Positions 1-64,000 of a stretch of 64,000 bases of DNA are shown one piece after another. Position 1 is the first letter of the stretch. Every line of letters starts with the position of its first letter. The stretch covers positions 5,228 to 69,227 of the forward strand of contig DYGC01000001.1 of NCBI GenBank assembly GCA_020724925.1. Reading direction: 5' to 3'. A program made the translations under genes and the position numbers. The notes under the pieces are model-generated. The model did not search any database and was not told the origin of the DNA. It worked only from the letters and a program-made list of their open reading frames with translations. Source of the stretch: Candidatus Paceibacter sp. (lineage in GTDB: Bacteria > Patescibacteriota > Patescibacteriia > DYGC01).

Positions 1-163
1 AACCGGGAACATTTAACAATTTATCACTTAATTGATAAGTATGAGCTTTGGTTTCTTGCAAACCGATAATATCCGGTTGCGCTCCTAACAACCACTCCAC
101 AAATCCTTTCTTTTCCACCGCCCGAATACCATTCACATTCCAAGAGTATAATTTTAAAAACAT
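1..163 (-). CDS. xth: Exodeoxyribonuclease III (AP endonuclease), N-terminal part; gene continues past the window start
   Basis: Minus-strand translation from the ATG at 161-163 reads [44 protein letters not shown], the canonical ExoIII/Xth N-terminus (SWNVNGxRA ... DIxCLQETK). The ORF runs off the window edge. Confidence 0.6.
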
Positions 164-220
164 AAAAAAGAAAATATTAATAATAATTACATTTTAACCA
201 AAAAGAAAAAAAATCACAAA

Positions 221-246
221 TAAAAAAGGGACCACTTATAGTCCCC
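221..246 (-). terminator. Rho-independent terminator downstream of the 270..560 ORF
   Basis: GGGAC/GTCCC stem (228-232 / 241-245) followed on the minus strand by a T-run (complement of the A-run at 221-227), directly after the stop of the minus-strand ORF. Confidence 0.45.
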
Positions 247-269
247 ATGAAAAACTACTAACAAACAGA

Positions 270-560
270 CTACTTGTACGGGCGATCCAAATATTCAAAC
301 AAGGTCTGCCGATCCGGTGCCGGCACCTCGACCGTCGGCCGAGACTGCAAGTCCGCGTAAGCCTTTTTGGACGCCTCTTGAGCCTCAAGGGCCAGGTGCA
401 TTTCCTGGACCTCGAGAGGAATCTCCAGGGTTTTGCGATTCATGACATCCAATTGGACTAAATCGCCACCCGATGGATAAGTGCTCTCACCCATCTGCTG
501 GACAATTTCGAAAATCGGACCAGAAATCGCGTCACCGGATTTTTTACCATCATTAGCCAT
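270..560 (-). CDS. Hypothetical protein (96 aa), no recognisable family
   Basis: Intact ORF with its own terminator. GC content is visibly higher than neighbouring genes. No motif recognised. Confidence 0.35.
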   Translation of the reverse strand: MANDGKKSGDAISGPIFEIVQQMGESTYPSGGDLVQLDVMNRKTLEIPLEVQEMHLALEAQEASKKAYADLQSRPTVEVPAPDRQTLFEYLDRPYK

Positions 561-617
561 GTCGAACCTCCTTTTGTGCGTAAAAAAAAACGCCTTATTA
601 AAATACCACCTTTATTT

Positions 618-658
618 AATAAAAACAAGGCCACTCGGCTCCATAAAAACCGAGTGGC
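618..658 (-). terminator. Rho-independent terminator after the SdpI-like gene
   Basis: 9-bp perfect stem GCCACTCGG (630-638) / CCGAGTGGC (650-658), followed on the minus strand by a T-run (complement of AATAAAAACAAGG). Confidence 0.5.
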
Positions 659-682
659 AAAAATATCTTACGAAAATAAAAC

Positions 683-1315
683 CTATTTTGAGATTCTAAA
701 TAAATAATAAGAGTAGGCAAAAGGAACCAAAACCATTAAAATGATTTGTACAATGAATACTGGGACAATTTGCCATTGCCAAAACGCTTCCAATAAAAAT
801 ATTAAACCGGCAATCACGAACATCCAGCCACCCACGCGCTGTGTTTTATTCCAATTATCGACATTGTCCAAGGCCCAAGGAGTTTTCACGCCTACAAAAT
901 AATTTTGTTTAATTTTACCCATGTAATTACCGATTAACACAAACATCACCCCCAAACCAATTAAAATCATTCTGGTGAAATTCAATCCCGGAACCAAAAC
1001 ATAAGCAAACATAATCGCCTGTAAATAAACAAAAAATACCAAAAAAATCATTTGTAAAAGGTTCCAAGCATCAACAAACTGCTGATATTTCTCCTTACGT
1101 GGATCGATCTTTGGTAAAACAGCAAACACCCCCCACATTGCCAAATAAATACCAGGGGCAAAAAATACTGAATAAATTCTTGGCCAATAACGATCGGGAA
1201 CGCCTTCAAAATTCCAATGAGACGGTACCTGTTCGGGCAAATATTGCCAAACTAACAAGCTACCCCCCAACAACAAAATGAATAAAACCAACTTAATGTA
1301 AAACCATTTTTTCAT
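683..1315 (-). CDS. SdpI/YhfL-family immunity-type membrane protein (DUF1648 + SdpI domains)
   Basis: Six predicted TM helices. HWNFEGVPDRYWPR motif (DUF1648) and NYFVGVKTPWALDNVDNWNKTQR motif (SdpI family). Sits immediately downstream of an ArsR-type regulator, as in the B. subtilis sdpRI arrangement. Confidence 0.6.
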   Translation of the reverse strand: MKKWFYIKLVLFILLLGGSLLVWQYLPEQVPSHWNFEGVPDRYWPRIYSVFFAPGIYLAMWGVFAVLPKIDPRKEKYQQFVDAWNLLQMIFLVFFVYLQAIMFAYVLVPGLNFTRMILIGLGVMFVLIGNYMGKIKQNYFVGVKTPWALDNVDNWNKTQRVGGWMFVIAGLIFLLEAFWQWQIVPVFIVQIILMVLVPFAYSYYLFRISK

Positions 1316-1327
1316 AAAATTAAAAAA

Positions 1328-1585
1328 TTATTCTTTAAAGAAATTAAATAAAAATTTAACTACACTTTCAAACACTGATAAATTCAAAGAGTAAATCATA
1401 AATTGACCCTGTCGCTCGAATGTCAGTAGTTGCGCCCGCTTTAAAATATCTAAATGATGAGAAAGTGACGCCTGAGTAAAATTAAAATGTGACTGCAACT
1501 CGGAAACCGACATGTCCTTTTTCCGAAGAAGATCAAGAATCTTTCGACGACTCGGATCAGACAAAGCCTTAAAAATTAAATCCAT
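1328..1585 (-). CDS. ArsR/SmtB-family transcriptional repressor (SdpR-like)
   Basis: 85 aa winged-HTH protein: LSDPSRRKILDLL ... MSVSELQSHFNFTQASLSHHLDILKRAQLL matches the ArsR family signature. First gene of a two-gene unit with the SdpI-like gene. Confidence 0.65.
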   Translation of the reverse strand: MDLIFKALSDPSRRKILDLLRKKDMSVSELQSHFNFTQASLSHHLDILKRAQLLTFERQGQFMIYSLNLSVFESVVKFLFNFFKE

Positions 1586-1600
1586 AAATTTTATTTGTTA

Positions 1601-1649
1601 ATATATAGATATCTGTCTATATATTAATTCATTTTACAAATCTTGTCAA
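1601..1649 (-). promoter_or_regulatory. Sigma70-type promoter (TTGACA-17-TAATAT on minus strand) overlapped by an inverted-repeat candidate operator
   Basis: Minus strand: -35 TTGACA (complement of 1644-1649), 17-nt spacer, -10 TAATAT (complement of 1621-1626). A 9-nt-arm inverted repeat ATATATAGA-N6-TCTATATAT (1601-1624) overlaps the -10 and predicted start, typical of ArsR-family autorepression. Confidence 0.45.
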
Positions 1650-1659
1650 ATTAAAAATC

Positions 1660-1700
1660 GCCCCACGCACTCACTGCGTAGGACGATTTTTTTATAAAGA
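1660..1700. terminator. Weak bidirectional hairpin terminator downstream of the lipoprotein gene
   Basis: ACGCA/TGCGT stem (1665-1679) flanked by an A-run upstream and a T-run downstream. Short stem, low confidence. Confidence 0.25.
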
Positions 1701-1724
1701 ACGTTTTCGCCTGCAAATCACTTA

Positions 1725-3110
1725 TTATTTTGAATGCTGATAAGAATAAGATTTCTTCATGGATTTCCAGAAAACTTCCTTGTTAAGACAATGCGGATTG
1801 GAACCATCACAATCTTTGTTTTCAATAAGATTACCATATTGGGCAAAAGTATGAGAATCCTCATAAGTGTACGGATCTTTCATCAAATTGGCAGTGACGG
1901 CGGCGTGGGCTTTTTCCACGTCCCCACCAGCTTTAGCCAACTCCTCTTCCATACCCATATTATAAGCACGCACCAAACCACGAAACTCAGCGGACTTGGC
2001 TTCGGCTTTAACTACATCCAAAGCTTCACCCAAAACGGCCGTCGTCACACCAGCCGCCTTGCCGGCCGCTTTGCCAAAAATCTGTTCCACTACATAATCT
2101 TTAATCTTTCCCTCCACATATTCACCGGTTCCACCACCAACAATATCCAAATCACGATTGAAATCCTGCTCTACTTCACTCAATCCTTGATTAATCGCTT
2201 CTTGGCGCTCCAGCATTCTCTCATAGAAACGCAATTGCTCATCCAGTGCTTTTTCCTTATCTGTCGGGTTAGACTTCCAAAATTTAACTTTTTCAAAGGC
2301 ATTGCCCAACTTCTCATTCCAACGATCCTTCAAAATATCCTTGGGATCCATATTTTCAATATCATTCGTCGGATCATTTAGATATTTTACGTATTCTTTA
2401 ACGGAATTATATTGTTCGTCAGTTAATTTCACCCCCTTGTCTTTCAGTTTAGCATTCAAATCCAATAATTGATCTTTGGTGCTTTCATCAATTTTACCAT
2501 CAATATAATCATCAGAAATTTGACGATTGGTTGGATCGGTCAAAAACTCATAAGAGCGCTTATTTTCATCGGTCATTACACCAAGCAATGAATTACGCTT
2601 ATCTTCCAAACCTTTTAATTGACTTTCCAAGCCCGGATCAGAACCATTTTTCAATTCTTCTTGTAAAATCTTAATTTGTGCGTCCACCTCCATTACCTTG
2701 TCCGCCGTAATCTTTGGTCCAACCGATGCTATACAATTATCTTTATCAGTACCGCTTAACTTAGCACAGCCCTCCGGCAATTCATTTTCAATCGAAGTTT
2801 CCAAAATACATTCTTCTTTGGTATATGACATCAAGCCACCTTCGATTTTATCACAAACCGACAAATCACCGGTATTAGTGGCAATTTGCAAATAACACTT
2901 ATCTTTTGGCGGATTGGAACCTTCAAAACCTTCGCCCTTAATTTTTTCACAACCGGCCGGATCACCATCCTGCACTGCCGAAGATTGATAACAATGATCA
3001 GGATCATCAAAAAATGAACAAGCCCAACCTTGAATATCCCCCAAACAACCACCCAAAAATATTGGCGCGCCGGCAATCAAGAAAAAAGATAAAAATCTGA
3101 ATTTATTCAT
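1725..3110 (-). CDS. Secreted lipoprotein, Cys-rich N-terminal region plus coiled-coil/acidic C-terminal half; hypothetical
   Basis: Signal peptide with lipobox (FLGGC). About 14 Cys in the first 130 residues. No catalytic motif recognised. Confidence 0.5.
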   Translation of the reverse strand: MNKFRFLSFFLIAGAPIFLGGCLGDIQGWACSFFDDPDHCYQSSAVQDGDPAGCEKIKGEGFEGSNPPKDKCYLQIATNTGDLSVCDKIEGGLMSYTKEECILETSIENELPEGCAKLSGTDKDNCIASVGPKITADKVMEVDAQIKILQEELKNGSDPGLESQLKGLEDKRNSLLGVMTDENKRSYEFLTDPTNRQISDDYIDGKIDESTKDQLLDLNAKLKDKGVKLTDEQYNSVKEYVKYLNDPTNDIENMDPKDILKDRWNEKLGNAFEKVKFWKSNPTDKEKALDEQLRFYERMLERQEAINQGLSEVEQDFNRDLDIVGGGTGEYVEGKIKDYVVEQIFGKAAGKAAGVTTAVLGEALDVVKAEAKSAEFRGLVRAYNMGMEEELAKAGGDVEKAHAAVTANLMKDPYTYEDSHTFAQYGNLIENKDCDGSNPHCLNKEVFWKSMKKSYSYQHSK

Positions 3111-3119
3111 AATTGATGA

Positions 3120-3614
3120 TTATTTATTTTTTTTAAAAATAAGATATAACACATTCCCGACAAACCAAACGCCACCGATAATCGCCAAAACCACGCAAGT
3201 GTACCATAACGGCTGCGCCACATAATCAATAATCGCCCGTCCGATGTTGGTAAAACGCGGTTCATTAAAATAAATTTGATATGACAAAATCCCCCACAAA
3301 CCAACGCCCAACAGGTAAGTCGCAGGATTCACCAACGAATATTTTCCCAAGCGCAACAAAGATTTTATACCATATAAAACATACCACAATAATAATGATA
3401 AAATCGCCAAAGCAAAACCAAAATATTGTCCATAAGTTTCAAACACATTTAAAATTTTCTCGCTGTCTATATCTTCCGGCGCCGGACCAATAAACCAATA
3501 AACCAAATAATAAATCACCGCAAACAAAAGCATCGCCAAGAAAGGCCACCACGCACGGTTGATAAAAGATCGTTTGTCACTGTCCTTCAAATCAATTTGC
3601 AAGTTTTCCGTCAT
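3120..3614 (-). CDS. Integral membrane protein (4 predicted TM helices), hypothetical
   Basis: Hydrophobicity pattern only. Confidence 0.4.
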   Translation of the reverse strand: MTENLQIDLKDSDKRSFINRAWWPFLAMLLFAVIYYLVYWFIGPAPEDIDSEKILNVFETYGQYFGFALAILSLLLWYVLYGIKSLLRLGKYSLVNPATYLLGVGLWGILSYQIYFNEPRFTNIGRAIIDYVAQPLWYTCVVLAIIGGVWFVGNVLYLIFKKNK

Positions 3615-3641
3615 AAAAATTTTTATTTATTTAAATTAAGT

Positions 3642-4280
3642 CTAAATCTCTTTTAACGGATGGATACTTAAATCCACCTTAAAAACACCATCGGTCACGT
3701 TAATTTTATTTTCATAATGATAGCCATCCGGTTCTAAATTTGTCAAAATACCGGAAAAGGTTCCCTCAATGAATTGATCATCAAAACGAGTAATGTTGAC
3801 TTCAATTGCATCGCCGGTGATATCAACGGTATTGGTATAACTCCAAGATTTATCCTCTTTATAAAAACCATAATGCAACATCGGCTCAAAATATGGCTCG
3901 CGGGCTTTCATACCAATAAACTTTTCCACGCGCTTTCCCGGAAACGTGACAGACATTGTTCCGTTTTGATAATCACCAAAAATCAACAAGGTTTCGCCAT
4001 CATCCGGATAGTTAACACTTTTCGGCAAATGCTGAACGGTCTGGACGCCTAAACTTTTATAAGCAACGCCATCCGCCACCCACGAAGCAAAACTTTTTTC
4101 CGCCACTACGAGTTCGCTCGGTGGAACGTCATCTCTTCCCTCCACAGAATTATTAGCACTTTCCACCAATGTCTCATCAGATAAATTTTCCTCTGCCCCT
4201 TTCTTACCACTAACCATGAACAAAAAATAAGAAACCGCCACCACCAACATCAGAATAGCGAGAATTTTCAAATTTTTCAT
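3642..4280 (-). CDS. Membrane-anchored extracytoplasmic protein, hypothetical
   Basis: N-terminal signal/anchor helix MKNLKILAILMLVVAVSYFLF followed by a soluble domain. Confidence 0.4.
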   Translation of the reverse strand: MKNLKILAILMLVVAVSYFLFMVSGKKGAEENLSDETLVESANNSVEGRDDVPPSELVVAEKSFASWVADGVAYKSLGVQTVQHLPKSVNYPDDGETLLIFGDYQNGTMSVTFPGKRVEKFIGMKAREPYFEPMLHYGFYKEDKSWSYTNTVDITGDAIEVNITRFDDQFIEGTFSGILTNLEPDGYHYENKINVTDGVFKVDLSIHPLKEI

Positions 4281-4291
4281 ACGCGTAATTA

Positions 4292-5626
4292 TTATTTAAT
4301 AACATGAAAATCACTAATTTTCACACCACTAGAATTAACCGTAAAATTAAAGCCGGCCTTCAAGGCAATGTGCCCATCTTCATATTCCACTTCCCCATAA
4401 TTTAAACCCAAAACGTCCAACTTGGTAATATAAAATGTACCACCTAAAACCGCTGGCTCAGGAGAAAGCTGTGTCAAATTATTTTCCACAAAAGTGTAAA
4501 GCTTCAATTCATCGTCGGCCGACAACAAATTCCGATCACAACGCCCTTGATACAAATCATCAAGTAAACAAATCTTGCCATTAGCAAATGTACAAACACT
4601 GCCACCGGCCGTCGTTTGACCACCCAAAATAGCACAATAAATTTCTGATTCATAATCAAAACCGGTCACCTTCACACCGCCTTCCGGACAATACCCGTAA
4701 AACAAAGACCATTCTTCACATTGTCGGTTATCTTCAAATAAACAAACTCCATATTGTCCCAACGCATTTTCTTTCATCATAATTTGACCGCCCTTATCCT
4801 GACAATTTAAAGAAGCGGGATTAGCCAAACCGGCCCACTCCCCCTGCCCCTGCAAATTATTCAACCACGGAAACTCCACCTTGAAATCACCCAAGGCATA
4901 AGCGGCCACCTGATACGGCGGAAAATAAAAAGTAATACTGTCTTCATCAAAAATAAAAGCCTGAAAGCTTTCAAGATCAGGTGCCACTCCGGACTTTATC
5001 CATTCCTCATCCATATAATCATCACCTGTCTTTTCCTGAATTTGTTTTCGCAAATCATCAAAACAAAATTGAGAAATATCATTCAAGTAATTATCGTTAC
5101 CGACAAATAAATCAGCCAAACTCATTTCTTTGTCATTTTGCAAATCATAAGCAAAACCATAATACTCACGGCCACCATGTGCACCACCACTATAATACTC
5201 AAAGGCTAAAACAAAACTAACATAATTTTCATCAAAGCGTCCTTTGTCATAACGAGCATGCAAATAATAAGTAATTGGAAAAATTTCACCGTCTTCCGCC
5301 AAATCGTCCATCGCCGACTCATAGGAATTGGCCGATTCTTTGAAATTGGCAACATAATCGGTCACGAAATTTTCAATCAACGAATTCAAATTATCCTTAC
5401 CATCAAACGTCGGGTAGGTGATCTCAATGTCCCAATCACCTTCTTTTTCCTCAATCTTTTGATCCTTCACAATCAACATTTTATTATCCGGCAAATCAGT
5501 CGGCCCGGAATTATCAGTGACAATATTTTTATCACCAACAACACTAAAATAATAAAACGCACTCACTCCGCCGACCAACAACGCCAAAGCAACCAAGACC
5601 AAAATGATTTTAAAGGTTTTTGTCAT
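4292..5626 (-). CDS. Membrane-anchored protein with a DUF4163/DUF3298 (RsiV-like ectodomain) region followed by two DUF333 (putative hemolysin-like) Cys motifs
   Basis: N-terminal TM anchor. YYSGGAHGGREYYGFAYDL matches the DUF3298 GGAHG signature. Two copies of the DUF333 pattern: GLANPASLNCQDKGGQ...GVCLFEDNRQCEEWSLFYGYCP and CAILGGQ...SVCTFANGKICLLDDLYQGRC. Confidence 0.55.
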   Translation of the reverse strand: MTKTFKIILVLVALALLVGGVSAFYYFSVVGDKNIVTDNSGPTDLPDNKMLIVKDQKIEEKEGDWDIEITYPTFDGKDNLNSLIENFVTDYVANFKESANSYESAMDDLAEDGEIFPITYYLHARYDKGRFDENYVSFVLAFEYYSGGAHGGREYYGFAYDLQNDKEMSLADLFVGNDNYLNDISQFCFDDLRKQIQEKTGDDYMDEEWIKSGVAPDLESFQAFIFDEDSITFYFPPYQVAAYALGDFKVEFPWLNNLQGQGEWAGLANPASLNCQDKGGQIMMKENALGQYGVCLFEDNRQCEEWSLFYGYCPEGGVKVTGFDYESEIYCAILGGQTTAGGSVCTFANGKICLLDDLYQGRCDRNLLSADDELKLYTFVENNLTQLSPEPAVLGGTFYITKLDVLGLNYGEVEYEDGHIALKAGFNFTVNSSGVKISDFHVIK

Positions 5627-5635
5627 AAATATATT

Positions 5636-6265
5636 TTATTTCTTTAATTTAAACGGTCGCGGAACCGACCAGGCAATAAACACCGCCAAAGCCATAAACA
5701 ACAAAGTATAACCATCAACGATTTCCATAATTGAACCGACAAAAGACATAAACAAATCCACACTCAACCACTTAAAATTAAATAAAACACCAACGCCGCT
5801 GCCACCTTCCAAAACCAATTGATTAAAATAATAATAAAAAATCAAATATTGAGCCAATAAAATTGACAATACAGCACAAACGGCTGCGACAATTTGCAAG
5901 CCACGAGAACGCTTTTTACCGGCAAACCATAAAACTAAATACCCCACAAAAAAACCTACACCCAATGCCATATAACCGATTTCATAATCCGTTAAAGCAA
6001 CAATCACCGCCCACACCAACGCCGAAAGCAGCGCCCCCACCAAACCTCCCAACAAACCCATATAAACCGATCGGGAATCAGCTTGACTGTCTTTATGTAA
6101 TTCCAAGGCTTCTTGCTCGGCCTGCTGGGCAACACTATCAATTTCAGCTTCAGTCGTTTCATACTCATCCAAAATAAACTTTTTTGCTTGTGCCAAATCA
6201 CGCCCCTCACAAAAATGTTCGGTTAAAATTTTTTTCAAATCATTAGTACCGTTAACCTTTTTCAT
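5636..6265 (-). CDS. Membrane protein with an N-terminal cytoplasmic coiled-coil region and 4-5 TM helices; hypothetical
   Basis: Hydrophobicity pattern only; no motif recognised. Confidence 0.4.
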   Translation of the reverse strand: MKKVNGTNDLKKILTEHFCEGRDLAQAKKFILDEYETTEAEIDSVAQQAEQEALELHKDSQADSRSVYMGLLGGLVGALLSALVWAVIVALTDYEIGYMALGVGFFVGYLVLWFAGKKRSRGLQIVAAVCAVLSILLAQYLIFYYYFNQLVLEGGSGVGVLFNFKWLSVDLFMSFVGSIMEIVDGYTLLFMALAVFIAWSVPRPFKLKK

Positions 6266-6283
6266 AAAATTAAATATGATGAT

Positions 6284-7129
6284 TTATTTTCTGCTTCCAA
6301 AATAATGATAATACAAAGGCACGGCCAAACACCAACCGCTAATCGCTTGATACAACATTAAACCCGCCACCACGAACAGCAACAAACTCCAGAAAAACGC
6401 CCCTAACACGAAAAACACCAAAAATCCCAAAACCCGCCAGCCACGCGCTCGGGCGGATAACGTTTTACCAAACCAACCGGGATATTTCTTTACAATCTTT
6501 TTCAAAATTAATCGCAACAAGACCATAAACAACATTGTCACCAAAATAATGAAGACAACCTGAATCGCGCCGAACGGTGATAACAAAAAGTTGGCCGGTA
6601 CTTCATTGAAAAAATCTTTTTTCAATTGCGGAAGCAATTTATAAACATTCATTATTTCGGCGAAATCAAAACTTTCCAGTTCGCCGATTGCCAAAGCATA
6701 TTTTCCTTGATTGAATTGATTAAACACCGCCACCCGATATTGTCCGGCCGGCATCACAGTTTTATATTCCGGACCTTCCAAATAAGTATCATAACCAAAC
6801 GGTTCAAAAAATTCTTTCCACTCAAAATTATCACCATCCAAAAAATATAATTCTTCATCGGTCGCCATATCATACAAAGCGGCAGAAAAACGTCCCTCCG
6901 GATTACTGTTTTTTGGTACCAATAAATTCAAATATAAATTAAATTCCTTATCACTGTTAATATAATAAGTATGTGGCACACCGGTTAATTCCGCATAGTA
7001 AGCCTTGGATACTTCCGGGGCAGGCACCTCAATCGTGGAATCATTGACCAAGCGTGGCTGGTGGGCGGACACCGACAAAGGCAAAATAAAAAAGCTCAAA
7101 ACAATTAAAGCTTTAAAAAATTTGGACAT
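6284..7129 (-). CDS. Secreted protein with C-terminal membrane anchor; hypothetical
   Basis: Signal peptide (LSVSA/HQ), ~200-aa extracytoplasmic domain, then two or three C-terminal TM helices. Confidence 0.4.
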   Translation of the reverse strand: MSKFFKALIVLSFFILPLSVSAHQPRLVNDSTIEVPAPEVSKAYYAELTGVPHTYYINSDKEFNLYLNLLVPKNSNPEGRFSAALYDMATDEELYFLDGDNFEWKEFFEPFGYDTYLEGPEYKTVMPAGQYRVAVFNQFNQGKYALAIGELESFDFAEIMNVYKLLPQLKKDFFNEVPANFLLSPFGAIQVVFIILVTMLFMVLLRLILKKIVKKYPGWFGKTLSARARGWRVLGFLVFFVLGAFFWSLLLFVVAGLMLYQAISGWCLAVPLYYHYFGSRK

Positions 7130-7207
7130 AAAATTATCCTTTAAAATTTTTGATTTACTAGTAAAATTTTAACACTAAAAAATAAGAAAAACAAATGCCG
7201 ATTATTT

Positions 7208-7300
7208 TGGCGGTGGGGGCGGGATTTGAACCCGCGATCAGCGTTTTAAACCGATACCGCTTTTCGAGAGCAGCGCCTTCAACCTCTCAGCCACCCCACC
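7208..7300 (-). tRNA. tRNA-Ser (anticodon CGA), long variable arm
   Basis: Minus-strand sequence GGTGGGGTGGCTGAGAGGTTGAAGGCGCTGCTCTCGAAAAGCGG...GCGGGTTCAAATCCCGCCCCCACCGCCA. 7-bp acceptor stem, anticodon loop CTCGAAA (anticodon CGA), long extra arm, GGTTCAAATCC T-loop, encoded CCA. Confidence 0.8.
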
Positions 7301-7353
7301 AAACACTGCCATTATTATGGCGGATTTTTTAAATTTTATCAAATCCGACAAAC

Positions 7354-8679
7354 TTGCCTAACCGGCAGAAAAATATTATTATAAATACTGAAACAAATAC
7401 CCACCAAGACAATATAAAAATTTTTATTTTTAATAATATCAAACCTGTGCAATATTTTTTCCTTTTGGGCAATAACTACAATTTAGCGGCAGTGGAAGTT
7501 TATACTGTCCTGCAAAGTTTTAAAATTCGATACACCACGATTCTGGAAGAAGCTCCTATTTTAATTATTGATAGCCCCAGTGAAATTAATTTACCGGAAA
7601 TTCAAAACATTCTTGGTGGAAGCATCAAATGCGGGCTCATTTTAAATTCTTTTGAACAAAAAAATCAGCAAAAATTAGCTGATTTTATTCATGAAACCTT
7701 ATCCACATACCACCCGCAACTGCATTTTGGCATCAATGTTTTTGACAAAAATGAAAATAATCAAAACAATCAATTAAAATTTTGGAAAAAATGGGCACTA
7801 GCCTGGAAAAAAGAAAACAAAAACAATTATCAACATTTACGCTTTGTTGAATCCAATGAAGGCAACCTTAGTTCAGTAATCATCAAAAAAAATAAATTAC
7901 TCGGTGAACATGGCTGTGATTTAAATTTGATTTATAACCAAGAAATAATTTTTATCGGACAAAGCCAAAGTGTTCAAGATTTTGAGCTTTACTCCCAACT
8001 TGATTATGGTCGCCCGGCATATGAAGCCAAGGTCGGGATGCTTCCCCCAAAACTTGCCCAAACCATGATTAACTTATCCCGCCAAAGTGATGAAGATATC
8101 CACAGTTTACACCTACTGGATCCTTTTTGTGGTTCTGGCACGGTTCTTAATCAGGCGGTTTTTAGTGGATTTATCCACATTTACGGCACTGATATTGATC
8201 CCCAGGCAATTCAACGCAGTAAGGAAAATTTATCTTATGTTAGCCAATTATTAGGGACTGTGGATATTGATTTAAATTTACAAACAATTGATGTGAACAA
8301 GTTATCCACAATGTTAACAAAAGCCAATATTGATAAGGTGATTAGCGAAGCCCATCTCGGTCCGGCTCTTAGTGGAAAAGAGTCCAAAGGGCAATTAAAC
8401 GAAAACAAGCGACTCCTGGAAATTATTTACAAGGGGGCTTTTCAAGAAATTTACAAAGTCATGAAGCCAGGAGGAATCTTGGTTCTAACCATTCCGATTT
8501 TTTTATACAAACAACAACTGATCAAATTTGATATTCAAAATCTGATTTACAACAACTTCAAAAAAGCCAAGGTTCTTGGCAAACATAAAAATCTATACAC
8601 GGATCGTAATTCTTTAATCTACAAACGCCCTAATCAAAAATTATGGCGCGAAATATTCGTCTTTCAAAAACAAAAATAA
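7354..8679 (+). CDS. SAM-dependent methyltransferase, putative RNA methylase (UPF0020/RlmL/Trm11-like)
   Basis: Motif I LLDPFCGSGTVLNQA is typical of RNA N2-guanine/N6-adenine methylases, with an N-terminal THUMP-like region. The true start may be downstream, e.g. the GTG near 7447. Confidence 0.45.
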   Translation: MPNRQKNIIINTETNTHQDNIKIFIFNNIKPVQYFFLLGNNYNLAAVEVYTVLQSFKIRYTTILEEAPILIIDSPSEINLPEIQNILGGSIKCGLILNSFEQKNQQKLADFIHETLSTYHPQLHFGINVFDKNENNQNNQLKFWKKWALAWKKENKNNYQHLRFVESNEGNLSSVIIKKNKLLGEHGCDLNLIYNQEIIFIGQSQSVQDFELYSQLDYGRPAYEAKVGMLPPKLAQTMINLSRQSDEDIHSLHLLDPFCGSGTVLNQAVFSGFIHIYGTDIDPQAIQRSKENLSYVSQLLGTVDIDLNLQTIDVNKLSTMLTKANIDKVISEAHLGPALSGKESKGQLNENKRLLEIIYKGAFQEIYKVMKPGGILVLTIPIFLYKQQLIKFDIQNLIYNNFKKAKVLGKHKNLYTDRNSLIYKRPNQKLWREIFVFQKQK

Positions 8680-8698
8680 AAGTTTCACCTGAAACAAA

Positions 8699-9775
8699 TT
8701 AAACACTAAAACGAAAATGCATTGTATCACCATCCTGCACAATGTATTCTTTACCTTCCAAGCGAATTAAGCCCTTTTCTTTGGCCTTCACTTCTCCACC
8801 GCAATCCACAAAATCCTTCCAAGAAATAACTTCAGCTCGAATAAAGCCTTTTTCAAAGTCGGTATGGATCTTACCAGCCGCCTGAGGTGCACTAGAACCA
8901 TTAATTACTGTCCACGCCTTGGTTTCCTTCTCCCCGGAAGTAAAATAAGTAATCAAATTCAATAATTTATAAGATTTTTTAATTAATTGATCCAAGCCAC
9001 TCTCCTTAATACCTAATTCCGCTAAAAACTCCTTACTTTCTTCAGCATTTAAACCAACCAACTCCGCCTCAACCTGGGCCGACAAAACAATAACTTGCTC
9101 ATCAGGAATACCCTTTAGTTCAGGTTTAACCGATAACTGACCCTCTCCCACATTATAAACATACAAAAAAGGCTTCATTGTTAAAAATGAATACTCTTTT
9201 AATAATTTACGATCATCATCCGTCCAATCAACTGAATTTAACAATTTACCATCTTCCAAACAATTAACCACTCTCTCCAAAACTTCTTTGCGTTGCTCAG
9301 CAATCTTCTCACGATTACCTTTAAGAGAACGAATGGCCCCCTCCAAAACCTTATTTGCCAATGATAAATCCGCTAAAGTTAGCTCCAAATTAATAACCTC
9401 GATGTCATCGTTGGGATCAACCTTGCCACTAACATGAATAACATTGTCATCACTAAAGGCACGCACCACCTGAACTATCGCATCGGTTTCCTTAATATTG
9501 GTCAAAAATTTATTTCCCAAACCTTCACCCTGATGGGCACCACGCACCAAACCGGCAATATCCACAAACTCAATCGACGTAGGAACAACCTTTTGTGATT
9601 TTGATACTTCAGCCAGGGCTTGCAATCGTTCATCTGGGACTTCCACTACACCAACATTTGGATCAATGGTACAAAAGGGATAATTTTCCGCTGCTACCTG
9701 TTTTTTTGTTAAAACTTTAAACAATGTTGACTTCCCTACATTCGGTAAACCGACAATTCCAATTGAGAACGACAT
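8699..9775 (-). CDS. ychF: Ribosome-binding ATPase YchF (Obg-like GTPase family)
   Basis: MSFSIGIVGLPNVGKSTLFKVLT (G1/P-loop), DIAGLVRGAHQGEGLGNKFL (G3), TGS-domain C-terminus ...GDTMHFRFSV. The longer ORF to 9823 would overlap tRNA-Arg, so the start was set at MSFSIG. Confidence 0.85.
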   Translation of the reverse strand: MSFSIGIVGLPNVGKSTLFKVLTKKQVAAENYPFCTIDPNVGVVEVPDERLQALAEVSKSQKVVPTSIEFVDIAGLVRGAHQGEGLGNKFLTNIKETDAIVQVVRAFSDDNVIHVSGKVDPNDDIEVINLELTLADLSLANKVLEGAIRSLKGNREKIAEQRKEVLERVVNCLEDGKLLNSVDWTDDDRKLLKEYSFLTMKPFLYVYNVGEGQLSVKPELKGIPDEQVIVLSAQVEAELVGLNAEESKEFLAELGIKESGLDQLIKKSYKLLNLITYFTSGEKETKAWTVINGSSAPQAAGKIHTDFEKGFIRAEVISWKDFVDCGGEVKAKEKGLIRLEGKEYIVQDGDTMHFRFSV

Positions 9776-9822
9776 AAAAATATAATTAAAAAATAAAGAC
9801 AAACTATGTTTCACATGAAACA

Positions 9823-9897
9823 TGGCGTCCCCGACAGGAATTGAACCTGTATTTATTTCTTAGGAGGAAATCGTTCTATCCGTTGAACTACGGGGAC
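9823..9897 (-). tRNA. tRNA-Arg (anticodon CCT)
   Basis: Minus strand GTCCCCGTAGTTCAACGGATAGAACGATTTCCTCCTAAGAAAT...CAGGTTCAATTCCTGTCGGGGACGCCA. Cloverleaf with anticodon loop CTCCTAA (anticodon CCT), T-loop GGTTCAATTCC, encoded CCA. Confidence 0.8.
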
Positions 9898-10339
9898 TTT
9901 GTTCCTTATATTCAAGATACAACCACGACATAGCGCCCCCAACAATCAAAACATCAGCCAAATTAAAAACAGGAAAACGCCAAATCGTAATATAATCAAT
10001 CACATAAGAATACAAAACTCGATCAATAAAGTTTATCAAAGCCCCACAAAGCAACATTGCCACCACGATTTTTTTGCTAAGGTTAAGACTTTTCCGCCAA
10101 TAAATGAATAACAAATAAAACAAAAACCCAATCAACAAAATATTAATAAGCATCAACGGCCAAAAAGCAATAGGAATACTAAAAGCAATAAATTTATTAT
10201 AATGAAGATCCAGTCCAAGCCATCCATCAAACAAATAAAAAGCCTGGCCATCAAAAACCTGTATCAACAGATACTTTACGAGAAAATCAACAGCGAATAT
10301 TCCGCTAAAAATACACAAAAAAGCAAAGAAAAAAGTCAT
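9860..10339 (-). CDS. lspA: Lipoprotein signal peptidase (signal peptidase II)
   Basis: 4-TM protein with conserved LspA motifs (NKFIAFSIP region; FPVFNLADVLIVGG). Its last 38 nt overlap tRNA-Arg. Confidence 0.75.
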   Translation of the reverse strand: MTFFFAFLCIFSGIFAVDFLVKYLLIQVFDGQAFYLFDGWLGLDLHYNKFIAFSIPIAFWPLMLINILLIGFLFYLLFIYWRKSLNLSKKIVVAMLLCGALINFIDRVLYSYVIDYITIWRFPVFNLADVLIVGGAMSWLYLEYKEQSPRSSTDRTISS

Positions 10340-10713
10340 TAGTGCCCCTTTAGTTTAAGTTTACAATCAACACAAGAACTGGAAGTTGGTCTAGCGCGCA
10401 AACGATCCTCATCAATGGACTTTCCGCAATATTTACAAGTCCCATAAGCACTGGAATCCAAACGTTTTAAAGCATGAATAACATCACGCAAAGAGCGCTC
10501 CAGGCTATCTTCAATCGCCAAATTATCCTGATAAACCTCGACTTCGTTGCTATTATCTTCAGTACTATCACCAAAATCCGGGAAAACGGTCTCAAAATCT
10601 TCCGGATTTTTGCTGTTTGGTCGAGCAAAAGACAACAAATCTTTTTCTAGTTTTTCCTTTTGTTTATTGAGGATTTCTCTTATCTCTTGCAAAAATTTTT
10701 TTGATAAAGCCAT
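10339..10713 (-). CDS. DksA/TraR-family C4-type zinc-finger transcription factor
   Basis: Coiled-coil N-terminus and C-terminal C4 finger CKYCGKSIDEDRLRARPTSSSCVDC. Start placed at MALSKKFLQEI; the longer ORF to 10812 is hydrophobic and looks like out-of-gene extension. 1-nt overlap with the lspA start. Confidence 0.6.
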   Translation of the reverse strand: MALSKKFLQEIREILNKQKEKLEKDLLSFARPNSKNPEDFETVFPDFGDSTEDNSNEVEVYQDNLAIEDSLERSLRDVIHALKRLDSSAYGTCKYCGKSIDEDRLRARPTSSSCVDCKLKLKGH

Positions 10714-10857
10714 AGATATCAAAGTAAAAATTAAAATAGATAAACACGAGTTTTTAATAGTATAGCAAATCGTTGTAAAAAAGCAAATAATCGTTTTAAA
10801 GCGTAAAATCAAGGTTAAAACACACTAATTATAGAATTGGAAAAGGCGTAGTACTCA

Positions 10858-11275
10858 AGATCTCGCCGTATTGAAGAAAAGATTTAAGTGCTACGCCCAT
10901 GATTGTACCATGAGCATTCGCTGTGGGAAAGCTCACGGAATTAATGATGTTTCTGAGGCCACCTTTCACCAAGGTATACCGCCTCTCCCTTCGGGTACTC
11001 CCCGAGGACTACCTGTGTCAGTGCAAGCCGACACATTTTTGTTTTGAATTTTATAATTTTTATTTTTGTTTTTATGTCCGAGGGTGAAACAACGGACGAA
11101 GTTTTTTTGGTCTCTCCGCAGAAAGGGAGAAGTCTTGTGATAAACCTCACAAGTTTGAATCACACACAAAAGTTTGTGTGCATGAATTGATATTCCATCG
11201 AAAGAGTTTGTTTGAGCAAAGCTTAAAGCGATGGAACAAAATGAGTTTTTTTAGAAAGAACTAAGGTTAAAGAAC
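10858..11275 (+). ncRNA. rnpB: Candidate RNase P RNA (rnpB), bacterial type with AU-rich P12
   Basis: 660-bp gap with no credible ORF but many hairpins. In order on the plus strand: GGGAAAGCUC (10926-10935, cf. CR-I GGAAAGUCC); CAGUGCAAGCCGACA (11018-11032, cf. AGUGCAACAGA); AU-rich stretch 11037-11077; GAGGGUGAAACAACGG (11081-11096, cf. AGGGUGAAAnGGUG); ACAAAAUGAGUUUU (11236-11249, cf. ACAGAAnCCGGCUUA). AAAGCUC (10928-10934) can pair with GAGUUUU (11243-11249) as P4. Ends are approximate. Confidence 0.45.
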
Positions 11276-11330
11276 TTGGACAATTACTTGTCCGAAAGTT
11301 TTTTTGTTTTGTTTTTTTGATGACTCCAGA

Positions 11331-11366
11331 GGGTGGAGGAGTGAGGCTTCTTCACCTCCTGTTATC
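11331..11366 (+). terminator. Hairpin downstream of the candidate RNase P RNA (possible terminator)
   Basis: GGAGGAGTGA ... TCACCTCC stem (about 10 bp) followed by a weak T-rich tract. Confidence 0.25.
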
Positions 11367-11473
11367 ATCTATAGATAGTATAGCACAATCTAAAAACGAA
11401 AGCAAATTTTTGTAGTAATGAGAAAAATTAGCCAATATAAAACAAATTTTTGAACAATTTTGTTATCCACACC

Positions 11474-12736
11474 TTAGTCACAGAGAGAAAATTTATAATC
11501 TGAATTTTGATATTCGATTTTTAAATTTTCACAATTTTCTAAATCAAAGGAAAAAGGAAAAAACTTTTTCCAAGAATTTTTTCCCGTTAAAATTTTTCGG
11601 TTGCTAAAATTTGTCACCCGAGAAAAGTCCTCTGACAAAAATAAATTTTCCGGGGAGAGCAAATCCGAGCGGGTGGTCAAAATCAAATTTTCAGAAAAAG
11701 GGTAGGCGTATAAAAATTTTTCAGAATCCGACTCCAACAACAATCGCTTGGCCAACAACCCGAACAAATTATAATCCTGCCAAGCAAATTTTTGCCAATC
11801 CAAGATCTCATCTTGGTAGCGACTACCATCGGCCAAAATTGTCTCGCGTGGCTGACGATTCTGATAGGCAAAATAGTACTGAAGGTCCTCCATGGCTGAG
11901 GAATAGTCAATATTTGTTAAAAATAAAGCAAAATCATTGCCAAAAATAGAATTTTCACTATTCCAAAGCAATAATGAAAAGCCCCTGTTCTCCAAAAAAG
12001 GAAATATTTTTAAATAATTATCCCTGGTACCAGCCGGAAAATCAGAGAAATTAGCTTGATTGTCAGCATATAATAAATTTTCGGAAAGCCTCTCAAGATT
12101 AAAAATAGTTGAAAATTGTCCAAGATTCCTGTATTTTTGGTCATTTACAGTAAAACTGATTGAATCAAAACTTTTATCACAAGAAAACTGATCATCTTTC
12201 AGTTTACCAAAACACAAATTATTAGCCATAAAAAGATTTGGCAAAACCTGTTTTTTTTGCTCTAAATTAGCGGAATTTACTATCAAAATACGATTTTCAT
12301 AAACATAAGGAATGTTTCTGTTTTTCAAAAAAGCCAAAAGGTCGTCGGGGAGAGTGGTATAAGAAAATAAAACCAATTTGGCCTGATTGTCAGTCAATTG
12401 ATTCAAATACAACCCCCAATAATATTGCCCCTCTGCCAATAACGAACGCCACTGATCGTTTTCCAACTGTAAATAGTGATTAGCAAAAGCATCACCCAGC
12501 TTTTGCCAATTTTCATTTTTGCCATAAGAATTTTTATCAAAAATAACAAAAAATTCAGCAGTATCAGTGGGAATACTCTTATAGACACTCCAATAGGCAA
12601 AAAAACTCAGGCTCGCCAAAACAAATACAAAAGACAAGGCCGATATCCAAATCGCATTAAAAATAAACTTCCACCAATCAAAAGCCTTTTTAGGCTTTAA
12701 ATCAGGACTAAATTGCAAATTTTCAAACTCTGCCAT
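11474..12736 (-). CDS. Membrane-anchored extracytoplasmic protein, hypothetical (420 aa)
   Basis: Single N-terminal TM helix (FIFNAIWISALSFVFVLASLSFFAYW) then a large soluble domain. No motif recognised. Confidence 0.4.
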   Translation of the reverse strand: MAEFENLQFSPDLKPKKAFDWWKFIFNAIWISALSFVFVLASLSFFAYWSVYKSIPTDTAEFFVIFDKNSYGKNENWQKLGDAFANHYLQLENDQWRSLLAEGQYYWGLYLNQLTDNQAKLVLFSYTTLPDDLLAFLKNRNIPYVYENRILIVNSANLEQKKQVLPNLFMANNLCFGKLKDDQFSCDKSFDSISFTVNDQKYRNLGQFSTIFNLERLSENLLYADNQANFSDFPAGTRDNYLKIFPFLENRGFSLLLWNSENSIFGNDFALFLTNIDYSSAMEDLQYYFAYQNRQPRETILADGSRYQDEILDWQKFAWQDYNLFGLLAKRLLLESDSEKFLYAYPFSENLILTTRSDLLSPENLFLSEDFSRVTNFSNRKILTGKNSWKKFFPFSFDLENCENLKIEYQNSDYKFSLCD

Positions 12737-12742
12737 GAATAT

Positions 12743-14911
12743 TTACTTATGTGAACTATCTGGTTTTGGCAATAACGCCTTACGAGATAAATTAACGCGA
12801 CCCTGATTATCAATTTCTTTAACAATAACTTTTACCGTATCGCCAATATTAACAACATCGGTAACCTTATTAACACGAAAATGTTCTAATTCGGAAATAT
12901 GAATCATTCCTTCTTTTTGTGGTAAAATCTTAACCATTGCCCCAAACTCAAACAATTTACTGACCTTACCTTCATAAATATCACCGACTTGAACCACTTT
13001 TACCAAAGACAAAACGATTTCCTTGGCGCGGTTAGCCATTTCAGCATTATCAGAAGTGATAAATACCGAACCATCATCATCAATATCAATATCCACTTTA
13101 GTTTCTTCCACAATTTTCTTAATAACTTTTCCGCCCGGCCCAATAACTTCACCGATCTTTTCCGGATCAATGGAGAAACTAAGAATTCTCGGGGCATACT
13201 TTGATAATTCCGCTGGTTGTGGAATCGCCTTTTCCAAAACATCCAAAATCTGATTACGGCCCTCAATTCCACGAGATAAAGCTTCCTTAACCATGTCCAT
13301 AGTTAATCCATCGGTTTTGGTATCCATTTGAATAGCAGTTACACCATGACGTGTACCAGTAACTTTAAAGTCCATACCACCCTTGCCGTCTTCCAAATCT
13401 TGAATATCGGTCAAAATCTTATAACGACCACTGCCATCACTGGCCAAACCAATGGCCACTCCGGCCACGTGCTCCTTAATCGGCACGCCCGCCGCCATCA
13501 AAGATAAGCTGGACCCACAAGTGGAAGCCATGGAACTAGAACCATTTGATCCCAAGGTCTCAGAAACGACACGAATGGTATAAGGAAAGTCCAACTTAGG
13601 AGGCAAAACCGGCAATAAGGCTTTTTCCGCCAAGGCACCATGCCCAATTTCACGACGACCAACGCCACGCAACGGACGAATTTCACCAACAGAATATGGA
13701 GCAAAATTGTAATGATGCATATAACGTTTAGTGCTATCATCTTCTTCCATGGTATCCAAAGTTTGTTCCGCACCCGGAGCCCCTAAAGTCACAATAGACA
13801 AAATTTGCGTTTCTCCACGACGAAACAAGGCACTACCATGTGGACGAGGCAACAATGCTACTTCAGCCTCTAATTGACGAATTTGATTCAAAGCACGACC
13901 ATCAACTCGTTGTTCTTTATCCAAAATAGCTTTAGTTACTTCTTCTTCCGCCCAGTCCATAAAATACTTATTTAACAAGAAATCAGCTTTTTTAGCGTTC
14001 ATTTCCTTCTTTTCCACCAATTCAGTCTTAGCCAAATCAATCATATGATGCAATTTTTCCTTACGTGCACTTTTACTACCAACCGGCACATTAAATAAAT
14101 ATTCAGACCACAATGGTTGAAAAAACTCTTTAATTTGATGACTTAACATTTCCTGTTCTTCGGCGGTAAATTCTTGATCATCAATTTTTACTGTTTCCGC
14201 TGGCACGGCCACTTTTTCTTTACCGATCTGTTTACGCAAATCTTCAATAAAATCAATTAACGGCGAAATTTCTTGTAAAGCTTTAGCAAAAGCACCTTCC
14301 ACCACAGTGTTATCAACAATGTTAAAATCGGCATCGACCATCAAAACTTTTTCTTTATTGGCAGTCACGACCAAATTAACATCGGATTTATTTAACTCTT
14401 CTCTTGATAAATTAACTTGATACTCACCATCAACACGACCAACACGAATTCCGGCCACTGGACCATTCCACGGAATAGAAGAACAGTGTAAAGCAATTGA
14501 ACCGGCAATAATCCCGACCACATCAGGCAAATGACTTTCATCATAAGATAAAACGGTCAAAACTAATTGCACATCATTGCGCAAACTCTGTGGAAATAAA
14601 GGACGCAAACCACGATCAATCATTCTACCAATTAAAACGGCATCTTCCGTTGGTTGCCCTTCACGTTTGATAAAACGAGAACCCTTGATTTTTCCGGCAG
14701 CATACAATTTTTCTTCGTAATCAACCATTAATGGAAAAAAATCGATTCCCGGACGAGCTTCTTTCGCCATATTAACGGTAGCTAAAATAACCGTGTCACC
14801 ATATTGAACAGTACAACTAAAATCAACCTGTTGGGCTAATTTTCCGGTTTTTACAGTAATTTTTTTACCTAAAAAATCACAACTAAAGGATTTCTCTTTA
14901 AAATCACTCAT
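12743..14911 (-). CDS. pnp: Polynucleotide phosphorylase / polyadenylase
   Basis: Two RNase PH-like domains, KH domain, C-terminal S1 domain. Typical length of 722 aa. Confidence 0.95.
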   Translation of the reverse strand: MSDFKEKSFSCDFLGKKITVKTGKLAQQVDFSCTVQYGDTVILATVNMAKEARPGIDFFPLMVDYEEKLYAAGKIKGSRFIKREGQPTEDAVLIGRMIDRGLRPLFPQSLRNDVQLVLTVLSYDESHLPDVVGIIAGSIALHCSSIPWNGPVAGIRVGRVDGEYQVNLSREELNKSDVNLVVTANKEKVLMVDADFNIVDNTVVEGAFAKALQEISPLIDFIEDLRKQIGKEKVAVPAETVKIDDQEFTAEEQEMLSHQIKEFFQPLWSEYLFNVPVGSKSARKEKLHHMIDLAKTELVEKKEMNAKKADFLLNKYFMDWAEEEVTKAILDKEQRVDGRALNQIRQLEAEVALLPRPHGSALFRRGETQILSIVTLGAPGAEQTLDTMEEDDSTKRYMHHYNFAPYSVGEIRPLRGVGRREIGHGALAEKALLPVLPPKLDFPYTIRVVSETLGSNGSSSMASTCGSSLSLMAAGVPIKEHVAGVAIGLASDGSGRYKILTDIQDLEDGKGGMDFKVTGTRHGVTAIQMDTKTDGLTMDMVKEALSRGIEGRNQILDVLEKAIPQPAELSKYAPRILSFSIDPEKIGEVIGPGGKVIKKIVEETKVDIDIDDDGSVFITSDNAEMANRAKEIVLSLVKVVQVGDIYEGKVSKLFEFGAMVKILPQKEGMIHISELEHFRVNKVTDVVNIGDTVKVIVKEIDNQGRVNLSRKALLPKPDSSHK

Positions 14912-14913
14912 AA

Positions 14914-15477
14914 TTATTTGTTTATAACTCTCTTAATATTTAAATTATTATTTTTTCTTAAACGATTTTGTGGTCGATAATTAATCAGATATTTTCCCTT
15001 ATCTTCGCTTAAATTTATATAATCATCAACCAATTCCAAGAGCTTGGAAGAGGTTGTTTCCTGAAAAGAAACCGCTTCCACCACGCAACCTTTATTTTCC
15101 TGCAAGTATTGAACCAACGGGGCATAATCGCCATCGCCGGTTACTAAAATTACGCTGTCAATCTTATCAGCTAATTTGATTGTGTCAACTGTAATACCGA
15201 CATCCCAATCAGATTTCTTGCTACCATCAAAAAATATTTGTAAATCCTTGATTTTAACTTCAAAACCCTGTTTCTCAAGAGCATCAAAAAAAGTGTTTTC
15301 TGAAGCGGTTTCCGCTCGTGTAGTATAAGCAATTGCCCGAATTAATTCACGATTAGCTACTGCCGTTTTTAAAACCTCTGCAAAATTAACATTGGCATTA
15401 TAAAGATTTTTGGCTGAATGGTACATATTTTGCACATCCACAAAAACCGCCACCCGCTGGGATTTATATTTTCTCAT
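14914..15477 (-). CDS. NYN-domain (LabA/DUF88-like) PIN-fold nuclease family protein
   Basis: RVAVFVDVQNMYHSAK ... VILVTGDGDYAPLVQYL matches the NYN/LabA-like pattern, including the acidic residues. Confidence 0.65.
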   Translation of the reverse strand: MRKYKSQRVAVFVDVQNMYHSAKNLYNANVNFAEVLKTAVANRELIRAIAYTTRAETASENTFFDALEKQGFEVKIKDLQIFFDGSKKSDWDVGITVDTIKLADKIDSVILVTGDGDYAPLVQYLQENKGCVVEAVSFQETTSSKLLELVDDYINLSEDKGKYLINYRPQNRLRKNNNLNIKRVINK

Positions 15478-15554
15478 AAAAAAATCCTTAAATTTAATAA
15501 ATTTGATAAATGTTAAATTTATTCTAGCAAATAATAAAAGCTAATACAAACACT

Positions 15555-15583
15555 TTGACTAATATTCAGATAAACTATAAAAT
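15555..15583 (+). promoter_or_regulatory. Candidate sigma70 promoter for rnpA (TTGACT-17-TAAAAT)
   Basis: -35 TTGACT at 15555-15560, 17-nt spacer, -10 TAAAAT at 15578-15583, about 20 nt upstream of the rnpA start. Confidence 0.3.
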
Positions 15584-15601
15584 ATAAGCAAATATAATTT
15601 T

Positions 15602-15955
15602 ATGCTGGAAAGAAAGTATCGATTACACCTACAAAAAGATTTCGATTTAGTCTTTAAACAAGGTAAATACAAAAATTTGCCTAATTTTTTGACTATTCAT
15701 TATTTAAAGGTACCGGAAAACAAACTAAAGGTTGGCTTAATTATATCTAAAAAAACTGAAAAATTAGCAACAAAAAGGCATTTAGCAATGAGACAAAGTC
15801 GACACATCATACAAAAGCTCATAAAAAATAAGATTATTAAAGATTCTTATTATTTGCTTTTTATTATCCGTCAAAATTATACACAGCTAAATTTTGAAGA
15901 AAAAGAAGAAAAAATCAGGGAAATTTTGAAATTAGGAGGATTATTATCGGATTAG
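15602..15955 (+). CDS. rnpA: Ribonuclease P protein component
   Basis: 117 aa basic protein. RLHLQKDFDLVFKQGK ... KVGLIISKKTEKLATKRHLAMRQSRHI matches the RnpA RNR-motif region. Classical position just upstream of dnaA. Confidence 0.7.
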   Translation: MLERKYRLHLQKDFDLVFKQGKYKNLPNFLTIHYLKVPENKLKVGLIISKKTEKLATKRHLAMRQSRHIIQKLIKNKIIKDSYYLLFIIRQNYTQLNFEEKEEKIREILKLGGLLSD

Positions 15956-16110
15956 TTATAAAGAAACAATACACAAATTATCCACAGATTAAATTTATCT
16001 AATATAAAATAAATTTATATTAAACTATAAAGTTATCCACAAAGCAACTCTTTTATTTTTTTTTATATTTGTTAAGATAAAACAGACTAAAAATTCATAA
16101 AATAAAAAAA
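15956..16110. promoter_or_regulatory. oriC-like region upstream of dnaA with two perfect DnaA boxes
   Basis: TTATCCACA at 15978-15986 and 16033-16041 in an AT-rich intergenic region. Confidence 0.5.
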
Positions 16111-17493
16111 ATGACAAACCCCGTTGATCAAAGCCAATTGCAACAATTATGGCGATCAATTTTAGGAGAAATAGAACTGATAACCACCAAAGCCGAATTT
16201 AATACTTGGTTTCAAGGTTCTCATATTTTAGAATTGAAAGAAAAACAAATAACAATTGGCACTCCCAACGGATTTGCAAAAATTTGGTTACAACAAAAAT
16301 TTACCGATACTATTAAAAAACTATTAAAAAAATACTGGCCCGAAGAAATTGAAAAAATTATTTTTACTTATTCTAAAAATAAAAATGAAAATAATTATAA
16401 CAATTCCAATACAATTAGTTTAAGAAAAACCGAAATATCAAATCATTCCCCCCAACAACAAGCAACAATTCCTGAATTTGGTCTAAATCCACGTTATACT
16501 TTTGAAAATTTTGTAGTAGGGCAGGGTAATGAATTGGCTTTTGCTGCAGCCAAGGCCGTAGCCGACTCTCCTGGTTTAATTTATAATCCTTTGTTTATAT
16601 ACGGGGGCGTGGGTTTGGGAAAAACCCATTTAATGCAAGCTGTTGGTAACCAAATTAAAGCCATGTTACCTCAAAAGAAAATCCTTTATATCAGTACTGA
16701 AAAATTTATCAACGATTTTATATATTCCATCAAACAAAATTCGGTTAATGAATTTAAAAGAAAATATCGCACGGTTGATGTTTTATTAGTTGATGATATT
16801 CAATTTATCTCCGGCAAAGAAAGTACCCAAGAAGAATTTTTTCATACTTTTAATGAACTTTATCAAAATAATAAACAAATTGTTTTAACATCCGATCGTC
16901 CACCAAAAGAATTAGAATCTTTAGAAAATCGTTTATTATCAAGATTTGAATGGGGAATGATTGCCGATATTCGTACTCCTGATCTTGAAACCAGAATCGC
17001 CATTTTACAAAATAAAGCCCAAGATAAAGGAATTATTTTAGACTCTGATTCAGTAGTTTATATTGCAAAAATGGTCCAAAACAATATTAGAGAATTAGAA
17101 GGATTTTTAAATAAATTATTAGCTTATCAACAAATAAATAACACGCCTTTAACTTTAGAAAATATTAGGGTTATTATGGGTAATAATATAAAGGTTAATC
17201 AAGCTAAAAAGAATTTAACTCCTCAAAATTTATTAAATAATGTTTGTAAATATTTTAATATCAGTGCTGATGAAATTTTAAGTAAAACCAGAACTAAACA
17301 TTTGGTTTATCCACGACAAATTCTTTGTTATTTGTTGAAAAATGAAGCTAATTATTCTTATCCGGCGATTGGAAAATTTTTAAATGGTAGAGATCACACT
17401 ACAATATTACATGCTGTCGCCAAATTAGAAAAAGAAATTCATCATAATGAACAATTAAGACAAGATATTGAAACTATAAAAAAATCATCTTAA
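16111..17493 (+). CDS. dnaA: Chromosomal replication initiator protein DnaA
   Basis: AAA+ Walker A GGVGLGKTHL, Walker B LLVDDIQF, sensor and box VII regions, C-terminal DNA-binding domain. Confidence 0.95.
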   Translation: MTNPVDQSQLQQLWRSILGEIELITTKAEFNTWFQGSHILELKEKQITIGTPNGFAKIWLQQKFTDTIKKLLKKYWPEEIEKIIFTYSKNKNENNYNNSNTISLRKTEISNHSPQQQATIPEFGLNPRYTFENFVVGQGNELAFAAAKAVADSPGLIYNPLFIYGGVGLGKTHLMQAVGNQIKAMLPQKKILYISTEKFINDFIYSIKQNSVNEFKRKYRTVDVLLVDDIQFISGKESTQEEFFHTFNELYQNNKQIVLTSDRPPKELESLENRLLSRFEWGMIADIRTPDLETRIAILQNKAQDKGIILDSDSVVYIAKMVQNNIRELEGFLNKLLAYQQINNTPLTLENIRVIMGNNIKVNQAKKNLTPQNLLNNVCKYFNISADEILSKTRTKHLVYPRQILCYLLKNEANYSYPAIGKFLNGRDHTTILHAVAKLEKEIHHNEQLRQDIETIKKSS

Positions 17494-17733
17494 TAAGTTG
17501 TGGATAAATAATAATAAACTTGTATATAACCGCTGTCTAAATATCTAAATTATAAATAATCCGAAATTAATCCACTGGTTTATCAACAATAATACACAGG
17601 TATATAAACAGGCTGTGTATAATAATAAGCTTATAAATAAACAATATTTCTATCTTTTCCACATAATCACAGCACCTACTACTATTACTACTAATTTTAT
17701 ATATTTATATATTAATAATAATAAAGAGAATTT
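17494..17733. promoter_or_regulatory. dnaA-dnaN intergenic region: DnaA box plus AT-rich candidate DNA-unwinding element (second half of oriC)
   Basis: TGTGGATAA (reverse-complement DnaA box) at 17499-17507, near-box TTATCAACA near 17579, and a run of ATTACTACTAATTTTATATATTTATATATTAATAATAATAAA (17680-17725). Confidence 0.45.
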
Positions 17734-18873
17734 ATGAAATTCACTTGTACCCAAGAAAACTTAAATCAAGGTTTTCAAATAGTGCAACACGCAACTAGTA
17801 AAAATTTAAATCTTCCAATATTAAATAATGTTTTAATTACTTTAAAAGATAAAGAAATTAAATTATTAACTACTAATCTTGATATTGGTATTAGTTACAC
17901 AGTTAGAGGAAAGATAGAACAGGAAGGTTCTTTTACAGTTAATGCTAAACTAGTTAGTGATTATGTTAACTTATTACCAAAAGAAAATATTGATATTGAA
18001 TTAGATAATAAAGATCAACTTCATGTTAAATGTTTAGGTCATCAAACTAAAATTAAAGGTTTAAATGCCAGTGATTATCCATTAATACCGGAATTAAACA
18101 AACAAAATAAAGCTACCATTAATGTTGAATTATTTAAAGAGGCTATTAATTCAGTGTTGTTTGCTGTTTCTAAAAATGAAAACAGACCGGAATTAAATGG
18201 TGTATTGTTTAAATTCAATAACAAACAATTGATTTTAGCTTCGACCGATAGTTATCGTTTAGCAGAGAGAAAAATTAATATTAAAAATAATAACTTAGGA
18301 TCACTTAATATTATCGTTCCTTCTAAAACTTTACAGGAATTGGTAAGGGTTTTATCAATATTAAAGAGTAATTTAAATAATGAATCGGAAATAGATATTT
18401 ATATTTCTGAAGGTCAAATTTTATTTACTTTAGATAATTTCGAATTAGTTTCTCGTTTGATAGAAGGTAATTATCCTGATTATGAACAAATTATCCCTGT
18501 TAAATTTAATACTCAAATGATTTCTTCAACCGCCGATTTTCTAAAAAACATAAAAACCGTTAGTTTATTTGTAAAGGAAAATATTAATGATATTACTCTT
18601 CAATTTCAGGTTAATAATAATGATCCTTTACAAAGTGAAGTTCACATCAGAGCTTTTAATGAGCAATTAGGGGAAAGTGATGCGGTTGTAAAATCAAATA
18701 TCACCGGCATTGATAATAATATAGTAGTTAATTATGTTTATTTATTAGAAGGTTTAAATAACATAAAAACTGAGGAAATAAAAGTGGAAATTATTGATAA
18801 TTTATCACCGATTGTTATTAGTTCTGCTAATCAAGATCAGTATTTATATATTGTGATGCCGATTCGTCAATAA
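17734..18873 (+). CDS. dnaN: DNA polymerase III beta sliding clamp
   Basis: 379 aa, three-domain clamp pattern, conserved position after dnaA. Confidence 0.9.
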   Translation: MKFTCTQENLNQGFQIVQHATSKNLNLPILNNVLITLKDKEIKLLTTNLDIGISYTVRGKIEQEGSFTVNAKLVSDYVNLLPKENIDIELDNKDQLHVKCLGHQTKIKGLNASDYPLIPELNKQNKATINVELFKEAINSVLFAVSKNENRPELNGVLFKFNNKQLILASTDSYRLAERKINIKNNNLGSLNIIVPSKTLQELVRVLSILKSNLNNESEIDIYISEGQILFTLDNFELVSRLIEGNYPDYEQIIPVKFNTQMISSTADFLKNIKTVSLFVKENINDITLQFQVNNNDPLQSEVHIRAFNEQLGESDAVVKSNITGIDNNIVVNYVYLLEGLNNIKTEEIKVEIIDNLSPIVISSANQDQYLYIVMPIRQ

Positions 18874-18878
18874 AAAAA

Positions 18879-19442
18879 ATGAATATTCTAATTATTGATA
18901 ATGAAACAATCAGACTGAAAGAATTAGTTTCATTATTAAAAAATCATAAATTAAAAATAATAAAAAGAAGTGAAATAGATTCTTTTGATTTTTTAAATAT
19001 TAATTTTATTGTACTTTCCGGTGGTAGTAATTTATCAATTGTTGGTAATGAAGATAAATATCAATCGGAAATTAATTTGATAAAAAATAGCAGTATTCCT
19101 ATAGTTGGTATTTGTTTAGGCTTTCAGCTAATTGCCTATATTTATGGATCTAATTTAATAAAATCAAAAGGGGAATATCAAACAATAGTTGATTTTAACA
19201 TTATTGAAAATGATTTTATTTTTAATGATTTATCAAATTTCAAAGTTTATGAGGCTCATAATTGGAAAATTGATAAAGTCCCTAAAGATTTTATAGTGTT
19301 GGCTGAGTCTGATGAAGCTATTCAAATTATAAAACATAAAAACCGAGAAGTTTATGGATTTCAGTTTCATCCTGAAATGTTCATTAATGAAACTTGTGGT
19401 AATAAAATTTTTAATAATCTTTTGAATAAATATAAAAAATAA
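18879..19442 (+). CDS. Class I glutamine amidotransferase-like protein (stand-alone GATase1 domain)
   Basis: Catalytic triad context: GICLGFQLIA (nucleophile Cys), GFQFHPE (His-Glu). Confidence 0.6.
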   Translation: MNILIIDNETIRLKELVSLLKNHKLKIIKRSEIDSFDFLNINFIVLSGGSNLSIVGNEDKYQSEINLIKNSSIPIVGICLGFQLIAYIYGSNLIKSKGEYQTIVDFNIIENDFIFNDLSNFKVYEAHNWKIDKVPKDFIVLAESDEAIQIIKHKNREVYGFQFHPEMFINETCGNKIFNNLLNKYKK

Positions 19443-19445
19443 AAA

Positions 19446-19474
19446 AAAGAAGGAATGTTTTTCCTTCTTTTTTA
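19446..19474. terminator. Bidirectional rho-independent terminator between the GATase gene and PBP1A
   Basis: AGAAGGAA-TGTTTT-TCCTTCT hairpin flanked by an A-run (19441-19447) and a T-run (19467-19474). Confidence 0.5.
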
Positions 19475-19475
19475 T

Positions 19476-22445
19476 TTAACGTAAGTTTAATAATCTTGTC
19501 TCCGTTTGTTTTTTGTTGCCATTACTGGTTATATCCAGATAATATTTATAATCGCCGGTTGTTTCTGGTGCTTGATTCCATTTAAAAGTATTACTTCCAT
19601 CAATAAAACTTTCATTAATTTTAAAGCACTTTGTTTCACCACCATCAATTGATTGATAGCAAAAATTCATTTCTTGAATTTGATTAGCACCAAGTACATC
19701 AGCGGTAAATACTAAAGGAAAAGCAGTAATCGGGTAAGTGTTATTATTTTGTGGATAAATAATGTTTATTTCTACTGGATAATTATTACTTGATATGTTA
19801 ATTGTTATTTCTTGTTCCGTGAAATTACCAACATCGTCACTGACTCTTACTTTAATAATGTGTTGTCCAATACTTTCATTATATAGAGAATATTCAACAT
19901 AATTGCTATTGTTACTAGGAATTATTTTATTGTCAAAGAAATACTCATATTTACTAATATCTCTTTTGGCAGTAGCTTGGACGGAAATATTTAATTTATT
20001 TTGGCTAATATTTTCATTATTTTGTGGTGAAATGATGGTTAAGTTTGGTTTATATTCAGGAGTATAAAAGTTTTCGTCACTTTCGGTGGGAGGGGTACTA
20101 ATATCAATCGGCTGCAGATCATCATTTGGATCGGCGTTGGCTTTTTCGTTATATTTAATTAACCAAGCTTGAATAGCGGATTCCCAACGTGTATAGAATG
20201 GATCGGCTGCGGGGTTTGTAGGATAAGGGCCATTGGGATTATTTTTATCACAATAATGGAGAATTGAATGTACTTCTCTAAAGGTTCTTTCTTCTACATA
20301 TTCTGCAGGTGTTTGGTCGGTGGCGATTCTTCCTGAAATTTTGTTTATTTTTAAAGTCACGCCTTTTAAAATACTACCATTTAAAACTGCTTTGGTGCTG
20401 TTGTTGTGGGGTGGGGCAGAAAAATATTCAATTGGTTTACCATCTAGTGCTTTTTGCATAAATTCTTTCCAGATTGGTCCAGCGACATAGACAGCATCAG
20501 CTTTGGGTCCGGACATTTCTTTGTTATCATTTCGGCCAACCCAAACACCAGTGGCCAGAGATGGCGTATAACCCATGGTCCAACCATCCTTATTATTATT
20601 GGTGGTACCGGTTTTTGCCGCGGCCTGGCGACCAGGTAAGTATAATGCGCTGTTAGCCCCAAAAATGTATTGTCGTGAAGGATCGTCACTCAAGACACTA
20701 TTTAACATTCGTACTGAATCTTGTTTAATAACTTGTTCACCAATTGTCTTGTTTTCATAGATAACATTACCTTGTCTATCAACAATTTTGGTAATTGGAC
20801 TTGGTTTGATATATAAGCCATCATTAGCAAAAGTTGCAAAAGATGATGTGTGTTCCAATAATTTAACTTCGGCACCACCAAGTACAAAGGTTAAACCAAA
20901 ACGATCCGGATCATTTAAGGTAGTATAACCAAATTTCTTGGCAATATCTAAAACATAATTTAATCCTGATAAATATAAAGTTTTTACGGCGGAGATGTTT
21001 AAAGATCCTTGAAGAGCTTTTCTCATGGTGACGGCACCGTATTCTTTAAAATTATAGTTGTATGGTTTGTAGCCGTTAAAATCAGTAACCACATCATAAA
21101 TTACCGTTTCTGGATAATAGCCTTTTTCAAAGGCGGATAAATAAACCAGAGGTTTAATTGAGGAGCCTGGTTGTCTTAAGGCCAAGGCAACATTGTATTG
21201 ACCATTATGATCATCATCAAAATAATCACGCGAACCAACCATTGTTAAAATATGACCATTTTTTGGATTGATTGAAACTAAGGCTGCGTTGTCACCGCCT
21301 TGTAGTTCAATGTTTTCCATATTTTTACTAATGGTCTCTTCGGCCAGTTTTTGTAAATTAAGATCAACGGTAGTATAAATTTTTAATCCACCATCTCTTA
21401 ATAATTGTTCACTATAATCATCCCCTAATAATTGATTGATATAATCAATAGTATACATTACAAAATGGGGGGCGATTATCTTATGATCATTTTTATTTTT
21501 AAAAATGATTTCATCATCTTTGGCATCATTATATTCATCTTCATTTATATAACCCTGGTCTTTCATTAAACTCAAAACTAATTGTTGTCTATCCAGTAAT
21601 TCATCAACATGACTACCAAACGGTGAAAAGTAAGATGGTCGTTGAATAATAGCCGCCAACACCGCCGCTTCAGCAATATTTAAATCTTTGGTACTTTTGC
21701 CAAGATAGTTTTGGGCGGCTGATTCAATTCCATAATAAACCGAACCAAAAGGAATTTCATTCAAATACATCTTTAATATTTGTTGCTTGTTAAATTTCTT
21801 TTCCAATTGCCAAGCCAAAATCATTTCCTTCAATTTACGAGTAATGGAAAATTCATTGGTTAAAATAGAGTTTTTTATAAATTGCTGAGTAATGGTGGAA
21901 GCCCCCTGATAAAAAGTTTTTGCTTTGCCGGTAAAGATTTTCCATACAATATTAATAGCATCAACGTAGATAGCCTTTAAAACGCGACGTGGAACCAATC
22001 CTTTATGATTATAAAAGTCTTTATCTTCAATTGCGACAACTGCATTGTAAACGTAAGAAGGCAAATCATCCAATTCGATGGAGGTGCGTTTTTCATCACC
22101 GTGTAATTCATATAATAAGGTTTTACCTTCGGAATCATAAATTTTCGTGGTTTCTGGCACAACGCGATTGATTAGTCCGTCGGTGGCTGGTAAATCTTTT
22201 GAAATATAAGCTACAAAAGCGGAAAATAAGATACCACCAACTAAGGCAACAATAACACCAATATAAAGAACCCAAGAAAATATTTTTTTCCAGTTTCTTT
22301 TCTTTTTGGGGGCAATCTCTTTTTGCTTGTTAAGATCATTTTTGAGAGAAGAGTTAGCCTTTTCTTGTTGGTAATCTTTTTTTATTTCATTAAAGGCGGA
22401 TTTGGCTAAATCTCTTTGATGAAAACGTTTTTTCTTTTTGGACAT
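19476..22445 (-). CDS. Class A penicillin-binding protein (PBP1A-type transglycosylase/transpeptidase) with ~250-aa C-terminal extension
   Basis: N-terminal TM anchor. GT51 motifs (EDKDFYNHKG, TITQQFIKN), transpeptidase SSIKP (SxxK), SLN and KTGTT motifs. The C-terminal ~250 aa is rich in N/Y/I with repeated YPQNN-type segments. Confidence 0.85.
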   Translation of the reverse strand: MSKKKKRFHQRDLAKSAFNEIKKDYQQEKANSSLKNDLNKQKEIAPKKKRNWKKIFSWVLYIGVIVALVGGILFSAFVAYISKDLPATDGLINRVVPETTKIYDSEGKTLLYELHGDEKRTSIELDDLPSYVYNAVVAIEDKDFYNHKGLVPRRVLKAIYVDAINIVWKIFTGKAKTFYQGASTITQQFIKNSILTNEFSITRKLKEMILAWQLEKKFNKQQILKMYLNEIPFGSVYYGIESAAQNYLGKSTKDLNIAEAAVLAAIIQRPSYFSPFGSHVDELLDRQQLVLSLMKDQGYINEDEYNDAKDDEIIFKNKNDHKIIAPHFVMYTIDYINQLLGDDYSEQLLRDGGLKIYTTVDLNLQKLAEETISKNMENIELQGGDNAALVSINPKNGHILTMVGSRDYFDDDHNGQYNVALALRQPGSSIKPLVYLSAFEKGYYPETVIYDVVTDFNGYKPYNYNFKEYGAVTMRKALQGSLNISAVKTLYLSGLNYVLDIAKKFGYTTLNDPDRFGLTFVLGGAEVKLLEHTSSFATFANDGLYIKPSPITKIVDRQGNVIYENKTIGEQVIKQDSVRMLNSVLSDDPSRQYIFGANSALYLPGRQAAAKTGTTNNNKDGWTMGYTPSLATGVWVGRNDNKEMSGPKADAVYVAGPIWKEFMQKALDGKPIEYFSAPPHNNSTKAVLNGSILKGVTLKINKISGRIATDQTPAEYVEERTFREVHSILHYCDKNNPNGPYPTNPAADPFYTRWESAIQAWLIKYNEKANADPNDDLQPIDISTPPTESDENFYTPEYKPNLTIISPQNNENISQNKLNISVQATAKRDISKYEYFFDNKIIPSNNSNYVEYSLYNESIGQHIIKVRVSDDVGNFTEQEITINISSNNYPVEINIIYPQNNNTYPITAFPLVFTADVLGANQIQEMNFCYQSIDGGETKCFKINESFIDGSNTFKWNQAPETTGDYKYYLDITSNGNKKQTETRLLNLR

Positions 22446-22516
22446 ATAAAATAATTATCATTATAAGTGTCTCTATAATGTTTATTGTAAAAAATAATAA
22501 GAAATTAAGCAAACCT

Positions 22517-23791
22517 TTATTTTAATCCAAGTGTTTCCTTGATAAAATCAATAGTCTTTTTGTTTAAAAGATTTTGTTCGATGTAATGAAGGAAACGTTT
22601 ATTGTTTTTCATTTCTTCGGCCGCCTCACCATATTGTGTTAATTGTTGATTGATTTCCTCTTCGGACACAGATAATTGGTTTTTTTCAACAATTTCTTTT
22701 AAAATTAAGGAAATTTTTACTCTTTTTTCGGCTTCCGGACGCATTTCTTTTAATAATTCTTCCTCGGTTTTTTTAATGTGTTCCAAATAATGGTCATAAT
22801 TTCCTCGTTGTTTTTCAATATTTTGCTTTAATTCATTAAGCATGACACGTGTTTCTTGATCAAGGAAAGCATCGTTGATATGGTCAAAATCGGCTTTTTT
22901 TAACAATTCGTCAAAAACTTGGTTCATATTTTGAATGTCGGCATTTTTGCTTTTCTCACCCAAAAGATTATTTTTCATAGCCTCTTTTAACTCAGCCAAA
23001 CTTCCATATTTTAGTTCTTTGGCCATTTCGTCGTTAATTTCTGGATATTCGCGTTCCATCACTTTGTTAATTTTTACTTTAAACTCAGCGGATTTTCCAG
23101 CAATCGGTTTATGTGGGTAGTCTTTTGGAAAGTCTAAATTAAAGGTTTTCTCTTCACCGGCATTTAATCCAATTAAGGCTTCTTCAAAGCCTGGAATCAT
23201 GGTTTGTTGGCCCACTACTAAGTGATAATCCTTGGCTGATCCACCTTCTAATGGCACGTTATCGACGGATACATCAAAATTTAAAATGGCGACATTGCCA
23301 TTGGTAATTGGTCGCAATATTTCTTTTTCTTTAGCCAAATACTCAAGCATTCCTTTCATTGATTCATCGACCTCTTTGTCTGAAACCTCTGGTTTTTCGG
23401 ATTTAATTTTGATTTTATCCCAAGCTTTTAATTCAACCGTTGGTAAATTATAAATAGTAGCTTTGAATTCAATAGGGTTATTGGGGGCCAATTTATCCAT
23501 TTCAATTTTTGGCGTGATAAATAGACGCAAATCATTTTCTTTTAAAATTTGGTTGAGGGCGGTATCAACAATATCTTCTACTGAACTTTGTAATAAATAC
23601 ATTTCCCCAACTTGCTTTTTAACCACATCGAAAGGGATTTTTCCGGCACGAAAACCATCAATTTTTAAATCTTTATTGATTTTTTTAGCGGTTTTTTCTA
23701 AAAATTGTTCAATTTCTTCATAAGGAATGTTAATTTCAAAACAAATTTCCCCCTTTTTTTCATCGATTTTTTTGTTTGCAACTAATTTCAT
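22517..23791 (-). CDS. tig: Trigger factor (ribosome-associated chaperone / PPIase)
   Basis: N-terminal ribosome-binding domain with GFRAGKIP, FKBP-type PPIase domain, C-terminal chaperone arm. 424 aa. Confidence 0.85.
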   Translation of the reverse strand: MKLVANKKIDEKKGEICFEINIPYEEIEQFLEKTAKKINKDLKIDGFRAGKIPFDVVKKQVGEMYLLQSSVEDIVDTALNQILKENDLRLFITPKIEMDKLAPNNPIEFKATIYNLPTVELKAWDKIKIKSEKPEVSDKEVDESMKGMLEYLAKEKEILRPITNGNVAILNFDVSVDNVPLEGGSAKDYHLVVGQQTMIPGFEEALIGLNAGEEKTFNLDFPKDYPHKPIAGKSAEFKVKINKVMEREYPEINDEMAKELKYGSLAELKEAMKNNLLGEKSKNADIQNMNQVFDELLKKADFDHINDAFLDQETRVMLNELKQNIEKQRGNYDHYLEHIKKTEEELLKEMRPEAEKRVKISLILKEIVEKNQLSVSEEEINQQLTQYGEAAEEMKNNKRFLHYIEQNLLNKKTIDFIKETLGLK

Positions 23792-23955
23792 AGTGTATTA
23801 TTTATGGATTAAATAAATTTTTATGTTTTTAAGATTATCATAGGTCATTTTGTTTGTAAAGTAATCATCAATTATAGTTAGAAACAACTTATCCACAGGC
23901 GTTTTTTACTTTTTTTATCTAAAATTAAACAAATAATAAAGATCTTAGGTTTTGG

Positions 23956-23985
23956 TTGGTCAGATATTAACAGCTATGCTATAAT
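23956..23985 (+). promoter_or_regulatory. Candidate sigma70 promoter with extended -10 (TTGGTC-18-TGcTATAAT)
   Basis: -35-like TTGGTC at 23956-23961, TG at 23977-78, -10 TATAAT at 23980-23985. A stem-loop (23997-24044) and a small ORF follow. Confidence 0.35.
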
Positions 23986-24076
23986 GGTTTTGTGAGTAAG
24001 TGATTCGGACTTATACGCCAAGGTCGGAGTCCAAGATAATCACTTATCAACAAAAAATAAAAATAAAAATAAAAGT

Positions 24077-24202
24077 ATGAAACAATTTAAAGAAGCCATG
24101 TATCACGAATTGTTCGTGAGAGATTGTACCAATATGTCTTACTTTGTGCTTTTTGCCTTAGTTATTGGTGCCAACTTGGCCTTAGCCGGTGGTTTGATCT
24201 AA
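24077..24202 (+). CDS. Small hydrophobic protein (41 aa), hypothetical
   Basis: ATG...TAA ORF encoding MKQFKEAMYHELFVRDCTNMSYFVLFALVIGANLALAGGLI, with a single TM-like C-terminal half. Preceded by a promoter and hairpin, followed by a terminator. Below the ORF-track length cut-off. Confidence 0.3.
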   Translation: MKQFKEAMYHELFVRDCTNMSYFVLFALVIGANLALAGGLI

Positions 24203-24233
24203 TATAACCATCATTACTATTGGGTAGATACTA

Positions 24234-24275
24234 AAAAAACGCTTATTTCTCCTTGAGAACCAAGCGCTTTTTTAG
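24234..24275. terminator. Bidirectional terminator-like hairpin
   Basis: A-run, CGCTT/AAGCG stem with 17-nt loop, then T-run (24269-24274). Lies between the small ORF and the 3' end of the minus-strand gene at 24287. Confidence 0.3.
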
Positions 24276-24286
24276 TTTGTGGTGGG

Positions 24287-25717
24287 TTATTTTCGTTTTT
24301 TATTTTTAACTTCCTCGATTGTTTTGAGCGTTAAAACATGGTTATCTATTTTTTCTTTAACTTCCTTTTTTAATTTTGATAAAGTATTAGCATTTTTGAT
24401 TTCATTATCTAGGGGGGTAGCTGGTTCTGTCTCGCTAATATAATTGCTTAGTATTAACTGAAGTGCTTTTATTTTTAATAAGGGCTTATTGTTTTCTAGA
24501 AATTTTTCAAAGTCTTTGATTTTTTCTTGTTTTTCTTTTTCTGGGCGAGGAGTTGAGAAGTATTGTTTATATTCTTTAATTTTAGCCTCAATTTGTTGTA
24601 ATTCTTTTCCGCTGATGCTGATCCCCTTTTGGTTTTTTTTGTAGTTAAATAAGAACAATTGTTTTATTAAGTCTGTGTTGTTTTCGGCCGGCGATGCCCC
24701 GGCAGATGTTAAAAAGCTTGTAAATTTATGATGTTTTTCCTTGGTGTGCTTAAGTGCTTCTTTGTTGTAGTTTTTAAAACGTTTTAATTCAACTTTGGCT
24801 TTTTCTATTAGTGTACCATTTTTTCCCTTGGCTTTTTTTTCATTTAATATTTCTAGGTTGTCATTTATAATATTATTCGAGGAGAGCCTGTGTATCTCAA
24901 TGATTAATTTGCTAAAATATTGCTTTTTGTCTTTTCGTTCGTTTTGGTAATGTTTTATGTCGGTGTCTATTTTATCAGCATTATGTATTTGAGTTGCTTT
25001 TAAGCTTGATAAATTATTGATTTTATAATCATAAAAATCAAGCTCAAAGTCCCTGATCATTTGAAGGTTTTTAACGGCGGTGTCAAGGTTTGTTTCTAGC
25101 CCACGTGCTTGCCGACTGGTTAGAAAGGTTTTCTTGTGGGCCGCTTTTTCAAGTTTTTGAAAAGCAAAAACATTTTTTATGACATCTAGTGTGATGATAT
25201 TGGCTTGCTCTATGCCAAAAAGTGTTGCTTCGGTTTTTTCCTGGTTATCAACACTGTAAGCATTTTCTAGGCCATTTAATAATTTTATTTGTTTTTCAAG
25301 GTCGGTGATGTGTTTTTGGGTGCCAGGGATGCTTTCTTTCCAATATTTCAACAATTTTTTGGTATTTTTAAAGTAACCAAGTTCGTCGAGAATACTTTTA
25401 TATTGTCTGGGGTATTTTTTTTCAATTAGGTTTTTTAATTCACCCAAGTTTAGGTATTTGGGATCCCTGGTAATAACGCTTGTTACAAAAGATATGCTTT
25501 CTTGTCTTGTTTTTAATAGTGACGACAGGACGTTTTTTTTATTGTTTAGTTCCTCAAAGATTTCATCGTTTGGTTTGTTTTTTTTTCCAATCAGATTGTA
25601 GATTTGAAAAATGTCTTTTTCGGCTTGGTCAAAATCAATAAAACCCTCTGTCATGGAATCCTTTACTTCGGAAAGGGTTGGTGTGTGTTCTTGGGCACTT
25701 TTAGGAAAATTAAACAT
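24287..25717 (-). CDS. Lysine-rich coiled-coil protein, hypothetical (476 aa)
   Basis: Low complexity, K/E/N-rich. No motif recognised. Confidence 0.4.
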   Translation of the reverse strand: MFNFPKSAQEHTPTLSEVKDSMTEGFIDFDQAEKDIFQIYNLIGKKNKPNDEIFEELNNKKNVLSSLLKTRQESISFVTSVITRDPKYLNLGELKNLIEKKYPRQYKSILDELGYFKNTKKLLKYWKESIPGTQKHITDLEKQIKLLNGLENAYSVDNQEKTEATLFGIEQANIITLDVIKNVFAFQKLEKAAHKKTFLTSRQARGLETNLDTAVKNLQMIRDFELDFYDYKINNLSSLKATQIHNADKIDTDIKHYQNERKDKKQYFSKLIIEIHRLSSNNIINDNLEILNEKKAKGKNGTLIEKAKVELKRFKNYNKEALKHTKEKHHKFTSFLTSAGASPAENNTDLIKQLFLFNYKKNQKGISISGKELQQIEAKIKEYKQYFSTPRPEKEKQEKIKDFEKFLENNKPLLKIKALQLILSNYISETEPATPLDNEIKNANTLSKLKKEVKEKIDNHVLTLKTIEEVKNKKRK

Positions 25718-25886
25718 ATTTTTATTTTTAATAAGAATTTTTAATTGCTACTACTTATAATAGTAAAAATTTTAACTTTAGACAAATTTTTATTAATGGC
25801 ATCAAATCATTTTGGCTTTTTGTCAATCTTGTTTTTTCTAAAAAAATTGCTATTATAGCGTTGTCATAATTAGTAAAATAAAAAAA

Positions 25887-26219
25887 ATGACCAGCCAACA
25901 ACAATTGCACCAACTGGTAGAAAAAGAACAGGAATTAGACCAGGCTTGGCAGCACGCCTTGGAAAAATCAGAAAATGAAATTCGTGAATATAATGATAAA
26001 CAAGAGGAACGTTTAAATAATCTGCGATCAGATGATGACTTGATTAAGTCGGTGGCTGGCTTGGTTGAGCAAGCAAAAAAGGATGGACAGTTGATATTAA
26101 TCAATCACCAAAGGGAATTAAAGAAAGTCTTGGGCGATTTGGAGGATCGCTACAGACAAAGAGAGGCCTTGCTAGCAAAACAGATTATCGAAAATTTTAA
26201 AAATAAATATAGCAATTAA
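25887..26219 (+). CDS. atpH: A/V-type ATPase subunit H (peripheral stalk, G-like)
   Basis: 110 aa all-coiled-coil protein at the head of an H-I-K-E-C-F-A-B-D operon. Assignment is by position and composition. Confidence 0.45.
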   Translation: MTSQQQLHQLVEKEQELDQAWQHALEKSENEIREYNDKQEERLNNLRSDDDLIKSVAGLVEQAKKDGQLILINHQRELKKVLGDLEDRYRQREALLAKQIIENFKNKYSN

Positions 26220-26220
26220 T

Positions 26221-28269
26221 ATGGCCGTACGCAGCATTAACAAAAAATATCTGGTTGTTCCTAAGGATAAGTATCAAATCGCTTTGGAGATTTTACAAAG
26301 TTATGCTGCCATACAACTTGAACCCTTGTCAGATGATGAGTTGGAACTGGAGGGCCGTGATGATTTTAAGCCCCTTGACGATAATGATAAAAGTGAATAT
26401 TGGTTAAGTAATATAAAGTTTGCCCTCAATTTTTTAAAAGATTATTTGCCTAAAACAAAAAAGGCTGGTTTTTCTTTTAAAAAGGAAAATATTGTCGTTA
26501 CAGAGAATGATATTGAGAGAATTTTGGCAGAATTTCCATTTAAACAGGTAGTTAAGGATTTAGAGAACCAAGAGAAAGCTTATAACGAAAATAAAAACGT
26601 TTTGAGTGTGTTGCGTCGTGAAGAAAAATTGATTGCTAATTGGAAAGATTTGGCAATTCATCCAGGTTCTTATAGTGAGTTTGAGGTGGTGGTAGGGTCG
26701 TTGCCGGTGCAAAAAATGACGGAATTTGAACATAAAATTAAAATGGAAAGTCATTTTTTTGATTTTATATCCTTACAAGAACAAGATCGTCGGATTTTTG
26801 GTGCGGCGGTGATATTGGGGACAGAAGTGGAAAAATTTGAGCAATTGGCCCATTTATATGATTGGCAAGGAGAGAAGCTTGATTTTAAGGACAGAAAAAC
26901 CATCAAGGATTTGTTGTTTGAAATTGATACCAAAAAACGTGAAGCCAAACGGAAGCTTAAAGAAATAGAAGGGGAAATTCAGAAAAATATTGTTTATTAT
27001 AAAAATTTCCAAATTTTGCATGATTATTATACCTGGCGAACCGAAAGATATAATGAAACAAAAAAAATGTTAGCCACGCAGAGTTCGGTGGTTTTACAGG
27101 GGTGGGTTCCAGAGGATTTATTAACTAGGATTAAACAACAATTTAAGAAAGCAATGGGTGATGAATGGGCGATTTTGCCAGCTCCTTTGAAGGACAACGA
27201 GGAGGTTCCGGTAGAAATTCAAAATCATCCAGGGGTTTTACCATTTGAGGCAGTGACTGATATTTATGGTAATCCAAAATCCGATGAACCAGATCCAACT
27301 ATTTTGTTAGCCCCGTTTTTTATTGTATATTTTGGTTTGTGTCTAACTGATGCCGGTTATGGTGTGATTTTGTCTTTGTTGGCTGGGTTGGGAATTTATT
27401 TGTTTAGACCAACCGGTGGCATGAAAAAATTGTTGTGGTTGATGGTTTATGGTGGTGCCGCCACGTTCATACTGGGCGCCTTGTTTGGTGGTTGGTTTGG
27501 TTTAAATCTGGAAACATTACCATGGCCGTGGTTAAGTGAATTGTTATTGCGTTTGCGGGTTTTAAATCCTAACACCGATCCGATTACGGTTTTAATTTTG
27601 ACTTTGATTTTAGGAATTGTACAAATCGTGATTGGTTTGTTAATTGGATTTTATTGGAAAATTAAACAGAAAAAATATACAGAAGCTTTTTTGGATAGTG
27701 GCTTGTGGGCATTATCATTAATTTTGATTTCTTTGTTTGTTTTGAGTTTACAAGGAATTTTCTTAGCAGATTTTAAGCAATGGATCATTTATAGTATTTA
27801 TGGTTGTTTATTGGCTTTGGTTTTGACGCAGGGAAGGCATTATAAAGGAATTGTCGCCAAGCTGGGCGTAGGCGTAATTAGTTTGTATAATTTTGTTGGT
27901 TATTTTAGTGATGTTTTATCTTTCTCTCGTTTGTTGGCTTTGGGTTTGGCAACCGGTATTATCGCCATGGTTGTCAATTTGATTGCTGGTTTGGTGTGGA
28001 ACGTGGCTTATGTTGGTTGGTTGTTGGGGATAATTATTTTGGTTGGCGGACATCTTTTCAACTTAGCAATTAATGTTTTGGGAGCTTATATTCACTCTGG
28101 CCGTTTGCAGTTCGTGGAATTTTTTCCCAAGTTTATGGAAGGCGGCGGTCGCAAGTTTAAACCAATTAAGCAAGAGTCAACATATATTAAGGTGAAAAAA
28201 GAGAAAGACGGGCCATTGTTGTTAGATGATGATTTGTCGCTTAATAAGGATTTGGAAGAGGATAAATAA
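26221..28269 (+). CDS. atpI: A/V-type ATPase subunit I (membrane a-subunit)
   Basis: About 330-aa cytoplasmic N-domain then about 8 TM helices, including the conserved Arg in SFSRLLALGLATG. Confidence 0.85.
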   Translation: MAVRSINKKYLVVPKDKYQIALEILQSYAAIQLEPLSDDELELEGRDDFKPLDDNDKSEYWLSNIKFALNFLKDYLPKTKKAGFSFKKENIVVTENDIERILAEFPFKQVVKDLENQEKAYNENKNVLSVLRREEKLIANWKDLAIHPGSYSEFEVVVGSLPVQKMTEFEHKIKMESHFFDFISLQEQDRRIFGAAVILGTEVEKFEQLAHLYDWQGEKLDFKDRKTIKDLLFEIDTKKREAKRKLKEIEGEIQKNIVYYKNFQILHDYYTWRTERYNETKKMLATQSSVVLQGWVPEDLLTRIKQQFKKAMGDEWAILPAPLKDNEEVPVEIQNHPGVLPFEAVTDIYGNPKSDEPDPTILLAPFFIVYFGLCLTDAGYGVILSLLAGLGIYLFRPTGGMKKLLWLMVYGGAATFILGALFGGWFGLNLETLPWPWLSELLLRLRVLNPNTDPITVLILTLILGIVQIVIGLLIGFYWKIKQKKYTEAFLDSGLWALSLILISLFVLSLQGIFLADFKQWIIYSIYGCLLALVLTQGRHYKGIVAKLGVGVISLYNFVGYFSDVLSFSRLLALGLATGIIAMVVNLIAGLVWNVAYVGWLLGIIILVGGHLFNLAINVLGAYIHSGRLQFVEFFPKFMEGGGRKFKPIKQESTYIKVKKEKDGPLLLDDDLSLNKDLEEDK

Positions 28270-28288
28270 TTTAATAATTAATAAGTAA

Positions 28289-28768
<480 letters not shown>

Positions 28769-28777
28769 TAAGAGTTT

Positions 28778-29341
28778 ATGTCTATTGCAAACATAATTAA
28801 TCATTTGGAAGAAAAGCATAGTCAACGTTTGTCTGAATTGGAACAAAACCATCTCGCTCGTTTAGCTTCTTTAAAAAAACAATGGGAGGATCGTTTTACT
28901 GATGCCAGACAAAAGATTTTAAGTGAATACCAACAAAAATCGCAACAAAAATTGGCACAGTTGTCTTTTAAGCAAAGAGAACAGTGGCAACGGGAGGTTT
29001 TGCAGAAAAAGCAAACATTAATTGATGATTTATTTGATCAGGTATGGCAAGAATTAAAATCATTGTCCGATAGAGATTATGATGCTTTGTTGCGCAAGGC
29101 TTTTGCCAAGCTACCAAAGTCTAATGGAAAAATTCAAGTCGCTCCTGATGGCGAGACCATTTGCCAAAAAATAATTAAAGATTTGGGGCGGGGTGACGAG
29201 CTGATTGTCAGCAAGCACTTTGCTGATCGCGGCTTTATTTATAGTAATGATAAAGTTTTGATTGATTATTCTTTTAATTTTGTGTTGCGGCACTTAAAGA
29301 ATGATAGCGTGGTTGATTTAAATAATTCCTTATTTGAATAG
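28778..29341 (+). CDS. atpE: A/V-type ATPase subunit E
   Basis: 187 aa, long N-terminal coiled coil plus C-terminal globular domain. Position in operon. Confidence 0.6.
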   Translation: MSIANIINHLEEKHSQRLSELEQNHLARLASLKKQWEDRFTDARQKILSEYQQKSQQKLAQLSFKQREQWQREVLQKKQTLIDDLFDQVWQELKSLSDRDYDALLRKAFAKLPKSNGKIQVAPDGETICQKIIKDLGRGDELIVSKHFADRGFIYSNDKVLIDYSFNFVLRHLKNDSVVDLNNSLFE

Positions 29342-29349
29342 CTTTATTT

Positions 29350-30351
29350 ATGAATCAAGAAGCTTACGCTTATGCCAGTGCTAAGGTTCGGGCCTTGGAG
29401 TCTTATATGTTGAGCGAGGCAGATATTGTGCGCTTGGTAGAGGCAAAGGATGCGGAAGTGGCGTTTAAAGTTTTAAACGATACTGATTATGGTAGCGAAA
29501 TGTTGGATTTACAAGTTCATGAATATAAAGTGGCAATTAATCGCAAGCTTTTGCGTTTGCAAAAAGTTTTACTGAAAACAATCCCGGATTACGATTTGTT
29601 GAAGTTATTATATTTGGAGTATGACTATAATAATATAAAATTATTATTTAAATCCCGATATTTTTCTTGGCCGGCAGAGGAGTGGTTGATTGAATTTCCG
29701 GGTTTGGAGAAGGTTGATCAGTTGCGACGTTATATTATTGAGGATTTGGATGCCGGCGTTGATGAATACATTAAGCATCATATTAATCAGGGGAAATCTT
29801 TGGCCAAAGAGGCGGGGCCTTCATTGAGTCCGGCTCAGCTCGAGAATTTTTTTGATCGAAAATATTTTAAGTCAGCTTTGAAAATCGCGGAACGTTTAAA
29901 AAACGATTTTGTTTTAGAAACCTGGCGACGTTTGATCGATATTGCCAATGCAAAAATCACCGTGCGTGGTTTGTTGAACCAACAATCGATAGATTGGATA
30001 AATGATCGTTTGCACAATGGTGGTTTGACCGATATTTTTTATTGGCAACAAGCCTTTGCCGGCGGAATGGATGCGGTAGTTAACCGTTTGTCTTTGTTGT
30101 GGCCAAGTAATGATGGTTTTTGGGATAGTTTTAGACAGAATTTGGATTTAAGTCAGCTAGATCGCCAATTTCAAAATTCTTTTTTGGGGCATTTGCGAAA
30201 AGCCAAGCTGATTGGTTATGGTCCGGAAACGGTGGTGGCGTATTTTTTTGCCAAAATGAATGCCGTGAGGAATATCAATATTGCGATGGCTTTAAAAATC
30301 AATCAGGTACCTAGTCAAAATATTAAAAATTATTTAAGCGACTTATATTAA
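29350..30351 (+). CDS. atpC: A/V-type ATPase subunit C (d-subunit)
   Basis: 333 aa helical protein. N-terminus AYAYASAKVRALESYMLSEAD is typical of subunit C. Confidence 0.7.
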   Translation: MNQEAYAYASAKVRALESYMLSEADIVRLVEAKDAEVAFKVLNDTDYGSEMLDLQVHEYKVAINRKLLRLQKVLLKTIPDYDLLKLLYLEYDYNNIKLLFKSRYFSWPAEEWLIEFPGLEKVDQLRRYIIEDLDAGVDEYIKHHINQGKSLAKEAGPSLSPAQLENFFDRKYFKSALKIAERLKNDFVLETWRRLIDIANAKITVRGLLNQQSIDWINDRLHNGGLTDIFYWQQAFAGGMDAVVNRLSLLWPSNDGFWDSFRQNLDLSQLDRQFQNSFLGHLRKAKLIGYGPETVVAYFFAKMNAVRNINIAMALKINQVPSQNIKNYLSDLY

Positions 30352-30355
30352 TTTT

Positions 30356-30697
30356 ATGAGTGATAATCAATTATACAAAATCGCGATTTTAGGATCAGAA
30401 GAGGTTGTTAAAGGTTTTAAAATTTTAGGGCTTCAAGTTTTGACACCGAGCGACGAAGGCGGTGCTGAGAAATTATTATTAGAACTTAAAAGTAAAAATG
30501 ATTGTGCGGTTTTGATTATTACCGAAGATTGGGCTGGTCGTTTGGATGGATTTCTTAAAGAAGAATTTGCCAAAGTCTCATTGCCGGCCCTGGTGGTTGT
30601 GCCGGGTTTGGGCGGGCCGAGTGGTCAAGGTTTATTGCAATTAAGGCGAGTGGTGGAACAGGCAGTTGGTAGTGATATTTTATTTAATAATAATTAA
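30356..30697 (+). CDS. atpF: A/V-type ATPase subunit F
   Basis: 113 aa. IAILGSEEVVKGFKILGLQV matches the subunit F N-terminal pattern. Confidence 0.7.
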   Translation: MSDNQLYKIAILGSEEVVKGFKILGLQVLTPSDEGGAEKLLLELKSKNDCAVLIITEDWAGRLDGFLKEEFAKVSLPALVVVPGLGGPSGQGLLQLRRVVEQAVGSDILFNNN

Positions 30698-30705
30698 TAA
30701 AGATT

Positions 30706-32460
30706 ATGACAGCCAAAAACAATAAGGGCGTTGTCGTCAAAATCTCCGGACCGTTGGTGGTGGCGGAAGGGCTACCGGAAGCAAGGCTTTTTGATGTGGT
30801 AAAGATCGGTGAAAAAAAATTGGTTGGTGAAATTATTAAATTGGTTGGCAGACAAGTTTTTGTGCAGGTTTATGAAGAAACTTCCGGTTTAAAACCAGGA
30901 GAAGAAGTGGAATGGATGGGTTATCCGGTATCTGTAGAGTTGGGGCCAGGCTTGTTAACTTCAATTTATGATGGTGTGCAAAGACCATTGGAAGAAATTG
31001 AAAAAATTGCACAATCCCCGTTTATTACTAAAGGCATTGAAGCACCTGGTTTAAATCGTCAAAAGAAATGGAAATTTAAAGCTTTAAAGCGGGTCGGTGA
31101 TGAAGTTGGCCCCGGAGATATTATTGGTGAGGTACCGGAAACCGAGTTGATTACTCATAAAATTATGGTTCCGCCGAAAATGTCTGGAAAAATTACAGAT
31201 ATTCAAAGTGGTGATTATACAGTGACCGAAGTGGTTGCTAAAATTGGTGATAATGAGATTAGTATGATGCAACGTTGGGGTATTCGCGAACCACGCCCCG
31301 TACAAAACAAAATGTTGGCCAGTGAACCAATGTTAACCGGACAAAGAGTCATTGACACTTTCTTTCCGTTGGTGAAGGGTGGGGCGGCTTGTATTCCTGG
31401 TCCTTTTGGTTCTGGGAAAACCGTGGTGCAACACCAATTAGCCAAGTGGGCTGATGTTGATATTGTGATTTTCATTGGTTGTGGAGAGCGTGGCAATGAG
31501 ATGACTGATGTGTTAAAAGAATTTCCGGAATTGTTAGATCCGAAATCCGGTCGTCCGTTGATGGAAAGAACCGTGTTGATTGCCAATACTTCGAATATGC
31601 CGGTGGCGGCACGCGAGGCTTCGGTGTATACGGGTATTACCATTGGTGAATATTTTAGAGATATGGGTTACAAGGTGGCTTTGATGGGTGATTCGACTTC
31701 TCGTTGGGCCGAGGCCTTGCGAGAAATTTCCGGGCGCTTGGAAGAAATGCCCGGCGAAGAAGGTTACCCGGCTTATTTAGGATCTCGAACAGCTGCTTTT
31801 TATGAACGTGCCGGTTATGTTAAATGTTTGGGGGCTGATAATCGTGATGGTTCACTGAGCGTGATCGGAGCGGTGTCACCACCGGGCGGAGATTTGTCCG
31901 AGCCGGTCACCCAAAATACCTTGCGTGTGACGAAAGTTTTTTGGGGTTTGGATTCAGCGTTGGCGTATAAACGCCATTATCCGGCAATCAATTGGTTAAG
32001 TAGTTATTCTTTGTATTTAGATAATATTGCCGATTACTCCAAGAAAAATATTGCGGAAAATTGGTTGGATTTACGTTTGGAGGCGATGTCATTATTGCAA
32101 CAAGAATCTTCTTTGGAAGAAATTGTTAAATTGGTTGGTTTGGATTCTTTGTCTACTAAAGAGCAATTGGTTTTGGAAACCGCTAAATCTTTAAGAGAAG
32201 ATTATTTACAGCAATTCGCTTTTGATGAGGTTGATACTTATACTTCCACCAAAAAGATGCATTTGATGTTGTCATTGATTTTAACTTGGCACCATGAAGC
32301 CTTGGAGGCTTTGGATCGTGGTGTAAAATTATCGGTTATTAAAGACAAGAAAAATTTGAAGGAAGGAATCGCTCGTGCCAAGTATGTTCCTGAGGTCGAG
32401 TTGGGAACTTTGGAAAAGTTATTGGAAAATATTCATTCCGAATTTAATACATTAGCTTAA
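30706..32460 (+). CDS. atpA: A/V-type ATPase catalytic subunit A
   Basis: Walker A GPFGSGKTVVQHQL, Walker B region, A-subunit non-homologous insert region. 584 aa. Confidence 0.95.
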   Translation: MTAKNNKGVVVKISGPLVVAEGLPEARLFDVVKIGEKKLVGEIIKLVGRQVFVQVYEETSGLKPGEEVEWMGYPVSVELGPGLLTSIYDGVQRPLEEIEKIAQSPFITKGIEAPGLNRQKKWKFKALKRVGDEVGPGDIIGEVPETELITHKIMVPPKMSGKITDIQSGDYTVTEVVAKIGDNEISMMQRWGIREPRPVQNKMLASEPMLTGQRVIDTFFPLVKGGAACIPGPFGSGKTVVQHQLAKWADVDIVIFIGCGERGNEMTDVLKEFPELLDPKSGRPLMERTVLIANTSNMPVAAREASVYTGITIGEYFRDMGYKVALMGDSTSRWAEALREISGRLEEMPGEEGYPAYLGSRTAAFYERAGYVKCLGADNRDGSLSVIGAVSPPGGDLSEPVTQNTLRVTKVFWGLDSALAYKRHYPAINWLSSYSLYLDNIADYSKKNIAENWLDLRLEAMSLLQQESSLEEIVKLVGLDSLSTKEQLVLETAKSLREDYLQQFAFDEVDTYTSTKKMHLMLSLILTWHHEALEALDRGVKLSVIKDKKNLKEGIARAKYVPEVELGTLEKLLENIHSEFNTLA

Positions 32461-32469
32461 AATAATTTT

Positions 32470-33864
32470 ATGAATACGCAATACAAAACAATTCGGGAGG
32501 TGGCTGGTCCGTTGGTGGTAGTAAAAGATGTTAAGGATGTTTGCTATGAAGAAATGGTGGAAGTGGAATTGGGAAACGGTGCACGTCGTCGCGGTCGCGT
32601 TTTGGAAGTGAGCACGGACACGGCGGTGGTGCAGATGTTTGAAAGTAGCAGTGGCATTGACGTTACCAATGCTAGCGTTAGATTTTTAGGCAAAACCATG
32701 CAGTTGGGGGTTTCTGAAGATATGTTGGGCCGTGTGTTTAATGGCGCGGCTTTACCAAAAGGTGATATGCCGGCGATTATTCCGGAAAAATATGTGGATA
32801 TTAATGGTGCCCCGATTAATCCATTTTCTCGTGATTTTCCGGATGATTTTTTCCAAACCGGCATTTCTGCGATTGATGTCTTATCAACTTTGGTGCGTGG
32901 ACAAAAACTCCCGATTTTTTCTGGGGCTGGTTTGCCACATAGTGAGTTAGCGGCACAAATCGCTCGTCAGGCAAAAGTCGTTAAGGATAATTTAAAGGGT
33001 AATGATAAGGAGAAGTTTGCGATCGTTTTTGGTGCGATGGGCGTGACCTTTGAAGAAGCGGAATTTTTTATCAATGAATTTAAAAATACCGGAGCGATTG
33101 ATCGTTCGGTTTTGTTTGTGAATTTGGCTGATGATCCGGTGGTGGAAAGAATCACCTTACCAAGAATCGCTTTATCAACTGCGGAATATTTAGCCTTTGA
33201 AAAAGGGATGCACGTTTTAGTGATTTTGACTGATTTAACTAATTATTGTGAAGCTTTGCGTGAAATTAGTGCTGCTCGTAAAGAAATTCCTGGCCGTCGC
33301 GGTTACCCCGGTTATTTATATACTGATTTGGCTAGTTTGTATGAACGTGCTGGTCGTATTAAAGGACGTACCGGTTCGGTAACGCAAATTCCGATCTTAA
33401 CAATGCCGGAGGATGATAAAACCCATCCAATTCCTGACTTGACCGGTTATATTACCGAAGGACAGATTTATGTTTCTCGTGAATTGCATCGTAAGGGAAT
33501 TTATCCACCGATTGATATTTTGCCTTCATTATCACGTTTGATGTCTAAAGGGATTGGGGAAGGTAAAACCCGCGAAGACCATTCCGGTGTCGCCAATCAA
33601 TTATTTGCTGCTTATGCTAATGGTAAACAAGCAAAAGAGTTGTCGGTGATTTTGGGTGAATCGGCCTTGAGTGAAGCGGAGCGTGCTTATGTGAAATTTG
33701 CCGATGCCTTTGAAAATCGTTTTGTTAGACAAGGAAAACATGAAGATCGTAGTATTCAGGAATCCTTGAATTTGGCTTGGGAGTTATTTGCTTTGTTGCC
33801 GAAGGATGAGTTAAAACGTTTGAAGCCGGAAATGATTGAGAAATATTTACCTAAAAACGCTTAA
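32470..33864 (+). CDS. atpB: A/V-type ATPase subunit B
   Basis: 464 aa. Conserved B-subunit regions ([30 protein letters not shown]). Confidence 0.95.
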
Positions 33865-33873
33865 TTTTTTATT

Positions 33874-34515
33874 ATGGCTACACGTTTAAATGTTAATCCA
33901 ACCAAACAAGAATTGCTGAAGTTAAAATTAAAGTTGAAAACGGCACAACGCGGTCACAAGCTTTTAAAAGAAAAGCGTGATGGTTTGTTAAAACATTTTA
34001 TGGCGGTGATTAAGCAAGCTCGTGATTTGCGTAATAACGTTGAGCAAGATTTGGCTAAGGGTTTTCGTTCATATTTGGTGGCGGCCGCTCAGATGAATCC
34101 GGAGTTTTTGGAAAATGCTTTGTTGGGTTCAGAAAGAAAAGTTAGTTTACGTGCTAATATCAAAAATGTGATGAGTGTTAATATCCCAGAATTTGCTTAT
34201 GAGGAAAGTGGTGATTTTTTATCTTATAGTGCAACGTTTACTTCTGCTTCTTTGGATCAGGCTATTTCCAGCTTCGCTAATAATTTAAAAGATATTGTCA
34301 GTTTGGCACAAATTGAACACTCGGCTAAGTTATTGGCAGCCGAGATTGAAAAAACTCGTCGGCGGGTTAATGCTTTGGAATATGTATCAATTCCCAACAT
34401 TATGGAGACCATTAAATATATTCAAAGCAAACTTAATGAGCAGGAACGTGGTACTTTAATTACTTTAATGAAGGTTAAAGCCAAGTTAGAGGCGGAAGCA
34501 CGGGAGGCGGTTTAA
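33874..34515 (+). CDS. atpD: A/V-type ATPase subunit D (central stalk)
   Basis: MATRLNVNPTKQELLKLKLKLKTAQRGHKLLKEKRDGLL is a canonical D-subunit N-terminus. 213 aa. Confidence 0.85.
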   Translation: MATRLNVNPTKQELLKLKLKLKTAQRGHKLLKEKRDGLLKHFMAVIKQARDLRNNVEQDLAKGFRSYLVAAAQMNPEFLENALLGSERKVSLRANIKNVMSVNIPEFAYEESGDFLSYSATFTSASLDQAISSFANNLKDIVSLAQIEHSAKLLAAEIEKTRRRVNALEYVSIPNIMETIKYIQSKLNEQERGTLITLMKVKAKLEAEAREAV

Positions 34516-34648
34516 ACTAGACTTGCCAATCTCAAAAACTTGTGTTAAATTAGACCTGCGTTTGACAAAGATCTTGGTGTGAAGATTTTTTCAACGAACT
34601 CTATTTGCTCTGTGCTCTCAATTATATTTTTTAATATTTAAGAAAACT

Positions 34649-34918
34649 ATGCCTAATTTACGAGCGGCGAAAAAGGATTTACGACAATCCAAGAAGCGCC
34701 AGGAAAGAAATGAATTGACTTACACAAAATTGCGCGATTTAATGCGTCAAACCCGTAAGTCTGCCGATGCCAAGGATGCTAAAAAGACCGAGGAATTGGT
34801 GAAGACCGCCATTAAAACCTTGGATAAAGCCGCCAAAAAGGGCTTTATGAAGAAAAATACCGTTTCCCGACGCAAAAGTATTTTGGCCCGTCGTTTAAAC
34901 GAAACCAAAAAAGCGTAA
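34649..34918 (+). CDS. rpsT: 30S ribosomal protein S20
   Basis: 89 aa, highly basic. MPNLRAAKKDLRQSKKRQERN and C-terminal KGFMKKNTVSRRKSILARRLN match S20. Confidence 0.8.
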   Translation: MPNLRAAKKDLRQSKKRQERNELTYTKLRDLMRQTRKSADAKDAKKTEELVKTAIKTLDKAAKKGFMKKNTVSRRKSILARRLNETKKA

Positions 34919-34930
34919 TCGTTACATATA

Positions 34931-34958
34931 AAAAATAGGACTTTTGTCCTATTTTTTT
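34931..34958 (+). terminator. Rho-independent terminator after rpsT
   Basis: AGGAC-TTTT-GTCCT hairpin (34937-34950) followed by TTTTTTT. Confidence 0.5.
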
Positions 34959-35048
34959 GTATTTGCGCTATTACCGGTCTTTGTTATAATTAATCTTGTA
35001 ATAAATAAAATTTATTAACGTTTTATAAATGTAAAAAATATCTAATTT

Positions 35049-35588
35049 ATGGCCAAATTAGCGAACGAAGAACAACTTATCAGGGAAGCGCAGGCAGATC
35101 AGTCCAAGTTTTCCCTGTTGTATCGGCATTACTTCGAACAGATTTACTATTTTTTGTTAGCCAAAATCCGCAACGAAGCCGACGCTGAGGATTTGACGGC
35201 AATCACTTTTGCTAAAGCTCTTAACAATTTAAAAAAGTATAAAGAAGGAAATTTTCGGGCCTGGTTATATCGTATTGCCAATAATACCTTTTTAGACTTT
35301 GTGCGTAAGGAAAATCGCATTTCTCATGATGAAGAGCAAATGATGAATTTGGAAGATACTCGTTCGGAGGATGCTAGCGAAACAGTGGATAAGGCGATGA
35401 TGTTGGATAAGGTTAAGTCTGTGATGAAAACTTTACCGGAAAAATATCAAAGTGTTTTATCGCTGAAATACTTTTCTGATATGAGTAACGGGGAAATCGC
35501 TGAAATGTTGAATTGCCGAGAAAATAATGTAGCGGTGCAACTTCATCGTGGGGTGAAGATGCTGACTGAACTTTTAAATAATAATTAA
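35049..35588 (+). CDS. ECF-subfamily RNA polymerase sigma-70 factor
   Basis: Region 2 (LYRHYFEQIYYFLLAKIRNEADAEDLTAITFAKA ... WLYRIANNTFLDFVRK) and region 4 HTH (LSLKYFSDMSNGEIAEMLNCRENNVAVQLHRG). Confidence 0.8.
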   Translation: MAKLANEEQLIREAQADQSKFSLLYRHYFEQIYYFLLAKIRNEADAEDLTAITFAKALNNLKKYKEGNFRAWLYRIANNTFLDFVRKENRISHDEEQMMNLEDTRSEDASETVDKAMMLDKVKSVMKTLPEKYQSVLSLKYFSDMSNGEIAEMLNCRENNVAVQLHRGVKMLTELLNNN

Positions 35589-35600
35589 AATTTTATATAT

Positions 35601-37676
35601 ATGAAAAAATTTGACGAAAAAATGGTGGAAAACTTGCTGTTTGAAGACGGCAACGTTTCCCGTGCCACCGCCGCGCACGTCAGCGATGCCAAACGCGACG
35701 AGATTTATGAGAAGGTTTTAAGATACTCTCAAAATTTATCATTAAATGAAACAACTATGAAAGCCTCAAATTCGTGGCTGAAGAGTTTTATGTTATTGGT
35801 GAGCGGTGCCGCCATCGCCGCAATTGCCTTTTTCTCTTTTAGTTATTGGCCAGGTGATAGTGGAAAGGTTGTTGTTAGCCCGGAAGAAAATCAAGTGAGT
35901 GAAGTGGTGGTGGAGCAGGCTATTCCTTTGGCCGCAACGGTTGCTTATATTGATGGCTCTTTGAGTTTGAAAGTCGGTGAAAATTGGGAAAATTTAGCGG
36001 TTGGTGATGATTTAAAGGCCGGCGATGTAATTAAAACCGCTGCCCCCGGACGTGCCATTATTAATTTTGACGATGGTAGTGCCGTGCGTTTGGATGCCAA
36101 CACGGAAGTTTTGATTCAACAATGTGATAACGAGGCGATTGTTTTGGCTCAATCCAATGGTCAAATTTATAATCGTGTGCACAAATCCGATACTTTAGAA
36201 TTCAGTGTTTTGGGTAAAGAAACTAAAATCACTGCTATGGGTACAGCCTTTACCGTTAACATGAATCGTGCTGATCAGGTGATTATTAAAGTTTTAGAAT
36301 CAAAAGTTAAAGTGGAAGAAAAGCAAAAACAGGAAGAAGTTGTTGCCGGTGAAGTAGCCGTGGTTTATCAAAAAGAAGAAACCGTTAGCAAAAATAAATT
36401 GGCTTACGAAGAATTGCAAGATGATTTTCATCAATGGAATAAAGATGAGGATGTGAAAATTGAAGCGCCTTTGGGGGTTTTGGAGGAGGTTCCGCCGGTT
36501 TTAAAAATCAGCGCCCCCAGTGATTCTTTGGAAACTTATTCTTCCAGCGTGGAAGTTAAAGGTATGACTGATGGCGTGAAAGTTTTGGTTAATGGTGCCG
36601 AAGTGGCGGTGAGCGAGGAAAGTTTTAGCAGGGGCGTTTCTTTGTCTTTAGGTAAAAACGTTATCACTGTGAAGGCTATCAACGAGTTTGATAAGACAAC
36701 CGAAAAATCAATTATTGTTTATAAAAAGGAAAAAACCGAAGAGCCGGCTGAAAAACCTGTGAGTGCAGGCATTTCTTTAAATGGTTCAGTGGTTGATGGT
36801 AAAGTGAAATTATCTTGGTCATTGAGCAACATGACTTCTTCTCAAGGATTTAAGGTGGTCTACAATGAAAGTGGTTACCCGGTTTATCCTGGCGATACTT
36901 ACCATTATTTAACTGATTCTGGAGCACGTAGCGATGTTTGGACTGGGTTGAAAGCCGGCAAAACTTATTATTTCCGAGTGTGTGAATATTTGGGTGGTAA
37001 GTGCGGTGTTTACAGTAATCAAGTTAAAGTAACCATTCCGGCTGCTACTTCCGGCACAACCGATAATAGCAATGGTAGCATTGCTTTGTCGGGAGTTGCT
37101 TATGATGGTGGGAAAGTTCAATTGAAATGGACTTTGAGCAACATGACATCATCCCAGGGTTTCAAGGTGGTTTACAACGAAAGTGGTTATCCGGTTTATC
37201 CTGGTGATACTTATCATTATTTAAGTAGTCCTGATACTCGTAGTGATAGTTGGACCGGTTTAACTGCCGGTAAGACCTATTATTTCCGAGTTTGTGAATA
37301 TTTAGGCGGTAAGTGTGGAATTTATAGTAATCAAGTTTCATTGACTATTCCGGCAGCTGTTGAAAAACCAGCCGGGACGATTTCTTTAAGCGGTAGTGTC
37401 AGTGATAATGGTGTGGTAAGCTTGTTTTGGTCTTTATCCAACATGACTTCTGATATGGGGTTTAAGGTGGTTTACAACGAAACCGGCAATCCGGTTTACC
37501 CTGGAAACACCTATCATTATTATAGCGATGCTAGTGTACGTGGCGACATGTGGTCTGATTTGGAGCCTGGTAAAACCTATTATTTCCGAACTTGTGAATA
37601 TTTGGGTGGTAAATGCGGGGTTTATAGCAATCAGGTGAAATTGATTATTCCTGCTTTGGATCCAACCCATCAATAG
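35601..37676 (+). CDS. Anti-sigma factor, FecR-domain protein with three tandem ~100-aa FN3-like repeats
   Basis: Immediately downstream of the ECF sigma gene. Cytoplasmic N-domain, one TM helix, FecR-like domain (GSLSLKVGENWENLAVGDDLKAGDVIKTAAPGRAIINFDDGSAVRLDANTEVLI), then three near-identical repeats (...LSNMTSSQGFKVVYNESGYPVYPGDTYHY...GKTYYFRVCEYLGGKCGVYSNQV...). Confidence 0.6.
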   Translation: MKKFDEKMVENLLFEDGNVSRATAAHVSDAKRDEIYEKVLRYSQNLSLNETTMKASNSWLKSFMLLVSGAAIAAIAFFSFSYWPGDSGKVVVSPEENQVSEVVVEQAIPLAATVAYIDGSLSLKVGENWENLAVGDDLKAGDVIKTAAPGRAIINFDDGSAVRLDANTEVLIQQCDNEAIVLAQSNGQIYNRVHKSDTLEFSVLGKETKITAMGTAFTVNMNRADQVIIKVLESKVKVEEKQKQEEVVAGEVAVVYQKEETVSKNKLAYEELQDDFHQWNKDEDVKIEAPLGVLEEVPPVLKISAPSDSLETYSSSVEVKGMTDGVKVLVNGAEVAVSEESFSRGVSLSLGKNVITVKAINEFDKTTEKSIIVYKKEKTEEPAEKPVSAGISLNGSVVDGKVKLSWSLSNMTSSQGFKVVYNESGYPVYPGDTYHYLTDSGARSDVWTGLKAGKTYYFRVCEYLGGKCGVYSNQVKVTIPAATSGTTDNSNGSIALSGVAYDGGKVQLKWTLSNMTSSQGFKVVYNESGYPVYPGDTYHYLSSPDTRSDSWTGLTAGKTYYFRVCEYLGGKCGIYSNQVSLTIPAAVEKPAGTISLSGSVSDNGVVSLFWSLSNMTSDMGFKVVYNETGNPVYPGNTYHYYSDASVRGDMWSDLEPGKTYYFRTCEYLGGKCGVYSNQVKLIIPALDPTHQ
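36771..37665 (+). repeat. Three tandem ~300-bp direct repeats inside the anti-sigma factor gene
   Basis: Units begin near 36771, 37078 and 37380. Long stretches are nucleotide-identical between units (e.g. GGTTTACAACGAAAGTGGTTA(T/C)CCGGTTTATCCTGG, TATTATTTCCGAGT(G/T)TGTGAATATTT). Confidence 0.7.
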
Positions 37677-37703
37677 ATTTATATAAAGCTACTGATTAAA
37701 AGC

Positions 37704-37728
37704 ATCCCGAGAAATCGGGGTGTTTTTT
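37704..37728 (+). terminator. Rho-independent terminator after the anti-sigma gene
   Basis: CCCGA-GAAA-TCGGG hairpin followed by GTGTTTTTTGTTTT. Confidence 0.45.
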
Positions 37729-37780
37729 GTTTTGGTGATTTTTATGATACAATAATTTTAATTATATATTTTATTGATTT

Positions 37781-40120
37781 ATGAACGAAGATATTTTTTT
37801 TAGACAAATAAAACAGGGGATTGATTCGCAAAAACAAAAAAAATCACCCAAGCCGGCAACGGTTGATGAGCTGGAGCCAGCATCTGGCGAAGAGCCCAAT
37901 ATGGAGCTTAAGGATTATTGGCGTACTTTGCGTTATAATATTCAGCAACATTTGGATGGTGATCAGGTTCATGGTCAATTTGTTGAGCGTGTGAAAACCT
38001 TTAATGAGATGTTGTCGCCACAGTTAGTTGCCGAATATCAAGCCATTGTGGCTGTTTTTAAACAAAGGGCCGGAGTGAGTGATGATCATCCGCAACGCGA
38101 GTTAATTGATTTGGAAGATCAAAAATTATCTGAACAAATTGATTTATGGATTGATCATTTGTGCACTGAATTAGCCCAAAAGACTAAGGATATCGGGCCG
38201 GCTGATTTTGATGAATTAAGGGCGGAGTGTTGGATGTTTTTTGAATCAATGGTGGGTGTGATGAATACGCGGTCTTTTGTGGGTGATGTTGAACATTATT
38301 ATAAAAACAAAAGAAGGGAAAAGGCCGGTCAGGAGAAAGATAAGCAGGAGAAAGATAAGCAAGAATTACGCCATGAATTAATGGAAAAATACGGGTTTGA
38401 TAAACGTGAAACTGATTTTTTGATTGATTGGGTTAGGGTTAGTAGTGGTGGTGCTAAACAATATTCTCTAAAAATTTTAATGGATACTTTAGACCGTGTT
38501 TGGAAAGATTATCAGGTTACTGAACAAAAAGGTAAAATCGCTAAAGTTTCTTTGGGATATCTGATGGCAAAGGGAATTGAAGGATTTGCCCCATCTTTGT
38601 TTGCTAATGCCATGGTTGGAAACCAGTTTAAAGCAGAGGTTTTTTTAGAGTATCTTGGGTTGACCCAAGCAACTCGTTTGATTGATAGACAAACATCAAT
38701 TGAATTTGAAAAAGTATTAACGGAAATTAAGCATAAGGTTAATGAAAGAATTGTTTCTTCTTTGTTTTTTAGGGAATTTGAATTTATCCATGAAAAGTCA
38801 ATGGGGGAGATTTACGGTGCTTTAGATAGTGGGAAGCGTTCTACTATTGATTTATTGGGGAATATGGTTGAACAATTGGTCCCCTCAGTTTTTGGGGTAA
38901 GTGTGTCTTTGCTTTTCTTGACAATGATTCACCCTGTCTTAGGAGCAATTAGTTTGGGTAGTCTACCAATTACACTTTATGTATCACGCAAGACAAACAA
39001 AAAAATAGTGGAACTCCATAATACAGAAAGGTCAATGGGGGAGGATATTAATACCGAGGTGGAAGCTATAAAAGAAGGAATTGAGGAAGTTAAAACATCA
39101 GCGCAATCACCATTGGTGGCCAATTCTTTCAGGGATAAGCTTGATGAGTTAGATGATATTTCTTTATTGAAAAATACTCGAGGGATTGATGCTAATTGGT
39201 GGCGAAGGCTTCCTTTTGATGTGGGGTTGGCGATTTCGGCGGTGGTTGGCGGAGTAATGCAATCAAAAGGAATGATTTCCGGTGGGGCAATTGTTTCTAA
39301 TGTTTTTTATAGTGAACGATTAAATTCACCCATTACGGGGTTGATTGATTTATATTTTAATCGGTTTTCAAAAGATGTACAAAATATTAAACGCATGGAA
39401 GAGATTCTGGGGAGATATGAAACCTTAGATTTGCCAGATGGGGAAAAGGAAAAAAGTCGTGTTCCGGTTAGTAGTTTACCGAATCTTGATATTTCTATTA
39501 AAAATTTAAGTTATAAAAATATTTTGAGGGGAGTGAATTTGGAAATAAAACAGGGGGATTTTTTGGGTTTGGTTGGTATTTCCGGAGGGGGCAAGTCAAC
39601 TTTGTTGCGTAACATTGTTGGGCTGTATAAACCGGATGATGGTGTTGTTGAAGTGGGTGGGGTTAGAAATGATGGAATTAAAAAATATGGTCCTGAGTCG
39701 ATTTATTCAATTATGTCCTATTGTAATCAGAGTCCTCAAATTTTTGAGACCAAGAGCTTGCGAGAAAATTTGGTTTTATGGAGCGAAGCAGAGGTTCCTG
39801 AAGAAAAAATAATGCAGGTGTTAGATGGTCTTGGTTTGTCAAAATTAATTTCTCGTTTGAATGATCGCGCGATTAATTTGTCAGGTGGAGAAAGGGTGAG
39901 AATTGGTTTGGCAAGAACGTTGTTAAAGGGGGCGAAAATTTTGTTGTTGGATGAGCCCACGGCTAGCTTGGATTCTGAAAATACCGCCGAAGTGGTTAAG
40001 GTTATAAAAAAATTAAGGGAAAATTATCCGGAAGTGACAATCGTTTGTATTACTCATGACGAGGCCTTAAAAAAAGAAATTCCCCACTTGGTTGATATTC
40101 AGGATTTGCAATCTAAATAA
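37781..40120 (+). CDS. ABC transporter ATP-binding protein with a long atypical N-terminal domain (about 550 aa, few TM helices)
   Basis: C-terminal NBD has Walker A GISGGGKSTLL, signature LSGGERVRIGLAR and Walker B ILLLDEPT. The N-terminal 350 aa are soluble, then 3-4 TM helices instead of a canonical 6-TM exporter domain. Confidence 0.6.
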   Translation: MNEDIFFRQIKQGIDSQKQKKSPKPATVDELEPASGEEPNMELKDYWRTLRYNIQQHLDGDQVHGQFVERVKTFNEMLSPQLVAEYQAIVAVFKQRAGVSDDHPQRELIDLEDQKLSEQIDLWIDHLCTELAQKTKDIGPADFDELRAECWMFFESMVGVMNTRSFVGDVEHYYKNKRREKAGQEKDKQEKDKQELRHELMEKYGFDKRETDFLIDWVRVSSGGAKQYSLKILMDTLDRVWKDYQVTEQKGKIAKVSLGYLMAKGIEGFAPSLFANAMVGNQFKAEVFLEYLGLTQATRLIDRQTSIEFEKVLTEIKHKVNERIVSSLFFREFEFIHEKSMGEIYGALDSGKRSTIDLLGNMVEQLVPSVFGVSVSLLFLTMIHPVLGAISLGSLPITLYVSRKTNKKIVELHNTERSMGEDINTEVEAIKEGIEEVKTSAQSPLVANSFRDKLDELDDISLLKNTRGIDANWWRRLPFDVGLAISAVVGGVMQSKGMISGGAIVSNVFYSERLNSPITGLIDLYFNRFSKDVQNIKRMEEILGRYETLDLPDGEKEKSRVPVSSLPNLDISIKNLSYKNILRGVNLEIKQGDFLGLVGISGGGKSTLLRNIVGLYKPDDGVVEVGGVRNDGIKKYGPESIYSIMSYCNQSPQIFETKSLRENLVLWSEAEVPEEKIMQVLDGLGLSKLISRLNDRAINLSGGERVRIGLARTLLKGAKILLLDEPTASLDSENTAEVVKVIKKLRENYPEVTIVCITHDEALKKEIPHLVDIQDLQSK

Positions 40121-40147
40121 AAAAACCGCCTCTTGGTTTGGCGGTTG
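40121..40147 (-). terminator. Rho-independent terminator for the minus-strand small gene
   Basis: ACCGCC-N9-GGCGGT hairpin (40125-40145) followed on the minus strand by a 7-T run. Confidence 0.5.
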
Positions 40148-40148
40148 A

Positions 40149-40388
40149 CTAACTGAATAGCTTGATTATTCCTTCGGCCAACAGGAGCAGGCCAGTGTTG
40201 ATCAGGAATACCTTGAACATGTTCACCCGAAGGGCTTTTAGTTTGATGAGACGATGATCATGGGCATCATCGGCTTTTAGCGTTTTTGCCGAACACAGCA
40301 AAAACGTTATCAACAACATAATCATGGCGGCCATTAAAACGGTGCCGCTGAGAATTACCAGTAACCAAGTGGCGCCGATTTCCAACAT
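40149..40388 (-). CDS. Small two-TM membrane protein (79 aa), hypothetical
   Basis: Two hydrophobic helices. Strong terminator immediately downstream. No motif. Confidence 0.3.
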   Translation of the reverse strand: MLEIGATWLLVILSGTVLMAAMIMLLITFLLCSAKTLKADDAHDHRLIKLKALRVNMFKVFLINTGLLLLAEGIIKLFS

Positions 40389-40445
40389 TTTGTTTACCTC
40401 CTCGATGGTGTAAATTTATGCTTATATTGGGAAAAAGTCAAAGAT

Positions 40446-41411
40446 TTAAACCATTAAGACAAACAATTCTAATAAAAATCGATTTAAATCGGCTTGTGAG
40501 GAGGTTTTGAATTTTTCATCCCAGTGACTGATTTGTCGGTAAATGTTTTTCAGTTTATCAAGGGAGAAGTTTTTGCTTTGTTCACTAATTCGTGTGATTA
40601 AAAAAGGGTGCAGTTTTATTTTTTGAGAGATGTCGGCTTTGCTCTTGTTGTCCAGTAATAGTTGTTTTATTTGAATCAATAGACGAAAATGGCGAATTAG
40701 TAAGTTCCAGATGGCCGGCAATTCTTTCCCTTTGTTGATTTCATATTCTAAAAGCTGGTAGCCATCTTTAAAATTTTTTTCAATTACCTTATCAATTAAT
40801 TGAAAAATACAATCTTGATAATAACTATTTGTTAAAAAATTAACATCTTCCAAGTTGATGCGCTCGTTGTTTTTGTAAGCAATTAGTTTTTCTAACTCGT
40901 TACTTAATTGCCACAAATTTGGCCCGATGCCAGCGGCCAAAGCTTTAATCGCCTCTTCGGCAATGAGGGCGTTTTTGTCTTTGACAAAGTTTTTAATCCA
41001 TTTGTTTAATTCAAATCCTTCAATTTCTGGAAAAGTAAAAATTTCTTTATTGGCTTGAAGGTTTGCTAATAATTTTTTATGGAGAGTTTTTTTGCGGTTG
41101 AGATCTTTGGCTGTTTCGTAAAAAATAATGATATTATCCAAGCCCTTTAGTTTTTCTAAAAAATCCTCCAGGTTTTTTTCAAAATTTTTCTGTTCCAAAA
41201 TATTTTCAATGATAATCAATCTTTTTGGTGCTAAAAATGGGGCACTGAAAAACAAGCCGTGGACTTCCCCCCAGTTTTTTGAGTTTTCATTGAGGTCAAG
41301 GTGATCAATATTTATCGATGATGGGTCAAATCGTTCTTTAAAAGAAGCCTTCAGCCGATTGAGGTATTGGCGTGATCGATAAGTATCATTTCCGTATATT
41401 AAAATTAGCAT
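40446..41411 (-). CDS. holA: DNA polymerase III delta subunit-like protein
   Basis: 321 aa. N-terminus MLILIYGNDTYRSRQYLNRL resembles the HolA start (hILLYGxDxfL). AAA+-lid-like helical C-terminus. Adjacent to polA. Confidence 0.5.
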   Translation of the reverse strand: MLILIYGNDTYRSRQYLNRLKASFKERFDPSSINIDHLDLNENSKNWGEVHGLFFSAPFLAPKRLIIIENILEQKNFEKNLEDFLEKLKGLDNIIIFYETAKDLNRKKTLHKKLLANLQANKEIFTFPEIEGFELNKWIKNFVKDKNALIAEEAIKALAAGIGPNLWQLSNELEKLIAYKNNERINLEDVNFLTNSYYQDCIFQLIDKVIEKNFKDGYQLLEYEINKGKELPAIWNLLIRHFRLLIQIKQLLLDNKSKADISQKIKLHPFLITRISEQSKNFSLDKLKNIYRQISHWDEKFKTSSQADLNRFLLELFVLMV

Positions 41412-41475
41412 TTTAGAAAAATCCTGTTTATGTTTTATGATTCAAGTTTAGCAATTTTTAAGGTTTTCGCAACCA

Positions 41476-44220
41476 TTAATGCATCTCACCCCAACGTTCA
41501 TTGATTTCTACATGCACAATTAGCGGCACCGCCAATTTATAAACATTTTCCATGATTTCTTGGATTTTTTTGCCATATTCTTCCGCATTTTCTTGGGGGG
41601 CACTAAACACCAATTCGTCGTGTACTTGCAGGAGCAGGCGTAAATCCGGATTATCATTAAGTAATTCTTCTTTGATTTTAATCATGGCGATTTTCATCAA
41701 ATCGGCGGCCGTCCCCTGAATTGGTGTGTTGATGGCGGTTCGTTCGGCCGCCTTACGCACCACTTGGACGGAGGCGTTGATGTCAGGAATGTAGCGGCGA
41801 CGTCCAAATAAAGTTTCTACGTAGCCGTTTTCCTGGGCAAAGCGAATCAAGCGATCAAAGTAAGCGGGAATGGCGGTGTAAAGTTTGAAATATTTATCAA
41901 TAAAATCTTGGGCTTCGCCACGGGAAATATTTATTTGATTGGCTAAACCAAAAGCGCTCAAACCGTAAATCACTCCGAAGTTGATGGCTTTGGCTTTGTT
42001 ACGAAGTTCTTTGCTGACTTTTTCCAACGGTAAGTTGTGGATTTTCGCGGCGGTGCTGGCGTGAATGTCTTCGCCGTGTTTGAAGGCCTTAATCATTTCT
42101 TCGTCCTCAGCCAGCGACGCGATGATCCTTAGTTCAATTTGTGAATAGTCAGCACTGATTAGAGTTTCACCTTTTTCAGCCATGAAACCTTTACGAATGG
42201 CGCGCCCGCTTTCTTCTTTGATGGGAATATTTTGCAGGTTCGGGTTGCTGGATGACAATCGTCCGGTGCGCGTAATTGTTTGGTTAAAAGAAGTGTGAAT
42301 TTTACCATCGGTTTTGACCAGTTGCGGTAAAGATTTGATATAGGTTGATAACAATTTATCCAAATGACGGTGTTGTAAAATTAAATCAATGATTTCATGT
42401 TCGCCTTTCAGTTTTTCCAGTTCGCCGGCGGCGGTGGATTGTCCGGTTTTGGTTTTCTTGATGTTTTCGGTGGAGATTTCCAATTTATCAAAAATAATTT
42501 TTTTGATTTGTTGCGGTGAATTGATGTTAAATTCTTCTCCGGCCAATTCAAAAATTTGTTTATCCACGATGGCCAATTCTTTGCTGAATTTTTCCTCCAA
42601 ATCGGCGAAGTAGGGGAGGTCAATTTTAATACCTTCTTGTTCCATTTGTGCCAAAATCGGTACCAAAGGCATTTCGATTTTATCAAATAATGGTAAAAGT
42701 TGACGCTCCGCCAACATTCCTTCAAAAACTCCCCATAGCTGCCAAGCGTTGTCGGCATCGGCGCAGGCATAGTCACGCAATTTTTCCGGTGCTAAATTTT
42801 TCATCAAGGTTGGTAAATCACTTTTGCCATCCCAGCCGCTCATTTCCATAAAACTGACAGTTTTTGTTTTCAATTCGGAAAAGGCCAAATGATCCAAGTC
42901 GTGGTGGCGTTGGTCTGGATTTAATAAATAGGAAGCGATCATTGTATCGACGAGCGTTCCTTTGATTTCAATACCGTATTTTTTCATGATTTTCCAATCA
43001 AATTTCCAGTTATGCGCGATTTTGACAGTTTTGGGATTTTCTAAAATTGGTTTTATTATTTCTATAAAATCGTTTTGTTTTTCATGGTTGAGGTAAATGA
43101 ACACCCCCTGATTTTTTTGCCAGGAAAAACTGCAACCAATGATTTCCGCTTCGACGTCATCTAATCCGGTGGTTTCGGTGTCAAAAGCGAAAGCAGATTT
43201 TTCTTTTAATTCACCCAAGAATTTTTTTAATTCATCTGGTGATTGAATCATTTGATAGTCTTTTTCTTCGGCCGTGAGTTTTTCCTGTGTAACCGTTTGT
43301 TGACCACGCAAAAATGGTGGCACCTTATCGGGCATGGTGTAAAATTCATATTCTTGGCAAATTTCATTGACCACTGCCATGTCAAACGGTTTTAAAATGG
43401 CATCGTGCAATTTGAAATCAATCGGCACGTCAACAATCAAGCGCGCCAGTTTTTGGCATTTAAAAGCCAGCTCTTTGTTATCAACCAATAATTTGATAAT
43501 GCGATCGGTAAATTTCAGTTCTTTCTTTTCTTTCAGTTTTTCCGGTTCTGATTCTAAGATTTGGTATAAGTTTTCCAAACTGTGAAATTCTTTAATTAAA
43601 TTGATGGCGGTCTTGTCGCCCACGCCCGGCACCCCCGGAATGTTGTCAGGGGCGTCTCCCTTGAGCGCTTTGTAATCCACGATTTGTTCCGGTGTTAAAC
43701 CATCATATTTGGCTTGCACCGCTTGGCGATCAAAAAGCGTAAAATTACCAACCCCGATTTTCGGCATGTAAACAAAAGAGTTTTCATCCACCAATTGCAG
43801 TAAATCATTATCGCTGCTCACCACGTAGACATCGACATCCTTATATTTTTTGTTGGTATCCTTATTAATGGTGCCGATAACATCATCGGCTTCAAAACCT
43901 TCTTTGACATAAATTGGAATGCCTAGTTTTTCCAAGGCTTCCAGTAAAAGTGGGATTTGTTCGTAAAAGCCGGCTTCTTGACGGACGCGTTGTGCTTTGT
44001 ATTCGGCAAAGTCGGCGGTGCGGGTTTCTGATTTGCTGACATCAAATGACGTGGCCAAATATTCCGGTTGCAAGTCTTTTAAAATTTTGAAAAGGATGGA
44101 AAAATAGCCGAAGATGGCATTCACGACCAGGCCTTTTTTCGTGGTGAGTGGTGGCAAAGCGTGCCACGCGCGGTGCAGTAAAGAATGTCCGTCAATAATC
44201 ACCAGTTTCTTTTTTTTCAT
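41476..44220 (-). CDS. polA: DNA polymerase I
   Basis: 5'-3' exonuclease domain, 3'-5' exo-like domain, polymerase motifs A/B/C (DYSQIELR, RNKAKAINFGVIYG, VHDELV). 914 aa. Confidence 0.95.
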   Translation of the reverse strand: MKKKKLVIIDGHSLLHRAWHALPPLTTKKGLVVNAIFGYFSILFKILKDLQPEYLATSFDVSKSETRTADFAEYKAQRVRQEAGFYEQIPLLLEALEKLGIPIYVKEGFEADDVIGTINKDTNKKYKDVDVYVVSSDNDLLQLVDENSFVYMPKIGVGNFTLFDRQAVQAKYDGLTPEQIVDYKALKGDAPDNIPGVPGVGDKTAINLIKEFHSLENLYQILESEPEKLKEKKELKFTDRIIKLLVDNKELAFKCQKLARLIVDVPIDFKLHDAILKPFDMAVVNEICQEYEFYTMPDKVPPFLRGQQTVTQEKLTAEEKDYQMIQSPDELKKFLGELKEKSAFAFDTETTGLDDVEAEIIGCSFSWQKNQGVFIYLNHEKQNDFIEIIKPILENPKTVKIAHNWKFDWKIMKKYGIEIKGTLVDTMIASYLLNPDQRHHDLDHLAFSELKTKTVSFMEMSGWDGKSDLPTLMKNLAPEKLRDYACADADNAWQLWGVFEGMLAERQLLPLFDKIEMPLVPILAQMEQEGIKIDLPYFADLEEKFSKELAIVDKQIFELAGEEFNINSPQQIKKIIFDKLEISTENIKKTKTGQSTAAGELEKLKGEHEIIDLILQHRHLDKLLSTYIKSLPQLVKTDGKIHTSFNQTITRTGRLSSSNPNLQNIPIKEESGRAIRKGFMAEKGETLISADYSQIELRIIASLAEDEEMIKAFKHGEDIHASTAAKIHNLPLEKVSKELRNKAKAINFGVIYGLSAFGLANQINISRGEAQDFIDKYFKLYTAIPAYFDRLIRFAQENGYVETLFGRRRYIPDINASVQVVRKAAERTAINTPIQGTAADLMKIAMIKIKEELLNDNPDLRLLLQVHDELVFSAPQENAEEYGKKIQEIMENVYKLAVPLIVHVEINERWGEMH

Positions 44221-44235
44221 ATTTATTTGCTTTAT

Positions 44236-44967
44236 TTATAAATGATATTTTAGCAAAGCGGAGATGGCGATGGCGGCGGTTTCGGTTTTCAAAATGCGTT
44301 CGCCCAGTTTGATGAATTTCGGGTTTTCTAATTTATTTAAAATTTTTAAATCATCCGGTGAAAAACCTCCTTCCGGCCCGACAAACACGTTTATCGTTTC
44401 ATTGGTGTCGAGAGTGTTTAGTAATTGTTTTAAATCGTTTGTCTCAAGATTTTCCTGAGTGTGAAAAATTAAATTCAAGCCGGATAATTTTAAATTAAAA
44501 TTTCTTAAGTCAATCGCTTCGTTTATTTTCGGTAAATAAAAGCCATGACTTTGTTCCACCGCTTCGGCACTGATTTTTAAAAGTCGCTCTGTTTTGGTTT
44601 GGTTCTTGACGGTTCTTTGTGTTATAATGGGAGAGATTTCATCAATTCCCAGTTCACTGCATTTTTCCACAATGAATTCCAATTTATCTTTTTTGGGAAT
44701 ACCGATAAATAAATTGATGTGAAATGATGAATCACTTTCATTTTCAGTTTTTTGTAAACGCAAATAAATTTCCTTTTTATCAAGATTTATTTGATTGATT
44801 TCATAAACGAATTTTTCTCGGCTATTGTTTAAAAGGGTAATTTGTTCACCGGCTTTCAATTTTAAAACTTTACTGATTTGGTGGTATTGTTCAGGATATT
44901 TGCTTTTGCTGAGAATTAAGGTTTTTGCCAAGGGTTTTTGGTCAAAAGAGAGAAAAAAGTGGTGCAT
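44236..44967 (-). CDS. rsmE: 16S rRNA (uracil1498-N3)-methyltransferase RsmE-like
   Basis: 243 aa. PUA-like N-terminus and SPOUT-fold C-terminus with GPEGGFSPDDL motif. Confidence 0.65.
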   Translation of the reverse strand: MHHFFLSFDQKPLAKTLILSKSKYPEQYHQISKVLKLKAGEQITLLNNSREKFVYEINQINLDKKEIYLRLQKTENESDSSFHINLFIGIPKKDKLEFIVEKCSELGIDEISPIITQRTVKNQTKTERLLKISAEAVEQSHGFYLPKINEAIDLRNFNLKLSGLNLIFHTQENLETNDLKQLLNTLDTNETINVFVGPEGGFSPDDLKILNKLENPKFIKLGERILKTETAAIAISALLKYHL

Positions 44968-45002
44968 ATAAAATAAAAATAAAGTTTTTCTAATTATAAC
45001 AC

Positions 45003-45809
45003 ATGAATCAAAGTCAACAAGAATTTTTAAAGATGGTGGAGCGGGGGGATAAAATCGCGATGTTGTTCGCCCCGTCTTTTATTGTGGATTTTGATTATCC
45101 GGCGATTGTTGGGATGTCCAAGTCTTTGGGGGCTGGTTTGGTCAGTGAAATTACTTACGGTTGCCACTTGGTCAATACTCATTATAATCATTACATTAAA
45201 AACCATAAAAATCAAAAGTATTTTATCAATACCACTTGTCCAACAATCGTTAATCTGATTCGCACTCAGTTTCCGGATTTGGAAAAATATCTGTTGCCGG
45301 ATATTTCCTGTGCCTTATCTTTTATTGATTTTTATAATTTACTCCATCCTGATTATAAATTGGTTTTTATTTCACCGTGCGTGGCGAAGCGCAGTTTTGA
45401 AACACCGCGTTTGCCGGAGTGGTCTTTGACTTTAACTTTTTCCGAATTGCGTGAATTATTTATTGCTAAAAATATTAAGGCCGAAGATTATCAGAATACT
45501 AATGAACAATGGGATAAATTTTCTCGTATTGATACTAAGCTTTACCCGTTGGATGGTGGCTTGAGTGCGACGGCACGGTGGCAAGAGTTTTTTCCTGATC
45601 TAAAAATTTTCATTGGTTCAGGCCTGAAGAGTTTATTGCCGATTTTTATGCAAATGAAGCAGGGGACTTATGACAAAAATTTGCTGGATGTTTGTGCTTG
45701 CGAGGGGGCGTGCGTCGGTGGTCCCTGTGTTTTCAATAAAGATTTATCTATTCAGGAAAAACGACAAAAGGTGATTGATTATTACAAGCGTTTTCTTGAT
45801 AATTCTTAA
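45003..45809 (+). CDS. [FeFe]-hydrogenase large-subunit C-terminal (H-cluster) domain-like protein, minimal 268-aa form
   Basis: AMLFAPSF start of the Fe_hyd_lg_C fold. L1-like INTTCPTIV (cf. FTSCCPGWV, first Cys replaced by Thr). L2-like FISPCVAKRSFE (cf. MPCTAKKFE). L3-like CACEGACVGGPC (cf. MACxGGCxxGGGQP). No N-terminal ferredoxin-like domains. Confidence 0.45.
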   Translation: MNQSQQEFLKMVERGDKIAMLFAPSFIVDFDYPAIVGMSKSLGAGLVSEITYGCHLVNTHYNHYIKNHKNQKYFINTTCPTIVNLIRTQFPDLEKYLLPDISCALSFIDFYNLLHPDYKLVFISPCVAKRSFETPRLPEWSLTLTFSELRELFIAKNIKAEDYQNTNEQWDKFSRIDTKLYPLDGGLSATARWQEFFPDLKIFIGSGLKSLLPIFMQMKQGTYDKNLLDVCACEGACVGGPCVFNKDLSIQEKRQKVIDYYKRFLDNS

Positions 45810-45923
45810 TTTTGGCAAGCCTACTTTTTTCTGGTATAATGGACTTAACGTCCATTTTTATTTTGGCAAAGATTTAGTTTAGCAAGGGACCGAGTTTTTA
45901 TATTAAAAAATAAAAATATTCCT

Positions 45924-46778
45924 ATGCCGATTGACAGGGAAGAATTGGAAAAACATTTATTGGCAGATGAAGATTTGGATGAAGAGGCACGTTTAAAACA
46001 ATACGCTGCCGCTTTACCCGATGAACCAATGGTGGTTTCCAATTTGAAATATAAAAAACGACGATGGTTCACCAAGTGGTGGGGCGTTTTAATTATTATT
46101 CTTTTCTTTTTCTTGGTGATTTTTGCTTCCATGTTTTTTTATTATTACAAGGATTTTATTAAGAAAATTGAAGCAGGCACCATCCATTTGGATGTCGCTT
46201 ATATGAATTATGATTTTGCCACGCGCTATGATTTGTTGGCGATTTCCCGTGACGTGATGGCTGATGATCCGTGGTGGGGGCACGAAAATGCTAAGGTGGT
46301 AATTGTCGAGTTCGGTGATTATTCCTGCTCGTTTTGTAAAGATTTCAACAATAAAATCATGCCACAATTGATGGATAAATATTATAACGATATCCTGTTT
46401 ATTTATCGTGATTTCCCGGTAATGTCAGGGGCGGAGGGGGCGTCTGTGCAAATTGCTAACGTTGCCAATTGTATTTACAATCATTTAAATGATCCTCGTG
46501 ATTATTGGCGTGCCGTTCATAATTATTTATTTTTGATGACTGATAATTTGGGATCAGTGCATAAAGATTTAGATGGTTATTATGATGTCGTTAAGGCGGA
46601 AAAGTGTATTAATGATAAGATGTTTTACAATGAGGTTTTGCGTGATTTGAATCAGGGGGAAGAGCTGGGCTTGCGTGGAACGCCCTCGTTTTTTATTAAT
46701 GGGCATCCGGTGGCCGGTAGCATGGAAATTGAAGAATGGTTTTATGTGATTGATAAGTTTTTAGCTGCTAATCAATAA
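45924..46778 (+). CDS. DsbA-family thiol:disulfide oxidoreductase, membrane-anchored
   Basis: N-terminal TM helix. Thioredoxin-fold domain with active site DYSCSFCKDF (CxxC) and C-terminal GTPSFFINGHPVAG (cis-Pro loop region). Confidence 0.65.
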   Translation: MPIDREELEKHLLADEDLDEEARLKQYAAALPDEPMVVSNLKYKKRRWFTKWWGVLIIILFFFLVIFASMFFYYYKDFIKKIEAGTIHLDVAYMNYDFATRYDLLAISRDVMADDPWWGHENAKVVIVEFGDYSCSFCKDFNNKIMPQLMDKYYNDILFIYRDFPVMSGAEGASVQIANVANCIYNHLNDPRDYWRAVHNYLFLMTDNLGSVHKDLDGYYDVVKAEKCINDKMFYNEVLRDLNQGEELGLRGTPSFFINGHPVAGSMEIEEWFYVIDKFLAANQ

Positions 46779-46793
46779 ATATTTCATAATTTT

Positions 46794-47351
46794 ATGGTAG
46801 AAATTCGCATTCATGGGCGCGGGGGGCAAGGTTCGGTGACAATGGCGGAACTGTTGTCTTTGGCTGCTGAAAATTGTGATAAATATTCGCAGGCCTTTCC
46901 TCATTTTGGCGTGGAGCGTCGGGGAGCGCCGGTGATCGCTTTTATTAGAATTGATTCCAGTTTTATGCAGACCAGGGAGCAGATTTATCATCCTGATTAT
47001 GTGATTATTCAGGATGCAACTTTGGTGAAAGAAGCTGAGGTGCAAAATGGTATTAGTGATAAGACGACGGTGATTATCAATAGTACTTTAGATAATCAAT
47101 ATTGGAAAAAGTTTTTCAAGGACGGAGTGCGTGTCTATACGGTGCCGGCCACTGATTTGGCTGTCAGTATTATTGGTAAGCCGATTGTTAATACGGTGTT
47201 GATGGGGGCTTTTGCCAAGCTTTGTCCGGACTTGGATTTATCGGGGGCACGAAAGGCGGTGAAAGCATATTTGGGAGAAACCTTTTCCGTTGATTTACTG
47301 AATAAGAATTTAGAAGCAGTGTCTGCCGGTTATAATTATTTAAAAATTTAG
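46794..47351 (+). CDS. porG: 2-oxoacid(pyruvate):ferredoxin oxidoreductase gamma subunit
   Basis: VEIRIHGRGGQGSVTMAELL is a canonical PorG N-terminus. 185 aa. Confidence 0.8.
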   Translation: MVEIRIHGRGGQGSVTMAELLSLAAENCDKYSQAFPHFGVERRGAPVIAFIRIDSSFMQTREQIYHPDYVIIQDATLVKEAEVQNGISDKTTVIINSTLDNQYWKKFFKDGVRVYTVPATDLAVSIIGKPIVNTVLMGAFAKLCPDLDLSGARKAVKAYLGETFSVDLLNKNLEAVSAGYNYLKI

Positions 47352-47355
47352 TGAT

Positions 47356-47628
47356 ATGAAAAATAAAATCAGCGTAGCTGCCGGAACCAGTAAAAATAAT
47401 AAAACCGGGGCGTGGCGTAGCTATCGGCCGGAAATTGATTTTGAAAAATGTACTGGTTGTGGAATTTGTGAATCAGTTTGTCCTGAACCGTGTATTAGTA
47501 ATAGTCATAAAATAAATAAAATGGGTAAAGAGGTGAGACAAATTGATTATGATTATTGCAAGGGGTGCGGTTTGTGTGCGGCCGAGTGTCCGTTTAAGGC
47601 GATTAGTATGAAGATTGAAAAAAAATAA
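47356..47628 (+). CDS. porD: 2-oxoacid:ferredoxin oxidoreductase delta subunit (2x[4Fe-4S] ferredoxin)
   Basis: Two cluster motifs CTGCGICESVCP and CKGCGLCAAECP. 90 aa. Confidence 0.8.
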   Translation: MKNKISVAAGTSKNNKTGAWRSYRPEIDFEKCTGCGICESVCPEPCISNSHKINKMGKEVRQIDYDYCKGCGLCAAECPFKAISMKIEKK

Positions 47629-47645
47629 ATTAAATACAAATTTAT

Positions 47646-48797
47646 ATGGCAAAAGTGATGGAAGGATCGCGCGCGGTGGCGGAGTTGGTGCGTTTGTGTG
47701 AACCGGGCGTGGTTAGTGCTTATCCGATTACCCCGCAAACTCATATTGTGGAATATTTGGCAAAATTTAAGGCTGATGGCTTAGCTACTTATGAATATGT
47801 GCGTGCTGAAAGCGAGTTCACGGCAGCGTCCGTGGTGCTTGGTGCATCAGCCAGTGGCGTTCGTGTGTATAGTGCCACCAGTTCCCAGGGTTTATTATTG
47901 ATGACCGAAGTTTTGTTTAATATTGCCGGCATGCGTTTGCCAGTGGTGATGACTTGTGCCAATCGTTCCGTGAGCGCCCCGATTAATATTTGGAATGATC
48001 AACAGGATGCTTTAACTATTCGTGATTCCGGTTGGTTAATGTTTTATGGTGAGACCGTTCAGGAAGTTTTGGATTTGCATTTGTTGGCTTATAAAGTAGC
48101 AGAGCAATTGAGTTTGCCGGTGATGGTTAATATGGATGGTTTTATTTTAACTCATACTTTTGAACCGGTTGATATTCCTGGTAAGAAAATGATTAAACAA
48201 TATTTGCCAAATTATAAACCGGTTTTGGGGGAAGTTTTAGATCCTAAATTGCCAAAATCATTTGGTTGTTTTGTTGGCCCGAAATATTACTTTGAAATCA
48301 GAAAAGAATTATTTGATAATGTTGTTTCCAGTTTAAAAGTGATTCAGAAGGAAGTACTTAATTTTAAAAAAATATTTAAACGTGATTTGTCTCCGGTGGA
48401 ATATTTTGGTGATAAGCAAGCCAAATTGGTTTTTGTGACAATGGGGTCGGTGGCCGGAACAGTTAAGGATTTTATTGAGAAACACAACAAAAAAAGTAAA
48501 GATAAATTAGGTTTGTTGAAGCTTCGTTGTTTTAGACCTTTCCCGACCGAAGAGATTTTTAAGATTTTAGGTAAAGCTAAGAAGGTGGCAGTCCTTGATA
48601 AATCAGTATCAATGGGGGCGGAGGGGGTTTTGTCCGGTGAAATGAAGCGAGCTTTTTATGGCCGCAAGACTTGTCCGTTAATTAAAAATTATATTCTTGG
48701 TTTGGGCGGACGAGATATTACCAGCGGAATCTTGGGGGACATTTTTGAAGATTTGAAAAAGAGTAGTCAGTCAGAGATTATTTTTAAAGGTAAATAA
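47646..48797 (+). CDS. porA: 2-oxoacid:ferredoxin oxidoreductase alpha subunit
   Basis: MEGSRAVAELVRLCEPGVVSAYPITPQT is a canonical PorA N-terminus. 383 aa. Confidence 0.85.
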   Translation: MAKVMEGSRAVAELVRLCEPGVVSAYPITPQTHIVEYLAKFKADGLATYEYVRAESEFTAASVVLGASASGVRVYSATSSQGLLLMTEVLFNIAGMRLPVVMTCANRSVSAPINIWNDQQDALTIRDSGWLMFYGETVQEVLDLHLLAYKVAEQLSLPVMVNMDGFILTHTFEPVDIPGKKMIKQYLPNYKPVLGEVLDPKLPKSFGCFVGPKYYFEIRKELFDNVVSSLKVIQKEVLNFKKIFKRDLSPVEYFGDKQAKLVFVTMGSVAGTVKDFIEKHNKKSKDKLGLLKLRCFRPFPTEEIFKILGKAKKVAVLDKSVSMGAEGVLSGEMKRAFYGRKTCPLIKNYILGLGGRDITSGILGDIFEDLKKSSQSEIIFKGK

Positions 48798-48803
48798 GTA
48801 TAT

Positions 48804-51179
48804 ATGGATTTAAAAAAATTTTGGGATTGCATTAAAAAATCCTATCGCAAATTGAGTTTTTATGAATTGATAACGATGGTGTTTTTTGCGTTTGTGATTT
48901 CCGGCATTATTGTTGGTGATGTTTTGGCGGCAGATAATGTTACGATGAAATATCAGGTGCCAATCGTTGGTGGGCAGAACCCCCAAACTTTGCCGTTGTA
49001 TATCAACGTTGTTTATAAGTGGCTCATGGGGGCGGGCTTGGTTTTGGTGGGTATTATGGTGACAATCGGTGGTTTCATGTATGTTTCTTCCGGTGGTGAT
49101 GCCAAAACCATTGGTACGGGGAAAAAATATATTATCAATGCTTTAATTGGCATGTTGTTGTTATCCAGTGCTTATTTGATTTTAAATACCATCAACCCGG
49201 ATGCGACAGAAATGGAAGATATTGTGGTAAAGCAGGTTGAGGGGGAGGTATTGAAAAATCAAATTGAAGTTCCCTTGGGTTGTGAATGTCATGCTAATAA
49301 AGATTGTGTTAATGCTGCTACCAGTTCTTATTTTTGCGATTGGAGTAGCGGCGGAAGAATGGTATATGATGCTTCCAATAAAAGTTTTATATCACAAAAG
49401 TTAGATCCTTATGCTGAAGCGATTATAGTCGGTACCATTTTAGTGGCGGTTGCTTTTGGCACGGCTGGAACGGGCATTCCCGCTTATTTGGCTTCCAAGG
49501 CTGCGGCTGCCGGAAAAACTGCATTAACTGTGGGAAAAGTGATTGGGAAAGCGGCTTGGGCAACATTCAAATTTACATTCAAGTGGGTGATTTTACCGAC
49601 TAGTTCTTTTGTAGCCGGAGCGGTTATTTCTAATCCGGCCCTTGTTTTTATGGGTTTGATGATGCTTGCCGGGGGTGCAGCCTTTGATTTTAATACGGAA
49701 ATCGTAAAAAAATGTAATCCCCCTAGTGGTGAAGTTAAGGGCGTTTGTTTACCAAATGCTTTTAGGTATGCAAGGTTGAAAACCCATGGGGCGGGGCCAA
49801 CCGATGTTGATTTGGCGGCCGGTACAACGAATAAAAATGGTATGTTTAGTATTTATAATACCGATGGCACTTTGCCGAAGCGTGATTTTTATTTTCGTGA
49901 TCAGGTGACATATTCCATGACTATTAATCAGGAGGGGGGATCATCCTTGTCGGCTGATTCTATTACTCATTTTTATAGAGGTGGTTCCACTGATGGTATT
50001 GTGAACACTGATGGTTGTGCCAGCTATATAAAAAAATATGAAGAAAATTATTGTCCCTGTATTGAATGGGAGGATGGTTTTATGTTTACAAAGTGTAAAA
50101 AACAAGCATCATGTGCAACTATAGAGATGGAGGGTGTAAATATTTATACGGTTGGTGCTGGTGGTACATATTCACAAGGACCAACGTTAAAAAGTACCCA
50201 ACTTTGTTTAACTGGTACGGAAGGGGAAATGTGTAAGACTAATGATGATTGCGGTAAGGGTTTGGAATGTGTCAGTTTAGAAGAGTTGGGAAAGGCTGCA
50301 TATGGTGATGAGTGGCGAAAGTTTGCTATTAAATATAGTACTTTTAGAAAATCAGTAAGAACTTCTCTTACTGATTTAGGGAGTGTCGGTACAATTAAGG
50401 GTGGCTGGGATAGAGACAAAGTTTGTATGTATTCAAAAAATGCGGATAAGGCCAGTTTAACACTTTCTTTGAAAAAAACATTGATGGGGATCGCAGATAT
50501 AGGGGAGTTGGATTGCATGGCTGGGTTAGAAAAATCTGGTGATCATAAAATTCATTGTACTAAGATGGACGTTCCTGTTAATTATTGTGGAATGCTTTCT
50601 TCTGATGTAAAACTTGAAAATTATTTAAAGGCTGGGACAGCGGTAAAAATGTCCGAGGCTTTGTATGACGAAGCCTTAAAATTGTTGGGAAATACAAAAT
50701 TGCAGGTTTATGATAATCTGGATTCATATGTTGGTGCGTCGGCGGGGAATGCGACGGATGTTTTTGATATCAAGTTGGCACGTTGTGATTATTTTTTGCT
50801 TAGCGATAACGATTGTGCTGTTAAGGATGTTTTGGGGCGAGTTGAGCGAATCATTAGGACAACCGACTTGTGTACAAGACAAGCTCTTGATTCATATAAC
50901 CGAAATTATATTAGAAAAAATGCCGATAATTACAAGGACAATTATAGTTTGATGGACCCTGATGAATATTACAAATTTACTTTTGATTATAGTGATTTCA
51001 AGAGTTTTTGTGAAGGTGTTGATGATGAGTGTTCTTGTGATTTGAAGGGTTTGCAAAAAATGTCTTTGATTATACCAGAGGTTGTCAATGGTCCGATTAA
51101 ACATAGCTTTTGTTTAAAAAATACAGATAAATATGGTATTTATAACTATAATTTATTTGTTTTATTGGTTCAGCCGTAA
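48804..51179 (+). CDS. Large cysteine-rich surface protein with an N-terminal VirB2/TrbC-like pilin module (791 aa)
   Basis: Signal/anchor helix, then LYINVVYKWLMGAGLVLVGIMVTIGGFMYVSSGGDAKTIGTGKKYIINALIGMLLLSSAYLIL, the same TM/G-G-x-W/M-x-S-x-G-D/K-rich/TM module as the small paralogs at 62.2-63.9 kb. A second hydrophobic cluster near aa 210-290, then a ~500-aa domain with more than 30 Cys. Lies between porA and porB on the same strand. Confidence 0.55.
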   Translation: MDLKKFWDCIKKSYRKLSFYELITMVFFAFVISGIIVGDVLAADNVTMKYQVPIVGGQNPQTLPLYINVVYKWLMGAGLVLVGIMVTIGGFMYVSSGGDAKTIGTGKKYIINALIGMLLLSSAYLILNTINPDATEMEDIVVKQVEGEVLKNQIEVPLGCECHANKDCVNAATSSYFCDWSSGGRMVYDASNKSFISQKLDPYAEAIIVGTILVAVAFGTAGTGIPAYLASKAAAAGKTALTVGKVIGKAAWATFKFTFKWVILPTSSFVAGAVISNPALVFMGLMMLAGGAAFDFNTEIVKKCNPPSGEVKGVCLPNAFRYARLKTHGAGPTDVDLAAGTTNKNGMFSIYNTDGTLPKRDFYFRDQVTYSMTINQEGGSSLSADSITHFYRGGSTDGIVNTDGCASYIKKYEENYCPCIEWEDGFMFTKCKKQASCATIEMEGVNIYTVGAGGTYSQGPTLKSTQLCLTGTEGEMCKTNDDCGKGLECVSLEELGKAAYGDEWRKFAIKYSTFRKSVRTSLTDLGSVGTIKGGWDRDKVCMYSKNADKASLTLSLKKTLMGIADIGELDCMAGLEKSGDHKIHCTKMDVPVNYCGMLSSDVKLENYLKAGTAVKMSEALYDEALKLLGNTKLQVYDNLDSYVGASAGNATDVFDIKLARCDYFLLSDNDCAVKDVLGRVERIIRTTDLCTRQALDSYNRNYIRKNADNYKDNYSLMDPDEYYKFTFDYSDFKSFCEGVDDECSCDLKGLQKMSLIIPEVVNGPIKHSFCLKNTDKYGIYNYNLFVLLVQP

Positions 51180-51197
51180 TTTATTATTTATATTTTT

Positions 51198-52073
51198 ATG
51201 ACCAAACAATATCAAGCTCTCTCCCCCGGTCACACCGCGTGCGCCGGCTGCGGCGAACTTCTGGCAATGCGCCACGCTTTGCAAGCGGCCGGACCGGACG
51301 TAATCGTGACCGGAGCCACCGGTTGTAGTGAAGTCACCACTTCCGGTTACCCGGATAGTTCTTTCGGAATGCCGTGGATTCATTCTTTGTTTGAAAATTC
51401 ATCATCGGTTGCATCGGGGATCGCGGCGGCCCTGCGATACCAGAAAAAACAAGACAAAATCAAAGTGATTGCCACCGGCGGTGATGGCGCGACTTTTGAT
51501 ATTGGTTTTGGAGCACTTTCGGCAATGTGGAGTCGTGGTGATGATATTTTGTATATTTGTTATGACAATGAGGCTTATATGAATACCGGTGTGCAAGCTA
51601 GTGGCGCCACTTTGCCGGGAACATCTACGACCACCAGTCCGAGTGGGGCGGTGGAGCAGGGAAATATGATGCCGAAAAAAGATATGCCGGCGATTGCCAT
51701 GGCACACGGTTGTGTTTATGTTGCCACCGCCTCTCCCGGCTACCCGATTGATATTCAAAACAAAGTAAAAAAAGCTTTGACCATGAAGGGACCGAAATAT
51801 ATTCAGTTATTATCGCCGTGTGTGCCAGGCTGGGGTTTTTCTACTGATCAAGCAGTGAAATTAGGAAAACTCGCTCATCAAACCGGTTTGTATCCAATTT
51901 TTGAAGCTGTTAATGGACAAATCACCAGTGCGATGAAAGTCCCCAAACCCACGCCCTCGGTAAGCGCTTATTTGGAATTGCAAAAACGATTTAAACATGT
52001 TTTGAAAAACCCACAATTATTGGCGACGATTCAAGCAATCGCCGATGCCAATATTGTGAAATATGGGTTGTAG
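51198..52073 (+). CDS. porB: 2-oxoacid:ferredoxin oxidoreductase beta subunit (TPP-binding)
   Basis: CAGCGE ... GATGC ... ATGGDGATFDIGFGALS (TPP/Mg GDG motif). 291 aa. Confidence 0.85.
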   Translation: MTKQYQALSPGHTACAGCGELLAMRHALQAAGPDVIVTGATGCSEVTTSGYPDSSFGMPWIHSLFENSSSVASGIAAALRYQKKQDKIKVIATGGDGATFDIGFGALSAMWSRGDDILYICYDNEAYMNTGVQASGATLPGTSTTTSPSGAVEQGNMMPKKDMPAIAMAHGCVYVATASPGYPIDIQNKVKKALTMKGPKYIQLLSPCVPGWGFSTDQAVKLGKLAHQTGLYPIFEAVNGQITSAMKVPKPTPSVSAYLELQKRFKHVLKNPQLLATIQAIADANIVKYGL

Positions 52074-52173
52074 AATGGCATCCTGGGCACTTCAGTAGTC
52101 ATTCAGGGGCGGGTCTTTGTAAGAACCAGCTTGCCCCGGCACGTGAATTAGTAAAATCTATAAATAACAGCCG

Positions 52174-52225
52174 GGGGAATCTCGTGGTAGCAAACAACTA
52201 GCTTCGCCCACGAGATCCCGTTTTT
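52174..52225 (+). terminator. Strong rho-independent terminator after porB
   Basis: 12-bp GC-rich stem GGG(A)ATCTCGTGG / CCACGAGATCCC (52175-52219) with a 19-nt loop, followed by GTTTTT. Confidence 0.55.
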
Positions 52226-52411
52226 AAGTCATCCTGAACTTGTTTCAGGATCTCTCCAATAGACTCTTCATTCCTTAAACGACGGAGGAAATAATAAGGA
52301 TTAATTAAGGGATCCTGAAACAAGTTCAGGATGACTTAAACTCCGTGCTTGAAACAAGTTCAGGATGACTTAAACTCTGTGCTTGAAACAAGTTCAGGAT
52401 GACTAGTCCCC
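52225..52411. repeat. 34-bp hairpin-containing tandem repeat (about 3 copies) plus an upstream inverted copy, inside a GC-rich intergenic island
   Basis: Unit GAAACAAGTTCAGGATGACTTAAACTC(C/T)GTGCTT at 52317-52350 and 52351-52384, truncated third copy 52385-52407. Each unit contains the CCTGAA-ACAAG-TTCAGG inverted repeat. TAAGTCATCCTGAACTTGTTTCAGGATC at 52225-52252 is the reverse complement of the unit core. CAGGATGAC also recurs at 52429. Confidence 0.6.
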
Positions 52412-52451
52412 ATACTCCTGCCCCAATCCCAGGATGACAATCCTCGCTTTT

Positions 52452-53924
52452 TTACGGTAATCTCTTCACGAAATCCACAAGCTCCGCTACCGCTTTGTCC
52501 ATTTTTCCACTTTTATTTTCAATCACCAAGTCATAATACTGACTGAAACTTTTTTCTTCACTGGCGTTGGCTAAACGAATTTTAATATCTTCTTCGGTGT
52601 TACTACCACGTCCACGTAAGCGTTTTTCCAAATCTTTGAGCGGGGCATCAATGAAAATCAACCAGGCTTCTGGGTATTGATCACGGATTTGCAAAGCTCC
52701 CTGAATATCGATATTTAAAACAATATTTTTATTTTTGATAGTGTTTTCCAAAACATCACGCGCGGTGCCATAATAATTTTCATGGACCAACGCCCATTCA
52801 ATCACTTTATTTTCTCTAATCAGTTGTTCAAATTCTTCTTTGCTGACATTGAGAATTTTTTTATCTTCAGGAATTTCTCGGGGGGCACGGGTGGTGTAGG
52901 TAGCGCCAGTTTGTAATTGTAACTCTCCGTGTTTTTTTAAAACATCAATGATGATAGTACTTTTCCCAGCACCGGAAGCACCGGAAACAATTAAAATATT
53001 TTTGTTGGGATTGACTTCATTTAAAAACATTTTCAATTCAAATGGTAATTTGCTGTAGAATTTTTGTGGTTCTCCGTTTAAATCAGTAAATTCCAGTTCT
53101 TGTGCATGTAAAAAAATTCTTCCTAAATTAATACTGCGATATTTTTTCTGTTTGTAGAGCGGGTCACCGACAATCGCGTGGCCGAAGGCGTGAAAATGAG
53201 CACGAATTTGGTGAGTGCGTCCGCTTTTTAGATTGATTTTTAATAAGGAGAAGTGTTTGTAAGGTTTGATTAATTCGTATTCGGTAATTGATTCCTTGCC
53301 ACTTTCGGCATTGCTTGGTTTGGCAACCATGCGTTTTTTGTCAGAGCTTCGTTCCAGTTTGAAATTAATAACCCCGCTTTCTTTGTTTGGTTTACCAAAA
53401 GCTAGAGCAATATAATGTTTTTTGATGCTACGATTTTGAAATTGTTGCTTGAGATGTTCAAACATTTTTTTTGTCCGAGCGATTACTAATAAACCGGAGA
53501 CCATTTTGTCCAGACGATGTACGATGCCAGGGCGTAGCGGATCATCACCGATTCCTTCTAAATTTGGATATTTTTCCAATAATTGTTGAATGGCACTGCT
53601 TTGTTGAAGGTTTTTGCTACCATGGGTGGCTAATCCAGCTGGTTTATCAATAACAATAAAATTACGATCGACTTTAAGAATTCTAATCTGCGGAGCATTG
53701 CTTTTGTCGTCTTCTTGTTGGTTTTTTGTATCAAAAACACAAGCAATCTCATCGTTGTTGTCCAGCCAGTGGTGTGGGGTGTTGATGACTTGTCCATTGA
53801 TACTAATTTGGCCATTTTTAATCCAATTTTGGATTTGATTTCGTGAATATTTTTTGAGCTTACTGACCAGAAATTTATCTAAACGCTCATCGCCACTTTC
53901 TTCGAAAATAAAAGTTTTTTTCAT
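52452..53924 (-). CDS. Fusion protein: RluA/RluD-family 23S rRNA pseudouridine synthase (S4 + catalytic domain) fused to guanylate kinase
   Basis: N-terminal S4 domain (ERLDKFLVSKL...) and RluA catalytic motif HRLDKMVSGLLVIART. C-terminal ~190 aa has the Gmk P-loop IVSGASGAGKSTI, TTRAPREIPEDKKILNVSKEEF and EWALVHENYYGT motifs. Single uninterrupted 490-aa ORF. Confidence 0.7.
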   Translation of the reverse strand: MKKTFIFEESGDERLDKFLVSKLKKYSRNQIQNWIKNGQISINGQVINTPHHWLDNNDEIACVFDTKNQQEDDKSNAPQIRILKVDRNFIVIDKPAGLATHGSKNLQQSSAIQQLLEKYPNLEGIGDDPLRPGIVHRLDKMVSGLLVIARTKKMFEHLKQQFQNRSIKKHYIALAFGKPNKESGVINFKLERSSDKKRMVAKPSNAESGKESITEYELIKPYKHFSLLKINLKSGRTHQIRAHFHAFGHAIVGDPLYKQKKYRSINLGRIFLHAQELEFTDLNGEPQKFYSKLPFELKMFLNEVNPNKNILIVSGASGAGKSTIIIDVLKKHGELQLQTGATYTTRAPREIPEDKKILNVSKEEFEQLIRENKVIEWALVHENYYGTARDVLENTIKNKNIVLNIDIQGALQIRDQYPEAWLIFIDAPLKDLEKRLRGRGSNTEEDIKIRLANASEEKSFSQYYDLVIENKSGKMDKAVAELVDFVKRLP

Positions 53925-54025
53925 ATCATTATTATAAGGGTTATTTACTTTATTAAATCACATCTTGATATATTGGGCAAATCATAATATTATAGAAATA
54001 GACTTTTAATTTTAAGAAAAAAAAG

Positions 54026-55756
54026 ATGAAAAGCAAGATTTTTAGTTTCCTGCTGTTGTTGTCAGGGATTTTTGTTTTCAGTGCTTGTACTAATGGCGAT
54101 GAGAGTAAATATACTTTCGTGGAAGTGGCTTTTGGTAATTTGGATCAGGTCGTTTCGGCGACCGGTTTTTTACAACCGCAAGAGCGTGTCAATTTGTCTT
54201 TGGAGGCAGGTGGTAAAATCGTGGAGGTGGCGGTGGAGGTTGGTGATACTGTCAAAAAAGGGGATTTGTTAGTTGCTTTAAATGCTCGGGATGTTTCCGC
54301 ACAATTGGCTCAAGCCAGTGCCGGCATCAGTAGCGCACAAGCACAATTGCAACAGGCACAGGCTAGTTTAAATATGCAAGAGGCGTTGTTGGCTGACTTA
54401 AAGGATGGTAATAGCACTGAGAATATTGCGGTCGCTGAAACCGCTTTGGCCAATGCCGAGAAATCTTTGAATGATTTGGAATTGGAATTGAGTAATACAG
54501 AAAGCTTAAATGACAATTCTTTGGCGGTTGTTTATGATGGGGCGATCAGTTCTTTGGAAAAATCATTAACCATTGCTCGTGAATCGTTGTATACTTTTAC
54601 TGATATTCAATATGATTATTTTTCTAGTGGTTCAACAATTGAGGCAATTGCGGTGACTGACGCTAAAACAGTAGCGGTTAATTCGTTATTGGGAGTTAAT
54701 AATGCCGGTCGTTGGGTAAATCAATTTTTACATACATATTGTGAGGGAACTTGTGCTTTGATTAACAGTTTGCGGGTCAGTAAAAATTACGATGATGTTG
54801 ATTTGGCTTTAGAAAAAATGTTGATTGCTTTGCGTGATTTGAAAAATGCCTATTTGTTAGTTCCGATGGATGGAACATTAAATTCTGTTGATCAGGCAAC
54901 GGTAACTGCGGAAAAAACTACTTTGGATTTGGAAATCACCACTTTGTCTGCGAAACAACAGGCGGTGGCTTTGCAGAAAACCAGTAATGCCAACGCGCTT
55001 AATTCGGTGCAATCTCGTTACAATAGCGCCGGTAACGCTGTGCAAAGTGCCATTGCCAATTTGAATTTGGCTAAGGCGGGCGCGAGCGAAGGGCAAATCT
55101 TGGCACAGGAAGCGGCCGTGGAACAGGCACGGGCAGTGGTCAATATGCAAGAGGCGATGCTTGAGCAAGCACGAGCATCTTATAACATTGTGGCTGTTAA
55201 TTTGGAAAAATATCAATTGAATGCCGTATTTGATGGTATTGTTACGGAGCGTTTTGCTAAGGTGGGTGAGAGTGTGGCCCCACAGCAAACTTTATTAACT
55301 TTAATGAGCACTAATCAATTTGAGTTACAGGCCAGTATTCGTGAAACGGATATTGATAAAATAAAAGTTGCTAATACCGTGAAGGTCAGTTTTGATGCCT
55401 TGCCCAATGAGGAATTTGTTGGCGATTTAATTTTTATTGATCCGGCGGAAAGTATTCAGCAGGGGGTTATTTATTATGATGTTAAAGTTATTTTGAAGGA
55501 TGAAAATAATAACATTGATCGTTTGAAATCCGGCATGACCGCTGATTTGGATATTGTGACTGCCACTAAAGAACAAGTGATGTATTTGCCGATGGGGGTG
55601 GTGTCTTATCGTGGGGGGAGAGCCTACGTGAAAGTTTTAGAAGAGAATGAAGTTAAAGAAATTGAAATCGAAACCGGCATCCAGAGTGGTCGTTACGTTG
55701 AAGTAATTAATACTTTAAAGCCGGGCGATAAAGTGATTAGTGCCATTATAGATTAA
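54026..55756 (+). CDS. HlyD-family periplasmic adaptor (membrane fusion protein) lipoprotein of a tripartite ABC efflux system
   Basis: Lipobox (VFSAC). Biotinyl/lipoyl-like hairpin GDTVKKGDLLVALNA, long coiled-coil, beta-barrel region (ADLDIV...). Followed by FtsX-type permease and ABC ATPase genes. Confidence 0.7.
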   Translation: MKSKIFSFLLLLSGIFVFSACTNGDESKYTFVEVAFGNLDQVVSATGFLQPQERVNLSLEAGGKIVEVAVEVGDTVKKGDLLVALNARDVSAQLAQASAGISSAQAQLQQAQASLNMQEALLADLKDGNSTENIAVAETALANAEKSLNDLELELSNTESLNDNSLAVVYDGAISSLEKSLTIARESLYTFTDIQYDYFSSGSTIEAIAVTDAKTVAVNSLLGVNNAGRWVNQFLHTYCEGTCALINSLRVSKNYDDVDLALEKMLIALRDLKNAYLLVPMDGTLNSVDQATVTAEKTTLDLEITTLSAKQQAVALQKTSNANALNSVQSRYNSAGNAVQSAIANLNLAKAGASEGQILAQEAAVEQARAVVNMQEAMLEQARASYNIVAVNLEKYQLNAVFDGIVTERFAKVGESVAPQQTLLTLMSTNQFELQASIRETDIDKIKVANTVKVSFDALPNEEFVGDLIFIDPAESIQQGVIYYDVKVILKDENNNIDRLKSGMTADLDIVTATKEQVMYLPMGVVSYRGGRAYVKVLEENEVKEIEIETGIQSGRYVEVINTLKPGDKVISAIID

Positions 55757-55764
55757 GTTTTTTT

Positions 55765-57069
55765 ATGTTTAAAACGATAAAAAATTGGAGAATCTCTTGG
55801 TTTTTGGCGTCGCGTTCGATTTTGCGTGGAAGCAAGGGGACTTTGGCTTTGACCATTTTGGTCATGGCTTTATCTTTTATTAATATTATTTTCATGGCGT
55901 CCTTGATTTTTTCTATGATGACCACCATGGAACAATCTTTTCGTCAGCAAGCTTTGGGCGACATTGTTATTACACCGGAAGATGCGACAGAGATTTCTTT
56001 TCAAGATCAAGATGCCAGTAGTATTGGGTTGACTGAAAAAAAACAAGACTATAATCCAAAGTATATTTATGATCGTGATTCGGTTCAGGAAAAACTTTTA
56101 AGTATCCCCGGTGTTTTGGCAACGACCGCACACTATGTTGCCAATGCTAATTTTGTTTATGATCCAGAAAATGATGGAGAAAATGAAGAAAAGGGGGCGT
56201 GGTCGGTTAAGTCAATTAATCCGGAAAAAGAGATGACGGTTACGGGTATTCATAATAAAATGGTTTCCGGTAAATATTTAGAGGCTAATGATCGTGATTA
56301 TATTATGGTTGGTCGTGACATCAGTGGTGGATTCGGTAGCCCTTATGTGGAAGAATCTTTGGGTGGCATTCAGGTTGGTGATAAAGTGAAACTGATTTTT
56401 GGCAATGGCGTACAACGTGAATATACCATTAAAGGAATTTTTGCCACTAAAAATATGTTAGCTGATATGACAGCTTTTTTATCTGAAAAGGAAATGGAAT
56501 CTATTTTGGGGGCAAAAAATATGGCTTCGGAGATTTTAGTGAGAGTGGAAAATCCCGGACAAGAAAGACTTTACATTGAAAAGATAGAAGGTTTGGGAAT
56601 TTCTGATTTGAAAATGAAATCATGGCAGGATTTTTTGGCGTCATCGGCATCGTTTACAGATAGTTTTATGGTAATTAATTTGATTTTGTCGGGGATTGGT
56701 TTGATCGTGGCCGGAGCGATTATTTTTATTGTTATTTACATCAATGTGGTTAACAAGAGAAAACAAATCGCCATTTTAAAAGCAATTGGTATGGAAGCAA
56801 AAATCATTGTTAATTCTTATGTGTTGCAATCAATGTTTTACGCGGTGATTGGTATCAGTTTGGGCTTGTTATTTATTTATGGTTTTGTGATTCCATATTT
56901 TCTTGCTAACCCTATGAATTTGCCAACCGGTGATACTTCTATTACTGCCAATCCCGATACTTTGGTGACGGCGGCGATTAGTTTGATTTCAGTGGCAATT
57001 TTGGCCGGCTTTTTCCCGGCATGGATGGTTAGTCGGGGGCAAATTTTGGACGCGATGCGTGGCGAATAA
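55765..57069 (+). CDS. ABC transporter permease, FtsX/MacB family
   Basis: TM1, large extracytoplasmic domain, then a C-terminal 3-TM FtsX-type bundle. 434 aa. Confidence 0.75.
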   Translation: MFKTIKNWRISWFLASRSILRGSKGTLALTILVMALSFINIIFMASLIFSMMTTMEQSFRQQALGDIVITPEDATEISFQDQDASSIGLTEKKQDYNPKYIYDRDSVQEKLLSIPGVLATTAHYVANANFVYDPENDGENEEKGAWSVKSINPEKEMTVTGIHNKMVSGKYLEANDRDYIMVGRDISGGFGSPYVEESLGGIQVGDKVKLIFGNGVQREYTIKGIFATKNMLADMTAFLSEKEMESILGAKNMASEILVRVENPGQERLYIEKIEGLGISDLKMKSWQDFLASSASFTDSFMVINLILSGIGLIVAGAIIFIVIYINVVNKRKQIAILKAIGMEAKIIVNSYVLQSMFYAVIGISLGLLFIYGFVIPYFLANPMNLPTGDTSITANPDTLVTAAISLISVAILAGFFPAWMVSRGQILDAMRGE

Positions 57070-57084
57070 TAATTTAAAAATTTT

Positions 57085-57789
57085 ATGTCTTTAATGATTG
57101 AAGGTAAAAATATTAAGAAAACTTTTCCTGGAGCGGTGCCGGTGCATGCTTTGAAGGGCATTGATATTGCTATCAAGACCGGAGAGTTCGTGGCAATTAT
57201 GGGGCGCAGTGGTTCGGGAAAATCAACTTTGTTGCATCAATTGAGTTTGTTGGATGTGCCAACAGCCGGTGAAATTATTGTTGATAATCAAGATATTTTA
57301 AAATTATCTGAACGACAAAAAACTTTGTTTCGTTTGACGCATTTTGGTTATGTTTTTCAAACTTACGCTTTGTTGCCAGAGTTTACTGCTTTGGAAACGG
57401 TTTCTATTCCGTTGATGATGGCCGGTGTTTCGCATGGTGATTATACGAAAAAAGCCAAAGAAATTTTGGAATTGGTTGGACTGGGGCACCGTTTAAATCA
57501 TCGGCCGTTTGAACTATCCGGTGGAGAACAGCAACGCGTGGCGATTGCTCGTGCTTTGGTACATAATCCTAAAATTGTTTTTGCCGATGAACCCTGTGCC
57601 AACTTGGATGTCGGGGCTTCTACTTTGATTATGCAATTATTTGCTAAATTAAATAAGGATTTGGGACAAACGATTGTTTTGGTAACGCATGAACCTGATG
57701 ATGAAAAATATGTTGACCGAGTTATTACTTTAGATGATGGTTTGATTAAAAAGGGCGATGGTGTTCAATTGGGAAAAACGTTGGAGTAA
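57085..57789 (+). CDS. ABC transporter ATP-binding protein (MacB/LolD-type)
   Basis: Walker A GRSGSGKSTLL, Q-loop, signature LSGGEQQRVAIARAL, Walker B IVFADEPCANLD, H-loop VTHE. Confidence 0.85.
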   Translation: MSLMIEGKNIKKTFPGAVPVHALKGIDIAIKTGEFVAIMGRSGSGKSTLLHQLSLLDVPTAGEIIVDNQDILKLSERQKTLFRLTHFGYVFQTYALLPEFTALETVSIPLMMAGVSHGDYTKKAKEILELVGLGHRLNHRPFELSGGEQQRVAIARALVHNPKIVFADEPCANLDVGASTLIMQLFAKLNKDLGQTIVLVTHEPDDEKYVDRVITLDDGLIKKGDGVQLGKTLE

Positions 57790-57825
57790 TTTCTTGTAAA
57801 AATAATTATTTTTATTGGTGATTAT

Positions 57826-58698
57826 ATGTCTAAAAAAATTCGTAAAGTGATTATTCCGGTGGCTGGTTGGGGAACAAGATTTTTGCCGGCTACTAAAGCA
57901 CAACCTAAAGAAATGTTGCCGATTGTTGATACGCCGATTATTCAGCATGTCGTAGAGCAGGCTGTGGAATCTGGTATTGAGGAAATTATTTTGGTGACCG
58001 GTGCTTCTAAGCGTGCCGTGGAAGATCATTTTGATTATAATTATGCTTTGGAACAGCATTTGGAAAAGCAAAATAAGCCGGAATTATTAGCGGAAACGCG
58101 TCGCATCGCTGAGATGGCGACTTTTGTTTATGTTCGCCAGAAAGGTCCGTATGGTAATGGTACACCGGTTTTGACCGCCCGTGATTTAATTGGCGATGAG
58201 CCGTTCGCGGTGATGTGGGGCGATGAATTTTTTCATTCTGATTATAAACCGCATTTGCGTCAGCTGATTGATGTTTATGAAAAATATGAACAACCCGTTT
58301 TAACCGCCTATGAAGTGACTTCACGTGATGTGGAAAAATATGGTATAATAGATGCGAGCCTGATTGAAGACGGAATTTTTCAAGTTAAAAGAATTGTGGA
58401 GAAGCCTAAAAAAGAAGAAGCTCCTTCCAATTTAGCGTCTTTGGGGGGTTACATTTTAACCCCGGATATTTTTGACATTTTAGCTAATTTGCCTTTGGGC
58501 AAGGGAGGGGAGTTGTGGTTGACTGACGCGATTGCCAAGCTCTTGGAAAAACGACCGATTTACGCTTGTTTGGTGAATGGTACTTATTATGATACCGGTT
58601 CTAAATTGGGGTATTTACAGGCAAACGTTGATACTGCTTTGCGCCGCGATGATTTGCGAGATGATTTTTTGGAATATTTAAAAACAAAGATTAAATAA
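57826..58698 (+). CDS. galU: UTP--glucose-1-phosphate uridylyltransferase
   Basis: KVIIPVAGWGTRFLPATKAQPKEMLPIVDTPIIQHVVEQAVESGIEEIILVTG is a near-textbook GalU N-terminus. 290 aa. Confidence 0.85.
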   Translation: MSKKIRKVIIPVAGWGTRFLPATKAQPKEMLPIVDTPIIQHVVEQAVESGIEEIILVTGASKRAVEDHFDYNYALEQHLEKQNKPELLAETRRIAEMATFVYVRQKGPYGNGTPVLTARDLIGDEPFAVMWGDEFFHSDYKPHLRQLIDVYEKYEQPVLTAYEVTSRDVEKYGIIDASLIEDGIFQVKRIVEKPKKEEAPSNLASLGGYILTPDIFDILANLPLGKGGELWLTDAIAKLLEKRPIYACLVNGTYYDTGSKLGYLQANVDTALRRDDLRDDFLEYLKTKIK

Positions 58699-58708
58699 AA
58701 AATATTTT

Positions 58709-60115
58709 ATGAATGTGCCAGCCTTAAAAAAAATAACACTTAAATTTTTAGTGTTTTCTTTGGTTTTTGTTTTACCATTAAGCGGCTTTGGCTGTAAGTT
58801 GATGTCATCTGAGGTACAGGAGAATGTAAAATCAACCACTTTGGAAATCTGGGGTGTTTATATGAACAGTGCTCATATTAAACCGATTGTTGATGCTTAT
58901 CGAGTTAGCCATCCTTATGTACGAGTCAATTATACTAATTTTAGACCGGAAGAATATGAAACCCAGTTGTTAAATGCCATGGCTGAGGATCGTGGGCCGG
59001 ACATTTTTTTAGTGCACAACACTAAAGTTTTAGAATATCGCAACAAATTATTGCCATTGCCAGCGAGCGTGAAAGTGGCAACGCTCGTGGAGGAGGGGAC
59101 AATTAAAAAAGAGACCAAGGTGGTGATGCAAACCATTCCTGGTTTAACAGTCGGACAATTAAAAAAATCTTTTGTCGATGTGGTAGCGAGTGATGTAGTT
59201 TTTGTTAATGCTGAGACGCGCCAGGAGGAAATTTTTGGCTTACCCTTGAGTATGGATACTTTAGTTTTATATTATAATGCTGATTTATTGAACCGTGCGA
59301 ATATCCCGGAGCCACCACAAACGTGGATGGAGCTTCAAGAAATGATTCCCAAATTAACCAAGGTTGATGAAAATGATGGAATTGTCCAAGCGGGGATCGC
59401 TTTGGGTTTAAGTGATAACATTGATAATTATTTTGATATAGTGTCGGCTCTGATGTTGCAGAATGGAACGGTTTTTGCAAATGAGTATAATCAGTTAGTA
59501 ATGGATAAGATCCCTGGTGTTTTGCAGGGAAAAATTGAAGTTTCTCCGGCCCTGAGCGCCTTAGATTTTTATAGTTCTTTCGCGAAGCCATATAAGGTTA
59601 CTTATACTTGGGATAAATACATGAAGACGGCGGTGCAGTCGTTCGCGGCTGGCAATTTAGCGATGTTTGTTGGTTATCAATTTCATAATGAGACTATTAA
59701 AAGTTTGTCTCCAAAGTTGAATTATTTAATCGCACCATTACCACAGGTCAATCTGGAATATCCAATTAATTATGCTAATTATTGGGTGATGGGGGTTTCT
59801 AAAAAAACAAAATCAGCAGATGTCGCTTGGGATTTTGTGCAATATGCTACCCAAGCTGATCAGGTTAGTAAATACTTGACCGCCAGTGGGCGCGTTACTG
59901 CTTTGAAGGCTTTGGTGAAAAATCAACAAAGTGATGCTTTGGGAGTTTTTGCCAATCAGGTTTTAACTGCTAAAAGTTGGTTTCACGGTTCTGATTTTGA
60001 AGCGGCTAAAGCGGTCTTCAAAACCATGATTGATGATTCCGCCACTGATAATTATAAAAGTATGGGTGATTTGATTTCTAATACTAATACCAAGTTGAAT
60101 AGTATTTATAGATAA
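58709..60115 (+). CDS. Extracellular solute-binding lipoprotein (ABC transporter substrate-binding protein, family 1 / sugar-type)
   Basis: Lipobox LSGFGC. About 440-aa periplasmic-binding-protein-like domain; 468 aa. No cognate permease or ATPase adjacent. Confidence 0.55.
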   Translation: MNVPALKKITLKFLVFSLVFVLPLSGFGCKLMSSEVQENVKSTTLEIWGVYMNSAHIKPIVDAYRVSHPYVRVNYTNFRPEEYETQLLNAMAEDRGPDIFLVHNTKVLEYRNKLLPLPASVKVATLVEEGTIKKETKVVMQTIPGLTVGQLKKSFVDVVASDVVFVNAETRQEEIFGLPLSMDTLVLYYNADLLNRANIPEPPQTWMELQEMIPKLTKVDENDGIVQAGIALGLSDNIDNYFDIVSALMLQNGTVFANEYNQLVMDKIPGVLQGKIEVSPALSALDFYSSFAKPYKVTYTWDKYMKTAVQSFAAGNLAMFVGYQFHNETIKSLSPKLNYLIAPLPQVNLEYPINYANYWVMGVSKKTKSADVAWDFVQYATQADQVSKYLTASGRVTALKALVKNQQSDALGVFANQVLTAKSWFHGSDFEAAKAVFKTMIDDSATDNYKSMGDLISNTNTKLNSIYR

Positions 60116-60126
60116 AAATAAAATAT

Positions 60127-62109
60127 ATGAGGATTTTCAGGCATTTTTCTTTTTTCCTTTTGGTGTTTGCCATGTTTACCTTAAGTGGTAATTTTGTGTT
60201 TTCGGCTGATGATTGTGTTAAAGAGGAGGAGTTGGTTTGTTACACAGTTTTAAGGGTTGATGGTATGAACGTTTTATTTAATGCCACTCCTTCTGGTATT
60301 CAGTTATCGACAAGTGAGGCTCTTAGCTATGCGATGATGAGTGATCAAGCTCGTTCCACTTCTTTGGTGTGCCTCATTCCTAAAAGTAAAATCCCAAAAA
60401 ACATTACTGATGATGATTCTTATGCTCGGTGCATGGCAGAAGCATCGTCTGCTAGTTATGGGTCATTGAAATATTATAAATGTTGGTTGGGAAACAATTT
60501 TAATACTATTACTAGCCCAAATTTTTACACTTGCAATTGGTACACAATTGAAAAGCAGTTGGCTGCGGAAGCACAAGCTAAGCGGCTTGCAGAAGGTAAG
60601 GAATATGGTTCTGGAAACATCACTTGTGGTGGTCGTACTTTTCAGTGTACACCTAGTGGTTGGTTCGCGAATGTTTCCCCCGCCTGTTTTTGTTGCGGTC
60701 AGTGCGAGCCCCGGGATTTATTAACAGTTGGAAATACCTTTTTAAAATGGTTGTTTGGTATTGTCGGGGCGATTGGTTTGGCAATGTTTGTGTGGGGTGG
60801 TTTCAATTGGATTACTTCTGCCGGTGATCAGGGTAAGATCACGACCGGTAAAAAGGCGATTACTAATACCATGGTTGGTTTACTGATTATGTTTTCCGCT
60901 GGAGTGGTTGTTATGACTATTCAAAAAACTCTTGGTTTGGATGTGCAGATATCAGTGGTGGGGCAGCTTGATAGTAATACCGGAGCGGATGCTACCGGTA
61001 GTACCGATGCTAGTCAAGAAGTTCATGGTAATTTGCAATTGGGTGATAAGTGTACAGTTCAAGAGAAAACTTCTAATAGTGATTGTGCTAAGGATTTATA
61101 TTGTTATGCGGTTAAGGACAATCCGGAAACTAAAGGTATTTGTTTGCCAAAAAATCCGAAGGGGTCATCAAAGCCCGGTTATCGTTGTTGGATTTTAAAT
61201 GATGGCAATACTTGTTCTTTGGGGGAATGTTTGGTACTTGTGGAGCCTTCGGTAGATCCTGGTACTACTAATAAAGCCATTCCTGGGACGGAAGGTGTTT
61301 GTACCAGTGAAGAAGACGTAAATAAAATCATTGGTAAGGCTTGTAAGGCCGATACTGAGTGTGGTTCTGGTTTTAAGTGTACTAATGGGAAATGTATAAT
61401 CGTTACTAGCAGTAATATGAATCGTCGCGAACCGTGCTACGTGTTACCGGGTAGTAATACTAATGATTGTATCTCTGATTTTAAGTGCTTTCCGGATTTA
61501 AATAATGCGACTGCTAAAAGAACTGTTGGCACAAAAGGAACCTGTGCTTATAACCAAAGCTTGGTTGAAGGTAAAATATGTATTGGTAATGTTGAATGTA
61601 AAACTGGTTTGCTTTGTAAGCGGATTCCTAAGGCTTCTACCGAGGTGTGTGTTAGTAAAACGAGAAAATTTGATGTTCCTGTCGGTGGATCTTGCTTTAA
61701 ATTTACCATGGAGGGATCCAGTGATCCTGATGATCAATGGAAAAACGTGATTGATAATTGCGTCTTAGGTTTAGATTGTTATTATGGAAAAGATAGCGAC
61801 AAGTCTGGCATTTGTGCACCACCAAATCCTGTGAATTCTGTTAGCAGTATTGGTGGAGAGTGCTATATTTTGCCAGGTAGTTCATCAATGTGTGCCAACA
61901 ATTCCCAGTGCGTTGCTTATATTTCCAAGGCTTATAAAACAACTCCTGGATCAAAGGGTATTTGTATTCCTAAGTATAATTCAGTGGACGAAGGTCAGAC
62001 TTGTGTTTATTTGCCTGGAACTAAAACTGTTTGTAAGAGTGGTTTGACTTGTGATATCGGAATGTGGACCAAGGAATTTGGTCGACAAGGAGTTTGTGTG
62101 CGCAAATAG
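60127..62109 (+). CDS. Large cysteine-rich surface protein with VirB2/TrbC-like pilin module and about 7 tandem Cys-knot-like modules (660 aa)
   Basis: Signal peptide. Cys-rich N-region, then pilin-like module LKWLFGIVGAIGLAMFVWGGFNWITSAGDQGKITTGKKAITNTMVGLLIMFSAGVVVM. About 7 repeats of C-x(5-12)-C-x(3-6)-C-x(8-20)-G(I/V)C(L/I/V)PK (e.g. GDKCTVQEKTSNSDCAKDLYCYAV...KGICLPK; GGECYILPGSSSMCANNSQCVAY...KGICIPK). Confidence 0.55.
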   Translation: MRIFRHFSFFLLVFAMFTLSGNFVFSADDCVKEEELVCYTVLRVDGMNVLFNATPSGIQLSTSEALSYAMMSDQARSTSLVCLIPKSKIPKNITDDDSYARCMAEASSASYGSLKYYKCWLGNNFNTITSPNFYTCNWYTIEKQLAAEAQAKRLAEGKEYGSGNITCGGRTFQCTPSGWFANVSPACFCCGQCEPRDLLTVGNTFLKWLFGIVGAIGLAMFVWGGFNWITSAGDQGKITTGKKAITNTMVGLLIMFSAGVVVMTIQKTLGLDVQISVVGQLDSNTGADATGSTDASQEVHGNLQLGDKCTVQEKTSNSDCAKDLYCYAVKDNPETKGICLPKNPKGSSKPGYRCWILNDGNTCSLGECLVLVEPSVDPGTTNKAIPGTEGVCTSEEDVNKIIGKACKADTECGSGFKCTNGKCIIVTSSNMNRREPCYVLPGSNTNDCISDFKCFPDLNNATAKRTVGTKGTCAYNQSLVEGKICIGNVECKTGLLCKRIPKASTEVCVSKTRKFDVPVGGSCFKFTMEGSSDPDDQWKNVIDNCVLGLDCYYGKDSDKSGICAPPNPVNSVSSIGGECYILPGSSSMCANNSQCVAYISKAYKTTPGSKGICIPKYNSVDEGQTCVYLPGTKTVCKSGLTCDIGMWTKEFGRQGVCVRK

Positions 62110-62182
62110 GTTTGTCTAAAAAGTATTTTTACGCTATAATATAGGTATTATAAACGCCTAATTAAAAAATAAGAAAAAAATT

Positions 62183-62587
62183 ATGCGATCAATGAAAAGT
62201 TTCGTTTTGAGCTTGGTCATGGGCTTGGCGGTTTTTATGCCTTTGGCTGGTGCTAGTGCTGTTACTTTGTTTCCAGATGCTTCTGGTACCGGGGAAGACA
62301 TGGCTACTACCATGGGTTTAAGCGCTGACAAGTCTTTGGCTGAGATTATCGCCAGTATTATTAACATTGTCTTAAGTGTCTTGGGTGTGGTCTTGGTTGT
62401 TTTGATTATTTATGCTGGTATTAAATGGATGACTTCTTCTGATGAAAAGGGTGTCGGTGATGCCAAGAAAATTTTAATCAACGCGATTGTCGGTTTGGTA
62501 ATTATCGTGGCTGCTTGGGCGATTACCTCATTCGTGGTTAGTAGTATTATGACTTCTGTGGGCGATACCGGTGGATTACCTTCCTAG
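62183..62587 (+). CDS. VirB2/TrbC-like pilin-fold protein, paralog 1 (134 aa)
   Basis: Sec-type signal peptide (PLAGASA/VT). Mature part: TM helix IVLSVLGVVLVVLIIYAGIKWMTSSDEKGVGDAKKILINAIVGLVIIVAAWAITSFVV (two TM helices joined by a W-M-T-S-x-D/K-rich turn). Own terminator downstream. Confidence 0.55.
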   Translation: MRSMKSFVLSLVMGLAVFMPLAGASAVTLFPDASGTGEDMATTMGLSADKSLAEIIASIINIVLSVLGVVLVVLIIYAGIKWMTSSDEKGVGDAKKILINAIVGLVIIVAAWAITSFVVSSIMTSVGDTGGLPS

Positions 62588-62595
62588 TTTTTTAT

Positions 62596-62622
62596 AAAAA
62601 GGAGAGTTATTCTCCTTTTTTA
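62596..62622 (+). terminator. Rho-independent terminator after pilin-like paralog 1
   Basis: AAAAGGAGAG-TTAT-TCTCCTTTTTT: perfect 8-bp stem plus T-run. Confidence 0.6.
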
Positions 62623-62658
62623 TAAGGCATCAGTTAATTTGTTGGTGTTTTATAAAAA

Positions 62659-63015
62659 GTGAGAATAATAAAAATTAATATGTTAAATATAAAAAACAAA
62701 TTTCTTGCGTTGGTGACGTCTTTTGCTTTGTGGTTGTTTCCTTTTTGGGTGTTCGCGGAAACTTTATATAATCCAATGAGTGGGACTAAGGATGTGCCAA
62801 CTTTAATTGGTAAGATTTTGAGTATAGTAATTGGTATAATTGGAGCAATTGCTTTGGTAATGTTTATTTTTGGTGGTTTTTTATGGATGACTTCTGCAGG
62901 GGATACGGGATCAATAAAAAAGGGGAAAGATACCATGGTTTATGCAGTTTTGGGATTGGTTGTGGTTTTTTCTGCACGGGCAATTTTGTCTTTTGTTTTT
63001 GAAAATTTAAAATAA
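62659..63015 (+). CDS. VirB2/TrbC-like pilin-fold protein, paralog 2 (118 aa)
   Basis: Signal peptide (WVFA/ET), then IGAIALVMFIFGGFLWMTSAGDTGSIKKGKDTMVYAVLGLVVVFSARAIL. Confidence 0.55.
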   Translation: MRIIKINMLNIKNKFLALVTSFALWLFPFWVFAETLYNPMSGTKDVPTLIGKILSIVIGIIGAIALVMFIFGGFLWMTSAGDTGSIKKGKDTMVYAVLGLVVVFSARAILSFVFENLK

Positions 63016-63025
63016 GTTTATTGAT

Positions 63026-63454
63026 ATGAATAAAAAAATGATTTATTTGGGGGCGTTACTATTTTTTTTGATAGTTCCTTTTTCTTTATTGGCCGCCGAT
63101 TATGGTTTGACCGAGAGTGCTAATGCTGCAAATCTCCCAGAAAATGTTAATTTAATGGGAATGATTGCAAAAGTGGTTGGAACTGCGCTGTCTTTGGTTG
63201 GTGTGATTTTCTTGATTTTATTTATTTATGGAGGAATGCTCTGGATGACGGCCGGTGGTAAGGCTGATAATACAAAAAAAGCTAAGGATTTAATGGTTAA
63301 TGCGGTAATTGGTCTAGTTTTGATTTTTAGTGCGTATTTTGTGACCAGATTTGTGGTTAGTGAATTAACTTCTGCTTCCCAGGTTGTTCCCGGGGGAAGT
63401 ACAACACCAACGCCTGGAACGAGTTTTAGTAATGGAGTTTTTGATAAAGTTTAG
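63026..63454 (+). CDS. VirB2/TrbC-like pilin-fold protein, paralog 3 (142 aa)
   Basis: Signal peptide (SLLA/AD), then LVGVIFLILFIYGGMLWMTAGGKADNTKKAKDLMVNAVIGLVLIFSAYFV, plus a T/P/G-rich C-terminal tail. Confidence 0.55.
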   Translation: MNKKMIYLGALLFFLIVPFSLLAADYGLTESANAANLPENVNLMGMIAKVVGTALSLVGVIFLILFIYGGMLWMTAGGKADNTKKAKDLMVNAVIGLVLIFSAYFVTRFVVSELTSASQVVPGGSTTPTPGTSFSNGVFDKV

Positions 63455-63481
63455 TTTTCAGTTTTTAATAAAATTATTGCT

Positions 63482-63868
63482 ATGGGGTTTCTTTTTTCTA
63501 ATCAATTGATAGTTTTGTTTCTAGGATTTTTAGCGGGGATATTTTCTCCTTTTTTAACATTTGCCAGCGATTATGGGACAAGTGAATTAGCCAGTCAATT
63601 GGGATATAAGACTTATGCGGTTGACCGTGATTTGATTTTAGCGATTGTTGGCAAAGTTATTGCCGGTGTTTTAGGGTTTTTGGGAGTAGTTTTTTTGGTT
63701 GGTATTGTTTATTATGGTTTTAGATGGATGACAGCCGGTGGGAAGTCAGATGTAGTGAAGGTCGCGAAAGATGGGATTACAAATTTGGTAATTGGTTTAA
63801 TTTTGGTTTTATCGGCTTATGCTATTACTAGTTTTATTTTAAGTATTTTAACTAATGTTAATAAATAG
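63482..63868 (+). CDS. VirB2/TrbC-like pilin-fold protein, paralog 4 (128 aa)
   Basis: Signal peptide (TFA/SD), then LGVVFLVGIVYYGFRWMTAGGKSDVVKVAKDGITNLVIGLILVLSAYAI. Confidence 0.55.
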   Translation: MGFLFSNQLIVLFLGFLAGIFSPFLTFASDYGTSELASQLGYKTYAVDRDLILAIVGKVIAGVLGFLGVVFLVGIVYYGFRWMTAGGKSDVVKVAKDGITNLVIGLILVLSAYAITSFILSILTNVNK

Positions 63869-63872
63869 AATT

Positions 63873-64000
63873 ATGTTGAAAAAATTTTTAGTAAAGATAT
63901 TTATTATAGCAATCTTATGTGTGCCTACATTAGCATATGCCGCAAATTTGAATGATGCTACTAGTGTTTTGGATTCTGGGGCCAAGGAGATGGGCTATCA
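63873..64000 (+). CDS. Secreted protein, N-terminal fragment (continues past window end)
   Basis: ATG at 63873 encodes MLKKFLVKIFIIAILCVPTLAYA/ANLNDATSVLDSGAKEMGY, a Sec signal peptide with AYA cleavage site. Truncated by the window edge. Confidence 0.35.
   Translation, partial: MLKKFLVKIFIIAILCVPTLAYAANLNDATSVLDSGAKEMGY

What the first reader, a model, noticed from the sequence alone, without database searches (positions are those of the whole stretch)
48804..51179. 791-aa cysteine-rich pilin-module protein inserted between porA and porB of the pyruvate/2-oxoacid:ferredoxin oxidoreductase operon
porG (46794), porD (47356) and porA (47646) are contiguous. Then, 6 bp after porA, a 2.4-kb gene for a secreted, more than 30-Cys protein with the VirB2-like module and extra TM helices intervenes, and porB follows only 18 bp after its stop. 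All five genes are on the same strand with minimal spacers, so the surface protein is probably co-transcribed with a central-metabolism enzyme complex. This is either a recent insertion into an essential operon, tolerated because porB is still transcribed, or a genuinely coupled arrangement.
Basis: seen in the sequence. Interest (0 to 1): 0.6.

Follow-up and report, generated by a model that had tools for sequence, protein, structure and literature searches.

The report
Surface pilin gene inside por operon
A gene for a large, disulfide-rich membrane/surface protein with a conjugation-pilin-like anchor really does sit between two subunit genes of a core fermentation enzyme, and this is an old gene order shared by many ultra-small (Patescibacteria) bacteria, not a recent insertion.

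Summary
A 791-aa ORF (48804-51179, 27 Cys, not >30) lies 6 nt after porA and 18 nt before porB, on the same strand as dsbA-porG-porD-porA.

The "recent insertion" reading is refuted:
- All six close relatives keep porA-X-porB.
- In 61 Patescibacteria-type loci, 37 carry one or two Cys-rich pilin-module genes exactly in the porA-porB gap. Eight more such genes sit directly after porB, and none lies elsewhere in about 680 kb of flanks.
- The module tree tracks the PorA tree.
- A DsbA/MdbA-like oxidoreductase precedes porG in 53 of the 61 loci.
- Genes outside this block are not syntenic.
- X has ordinary composition and is under purifying selection. Its anchor is conserved and its ectodomain evolves fast and has no relatives outside its clade.

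The same module subfamily occurs in type IV secretion clusters of other Patescibacteria. It also occurs as a dsbA-pilin pair without por.

Best reading: X is a T4SS-associated surface protein folded by the operon's own DsbA, fixed long ago inside the por operon and probably co-transcribed with it. A biochemical link to the enzyme is unsupported. Transcription was not tested.

The parts
45812..45840 (+). Promoter-like site (TTGGCA-17-TATAAT with TG extension, 11/12) upstream of dsbA. Candidate start of the transcription unit.
   Evidence: This is a single consensus match, and promoter-like counts in the region equal the shuffled expectation, so it is only a candidate. It sits in the 114-nt gap after the Fe-hydrogenase-like gene.
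45924..46778 (+). Membrane-anchored DsbA/MdbA-like thiol-disulfide oxidoreductase (284 aa, TM helix near aa 52-75, CSFC active-site motif). First gene of the conserved block.
   Evidence: Pfam Thioredoxin_4 2e-23 and DSBA 3e-8. A homolog lies directly upstream of porG in 53 of 61 Patescibacteria-type loci and in none of the 22 non-Patescibacteria loci. The same family directly precedes a pilin-module gene where por is absent (L088, L092).
46794..47351 (+). porG, gamma subunit of a four-subunit 2-oxoacid (pyruvate-type):ferredoxin oxidoreductase.
   Evidence: Pfam POR 3e-35. TIGR02175 180 bits versus an 81-bit cut-off.
47356..47628 (+). porD, delta subunit (2x[4Fe-4S] ferredoxin-like; motifs CTGCGICESVCP and CKGCGLCAAECP).
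   Evidence: Pfam Fer4 families. TIGR02179 93.7 bits versus a 60-bit cut-off. The motifs are read from the translation.
47646..48797 (+). porA, alpha subunit.
   Evidence: Pfam POR_N 8e-66 and PFOR_II 3e-25. NCBIfam PorA_Arch 467 bits, below the equivalog cut-off.
48804..51179 (+). X: a 791-aa polytopic membrane protein with a VirB2/TrbC-like pilin module and a disulfide-rich ectodomain (27 Cys).
   Evidence: ORF. Architecture. Orthologs at 62%, 39% and 35% identity, all between porA and porB. dN/dS versus L001 is 0.21, so the gene is under purifying selection.
48852..48932 (+). X aa 17-43: long N-terminal signal-anchor or signal peptide after a Lys/Arg-rich start. Possible cleavage near VLA/AD.
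   Evidence: Hydropathy. Helix 19-40 in the AlphaFold model. The cleavage site is inferred, not tested.
48993..49205 (+). X aa 64-134: pilin module, two long hydrophobic helices joined by the loop SSGGDAKTIGTGKKY and ending in the subfamily motif ILNTINPD.
   Evidence: PF18895 23.8 bits. Local module HMM E = 1e-24. hhalign 98.4% to the window's short pilins. AlphaFold helices 63-95 and 100-130 at pLDDT above 90. 93% identical to L001, dN/dS 0.04.
49281..49337 (+). X aa 160-178: small four-Cys cluster (CxCx5Cx9C) in the first predicted external loop.
   Evidence: Cys positions. All four Cys are invariant in the seven family members.
49401..49694 (+). X aa 200-297: an additional TM hairpin with a Lys/Ala-rich predicted cytoplasmic loop. 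Specific to the window's own clade.
   Evidence: Hydropathy. TM segments after the module are predicted in the window's clade (two in window, L001 and L004; one in L005) and in only three other por-linked pilin-module proteins, one each (L050, L056, L059).
49695..51176 (+). X aa 298-791: fast-evolving Cys-rich ectodomain (22 Cys) with no detectable relatives outside its own small clade.
   Evidence: Only 6 hits in 1.84 billion representative proteins. No Pfam, NCBIfam, PHROG or PDB match. 55% identity to L001 versus 89-97% for PorA and PorB. AlphaFold pLDDT below 50.
51198..52073 (+). porB, beta (TPP-binding) subunit. Last gene of the block.
   Evidence: Pfam TPP_enzyme_C 1e-19. NCBIfam PorB 332 bits. 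97% identical to L001.
52175..52226 (+). Terminator-like hairpin (12-bp stem) followed by GUUUUUAA, about 100 nt after the porB stop. Candidate end of the transcription unit.
   Evidence: Inverted repeat I6. RNA fold -20.9 kcal/mol, z = -2.6. By contrast the porA/X and X/porB junctions are unstructured (z = +0.9 and +0.1).

Best explanation
X is a long, membrane-anchored member of the Patescibacteria VirB2-like (T4SS_pilin) family.

Predicted topology (inferred): a long signal-anchor and a two-helix pilin module hold it in the membrane. Two extra TM helices, specific to this clade, follow. About 560 residues carrying 26 Cys are displayed outside the cell.

Inferred function:
- The ectodomain is stabilised by disulfides made by the DsbA/MdbA-like oxidoreductase encoded at the head of the same gene block.
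- It serves cell-surface or host contact in connection with the type IV secretion-like apparatus.
- Its anchor is conserved and its ectodomain diverges fast, which fits this role.

Shown: the gene was not inserted recently. The block dsbA-porG-porD-porA-[pilin-module gene(s)]-porB was formed once, deep in a large Patescibacteria clade whose record titles include Buchanan-, Falkow- and Kuenenbacteria. It has since been inherited vertically, with duplications, occasional clean losses, and secondary insertions of toxin-antitoxin and other genes into the same gap.

Inferred origin: dsbA plus the pilin-module gene form an accessory pair from the tail of the T4SS cluster, and the por genes became interleaved with it. 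One possible route is por landing between dsbA and the pilin gene, then a tandem duplication of porB-pilin, then loss of one porB copy.

Inferred expression: the six genes are read as one transcript, from a promoter upstream of dsbA to a hairpin after porB. The surface protein and its folding enzyme would then be expressed constitutively together with the central pyruvate-oxidising enzyme.

Inferred reason for persistence: the order persists mainly because a gene inside an essential, tightly packed operon can be removed only by a precise deletion. X and the enzyme do not need to touch each other.
For: - **Synteny in close relatives.** All of L001-L006 show dsbA-porGDA-X-porB.
- **Breadth.** 37 of 61 Patescibacteria-type loci have 1-2 Cys-rich (7-70 Cys) pilin-module genes on the same strand in the porA-porB gap. 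Eight further copies sit directly after porB (-7 to +27 nt). None lies elsewhere in the flanks.
- **Outgroup.** All non-Patescibacteria relatives with the gap resolved have contiguous porA-porB and no dsbA, apart from two with an unrelated gap.
- **Single origin.** The por-embedded modules cluster apart from the window's array pilins, and their distances correlate with PorA distances (rho 0.58, permutation p 0.001). The clade with contiguous porA-porB is nested among clades that carry the pilin gene.
- **The block is kept as a unit.** Genes flanking the block in the window (Fe-hydrogenase-like, rsmE, polA, rluD-gmk, yknX) are syntenic only in the closest relatives. In L060, L061 and L069 dsbA-porG-porD is inverted, yet porA-pil-porB-pil stays together.
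- **Tight spacing.** Median porA-to-pil spacing is about 8 nt and pil-to-porB about 24 nt. The junctions are unstructured and a strong hairpin lies only after porB.
- **Link to T4SS and DsbA.**
  - Proteins retrieved with the module profile lie in dsbA-porGDA-pil-porB (L087).
  - They also lie in dsbA-pil-radA without por (L088).
  - They lie in VirB4...dsbA-pil-x-pil-radA (L092).
  - They lie in PrgI/TraC-VirB4/TrbL clusters next to dnaA (L089, L090, L091, L093).
  - They share the LNTINPxL motif and group with the por-embedded modules.
  - The 163-aa ORF between the two pilin genes of L092 is homologous to ORFs in the por gap of L033 and L037.
- **Real, native gene.** dN/dS is 0.21 overall, 0.04 for the module and 0.25 for the ectodomain, against 0.02-0.10 for the por genes. 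GC3 and codon usage are typical for the window.
- **Literature.** VirB2-like pilins and pilin arrays are widespread in Patescibacteria (PMC12102498). An MdbA-like oxidoreductase family enriched in this group has been proposed to fold pilins (bioRxiv 10.1101/335083).
Against: - No transcript or protein data were available, so co-transcription, disulfide formation by the neighbouring DsbA, and surface exposure are all inferred.
- X itself scores below Pfam's threshold for T4SS_pilin.
- No T4SS core gene (VirB4, VirB6/TrbL, PrgI) was found among the window ORFs scanned with Pfam (26 of the 47 ORFs of at least 150 aa) or in the 10 kb beyond its pilin array.
- The structure of the ectodomain could not be predicted (pLDDT 37.9). 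The fold search with the N-terminal model gave only non-significant helical matches.
- The trees are neighbour-joining trees of a single protein or of a 70-residue module, without support values.
- dS is near saturation (about 1), so the dN/dS values are rough.
- Keeping the block intact while all other synteny decayed, even after an inversion that split the operon, is somewhat more than a purely passive 'trapped gene' model predicts.
- Contexts of module relatives were sampled for only seven proteins.
Confidence: 0.6

Rival explanations
1. Recent insertion: X, or a mobile element carrying it, landed between porA and porB recently in this lineage and is merely tolerated.
For: The ectodomain is an orphan with almost no relatives. 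In other genomes the same gap also holds toxin-antitoxin pairs, a GIY-YIG protein and other cargo, so it accepts insertions.
Against: Orthologs occupy the same position in genomes whose PorA is only 77-89% identical, and homologous modules do so in genomes at 50-62% PorA identity. Composition and codon usage are typical. There is no flanking mobility gene, and no room for repeats in spacers of 6 and 18 nt. The module is under strong purifying selection.
Confidence: 0.02
2. Insertion hotspot with repeated, independent captures: the porA-porB junction is a permissive site, and different lineages independently acquired different pilin-module genes there, so the shared order is convergent.
For: The number of genes in the gap varies (0, 1 or 2 pilin genes; 1-4.8 kb). 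It also holds unrelated genes: ParE, YafQ, HigB and Phd toxin-antitoxin modules, DUF2283, NTP_transferase, GDP-mannose dehydratase, AAA_14/DUF4143, 23S rRNA IVP and GIY-YIG. The ectodomains cannot be aligned between clades.
Against: The por-linked modules form one group, distinct from the window's short array pilins, and their divergence mirrors PorA divergence. Second copies (btw2) and post-porB copies mostly group by position, apart from the pairs of L026, L031 and L049, as expected for old duplications. No pilin-module gene lies anywhere else in about 680 kb of flanks, whereas a hotspot for 'any cargo' would not select one subfamily in 37 genomes.
Confidence: 0.1
3. True functional coupling with the enzyme. 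Possible forms:
- X and/or the DsbA-like protein tethers POR to the membrane.
- They pass reducing equivalents between ferredoxin and the extracytoplasmic thiol/disulfide system in organisms that lack quinones.
- Co-translational membrane insertion of X localises the por mRNA and POR assembly to the membrane.
- Expression of the host-contact apparatus is deliberately locked to pyruvate catabolism.
For: The block dsbA-porGDA-pil-porB survives while all surrounding synteny is lost. porA-pil-porB stays together even where dsbA-porGD is inverted. dsbA stays with por even in the clade that lost the pilin gene. Patescibacteria are reported to lack electron transport chains (bioRxiv 10.1101/2020.04.07.029462, title and abstract only), so the re-oxidation route of a DsbA is an open question.
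Against: The por-embedded proteins have no conserved cytoplasmic domain. The only conserved cytoplasm-facing element, the loop between the two module helices, is shared with ordinary short pilins, and the extra cytoplasmic loop of X is specific to its clade. The same subfamily functions in genomes or loci without adjacent por (L088-L093). About a third of related genomes have por without the pilin gene. POR produces rather than consumes electrons in the catabolic direction (established biochemistry), which does not help to oxidise DsbA.
Confidence: 0.15
4. X is a decaying or spurious ORF, meaning a long open frame in a degenerate spacer.
For: There is no family or structure match for 85% of its length, and the structure confidence is poor.
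Against: The frame is intact in every relative at 763-820 aa. dN/dS is well below 1. The Cys positions, the module and 100+ columns are invariant. Coding-like composition.
Confidence: 0.01

Closest known systems
VirB2-like (Pfam T4SS_pilin PF18895 / TrbC PF04956) pilins and pilin arrays of Patescibacteria (Microb Genom 2025, PMC12102498)
   Same: The same two-helix hydrophobic module after a long signal sequence. It is homologous to the window's own pilin array at 60127-63868. Relatives of the same module subfamily lie beside VirB4/PrgI/TrbL.
   Different: X is 791 aa, not about 120 aa. It carries two extra TM helices and a 494-aa Cys-rich ectodomain. It belongs to a distinct subfamily marked by LNTINPxL. 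It is encoded inside the por operon, not beside virB4 or in an array. That paper does not mention thioredoxin, DsbA or pyruvate genes.
Canonical four-subunit pyruvate/2-oxoacid:ferredoxin oxidoreductase operon porG-porD-porA-porB (archaeal/Thermotoga type)
   Same: The same four subunits in the same order, with all domains present. Omnitrophota, Planctomycetota, Actinomycetota and other relatives show the contiguous form.
   Different: The alpha and beta subunit genes are separated by 2.4 kb that encodes a membrane protein, and a dsbA gene is fused to the front of the operon. This holds in 37 and 53 of 61 Patescibacteria-type loci respectively.
MdbA/DsbA-dependent folding of secreted pilins in Gram-positive Actinobacteria, and the MdbA-like family enriched in the Candidate Phyla Radiation (bioRxiv 10.1101/335083)
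   Same: A membrane-anchored thioredoxin-fold protein with CxxC, encoded with a Cys-rich secreted pilin-type substrate. Direct dsbA-pilin adjacency is seen in L088 and L092.
   Different: The presumed substrate is a VirB2-type module protein, not a sortase-assembled or type IV pilin. No VKOR partner is seen in the block, and the enzyme-substrate relation is inferred from gene order only.
Modular pilins, i.e. pilin modules fused to large functional C-terminal domains, as described for type IV pili of Streptococcus sanguinis (recalled from memory, not checked here)
   Same: Concept only: a conserved polymerisation/anchor module carrying a variable, surface-exposed effector domain.
   Different: A different pilin superfamily (type IV pilus versus VirB2/TrbC). 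There is no evidence here that X is incorporated into a filament.

Membership tests
T4SS_pilin (PF18895) / TrbC-VirB2 (PF04956) pilin superfamily | Match to the curated family profile above its gathering score | tested here: not met
   X scores 23.8 bits against a 26.6-bit cut-off (E 4.6e-5). Its orthologs P0002-P0007 carry precomputed PF18895 hits, and 41 of 73 ORFs in the por gap match at E <= 0.01.
T4SS_pilin (PF18895) / TrbC-VirB2 (PF04956) pilin superfamily | Demonstrable homology of the module to bona fide family members | tested here: met
   hhalign of 14 por-embedded modules against the window's four short pilins gives probability 98.4%, E 4e-15. One of those pilins passes both PF18895 (51 bits) and TrbC (36.6 versus 27.9 bits). 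The local module HMM gives E 1e-24 for X.
T4SS_pilin (PF18895) / TrbC-VirB2 (PF04956) pilin superfamily | Long signal sequence followed by two hydrophobic helices forming a hairpin | tested here: met
   Hydropathy segments at 17-48, 66-98 and 108-131. AlphaFold helices 19-40, 63-95 and 100-130, the last two at pLDDT above 90. The Foldseek search against PDB gave no significant match (best E 0.8), so similarity to solved VirB2/TraA structures is not shown.
T4SS_pilin (PF18895) / TrbC-VirB2 (PF04956) pilin superfamily | Small protein (about 100-140 aa) that is the repeating subunit of a conjugative-type pilus | tested here: not met
   X is 791 aa with about 660 aa beyond the module. Polymerisation is not testable with these tools.
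T4SS_pilin (PF18895) / TrbC-VirB2 (PF04956) pilin superfamily | Encoded with T4SS core genes (virB4, virB6/trbL, virB3/prgI) | tested here: not met
   No such gene was detected among the window ORFs scanned with Pfam (26 of the 47 ORFs of at least 150 aa) or in the 10 kb beyond the pilin array. Relatives of the same module subfamily are so encoded in other Patescibacteria.
Four-subunit 2-oxoacid:ferredoxin oxidoreductase (porGDAB) operon | All four subunits with their characteristic domains | tested here: met
   The two CxxCxxCxxxCP motifs in PorD are read.
Four-subunit 2-oxoacid:ferredoxin oxidoreductase (porGDAB) operon | Contiguous gene order gamma-delta-alpha-beta | tested here: not met
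   The order is kept, but alpha and beta are separated by X. Contiguity is the rule in the non-Patescibacteria relatives.
Four-subunit 2-oxoacid:ferredoxin oxidoreductase (porGDAB) operon | Substrate specificity for pyruvate | not testable with these tools
   The best NCBIfam hits are PorA, PorB, PorC and PorD models, but all are below their equivalog cut-offs. Only the pyruvate/2-ketoisovalerate subfamily models pass.
DsbA/MdbA-like extracytoplasmic thiol-disulfide oxidoreductase (gene 45924-46778) | Thioredoxin fold with CxxC and a membrane anchor or signal | tested here: met
   Thioredoxin_4 83.8 bits and DSBA 34 bits. The CSFC motif and an N-terminal hydrophobic segment are read. Activity on X is not testable.
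Recently acquired insert / genomic islet | Atypical composition, absence from close relatives, and mobility genes or target-site repeats | tested here: not met
   GC3 z = -0.22 and RSCU distance z = -0.73. X is present in all relatives found. The spacers of 6 and 18 nt leave no room for repeats.

The most novel reading that the evidence does not exclude
The interleaving may be functional rather than a frozen accident. In a large Patescibacteria clade, the central pyruvate-oxidising enzyme, an extracytoplasmic disulfide oxidoreductase and a T4SS-associated surface protein would form one selected expression unit. This could lock host-contact machinery to pyruvate catabolism. It could also tether por mRNA and POR assembly to the membrane through co-translational insertion of X, or link ferredoxin redox state to envelope thiol chemistry in organisms without quinones.
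Probability: 0.12. Interest if true: 0.75.

Novelty: new variant of a known kind. Interest (0 to 1): 0.5.

Why it matters
Patescibacteria are mostly uncultivated, and their surface and type IV secretion proteins are thought to be central to how they live on host cells. This result does three things:

- It defines a distinct subfamily of long, Cys-rich proteins with a VirB2-type module (LNTINPxL motif).
- It ties that subfamily by gene order to a DsbA/MdbA-like folding enzyme.
- It shows that in many genomes both are wired into the operon of the main fermentative enzyme, an arrangement I did not find described in three full-text searches.

This gives annotators a rule: a gap between porA and porB in these genomes is not a misassembly or a pseudogene. 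It gives evolutionary biologists a clean case of a non-metabolic gene held inside an essential operon over deep time. It gives experimentalists a specific prediction, a single dsbA-to-porB transcript, that existing groundwater and sediment metatranscriptomes could test.

If the coupling proved functional, it would link central metabolism to the host-interaction apparatus in these organisms.

Tried and rejected
- **Full-length structure of X.** AlphaFold with the 7-sequence family alignment gave mean pLDDT 37.9, which is unusable, so no fold search was run on it.
- **N-terminal structure of X.** AlphaFold of aa 1-200 with 109 sequences gave a confident two-helix hairpin. Foldseek against PDB then returned only non-significant generic helical matches.
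- **Searches with the ectodomain.** Sequence searches against 1.84 billion representative proteins and PDB, and full-length X scans against Pfam, NCBIfam and PHROGs, found nothing beyond its own clade.
- **Profile search of the module against PDB.** Only chance hits to photosystem helices.
- **Promoter and terminator consensus scan.** Counts equal the shuffled expectation, so it neither supports nor excludes internal signals.
- **Rfam scan of the whole window.** Only two tRNAs were found, and nothing in or around the operon.
- **Literature.** Three full-text searches combining pilin/VirB2, ferredoxin oxidoreductase and Patescibacteria/CPR found no description of this arrangement. The library lacks most subscription journals, so this is weak evidence of novelty.
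- **Fe-hydrogenase-like gene at 45003-45809.** I considered whether it belongs to the conserved block. It does not, because it is syntenic only in the closest relatives.
- **Physical anchoring of POR by X.** I considered this and rejected it as the main reading, because the family has no conserved cytoplasmic domain.


Full report
**Observation**

The window region 45.9-52.1 kb carries six co-directional ORFs on the + strand:
- a DsbA-like gene, 45924-46778;
- porG, 46794-47351;
- porD, 47356-47628;
- porA, 47646-48797;
- a 791-aa ORF, here called X, 48804-51179;
- porB, 51198-52073.

The spacers are 15, 4, 17, 6 and 18 nt. Pfam and NCBIfam confirm the four subunits of a pyruvate/2-ketoisovalerate-type 2-oxoacid:ferredoxin oxidoreductase. 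The Cys count is 27, not more than 30.

**Anatomy of X**

- A Lys/Arg-rich N-terminus precedes a signal-anchor at aa 17-43.
- A two-helix hydrophobic hairpin spans aa 64-134 and ends in ILNTINPD.
- A four-Cys cluster lies at aa 160-178.
- Two further TM helices (aa 200-227 and 267-297) flank a Lys/Ala-rich loop.
- A 494-aa tail holds 22 Cys.

With the positive-inside rule, all Cys except Cys9 fall outside the cell. That is 26 Cys, an even number, which fits disulfides.

The hairpin scores 23.8 bits on Pfam T4SS_pilin, below the 26.6-bit cut-off. A profile of 14 por-embedded modules nevertheless aligns to the window's own short pilins with 98.4% hhalign probability. Those pilins lie at 62183-63868, and one of them passes both PF18895 and TrbC/VirB2. 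With 109 sequences, AlphaFold predicts helices 63-95 and 100-130 at pLDDT above 90. The fold search was uninformative for such a simple fold.

The C-terminal domain is an orphan. It has six hits in 1.84 billion representative proteins, all from its own clade or weak. It has no Pfam, NCBIfam, PHROG or PDB match. The full-length model was unusable, with pLDDT 37.9.

**Is it a recent insertion? No.**

Only eight homologs of full-length X exist in 5.8 billion clustered proteins. Every one whose context could be read lies between porA and porB, in loci that are syntenic from polA to the ABC transporter (L001-L006).

Identity to the window:

| Locus | PorB | PorA | X |
|---|---|---|---|
| L001 | 97% | 89% | 62% |
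| L004 / L005 | 92-93% | 77% | 39% / 35% |

dN/dS against L001:
- X overall: 0.21;
- X module: 0.04;
- X ectodomain: 0.25;
- por genes: 0.02-0.10.

dS is about 1, so these values are rough. X has typical GC3 (z = -0.22) and typical codon usage (z = -0.73) for the window.

**How widespread is the arrangement?**

A scan of one genome per GTDB species with PorA returned 80 loci. The nearest carry Patescibacteria titles (Candidatus Buchanan-, Falkow- and Kuenenbacteria, Parcubacteria group) at no more than 62% PorA identity. The most distant are Omnitrophota, Planctomycetota, Actinomycetota and others.

I located the por genes by tblastn, listed ORFs in the porA-porB gap, and detected pilin modules with Pfam and with a local HMM. 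Results for 61 Patescibacteria-type loci:
- 37 have one or two pilin-module genes in the gap. All are on the por strand, and nearly all are Cys-rich (7-70 Cys).
- 8 further copies lie directly after porB (-7 to +27 nt).
- No pilin-module gene lies anywhere else in about 680 kb of flanks.
- 21 loci have contiguous porA-porB.
- 3 loci have other inserts.
- A DsbA-like gene sits upstream of porG in 53 of the 61.

The 22 non-Patescibacteria loci have no dsbA and, with two unrelated exceptions, contiguous porA-porB.

Spacing is tight in most lineages, with a median of about 8 nt from porA to the pilin gene and about 24 nt from the pilin gene to porB. Larger gaps hold toxin-antitoxin pairs and other small cargo.

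**One origin or many?**

On a PorA neighbour-joining tree, the state with the pilin gene in the gap covers most Patescibacteria clades. The contiguous Buchananbacteria-like clade is nested among them, as sister to the window's clade, which suggests secondary loss.

The por-linked modules group together, apart from the window's array pilins. Their pairwise distances correlate with PorA distances (Spearman 0.58, permutation p = 0.001). Second copies and post-porB copies mostly group by position, apart from the pairs of L026, L031 and L049, as old duplications would.

The genes that flank the block in the window are syntenic only in the closest relatives, so the block itself is what is conserved. 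In L060, L061 and L069, dsbA-porG-porD is inverted while porA-pil-porB-pil remains together.

**Where does the pilin-module gene come from?**

I ran a reciprocal search with the module profile and read seven contexts:
- P0016 lies in dsbA-porGDA-pil-porB, followed by two more pilin-module genes (L087).
- P0026 lies in dsbA-pil-radA with no por (L088).
- P0024 lies in VirB4-...-dsbA-pil-163aa-pil-radA-recG (L092).
- P0047, P0055, P0099 and P0103 lie in PrgI/TraC-VirB4/TrbL clusters. Three of the four are next to yidC and dnaA.

All seven share the LNTINPxL motif. Six of them group with the por-embedded modules, and P0016 groups with the outlier L022. The 163-aa ORF of L092 is homologous to ORFs inside the por gap of L033 and L037.

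A published survey reports that T4SS loci of class ABY1 commonly include radA and recG, and that VirB2-like pilins are widespread. It does not mention DsbA or por genes (PMC12102498). An earlier study proposed that an MdbA-like oxidoreductase enriched in this radiation folds pilins (10.1101/335083).

The simplest reading is that dsbA plus the long pilin-module gene form a T4SS accessory pair, and that the por genes became interleaved with it. One possible route, which is inference only:
1. por lands between dsbA and the pilin gene.
2. porB-pilin is duplicated in tandem.
3. The first porB copy is lost.

The porA-pil-porB-pil state still seen in nine loci fits this route.

**Expression signals**

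- A good promoter-like site (TTGGCA-17-TGnTATAAT) lies at 45812-45840, before dsbA. Promoter-like and terminator-like counts across the region equal the shuffled expectation.
- The porA/X and X/porB junctions are unstructured (z = +0.9 and +0.1).
- A hairpin of -20.9 kcal/mol (z = -2.6) followed by GUUUUUAA lies at 52175-52226, after porB.
- The spacer before porB is a conserved AT-rich stretch (TAATTTATTA...TTTATAT) in all four close genomes. It could be a translation-initiation region or a -10-like element, so an internal promoter is not excluded.

**Verdict**

The "recent insertion" interpretation is refuted. The "coupled arrangement" interpretation is supported as an ancient, vertically inherited gene block.

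X is best described as a clade-specific, enlarged member of a distinct long subfamily of Patescibacteria proteins with a VirB2-type module. These are probably disulfide-stabilised surface proteins associated with the type IV secretion-like apparatus and folded by the operon's DsbA.

Whether the embedding in the por operon is a frozen accident or a selected co-expression unit cannot be decided without transcript data. I favour the former with co-transcription (confidence 0.6) and give functional coupling about 0.12-0.15.

Novelty: new variant of a known kind. Interest: moderate (0.5).

Noticed in passing
window 52223-52438 (also L001 11433-11540 and L050 11474-11637): The convergent intergenic region after porB holds four exact copies of the 20-mer TGAAACAAGTTCAGGATGAC (none expected by chance), a 34-nt tandem repeat in three copies, and a 33-bp inverted repeat. 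The same exact 20-mer, again partly at 34-nt spacing, lies right after porB in a distant Falkowbacteria genome (PorA 55% identical). There is no Rfam match. It looks like a small palindromic REP/MITE-like element (hairpin TCCTGAA-ACAAG-TTCAGGA) shared across Patescibacteria.
   Followed up: partly
window 60127-63868, continuing beyond the window end (L094 6646-11678): This is a pilin array. It starts with a 660-aa pilin-module protein with 44 Cys, followed by short (118-142 aa) Cys-free VirB2/TrbC-like pilins. There are four short pilins in the window and seven in the full locus. YebC and RuvC follow, and no VirB4 is nearby.
   Followed up: partly
window 16111-18873: dnaA and dnaN are here, so the replication origin is probably near 15.5-16.1 kb. 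The dsbA-por-X-porB block lies about 30 kb from it on the strand with positive GC skew.
   Followed up: no
window 26221-34515: Apparent V/A-type ATPase operon (V_ATPase_I-like 682-aa subunit; catalytic A subunit at 30706-32460).
   Followed up: no
window 45003-45809: A 268-aa protein consisting only of the [FeFe]-hydrogenase large-subunit C-terminal (H-cluster) domain. It is very conserved in close relatives (91-94% identity) but is not part of the widely conserved block.
   Followed up: partly
window 52452-53924 (- strand): A single 490-aa ORF combining S4, pseudouridine synthase (RluD-like) and guanylate kinase domains. It is conserved as a fusion in L001 and L005.
   Followed up: no
L027, L033, L035, L037-L039, L041, L044, L007, L019, L062 (porA-porB gaps): In other Patescibacteria the same gap also holds other cargo: ParE, YafQ, HigB and Phd toxin-antitoxin genes, DUF2283, a GIY-YIG protein, a 23S rRNA-IVP protein, NTP_transferase, GDP-mannose dehydratase and AAA_14/DUF4143. 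The junction therefore also acts as a tolerated insertion site.
   Followed up: partly
L010, L012, L013, L020, L025, L030, L033, L041, L043, L044, L046, L049, L054, L058, L060, L063, L069: Many third-party-annotated MAG records titled 'uncultured Gammaproteobacteria bacterium' carry Patescibacteria-type loci (dsbA-por, with pilin-module genes in part of them) and group with Patescibacteria on the PorA tree. The organism labels look wrong.
   Followed up: no
L088 3109-4347, L092 3003-4238, L093 5955-7175: An unannotated protein of about 410 aa recurs next to the long pilin-module gene in T4SS-type loci. The L088 and L092 copies are homologous to each other; L088 and L093 carry a faint or weak Tricorn_N hit, and L093 showed no BLAST match to the other two. 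No homolog was detected in the window.
   Followed up: partly

Follow-up and report, generated by a model that had tools for sequence, protein, structure and literature searches.

The locus at 52452..53924 raises the question of whether one bacterial gene can genuinely encode both an RluD-like pseudouridine synthase and a guanylate kinase (Gmk) and, if so, whether this merger ties guanine-nucleotide supply to ribosome maturation or simply arose by compaction of an operon. Within the window, i.e., the complete stretch of 64,000 nucleotides analysed, this interval is read on the minus strand as one ORF with an ATG start, coding for 490 amino acids without any internal stop, and its plus-strand translation contains many stops. 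The initial annotation, which named no strand, had described a single ORF uninterrupted by a stop or frameshift between the two domains, which is borne out by the translation. Promoter and terminator signals around the gene scored no better than those in shuffled sequences.

Table 1. Features of the rluD::gmk fusion gene in the window and spacing of the separate genes at loci of related Patescibacteria.
Feature	Position or locus	Strand	Basis
rluD::gmk fusion gene, 490 codons + stop	52452..53924	-	single ORF; orthologous fusions in other assemblies
S4 RNA-binding domain, residues 13-60	53745..53888	-	PF01479, E 2.9e-12
pseudouridine synthase catalytic domain, residues 88-246	53187..53663	-	PF00849, E 2.7e-35; TIGR00005; Foldseek
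catalytic motif H136-R137-L138-D139, nucleophilic Asp	53508..53519	-	aligned with HRLD of E. coli RluD
fusion junction, residues 295-310	52995..53042	-	AlphaFold, junction DNA, split relatives
guanylate kinase domain, residues 309-487	52464..53000	-	PF00625, E 8.4e-32; PDB match; Foldseek
P-loop SGASGAGKS, residues 314-322	52959..52985	-	read from sequence
variant GMP-phosphate loop R346-A-P-R349-E-I-P-E353-D354-K355-K-I357 ('EDK' type)	52854..52889	-	alignments to E. coli and yeast Gmk
lid region RLRGRGSNTEEDIKIR, residues 435-450, with R435, R439 and R450	52575..52622	-	aligned with E. coli and yeast Gmk lid
rluD-gmk spacer TAA-T-ATG	L010, L012
rluD-gmk spacer TAG-TCATT-ATG	L011
rluD-gmk spacer TAATAAT-ATG	L014
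rluD-gmk spacer 204 nt	L015
rluD-gmk overlap 20 nt	L020, L021

Pfam profiles, homologous proteins, tests of selection and a predicted structure all agree with the proposed union of a complete guanylate kinase with an S4 plus RluA/RluD-type pseudouridine synthase (Table 1). In the N-terminal half, PF00849 (PseudoU_synth_2) is matched over its entire length (profile positions 1-152 of 152, 122.3 bits at a cut-off of 26.8), and the NCBIfam model TIGR00005 (rluA_subfam) is exceeded as well (231.8 bits, cut-off 192.7). RluD is both the top-scoring specific model and the top PDB match for this half. The RluD equivalog model NF008385 is not reached (151.5 bits, cut-off 351), so that the half can be called RluD-like only, with formal equivalence and target sites being matters of inference. 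H136, R137 and D139 of the catalytic motif (HRLDKMVSGLLVIART, residues 136-151) are invariant in all 15 fusions compared, down to 31% identity, and R14, L15, D16, S27 and R28 of the S4 domain are likewise found in 15 of 15.

The C-terminal half aligns with PF00625 (Guanylate_kin) over profile positions 3-180 of 182 (110.8 bits, cut-off 25.2). The P-loop pattern GxxGxGK[ST] is present as SGASGAGKST (314-323), followed by TTRAPRE (344-350), EWALVHENYYGT (376-387) and the lid; with these strings located and the Pfam profile matched full-length, the kinase is as complete as originally read. Invariant in 15 of 15 fusions, again down to 31% identity, are G320, K321, R346, R349, E376, Y385, G386, R435, R439 and R450, and D406 is conserved in at least 90% of them. 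By mapping from the yeast and E. coli Gmk structures, these positions include what we take to be the two Arg of TTRxxR, the guanine-binding Glu/Asp, the second Tyr of YYGT and the lid Arg. In the AlphaFold model of the fusion (mean pLDDT 88.3, pTM 0.75), both folds were confirmed by Foldseek, with pLDDT mostly between 85 and 95 across residues 305-490. The cut-off of the Gmk equivalog model TIGR03263 (160.45 bits) is just missed, the fusion scoring 151.0 bits and its kinase domain alone 154.5 bits; for comparison, stand-alone relatives with the same loop score 160.0-172.3 bits and canonical-type Patescibacteria Gmks 171.8-177.1 bits. Given this near miss, the kinase half is classed as Gmk-like and probably a Gmk. 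Purifying selection acts strongly on both halves: compared with L001, pN and pS amount to 0.050 and 0.656 in the RluD half and to 0.057 and 0.591 in the Gmk half, and compared with L009 to 0.082 and 0.591 in the Gmk half, the resulting dN/dS values being approximate due to saturated dS.

The GMP-binding pattern read initially as TTRAPRE...Y...F holds in its first part only, since Ile357 stands where the aligned Gmks of E. coli and yeast have the canonical GMP-binding Tyr. Classical Gmks carry the PROSITE-type signature T-[ST]-R-x2-[KR]-x2-[DE]-x2-G-x2-Y-x-[FY], in which the GMP-phosphate Tyr corresponds to Y50 in yeast and Y53 in E. coli. This signature, including the Tyr, is not matched by the fusion (TTRAPREIPEDKKILNV), which has 'IPEDKKILNV' (loop sequence TTRAPREIPEDKKI) in place of the canonical 'GE..G..Y.F' hairpin. 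Within the subfamily of the window protein, E353, D354 and K355 are invariant, and the canonical motif is present in 118 of the 120 nearest stand-alone Gmks from outside Patescibacteria. An adaptation of this EDK loop specific to the fusion can be ruled out, since stand-alone EDK-type Gmks account for 34 of the 119 best Patescibacteria matches in a profile search. The EDK loop thus marks a Gmk subtype that is Patescibacteria-specific, is spread throughout this group and comprises fused and stand-alone enzymes alike.

Full-length fusions are rare, as had been supposed in calling the architecture unusual: an exhaustive search of 1.84 billion representatives at 50% identity yielded nine clusters, whereas the stand-alone RluDs among the top matches numbered in the hundreds. 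Among GTDB representative matches, L009 is the only true fusion; L010-L012 showed near-full query coverage, but their translation revealed separate rluD and gmk ORFs. Searches of the available literature yielded no description of an RluD-Gmk fusion. Related Patescibacteria keep rluD and gmk as two adjoining genes of the same orientation in a conserved (cca-)rluD-gmk-rplS string, in which they overlap by 20 nt or are spaced by 1-7 nt at six of seven split loci. In these split relatives, rluD ends and gmk begins at the junction position of the fusion, and rplS lies downstream of split pairs and fusions alike, making the kinase half the positional orthologue of the relatives' gmk. A relic Met persists at the junction in P0123 and P0128. 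An internal start codon for a separate Gmk (Met298) was ruled out, this position being T or Q in P0002-P0005. By tblastn, a second gmk or rluD was detected neither in the 64-kb window nor in any fetched locus, which speaks against a pseudogene accompanied by a separate canonical gmk, and positional orthology suggests that the fusion is the only Gmk of the genome. In a neighbour-joining tree, three fused and three split pairs form a clade with 100% bootstrap support, and there are separate fused clades with 100% support; resolution inside the mixed clade is poor (bootstraps below 50%). The interleaving of fused and split genes, together with their common slot before rplS, suggests that the fusion state changed several times, whether by fusion or by fission.

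Taken together, the locus probably encodes a bifunctional housekeeping protein of a small, uncultured member of the Patescibacteria (CPR) with two independent activities that originated from operon compaction. Loss of the stop codon and the tiny spacer between adjacent, co-oriented rluD and gmk would have created the single gene. The N-terminal S4 and RluA-family module would then bind rRNA and convert uridine to pseudouridine via Asp139 of HRLD, the target most likely being helix 69 of 23S rRNA, as for RluD, while the C-terminal module would transfer a phosphate from ATP to GMP, giving GDP. We infer that both predicted activities are retained and mutually independent. Operon compaction would have produced the fusion as a neutral or slightly beneficial side effect, providing one translation start and a fixed 1:1 stoichiometry and no new mechanism. 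The earlier idea of genome streamlining is thereby upheld in one specific form, the joining of neighbours that overlap or lie 1-7 nt apart.

An unlikely alternative is that tethering of Gmk to an enzyme binding pre-50S particles was repeatedly fixed for its benefit, so that maturation of the large subunit would be linked to the supply or sensing of guanine nucleotides, for instance through GDP/GTP provided locally to assembly GTPases or through GMP/GDP-dependent control of helix-69 pseudouridylation. In line with such coupling, which the initial annotation had raised as a functional link, the rluD-gmk-rplS adjacency, a circumstantial sign, is kept in many Patescibacteria lineages, several of which gained or kept the fusion, and E. 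coli RluD has been captured on a pre-50S-ObgE particle (PDB 7BL5), beside a guanine-nucleotide-binding assembly factor. Moreover, a flexible linker is missing from the AlphaFold model, in which helix 295-304 and strand 310-315 flank the junction (pLDDT about 91 over 301-310) and the final RluD helix is predicted to pass straight into Gmk strand beta-1; this confidently modelled, rigid junction and the pTM of 0.75 could hint at a selected arrangement of the domains. However, operon adjacency does not require physical interaction, and the rarity of fusions, nine clusters versus hundreds of stand-alone RluDs, as well as the interleaving of fused and split states are as expected for near-neutral events eased by 1-nt spacers. 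Furthermore, fusion-specific residues are lacking, the EDK loop as sole distinctive feature being shared with stand-alone Gmks.

More doubtful is a kinase half that is impaired or repurposed, either as a GK-like module for binding nucleotides or other ligands, comparable to the GK domains of MAGUK proteins, or as a kinase for another substrate. As the Gmk half stays below the equivalog cut-off and has lost the canonical GMP-phosphate Tyr along with the 'GE..G' turn of the GMP loop, reduced or altered kinase activity is conceivable, and a D-to-N replacement ('LNID' in place of canonical 'LDID') points in the same direction. Nevertheless, the P-loop Lys, both GMP-phosphate Arg, the guanine-recognising Glu376 and Asp406, Tyr385 and the three lid Arg are all kept, unlike in MAGUK GK domains, and purifying selection is at least as strong as on the RluD half. 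In addition, some stand-alone proteins in the rluD-gmk-rplS slot bear the EDK loop and clear the TIGR03263 cut-off (171-172 bits), with no other gmk-like gene present at these loci, and the modelled kinase half superposes on structures of Gmk with bound GMP, deviating by about 2 Å.

Even less can be said for the idea that the fusion, far from being a neutral accident, was selected time and again because it physically links 50S maturation with guanine-nucleotide metabolism in Patescibacteria that scavenge nucleotides. In that case, RluD would carry a rigidly attached Gmk to pre-50S particles, the site of action of GTPases such as Obg, or the binding of GMP/GDP by the kinase half would act as a gate on helix-69 pseudouridylation; if true, ribosome assembly would be subject to a nutrient checkpoint that has so far gone unrecognised.

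A sequencing or assembly artefact, in which two separate genes were joined chimerically or lost the intervening stop through a 1-nt indel, might be envisaged because one wrong base in a precursor spacer of the TAA-T-ATG type would suffice for a spurious fusion, and some of the more distant fusions are each represented by a single contig of about 2 kb, with P0125 showing an A8 run at the junction. However, the in-frame junction of the window gene recurs at protein identities of 91-52% in at least eight independent assemblies, which stem from different projects and include JGI 3300036987 (330-kb contig), Logan SRR12918152/51, SRR28720261/62 and SRR35213523, and NCBI DAIPKK01. Full-length orthologous fusions share 91, 82, 80, 79 and 52% identity with the window protein. 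The junction DNA of this clade differs synonymously between assemblies and contains neither a homopolymer nor a nearby stop or start in the gmk frame, and synteny is conserved on either side of the fusion. For the clade of the window, a chimera or indel is ruled out by these observations, leaving an artefact with next to no probability overall; the suspected chimeric join is thus excluded, and the same architecture does occur in related lineages, in these assemblies and in more distant fusions.

The RluD-Gmk merger offers a clean natural case of genes fusing repeatedly where compaction of the operon has gone to an extreme: at a TAA-T-ATG junction, deletion of one base within TAAT would destroy the stop and restore the frame at once. 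It also exposes two hitherto undescribed features of Patescibacteria, the conserved (cca-)rluD-gmk-rplS string and an EDK-loop Gmk subtype devoid of a Tyr that other guanylate kinases retain almost without exception. In biochemical terms, the protein most likely consists of two ordinary enzymes on one chain, and its main significance lies in a kinase half overlooked by annotation pipelines. All public copies are named for the RluD half only, either 'RluA family pseudouridine synthase' or '23S rRNA pseudouridine synthase', and with the kinase half falling just below the Gmk cut-off, automated metabolic reconstructions would score gmk as missing. Presence or absence of Gmk feeds into reconstructions of GTP acquisition in CPR bacteria (PMC9166423; bioRxiv 10.64898/2026.06.21.733656).

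Among characterized systems, the N-terminal half resembles E. coli RluD, the 23S rRNA pseudouridine 1911/1915/1917 synthase, in the succession of an N-terminal S4 domain and an RluA-family catalytic domain with the HRLD Asp (PDB 1V9F/2IST; 7BL5 on pre-50S). The two align collinearly over residues 8-260 (E 2.3e-34), with E. coli residues 12-255 covered in the comparison of S4 and catalytic domains, and the model matches the 2IST fold (Foldseek E 3.4e-27). Unlike every solved RluD, however, the fusion bears a 185-residue kinase at its C-terminus. The kinase half shares with canonical Gmk a full-length domain, the P-loop, TTRxPR, E...YYGT, ID.QG and the lid RxxxR...R, with its model being similar to yeast Gmk 1GKY (Foldseek TM 0.87, rmsd 2.1 Å) and to E. 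coli Gmk (1.3e-27 by sequence match in the PDB; Foldseek E 2.8e-16 to 2AN9), whereas canonical Gmk is a stand-alone enzyme. Its nearest functional relatives are stand-alone EDK-type Gmks, e.g., P0406 (Candidatus Buchananbacteria), P0399, and P0431 (Candidatus Magasanikbacteria), which have the TYTTRxxRxxxxEDK loop and the slot directly after rluD and before rplS in common with the fusion. In contrast to the latter, they are separate proteins of about 190 amino acids whose genes overlap rluD in another frame (as in L020 and L021). MAGUK GK domains likewise place a Gmk fold inside a multidomain protein and give weak sequence matches (1e-6 to 1e-8), but they have lost the P-loop and catalysis, whereas the P-loop and catalytic Arg are invariant in the RluD-Gmk fusions. 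Finally, a precedent for 'Rosetta-stone' fusions of this sort is the bifunctional pantoate-beta-alanine ligase/(d)CMP kinase (NCBIfam NF010004), in which an unrelated housekeeping enzyme likewise carries a small P-loop NMP kinase at its C-terminus, although partner, kinase and lineage are different.

A single ORF of 490 codons with an ATG start and no internal stop is encoded on the minus strand, while translation of the plus strand of the same segment is riddled with stops. Three Pfam domains follow each other in this ORF, bearing out the initial annotation of an RluA/RluD-type pseudouridine synthase joined to a guanylate kinase (Gmk), and all peptide strings quoted there are found in it. The N-terminal 300 residues belong to the RluA subfamily (NCBIfam TIGR00005, 231.8 bits versus a cut-off of 192.7), with RluD as the top specific NCBIfam model, and this RluD half aligns end to end with the solved E. 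coli RluD (2.3e-34). Likewise, the Gmk half aligns end to end with the solved Gmk enzymes of E. coli (1.3e-27) and yeast (7.6e-25). Both halves are members of well-known families. However, the canonical tyrosine of the GMP loop, also claimed in the initial annotation, is absent: the sequence reads TTRAPREIPEDKKILNV without 'GE..G..Y.F', and Ile357 aligns with the GMP-phosphate Tyr of the yeast and E. coli enzymes. Because of this deviation from the classical Tyr-containing signature and a narrow miss of the threshold of the NCBIfam guanylate-kinase equivalog TIGR03263 (151.0 bits, cut-off 160.45), the kinase half is, judged from sequence, designated Gmk-like and probably Gmk itself rather than a certified equivalog.

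Orthologous three-domain proteins at 91, 82, 80, 79 and 52% identity come from independent assemblies, the fusion sources being JGI 3300036987 (330-kb contig), several Logan SRA assemblies from different runs, ENA and GenBank DAIPKK01. Synteny is kept, with HlyD-like/FtsX/ABC exporter genes on one side and 2-oxoacid:ferredoxin oxidoreductase genes on the other. In four diverged orthologues the junction DNA is in frame with synonymous differences, and it contains neither a homopolymer run nor a stop or start codon exposable by a 1-nt shift. Nei-Gojobori comparison with the related locus L001 gives pN 0.050 and pS 0.656 for the RluD half and pN 0.057 and pS 0.591 for the Gmk half, and versus L009 and L006 the Gmk half is better conserved than the RluD half; these values show strong purifying selection on both. 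Therefore, a pseudogene or decaying kinase domain as well as an assembly chimera, the error considered at the junction in the initial annotation, can be excluded for the window clade. The fusion is presumably the genome's sole Gmk; no second gmk or rluD copy was found by tblastn in the 64 kb of the window or in any of the 8-21-kb loci.

The architecture is as unusual as initially supposed. When 1.84 billion 50%-identity representatives were scanned exhaustively with phmmer, only nine clusters proved to be collinear full-length fusions (P0003 and P0121-P0128; 34-80% identity, 490-526 aa), the remaining top matches being stand-alone RluD-like proteins of ~300 aa. Searching with the kinase half alone missed fusions holding a 90%-identical copy, and the fusion counts from that search are lower bounds; its word-index candidate step seems to miss C-terminal domains of longer proteins. 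Pfam found the pseudouridine-synthase and guanylate-kinase domains in all eight distant fusions, and S4 in seven at E <= 1e-5. In a set of 15 fusions with identities as low as 31%, the RluD catalytic motif (H136, R137, D139), the P-loop residues G320 and K321, the ligands of GMP phosphate (R346, R349) and guanine (E376), Y385 and G386 as well as the lid arginines R435, R439 and R450 are invariant.

Features of the window, the fusion protein (residues) and related loci (L-numbers)
Feature	Location	Strand	Remarks
2-oxoacid:ferredoxin oxidoreductase alpha subunit gene	47646-48797		POR_N/PFOR_II
791-aa Cys-rich ORF	48804-51179	+	orthologues L001 12668-15061, L006 12867-15386
2-oxoacid:ferredoxin oxidoreductase beta subunit gene	51198-52073		TPP_enzyme_C
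34-bp tandem repeat with 20-mer GTCATCCTGAACTTGTTTCA copies	52228-52247 (+) and 52316-52404 (-)		fourth copy inverted
rluD::gmk fusion ORF	52452..53924	-
T4SS_pilin/TrbC-like run	60127-63868	+	L001 1-3849
S4 domain	residues 13-60		Pfam, E 2.9e-12
PseudoU_synth_2	residues 88-246		Pfam, E 2.7e-35, whole profile
Guanylate_kin	residues 309-487		Pfam, E 8.4e-32, profile 3-180 of 182
Split rluD, gmk	L014 and L015
Split rluD, gmk	L010-L012		three GTDB genomes; two labelled Candidatus Magasanikbacteria, one 'uncultured Gammaproteobacteria'
Split rluD, gmk	L020/L021		Candidatus Buchananbacteria and a 'Patescibacteria group' MAG
rluD-gmk spacer	L010 and L012		TAA-T-ATG
rluD-gmk spacer	L011		TAG-TCATT-ATG
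rluD-gmk spacer	L014		TAATAAT-ATG
rluD-gmk spacer	L015		204 nt, sole long one
rluD-gmk overlap	L020 3046-4570; L021 3037-4576		20 nt, different frames
Stand-alone EDK-type gmk	L020 4001-4570; L021 4001-4576
Cytidylate-kinase-like gene	L013 6073-6627		Candidatus Falkowbacteria

Relatives with a stand-alone RluD possess a separate gmk of ~190 aa directly downstream on the same strand; L010-L012, fusion candidates by near-complete query coverage, were rejected, as translation gives two ORFs. The minute spacers or overlap in these split relatives lend concrete support to the earlier proposal of genome streamlining, the joining having presumably come about when the stop codon between the two genes of a very tightly packed operon was lost. 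At a TAA-T-ATG junction, a single one-base deletion in TAAT is enough both to abolish the stop and to bring the frame back. The ribosomal protein gene rplS (L19) lies downstream of the split pairs L010-L012, L015, L020 and L021, the last two also having cca (PolyA_pol family) upstream, and it immediately follows the fusions P0007, P0121, P0125 and P0128, standing two genes further on for P0123. Thus, the fusion stands where the ancestral rluD-gmk pair stood in a conserved Patescibacteria gene string (cca-)rluD-gmk-rplS. In the clade of the window itself, rplS has since been lost as a neighbour. P0123 and P0128 retain a Met exactly at the split-gmk start point ('...ILAN|MRPLNKK...' and '...ETLG|MTPAP...'). 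In L013, the rluD-rplS slot holds not gmk but a 184-aa cytidylate-kinase-like P-loop kinase (Cytidylate_kin2/AAA_17/AAA_18), a possible case of displacement at this operon site.

A bootstrapped neighbour-joining tree of the concatenated halves unites the window and P0001-P0005 in a monophyletic window clade (100%), which joins P0007/P0121/P0122 with 80% support. Fused P0124, P0125 and P0127 share another, separate clade (100%) with split L010-L012, P0126/P0128 form a further fused clade at 100%, and in single-half trees fusions are likewise scattered among stand-alone RluDs. Fused and split forms being interleaved, the fused state has therefore changed several times; recurrent fusion is the simpler direction because of the spacer structure, but the trees are crude and some of the distant fusions are singletons. 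The P0125 junction bears an A8 run, with no gmk start codon available if the frame shifted. That of P0128 in L018 (ERZ27248697 k141_633384) is strikingly GC-rich compared with the AT-rich junctions of relatives. Due to its 100% clustering with L010 and L012, the 'uncultured Gammaproteobacteria bacterium' label of L011 (CAZCHJ010000008.1) is probably wrong.

The near-universal Gmk loop is TTRxPRxGExxGxxYxF, whereas TYTTRxxRxxx(x)EDK, without the conserved GMP-phosphate Tyr, is common to the window clade and P0007/P0121/P0122. The Tyr is kept by P0123-P0128, which are distant fusions, and by the Gmks of the split pairs L014 and L015. By single-sequence search, 118 of the 120 closest stand-alone Gmks (mostly Firmicutes and Fusobacteria, <=49% identity) are canonical and none is of the EDK type. 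A fusion-specific change is ruled out by stand-alone Patescibacteria Gmks with the same loop (~190 aa, TYTTRxxRxxxxEDK), which make up 34 of the 119 best matches to a profile of the EDK half and fall within P0397-P0479. Such enzymes are present in Buchananbacteria, Magasanikbacteria and others; some from Candidatus Buchananbacteria and 'Patescibacteria group' MAGs are NCBI-named guanylate kinase, and the unnamed P0431 (Candidatus Magasanikbacteria) is also of this type. On TIGR03263 they score 160.0-172.3 bits, about or above the cut-off, versus 154.5 for the window's isolated kinase half. Two such genes were located, and both lie in the rluD-gmk-rplS slot. The EDK loop therefore marks a lineage-wide Patescibacteria Gmk subtype older than the window fusion. 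To our knowledge, no EDK-type Gmk has been characterized biochemically. Lying on the same strand as position 357 and two residues ahead of it, Lys355 may take over from the absent Tyr as phosphate ligand.

In an AlphaFold2 model built with a 15-sequence alignment (mean pLDDT 88.3, pTM 0.75), the last RluD helix (295-304) continues directly into Gmk strand beta-1 (310-315). The pLDDT is ~91 over 301-310, no disordered linker lies between the halves, and the sole poorly predicted segment is 67-73 between S4 and catalytic domain. Foldseek against the PDB matches the RluD half to RluD 2IST (3.4e-27) and RluA 2I82 (TM 0.89) and the Gmk half to 2AN9 (2.8e-16) and 1GKY (TM 0.87, rmsd 2.1 A), while no solved chain spans both. 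The evidence best supports two ordinary housekeeping activities combined in a single polypeptide, whose halves would work independently: S4-guided, Asp139-dependent, RluD-like pseudouridine formation in 23S rRNA, probably in helix 69, and ATP-dependent GMP phosphorylation, yielding GDP, by the putative EDK-type Gmk. Alternatively, the fusion might reflect a functional link to ribosome biogenesis, as hypothesized in the initial annotation; the conserved operon adjacency, the rigid junction of the predicted structure and the observation of E. coli RluD on the pre-50S-ObgE particle (7BL5) are consistent with this.

Downstream of the fusion gene, the convergent intergenic region contains a 34-bp tandem repeat (2.6 copies, 98% matches) that may be a bidirectional terminator or REP-like element. 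The repeat unit holds a short palindrome (ATCCTGAA...TTCAGGAT), and the 20-mer listed in the table has four matches versus 0.02 expected. The 791-aa Cys-rich ORF is inserted between the oxidoreductase alpha and beta genes and kept even in relatives at the 52%-identity level, and its orthologues match T4SS_pilin (PF18895). Adjoining an SBP_bac_1/NTP_transferase pair, one large T4SS_pilin/TrbC-like gene and several small ones (~110-140 aa) stand in a row; in the window they were assigned by their ORF sizes and by synteny with L001, and such a cluster is also near rluD-gmk in L014, L004 and L016.

The RluD-Gmk architecture, most likely two housekeeping enzymes in one chain, is real, conserved, recurrently evolved, previously undescribed (literature searches found no paper describing it) and mechanistically ordinary. 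All database copies are named for the RluD half only. Since reconstructions of CPR metabolism infer GTP acquisition partly from presence or absence of Gmk (PMC9166423; bioRxiv 10.64898/2026.06.21.733656), a Gmk domain concealed in this way is a realistic trap for annotation. A precedent is PanC/Cmk (NCBIfam NF010004), in which an NMP kinase is likewise fused to an unrelated enzyme.

Follow-up and report, generated by a model that had tools for sequence, protein, structure and literature searches.

A probable chromosomal tandem array of VirB2-like T4SS pilin genes in a Patescibacteria (CPR) bacterium

How is a series of pilin-like genes to be understood when no assembly machinery is encoded nearby? 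Such a series lies at the 3' end of the window, i.e., the whole 64-kb stretch of DNA analyzed here. Its first reading, from the letters alone, recognized four tandem pilin genes and considered the filament machinery to be elsewhere or "unconventional". The implied novelty does not hold: the array type has already been published, and the NCBI name for exactly these proteins is "pilin". In Patescibacteria, 441 arrays of 2-11 VirB2-like pilins have been described, with pilins found near virB4 in only 1135 of 1948 assemblies (Quinonero-Coronel et al. 2025, PMC12102498). In that study an array consists of at least two VirB2-like (PF04956 or PF18895) genes of low pairwise identity, in tandem or one gene apart. 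The present locus comprises eight consecutive same-strand pilin-domain genes, one long fusion and seven short paralogs, with 34-56% local identity between paralogs. It is quite likely a chromosomal tandem array of VirB2-like type IV secretion system (T4SS) pilin genes of the PF18895 family in a Patescibacteria (CPR) bacterium. It is a real and largely ordinary case of the described array type and leaves the published picture unchanged.

Organization of the array and architecture of its products

The four ORFs of the original prediction (134, 118, 142 and 128 aa) are present on the + strand and were designated pil1 (62183..62587), pil2 (62659..63015), pil3 (63026..63454) and pil4 (63482..63868). 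The likely start codon of pil2 is the ATG at 62680, which in public gene calls gives a protein of 111 aa. The predicted extent of the array was too small, since four further genes also encode pilins. The array begins, on the same strand, with a gene for a 660-aa pilin-domain fusion (60127..62109), and the supposed "fifth secreted gene", which starts at 63873, is the fifth short pilin gene, pil5. The window holds the N-terminal part of this 129-aa protein (63873..64000, + strand), whose gene continues to ~64262. The public contig L001, identical to the window at all 10,519 overlapping bases, supplies pil6 (~64264-64731) and pil7 (~64749-65159) beyond the window end (offset from L001 to the window, +53481; L001 8631-8659 corresponds to 62112-62140). 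On this contig the array is followed by yebC and then ruvC. Housekeeping genes flank the array and there is no phage context. A mobile-island origin was considered and is not suggested by the data: the GC content (35-39%) is close to that of the flanks, gene order is kept in relatives, and no integrase was found.

Comparison with Pfam profiles (gathering cut-offs: 26.6 bits for PF18895, T4SS_pilin, and 27.9 bits for PF04956, TrbC/VirB2) placed most of the products in one family. The PF18895 cut-off was passed by Pil1 (49.8 bits), Pil2 (51.4 bits), Pil3 (35.0 bits) and the fusion (39.5 bits, aa 200-262). Pil4 scored marginally below it (25.2 bits); its alignment with the other paralogs is in register. 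PF18895 matches of Pil5-7 are already precomputed in the public gene calls. The PF04956 cut-off was passed by Pil2 only (36.6 bits, model positions 6-97 of 98); Pil3 reached 14.7 bits and the remaining array products gave no match. All 63 database homologs carry PF18895, many of them together with PF04956. The best-scoring curated NCBIfam model was NF045849 (Mbov_0395 family), with 39.0, 39.9, 23.4, 27.8, 29.1, 35.9 and 36.0 bits for Pil1 to Pil7, respectively, and 19.6 bits for the fusion. None of these scores reaches the equivalog cut-off of 40 bits, and they indicate a related family rather than membership.

In each of the four paralogs the N-terminus is a hydrophobic, signal-like stretch with an AxA-type site at its end. 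Two long hydrophobic helices come next, linked by a short polar loop that contains lysine. Pil3 also has a C-terminal tail rich in Thr, Pro and Gly. The alignment revealed common motifs, namely W-M-T-[SA]-x-G, an invariant lysine and G-L-[VI]. Shared motifs had been predicted correctly, with the exception that A-(V/L)-(I/L)-G-L-V starts the second helix and does not end it. In the AlphaFold2 model of Pil1 a signal helix (residues 2-28) and a disordered linker precede a hairpin (H52-84/H88-125) with a pLDDT of ~90. Alignment with Agrobacterium VirB2 by hhalign placed the I-x-W-M region in the same register, at a probability of 5.9%, and a PDB sequence search with the family profile returned only spurious repeat-protein ("Pizza") matches. 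Taken together, the PF18895 and PF04956 scores and the hairpin architecture support the assignment of the short paralogs to VirB2/TrbC-type T4SS pilin-fold proteins, as originally predicted. A type IV pilin identity was rejected: there is no G|F/MxxxE prepilin motif and no match to an N-methylation-domain Pfam family, the proteins have two helices, and their signal-like segments end in AxA-type sites.

Conserved short paralogs and a strain-variable fusion

The first short gene stands out from the others. A promoter-like site (TTGTCT-17-TATAAT, 62112..62140, + strand) lies ahead of pil1; it is a consensus match, and such sites are no more frequent in the region than in shuffled sequence. At its 3' side there is an intrinsic-terminator-like hairpin with a U-run (62596..62622, + strand). 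The hairpin (62596-62620) has a folding energy of -13.8 kcal/mol (z = -4.1 versus shuffles, 0 of 200 of which fold as well), which bears out the strong terminator predicted at this place. Pil1 is 98% identical at the amino acid level to its counterpart in the related locus L094, with a dN/dS of 0.02, while the flanking genes there show 76-95% identity. Its identity to the L009 ortholog is 75%, compared to 51-63% for the other pilins. It is the most conserved gene of the region, under the strongest purifying selection there. Given its own promoter-like and terminator-like signals and the highest conservation among the paralogs, pil1 likely encodes the major subunit. The predicted division into major and minor subunits is supported indirectly by these same features.

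For all of the short paralogs there are 1:1 orthologs at the corresponding positions in two related species (dN/dS 0.02-0.37). The paralogs therefore appear to be distinct genes maintained in the long term and not shuffled, and the six other than pil1 may encode further subunits, minor or alternative, that are conserved and non-redundant.

The fusion protein is built of a signal peptide, a variable N-terminal ectodomain, a cysteine cluster (C167-C193), the hairpin (aa 200-262, nt 60724-60912) and a tail with eight 4-Cys modules (aa 309-657). Only six homologs were found; all six contain PF18895. The cysteine cluster is conserved, and the segment encoding the signal peptide and N-terminal ectodomain (60133..60672, + strand) varies between strains. 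Contig L096 shares 99.3-99.7% DNA identity with the window on both sides of this segment, and carries 405 unrelated nt in place of the window's 540 nt, with no blastn match to the latter. This was the sole strain-level swap observed. The AlphaFold2 model of the fusion has a mean pLDDT of 57: its beta-rich tail modules reach 70-90, and confidence is low elsewhere. Comparison of the model with the PDB gave nothing significant, only weak hints of small disulfide-rich folds, namely a spider toxin and an IGFBP-like protein (E > 0.2). A DsbA-like thioredoxin gene is present in the window (45924-46778), which fits extracytoplasmic disulfide formation in the Cys-rich fusion. The fusion is most plausibly a strain-variable surface protein for contact with a host or partner cell.

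The genomic setting and possible functions of the array

As originally stated, no genes for T4SS or type IV pilus ATPases, or for a prepilin peptidase, were found among all called genes of the 64-kb window. When the called genes were considered over ~80 kb around the array (window coordinates ~-6 kb to +74 kb), no T4SS gene was present, and VirB4, VirD4, VirB11, PilB and PilT were all absent. A 13-sequence alignment was used to locate related loci; 79 were examined, mostly from class ABY1, and all contain pilin arrays. VirB4 was encoded within 10 kb of the array in none of the 79 loci, in the DNA examined per locus. For seven of eight related genomes listed in Table S1 of PMC12102498, VirB4 was scored positive elsewhere in the genome. 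The predicted location of the machinery elsewhere agrees with these relatives, and by analogy the present genome may also encode VirB4. Distant homologs do occur in arrays directly beside PrgI/VirB3-like, TraC-like, VirB4 and TrbL/VirB6 genes. VirB4 queries taken from two loci (L011 and L013) retrieved sequences of which the best 120 of 8000 candidates were 91-100% identical and, where named, belonged to Saccharimonadia. The closest species-representative locus (72% identity) is from Patescibacteria, followed by Uhrbacteria, Falkowbacteria and Parcubacteria MAGs. The latter three are ABY1 by Table S1 classing (PMC12102498), and the host bacterium is probably related to this class.

Two genes on the + strand directly precede the array: galU, encoding UTP-glucose-1-phosphate uridylyltransferase (57826..58698; TIGR01099, 345.9 bits against a cut-off of 326.8), and a gene for an orphan MalE-like solute-binding protein (58709..60115; SBP_bac_1, 85 bits; SBP_bac_8, 80 bits), which ends 11 nt before the fusion gene. 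The N-terminus of the binding protein is a signal or possible lipoprotein sequence, and its nearest solved relatives are oligosaccharide-binding proteins. Among the assessable related loci, 43 of 54 have a galU homolog ahead of the array, and 46-49 of 61 have a binding-protein homolog immediately in front of it on the same strand. Binding-protein homologs adjacent to the array have E values of ~1e-62 to 1e-117. The other flanking genes of the window recur in just 0-7 of 78 related loci. The MacB-type ABC/MFP genes located upstream were considered as functional partners and dismissed, such genes being near arrays in only 1-3 of the 78.

A separate gene, located between the POR alpha and POR beta subunit genes (48804..51179, + strand), encodes a membrane protein of 791 aa whose N-terminal pilin-like hairpin is joined to further transmembrane segments. 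Its match to PF18895 (23.8 bits, aa 65-130) is below the cut-off; with the family profile built in this analysis it scored 52 bits. The rest of the protein has no match in Pfam, PHROGs or NCBIfam, and it is uncertain whether it is part of the pilin system.

In the preferred reading, precursor pilins would be exported by Sec and cleaved by signal peptidase I. Mature subunits would insert in the membrane as two-helix hairpins, with the lysine-containing loop in the cytoplasm and both termini outside. A VirB4-powered, monoderm-type (MPF-FATA-like) T4SS encoded elsewhere in the genome would then extract and polymerize them into a conjugative-type pilus or a surface filament. The fusion would display its strain-variable N-terminal domain and disulfide-rich tail on the outside, for contact with host or partner cells.

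Other explanations have to be weighed against this one. Small membrane proteins with two helices are frequent and the fold search lacked specificity, so that unrelated proteins resembling pilins, e.g., holins, could be imagined; yet no holin or other unrelated family was matched in Pfam or PHROGs, the matches to PF18895, PF04956 and NF045849 are consistent, and the array is not in a phage setting, which makes this explanation close to negligible. It is also very improbable that the short paralogs serve antigenic or phase variation, as a store of copies that exchange sequence with one another. The copies are divergent, and the VirB2 paralogs of Bartonella and Anaplasma, to which patescibacterial arrays have been likened, offer an analogy (PMC12102498). 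The original prediction had suggested antigenic or functional variation through the divergent tails of the short paralogs. Their positional 1:1 orthology under purifying selection speaks against this, and the strain-level swap was seen in the fusion gene only.

More weight attaches to the view that the hairpin is a membrane anchor or an oligomerizing membrane module that forms no filament, with the short paralogs as integral parts of a complex in the envelope and the long proteins tethered by the hairpin at the surface. Approximately 21% of the pilin-domain ORFs in related arrays are at least 200 aa long; their length extends to at least 3,300 aa, and the hairpin occupies one end. In some members of the family 6-17 hairpins are concatenated in a single polypeptide, which is awkward for a simple extract-and-polymerize model. 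The 791-aa protein, with its hairpin attached to further transmembrane segments, and the lack of an assembly ATPase nearby point in the same direction. Nevertheless, the family is homologous to TrbC/VirB2 and is embedded in T4SS clusters of other Patescibacteria, where it is essential, and on balance we regard the anchor function as unlikely. In solved conjugative pili both pilin termini point outward, so fused ectodomains are compatible with a pilus lattice. Less probable still is that the ABY1-type operon of galU, binding-protein and pilin genes constitutes a self-contained, T4SS-independent surface module, assembled by some other route and tied to sugar sensing, uptake or glycosylation. The galU and sugar-type binding-protein genes do abut most assessable related arrays, the other flanks are not conserved, and VirB4 is consistently absent from the vicinity. 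Gene order within one class can, however, be inherited without functional coupling; most of the checked relatives encode VirB4 elsewhere, and the cluster holds no candidate for an alternative motor.

Elements of these readings can be joined in a tentative and rather doubtful scheme, in which the ABY1-type galU, orphan binding-protein and extended and short pilin genes make up a conserved operon always unlinked from virB4, and the hairpin, as a polymerizing or anchoring scaffold, displays modular ectodomains for host recognition. Such ectodomains would be disulfide-rich and strain-variable, with sizes between ~100 and more than 3,300 aa. Sensing or glycosylation would be the contribution of GalU and the binding protein, and assembly might proceed in trans by a distant T4SS or via an undescribed route.

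Comparison with known systems

A large part of uncultured bacterial diversity belongs to the Patescibacteria, and the cases studied live attached to other microbes. Few systems have been shown to be essential for this lifestyle, and the T4SS with its series of pilins is one of them: in Southlakia epibionticum ML1, the pilin array inside the T4SS cluster SEML1_0006-0019 is essential (Wang et al. 2023, PMC10633639; PMC12857230). A 2025 review speaks of the "potential to elaborate conjugative pili" (PMC12857230), and we found no report of a pilus built of PF18895 proteins in the literature searched. Nor did we find reports of (i) the conservation of pil1, (ii) the 1:1 orthology of the paralogs, (iii) the N-terminal swap in the fusion, or (iv) the pairing of galU with the binding-protein gene. 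The locus is a clean syntenic example from another class, and it yields testable predictions: pil1 would encode the major subunit, the fusion would be a strain-variable contact protein, and galU and the binding-protein gene would function together with the array.

The published patescibacterial arrays resemble the present one in having tandem divergent PF18895/PF04956 genes for proteins with Sec-type signal peptides, in a chromosomal location and, probably, in a monoderm CPR host. The eight genes found here are within the range of 2-11. Local identity is 34-56%; the published mean of 25% was measured differently. Particular to this locus are the Cys-rich fusion with a strain-variable N-terminus in first position and the upstream galU and orphan binding-protein genes. 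Moreover, the array is outside any T4SS cluster, in contrast to that of Southlakia ML1.

The long signal peptide, two-helix hydrophobic hairpin and short polar loop are shared with TrbC/VirB2 (PF04956; Agrobacterium VirB2, PDB 8cue/8exh). Unlike the Gram-negative systems, the host is probably a monoderm, a single paralog is at the PF04956 threshold, and there is no VirB5, VirB7, VirB9 or VirB10 context. The Mbov_0395 family (NF045849), the closest curated model for Pil1-7 and the fusion (19.6-39.9 bits), comes from a conjugative element of wall-less monoderms, the mycoplasma ICEs; here, all scores are below 40 bits and there is no ICE context. Type IV pilins are likewise small, secreted proteins with a hydrophobic N-terminal region, often encoded in arrays, but they have one transmembrane helix instead of the two present here, and the window lacks PilD, PilB and PilC. 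Finally, the virB2 paralogs of Bartonella and Anaplasma have also undergone tandem amplification and divergence. Those bacteria are diderm pathogens of eukaryotic hosts, for which immune evasion has been proposed, whereas the paralogs of the present array are old, orthologous between species and under purifying selection.

Composition of the array and family assignment

The four forward-strand genes of the original prediction (pil1, 62183-62587; pil2, 62659-63015; pil3, 63026-63454; pil4, 63482-63868) are all present exactly as described, but the array proved to be larger. The count of four pilins plus a fifth secreted gene was too low: the latter, starting at 63873, is a further pilin, and two more follow beyond the window end on contig L001 (identical to the window over all 10,519 shared bases), ahead of yebC, ruvC and further housekeeping genes. 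A PF18895-type domain was also found at residues 200-262 of the 660-aa ORF directly 5' of pil1 (60127-62109), here called the fusion. Because this ORF, the fifth gene and the two L001 genes also carry the pilin domain, the array unit comprises eight such genes, of which one is long and seven are short. On L001, a pair of 7TM_transglut and ATPgrasp_ST genes (13044-15247) lies just past the window end, 3' of yebC and ruvC; it is kept in three close relatives and, among distant loci, only in L024.

Each of pil1-pil4 encodes an N-terminal hydrophobic signal-like segment with an AxA-type site at its end, followed by two long hydrophobic helices; the short polar loop between the helices contains an invariant lysine. 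The signal peptide and two-helix hairpin read from the sequence are seen in all four proteins, and in the AlphaFold2 model of pil1 (56-sequence alignment) a disordered linker connects the signal helix to a confidently predicted hairpin (H52-84/H88-125, pLDDT about 90). The proposed terminator after pil1 is a credible hairpin (-13.8 kcal/mol, z = -4.1), and a promoter-like consensus match (TTGTCT-17-TATAAT, forward strand) lies 5' of the gene.

The PF18895 (T4SS_pilin) cut-off was exceeded by pil1, pil2, pil3 and the fusion, with pil4 slightly under, and pil2 also passed the PF04956 (TrbC/VirB2) threshold. PF18895 was present in all 63 homologs from a large protein collection; the few named ones are called "pilin" or originate from Parcubacteria or Woesebacteria, and NCBI already labels these exact proteins "pilin". 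For every paralog the top NCBIfam model was "Mbov_0395 family pilin-like conjugal transfer protein", from a mycoplasma ICE, with scores of 20-40 bits where the cut-off is 40. Together with the absence of the type IV prepilin motif from the pilins, the two Pfam matches support the original assignment to the VirB2/TrbC type rather than to type IV pilins. A holin or phage origin was rejected, no such family being matched in Pfam or PHROGs. Direct comparison of the pilin profile with Agrobacterium VirB2 gave a weak match, and fold searches were uninformative because a bare helical hairpin resembles thousands of structures. When 1.84 billion cluster representatives were scanned in full with HMMER, 111,118 proteins matched at E <= 0.001, and the pilin-hairpin family is therefore very large. 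The highest scorers were poly-pilins such as P0206 (552 aa) and P0208 (1,775 aa), with 6 and 17 tandem hairpins, respectively, in single polypeptides lacking internal signal peptides.

Divergence of the paralogs and the long pilin-domain proteins

Three close relatives (L009, L015 and L094) share the eight-gene order and the neighbours on either side. The paralog score matrix between the window and L009 was diagonal-dominant; therefore, each paralog has a 1:1 ortholog. Compared with L094, pil1 is 98% identical (dN/dS 0.02, a rough ratio because dS is close to saturation) and exceeds every flanking housekeeping gene (76-95%) in conservation, while pil2 (72%), pil4 (74%) and the fusion (67%) are the most divergent. 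The pattern is the same against L009 (pil1 75%, other pilins 51-63%, fusion 42%, flanks 64-93%). This conservation, along with the gene's own promoter-like and terminator-like signals, supports pil1 as the probable major structural subunit, as originally proposed, with minor subunits beside it. The suggestion that divergent paralogs serve antigenic variation fared less well, since the conservation pattern argues for maintained, non-redundant genes and not for a variation reservoir.

Only six homologs of the fusion were found, all within a narrow clade of the window strain. They share the hairpin and the neighbouring Cys cluster; the tail comprises eight 4-Cys modules (six in some relatives), and the first 180 residues show no relationship from one strain to another. 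In the near-identical strain L096, whose DNA is 99.3-99.7% identical on both sides, 405 unrelated bases (L096 1971-2375) replace window 60133-60672, the segment encoding the signal peptide and N-terminal ectodomain. At the sequence level, this is a localised cassette replacement; the alternative segment encodes small Cys-rich modules of the same kind as the C-terminal tail.

ORFs of at least 200 aa make up about 21% of the pilin-domain ORFs in related arrays and are usually located at the 5' end. Giant ORFs (3,300 aa or more) with an N-terminal pilin domain occur in L075 (9899-19981, at least 3,358 aa) and L077 (9989-19984, at least 3,328 aa), both reaching the end of the examined DNA; L042 carries a 1,635-aa ORF (5716-10620), and in all three a full pilin domain lies at the N-terminus. 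Another long pilin-domain ORF comes before each of the three, and the upstream binding-protein gene is absent. Within the window, a weaker pilin-domain copy was found in a 791-aa ORF (48804-51179), flanked by the genes for the POR alpha (47646-48797) and POR beta (51198-52073) subunits and kept in L094. The encoded membrane protein contains 27 Cys and, besides its N-terminal pilin-like hairpin, additional transmembrane segments; it has no other family match. A DsbA-like thioredoxin-fold gene (Thioredoxin_4, 45924-46778) lies in the same region as both Cys-rich pilin-domain proteins, and its product could be needed for their disulfides.

Neighbouring genes and assembly machinery

The array is directly preceded, on the same forward strand, by galU (57826-58698) and a gene for an orphan MalE-like solute-binding protein (58709-60115), with no cognate ABC importer permease nearby. 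Homologs of the binding-protein gene occupy this position in 46-49 of 61 assessable loci, and galU precedes it in 43 of 54; the pair thus recurs in most assessable related loci (within the set L015-L093), while the remaining neighbours recur in just 0-7 of 78. Our literature search found no paper combining this pair with such pilin arrays.

Among the genes called from ~6 kb upstream to 10 kb downstream of the window, precomputed Pfam annotation contained no VirB4, VirD4, VirB11, PilB, PilT or PilD, bearing out the original reading of the 64 kb, and the unannotated ORFs gave no profile matches. The span is of a housekeeping character (dnaA, dnaN, PNPase, class A PBP, trigger factor, a V/A-type ATPase operon, polA, POR, a MacB-type ABC system). 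The replication origin region is marked by rnpA, dnaA and dnaN (15602-18873), and ~8 kb from dnaN lies the complete V/A-type ATPase operon (25887-34515; I, c, E-like, C/AC39, F, A, B and D subunits).

Among GTDB species representatives, 79 related loci were identified; the closest, at 72% identity, is from a "Patescibacteria group bacterium", and the others stem mostly from Uhrbacteria, Falkowbacteria and Parcubacteria-group MAGs. All 79 contain a tandem array (2-10 genes, typically 5-8), and a VirB4 homolog was found in the examined flanking DNA of none. Eight of these genomes also figure in Quinonero-Coronel et al. (PMC12102498, Table S1), all in class ABY1 and seven scored VirB4-positive. 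In this lineage, arrays are therefore normally separate from the machinery, which is usually encoded elsewhere; a VirB4 is presumably present in this genome as well. The arrays of the Uhrbacteria, Falkowbacteria and Patescibacteria-group MAGs are also found in dozens of MAGs whose title reads 'uncultured Gammaproteobacteria bacterium' (e.g., L016-L018, L071, L077); many of these (e.g., L017, L018, L071) have the galU and binding-protein pair as well. The taxonomy in such titles is apparently a placeholder or an error.

Proposed function and relation to published arrays

The best-supported reading, in keeping with the original interpretation, is a pilus. The precursors would be exported by Sec and processed by signal peptidase, and the hairpin inserted in the membrane with its Lys-containing loop on the cytoplasmic side. 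Polymerisation would be driven by a VirB4-powered MPF-FATA-like T4SS encoded elsewhere, pil1 forming the filament bulk and the other paralogs minor subunits, while the fusion may act as an adhesin, displaying variable disulfide-rich domains outwards. What the data show is the family membership, the architecture, the make-up of the array and the pattern of selection; polymerisation, the subunit and adhesin roles and a VirB4 in this genome are inferred. According to the main rival, the hairpin anchors the proteins in the membrane or serves as an oligomerising membrane module, and forms no filament; the numerous long fusions, the poly-hairpin proteins with 6-17 repeats and the fact that no such pilus is known keep this reading plausible. 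For a pilus speak the more distant homologs, in which arrays of 3-6 pilin genes directly adjoin PrgI/VirB3-like, TraC-like, VirB4 and TrbL/VirB6 genes, near dnaN. In those lineages, this adjacency links the family physically with a T4SS of the monoderm type.

The window array starts ~41 kb from dnaN (17734-18873), with no adjoining T4SS gene, and so does not follow the published tendency of Patescibacterial T4SS genes to lie next to dnaA/dnaN. Quinonero-Coronel et al. (2025), using PF04956 and PF18895 to screen 3,035 Patescibacteria genomes, reported 441 arrays of 2-11 pilin genes with a within-array mean identity of 25%; in 1135 of 1948 assemblies, pilins were located close to virB4 (PMC12102498). 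In Southlakia epibionticum, epibiotic growth was shown to require a series of predicted pilins encoded in the T4SS cluster (Wang et al., 2023; PMC10633639), and a 2025 review highlights six VirB2-like pilins at this locus, with the "potential to elaborate conjugative pili" (PMC12857230). In light of these published arrays, the window array is another member of the described type and its novelty is low; several locus-level details are worth recording.
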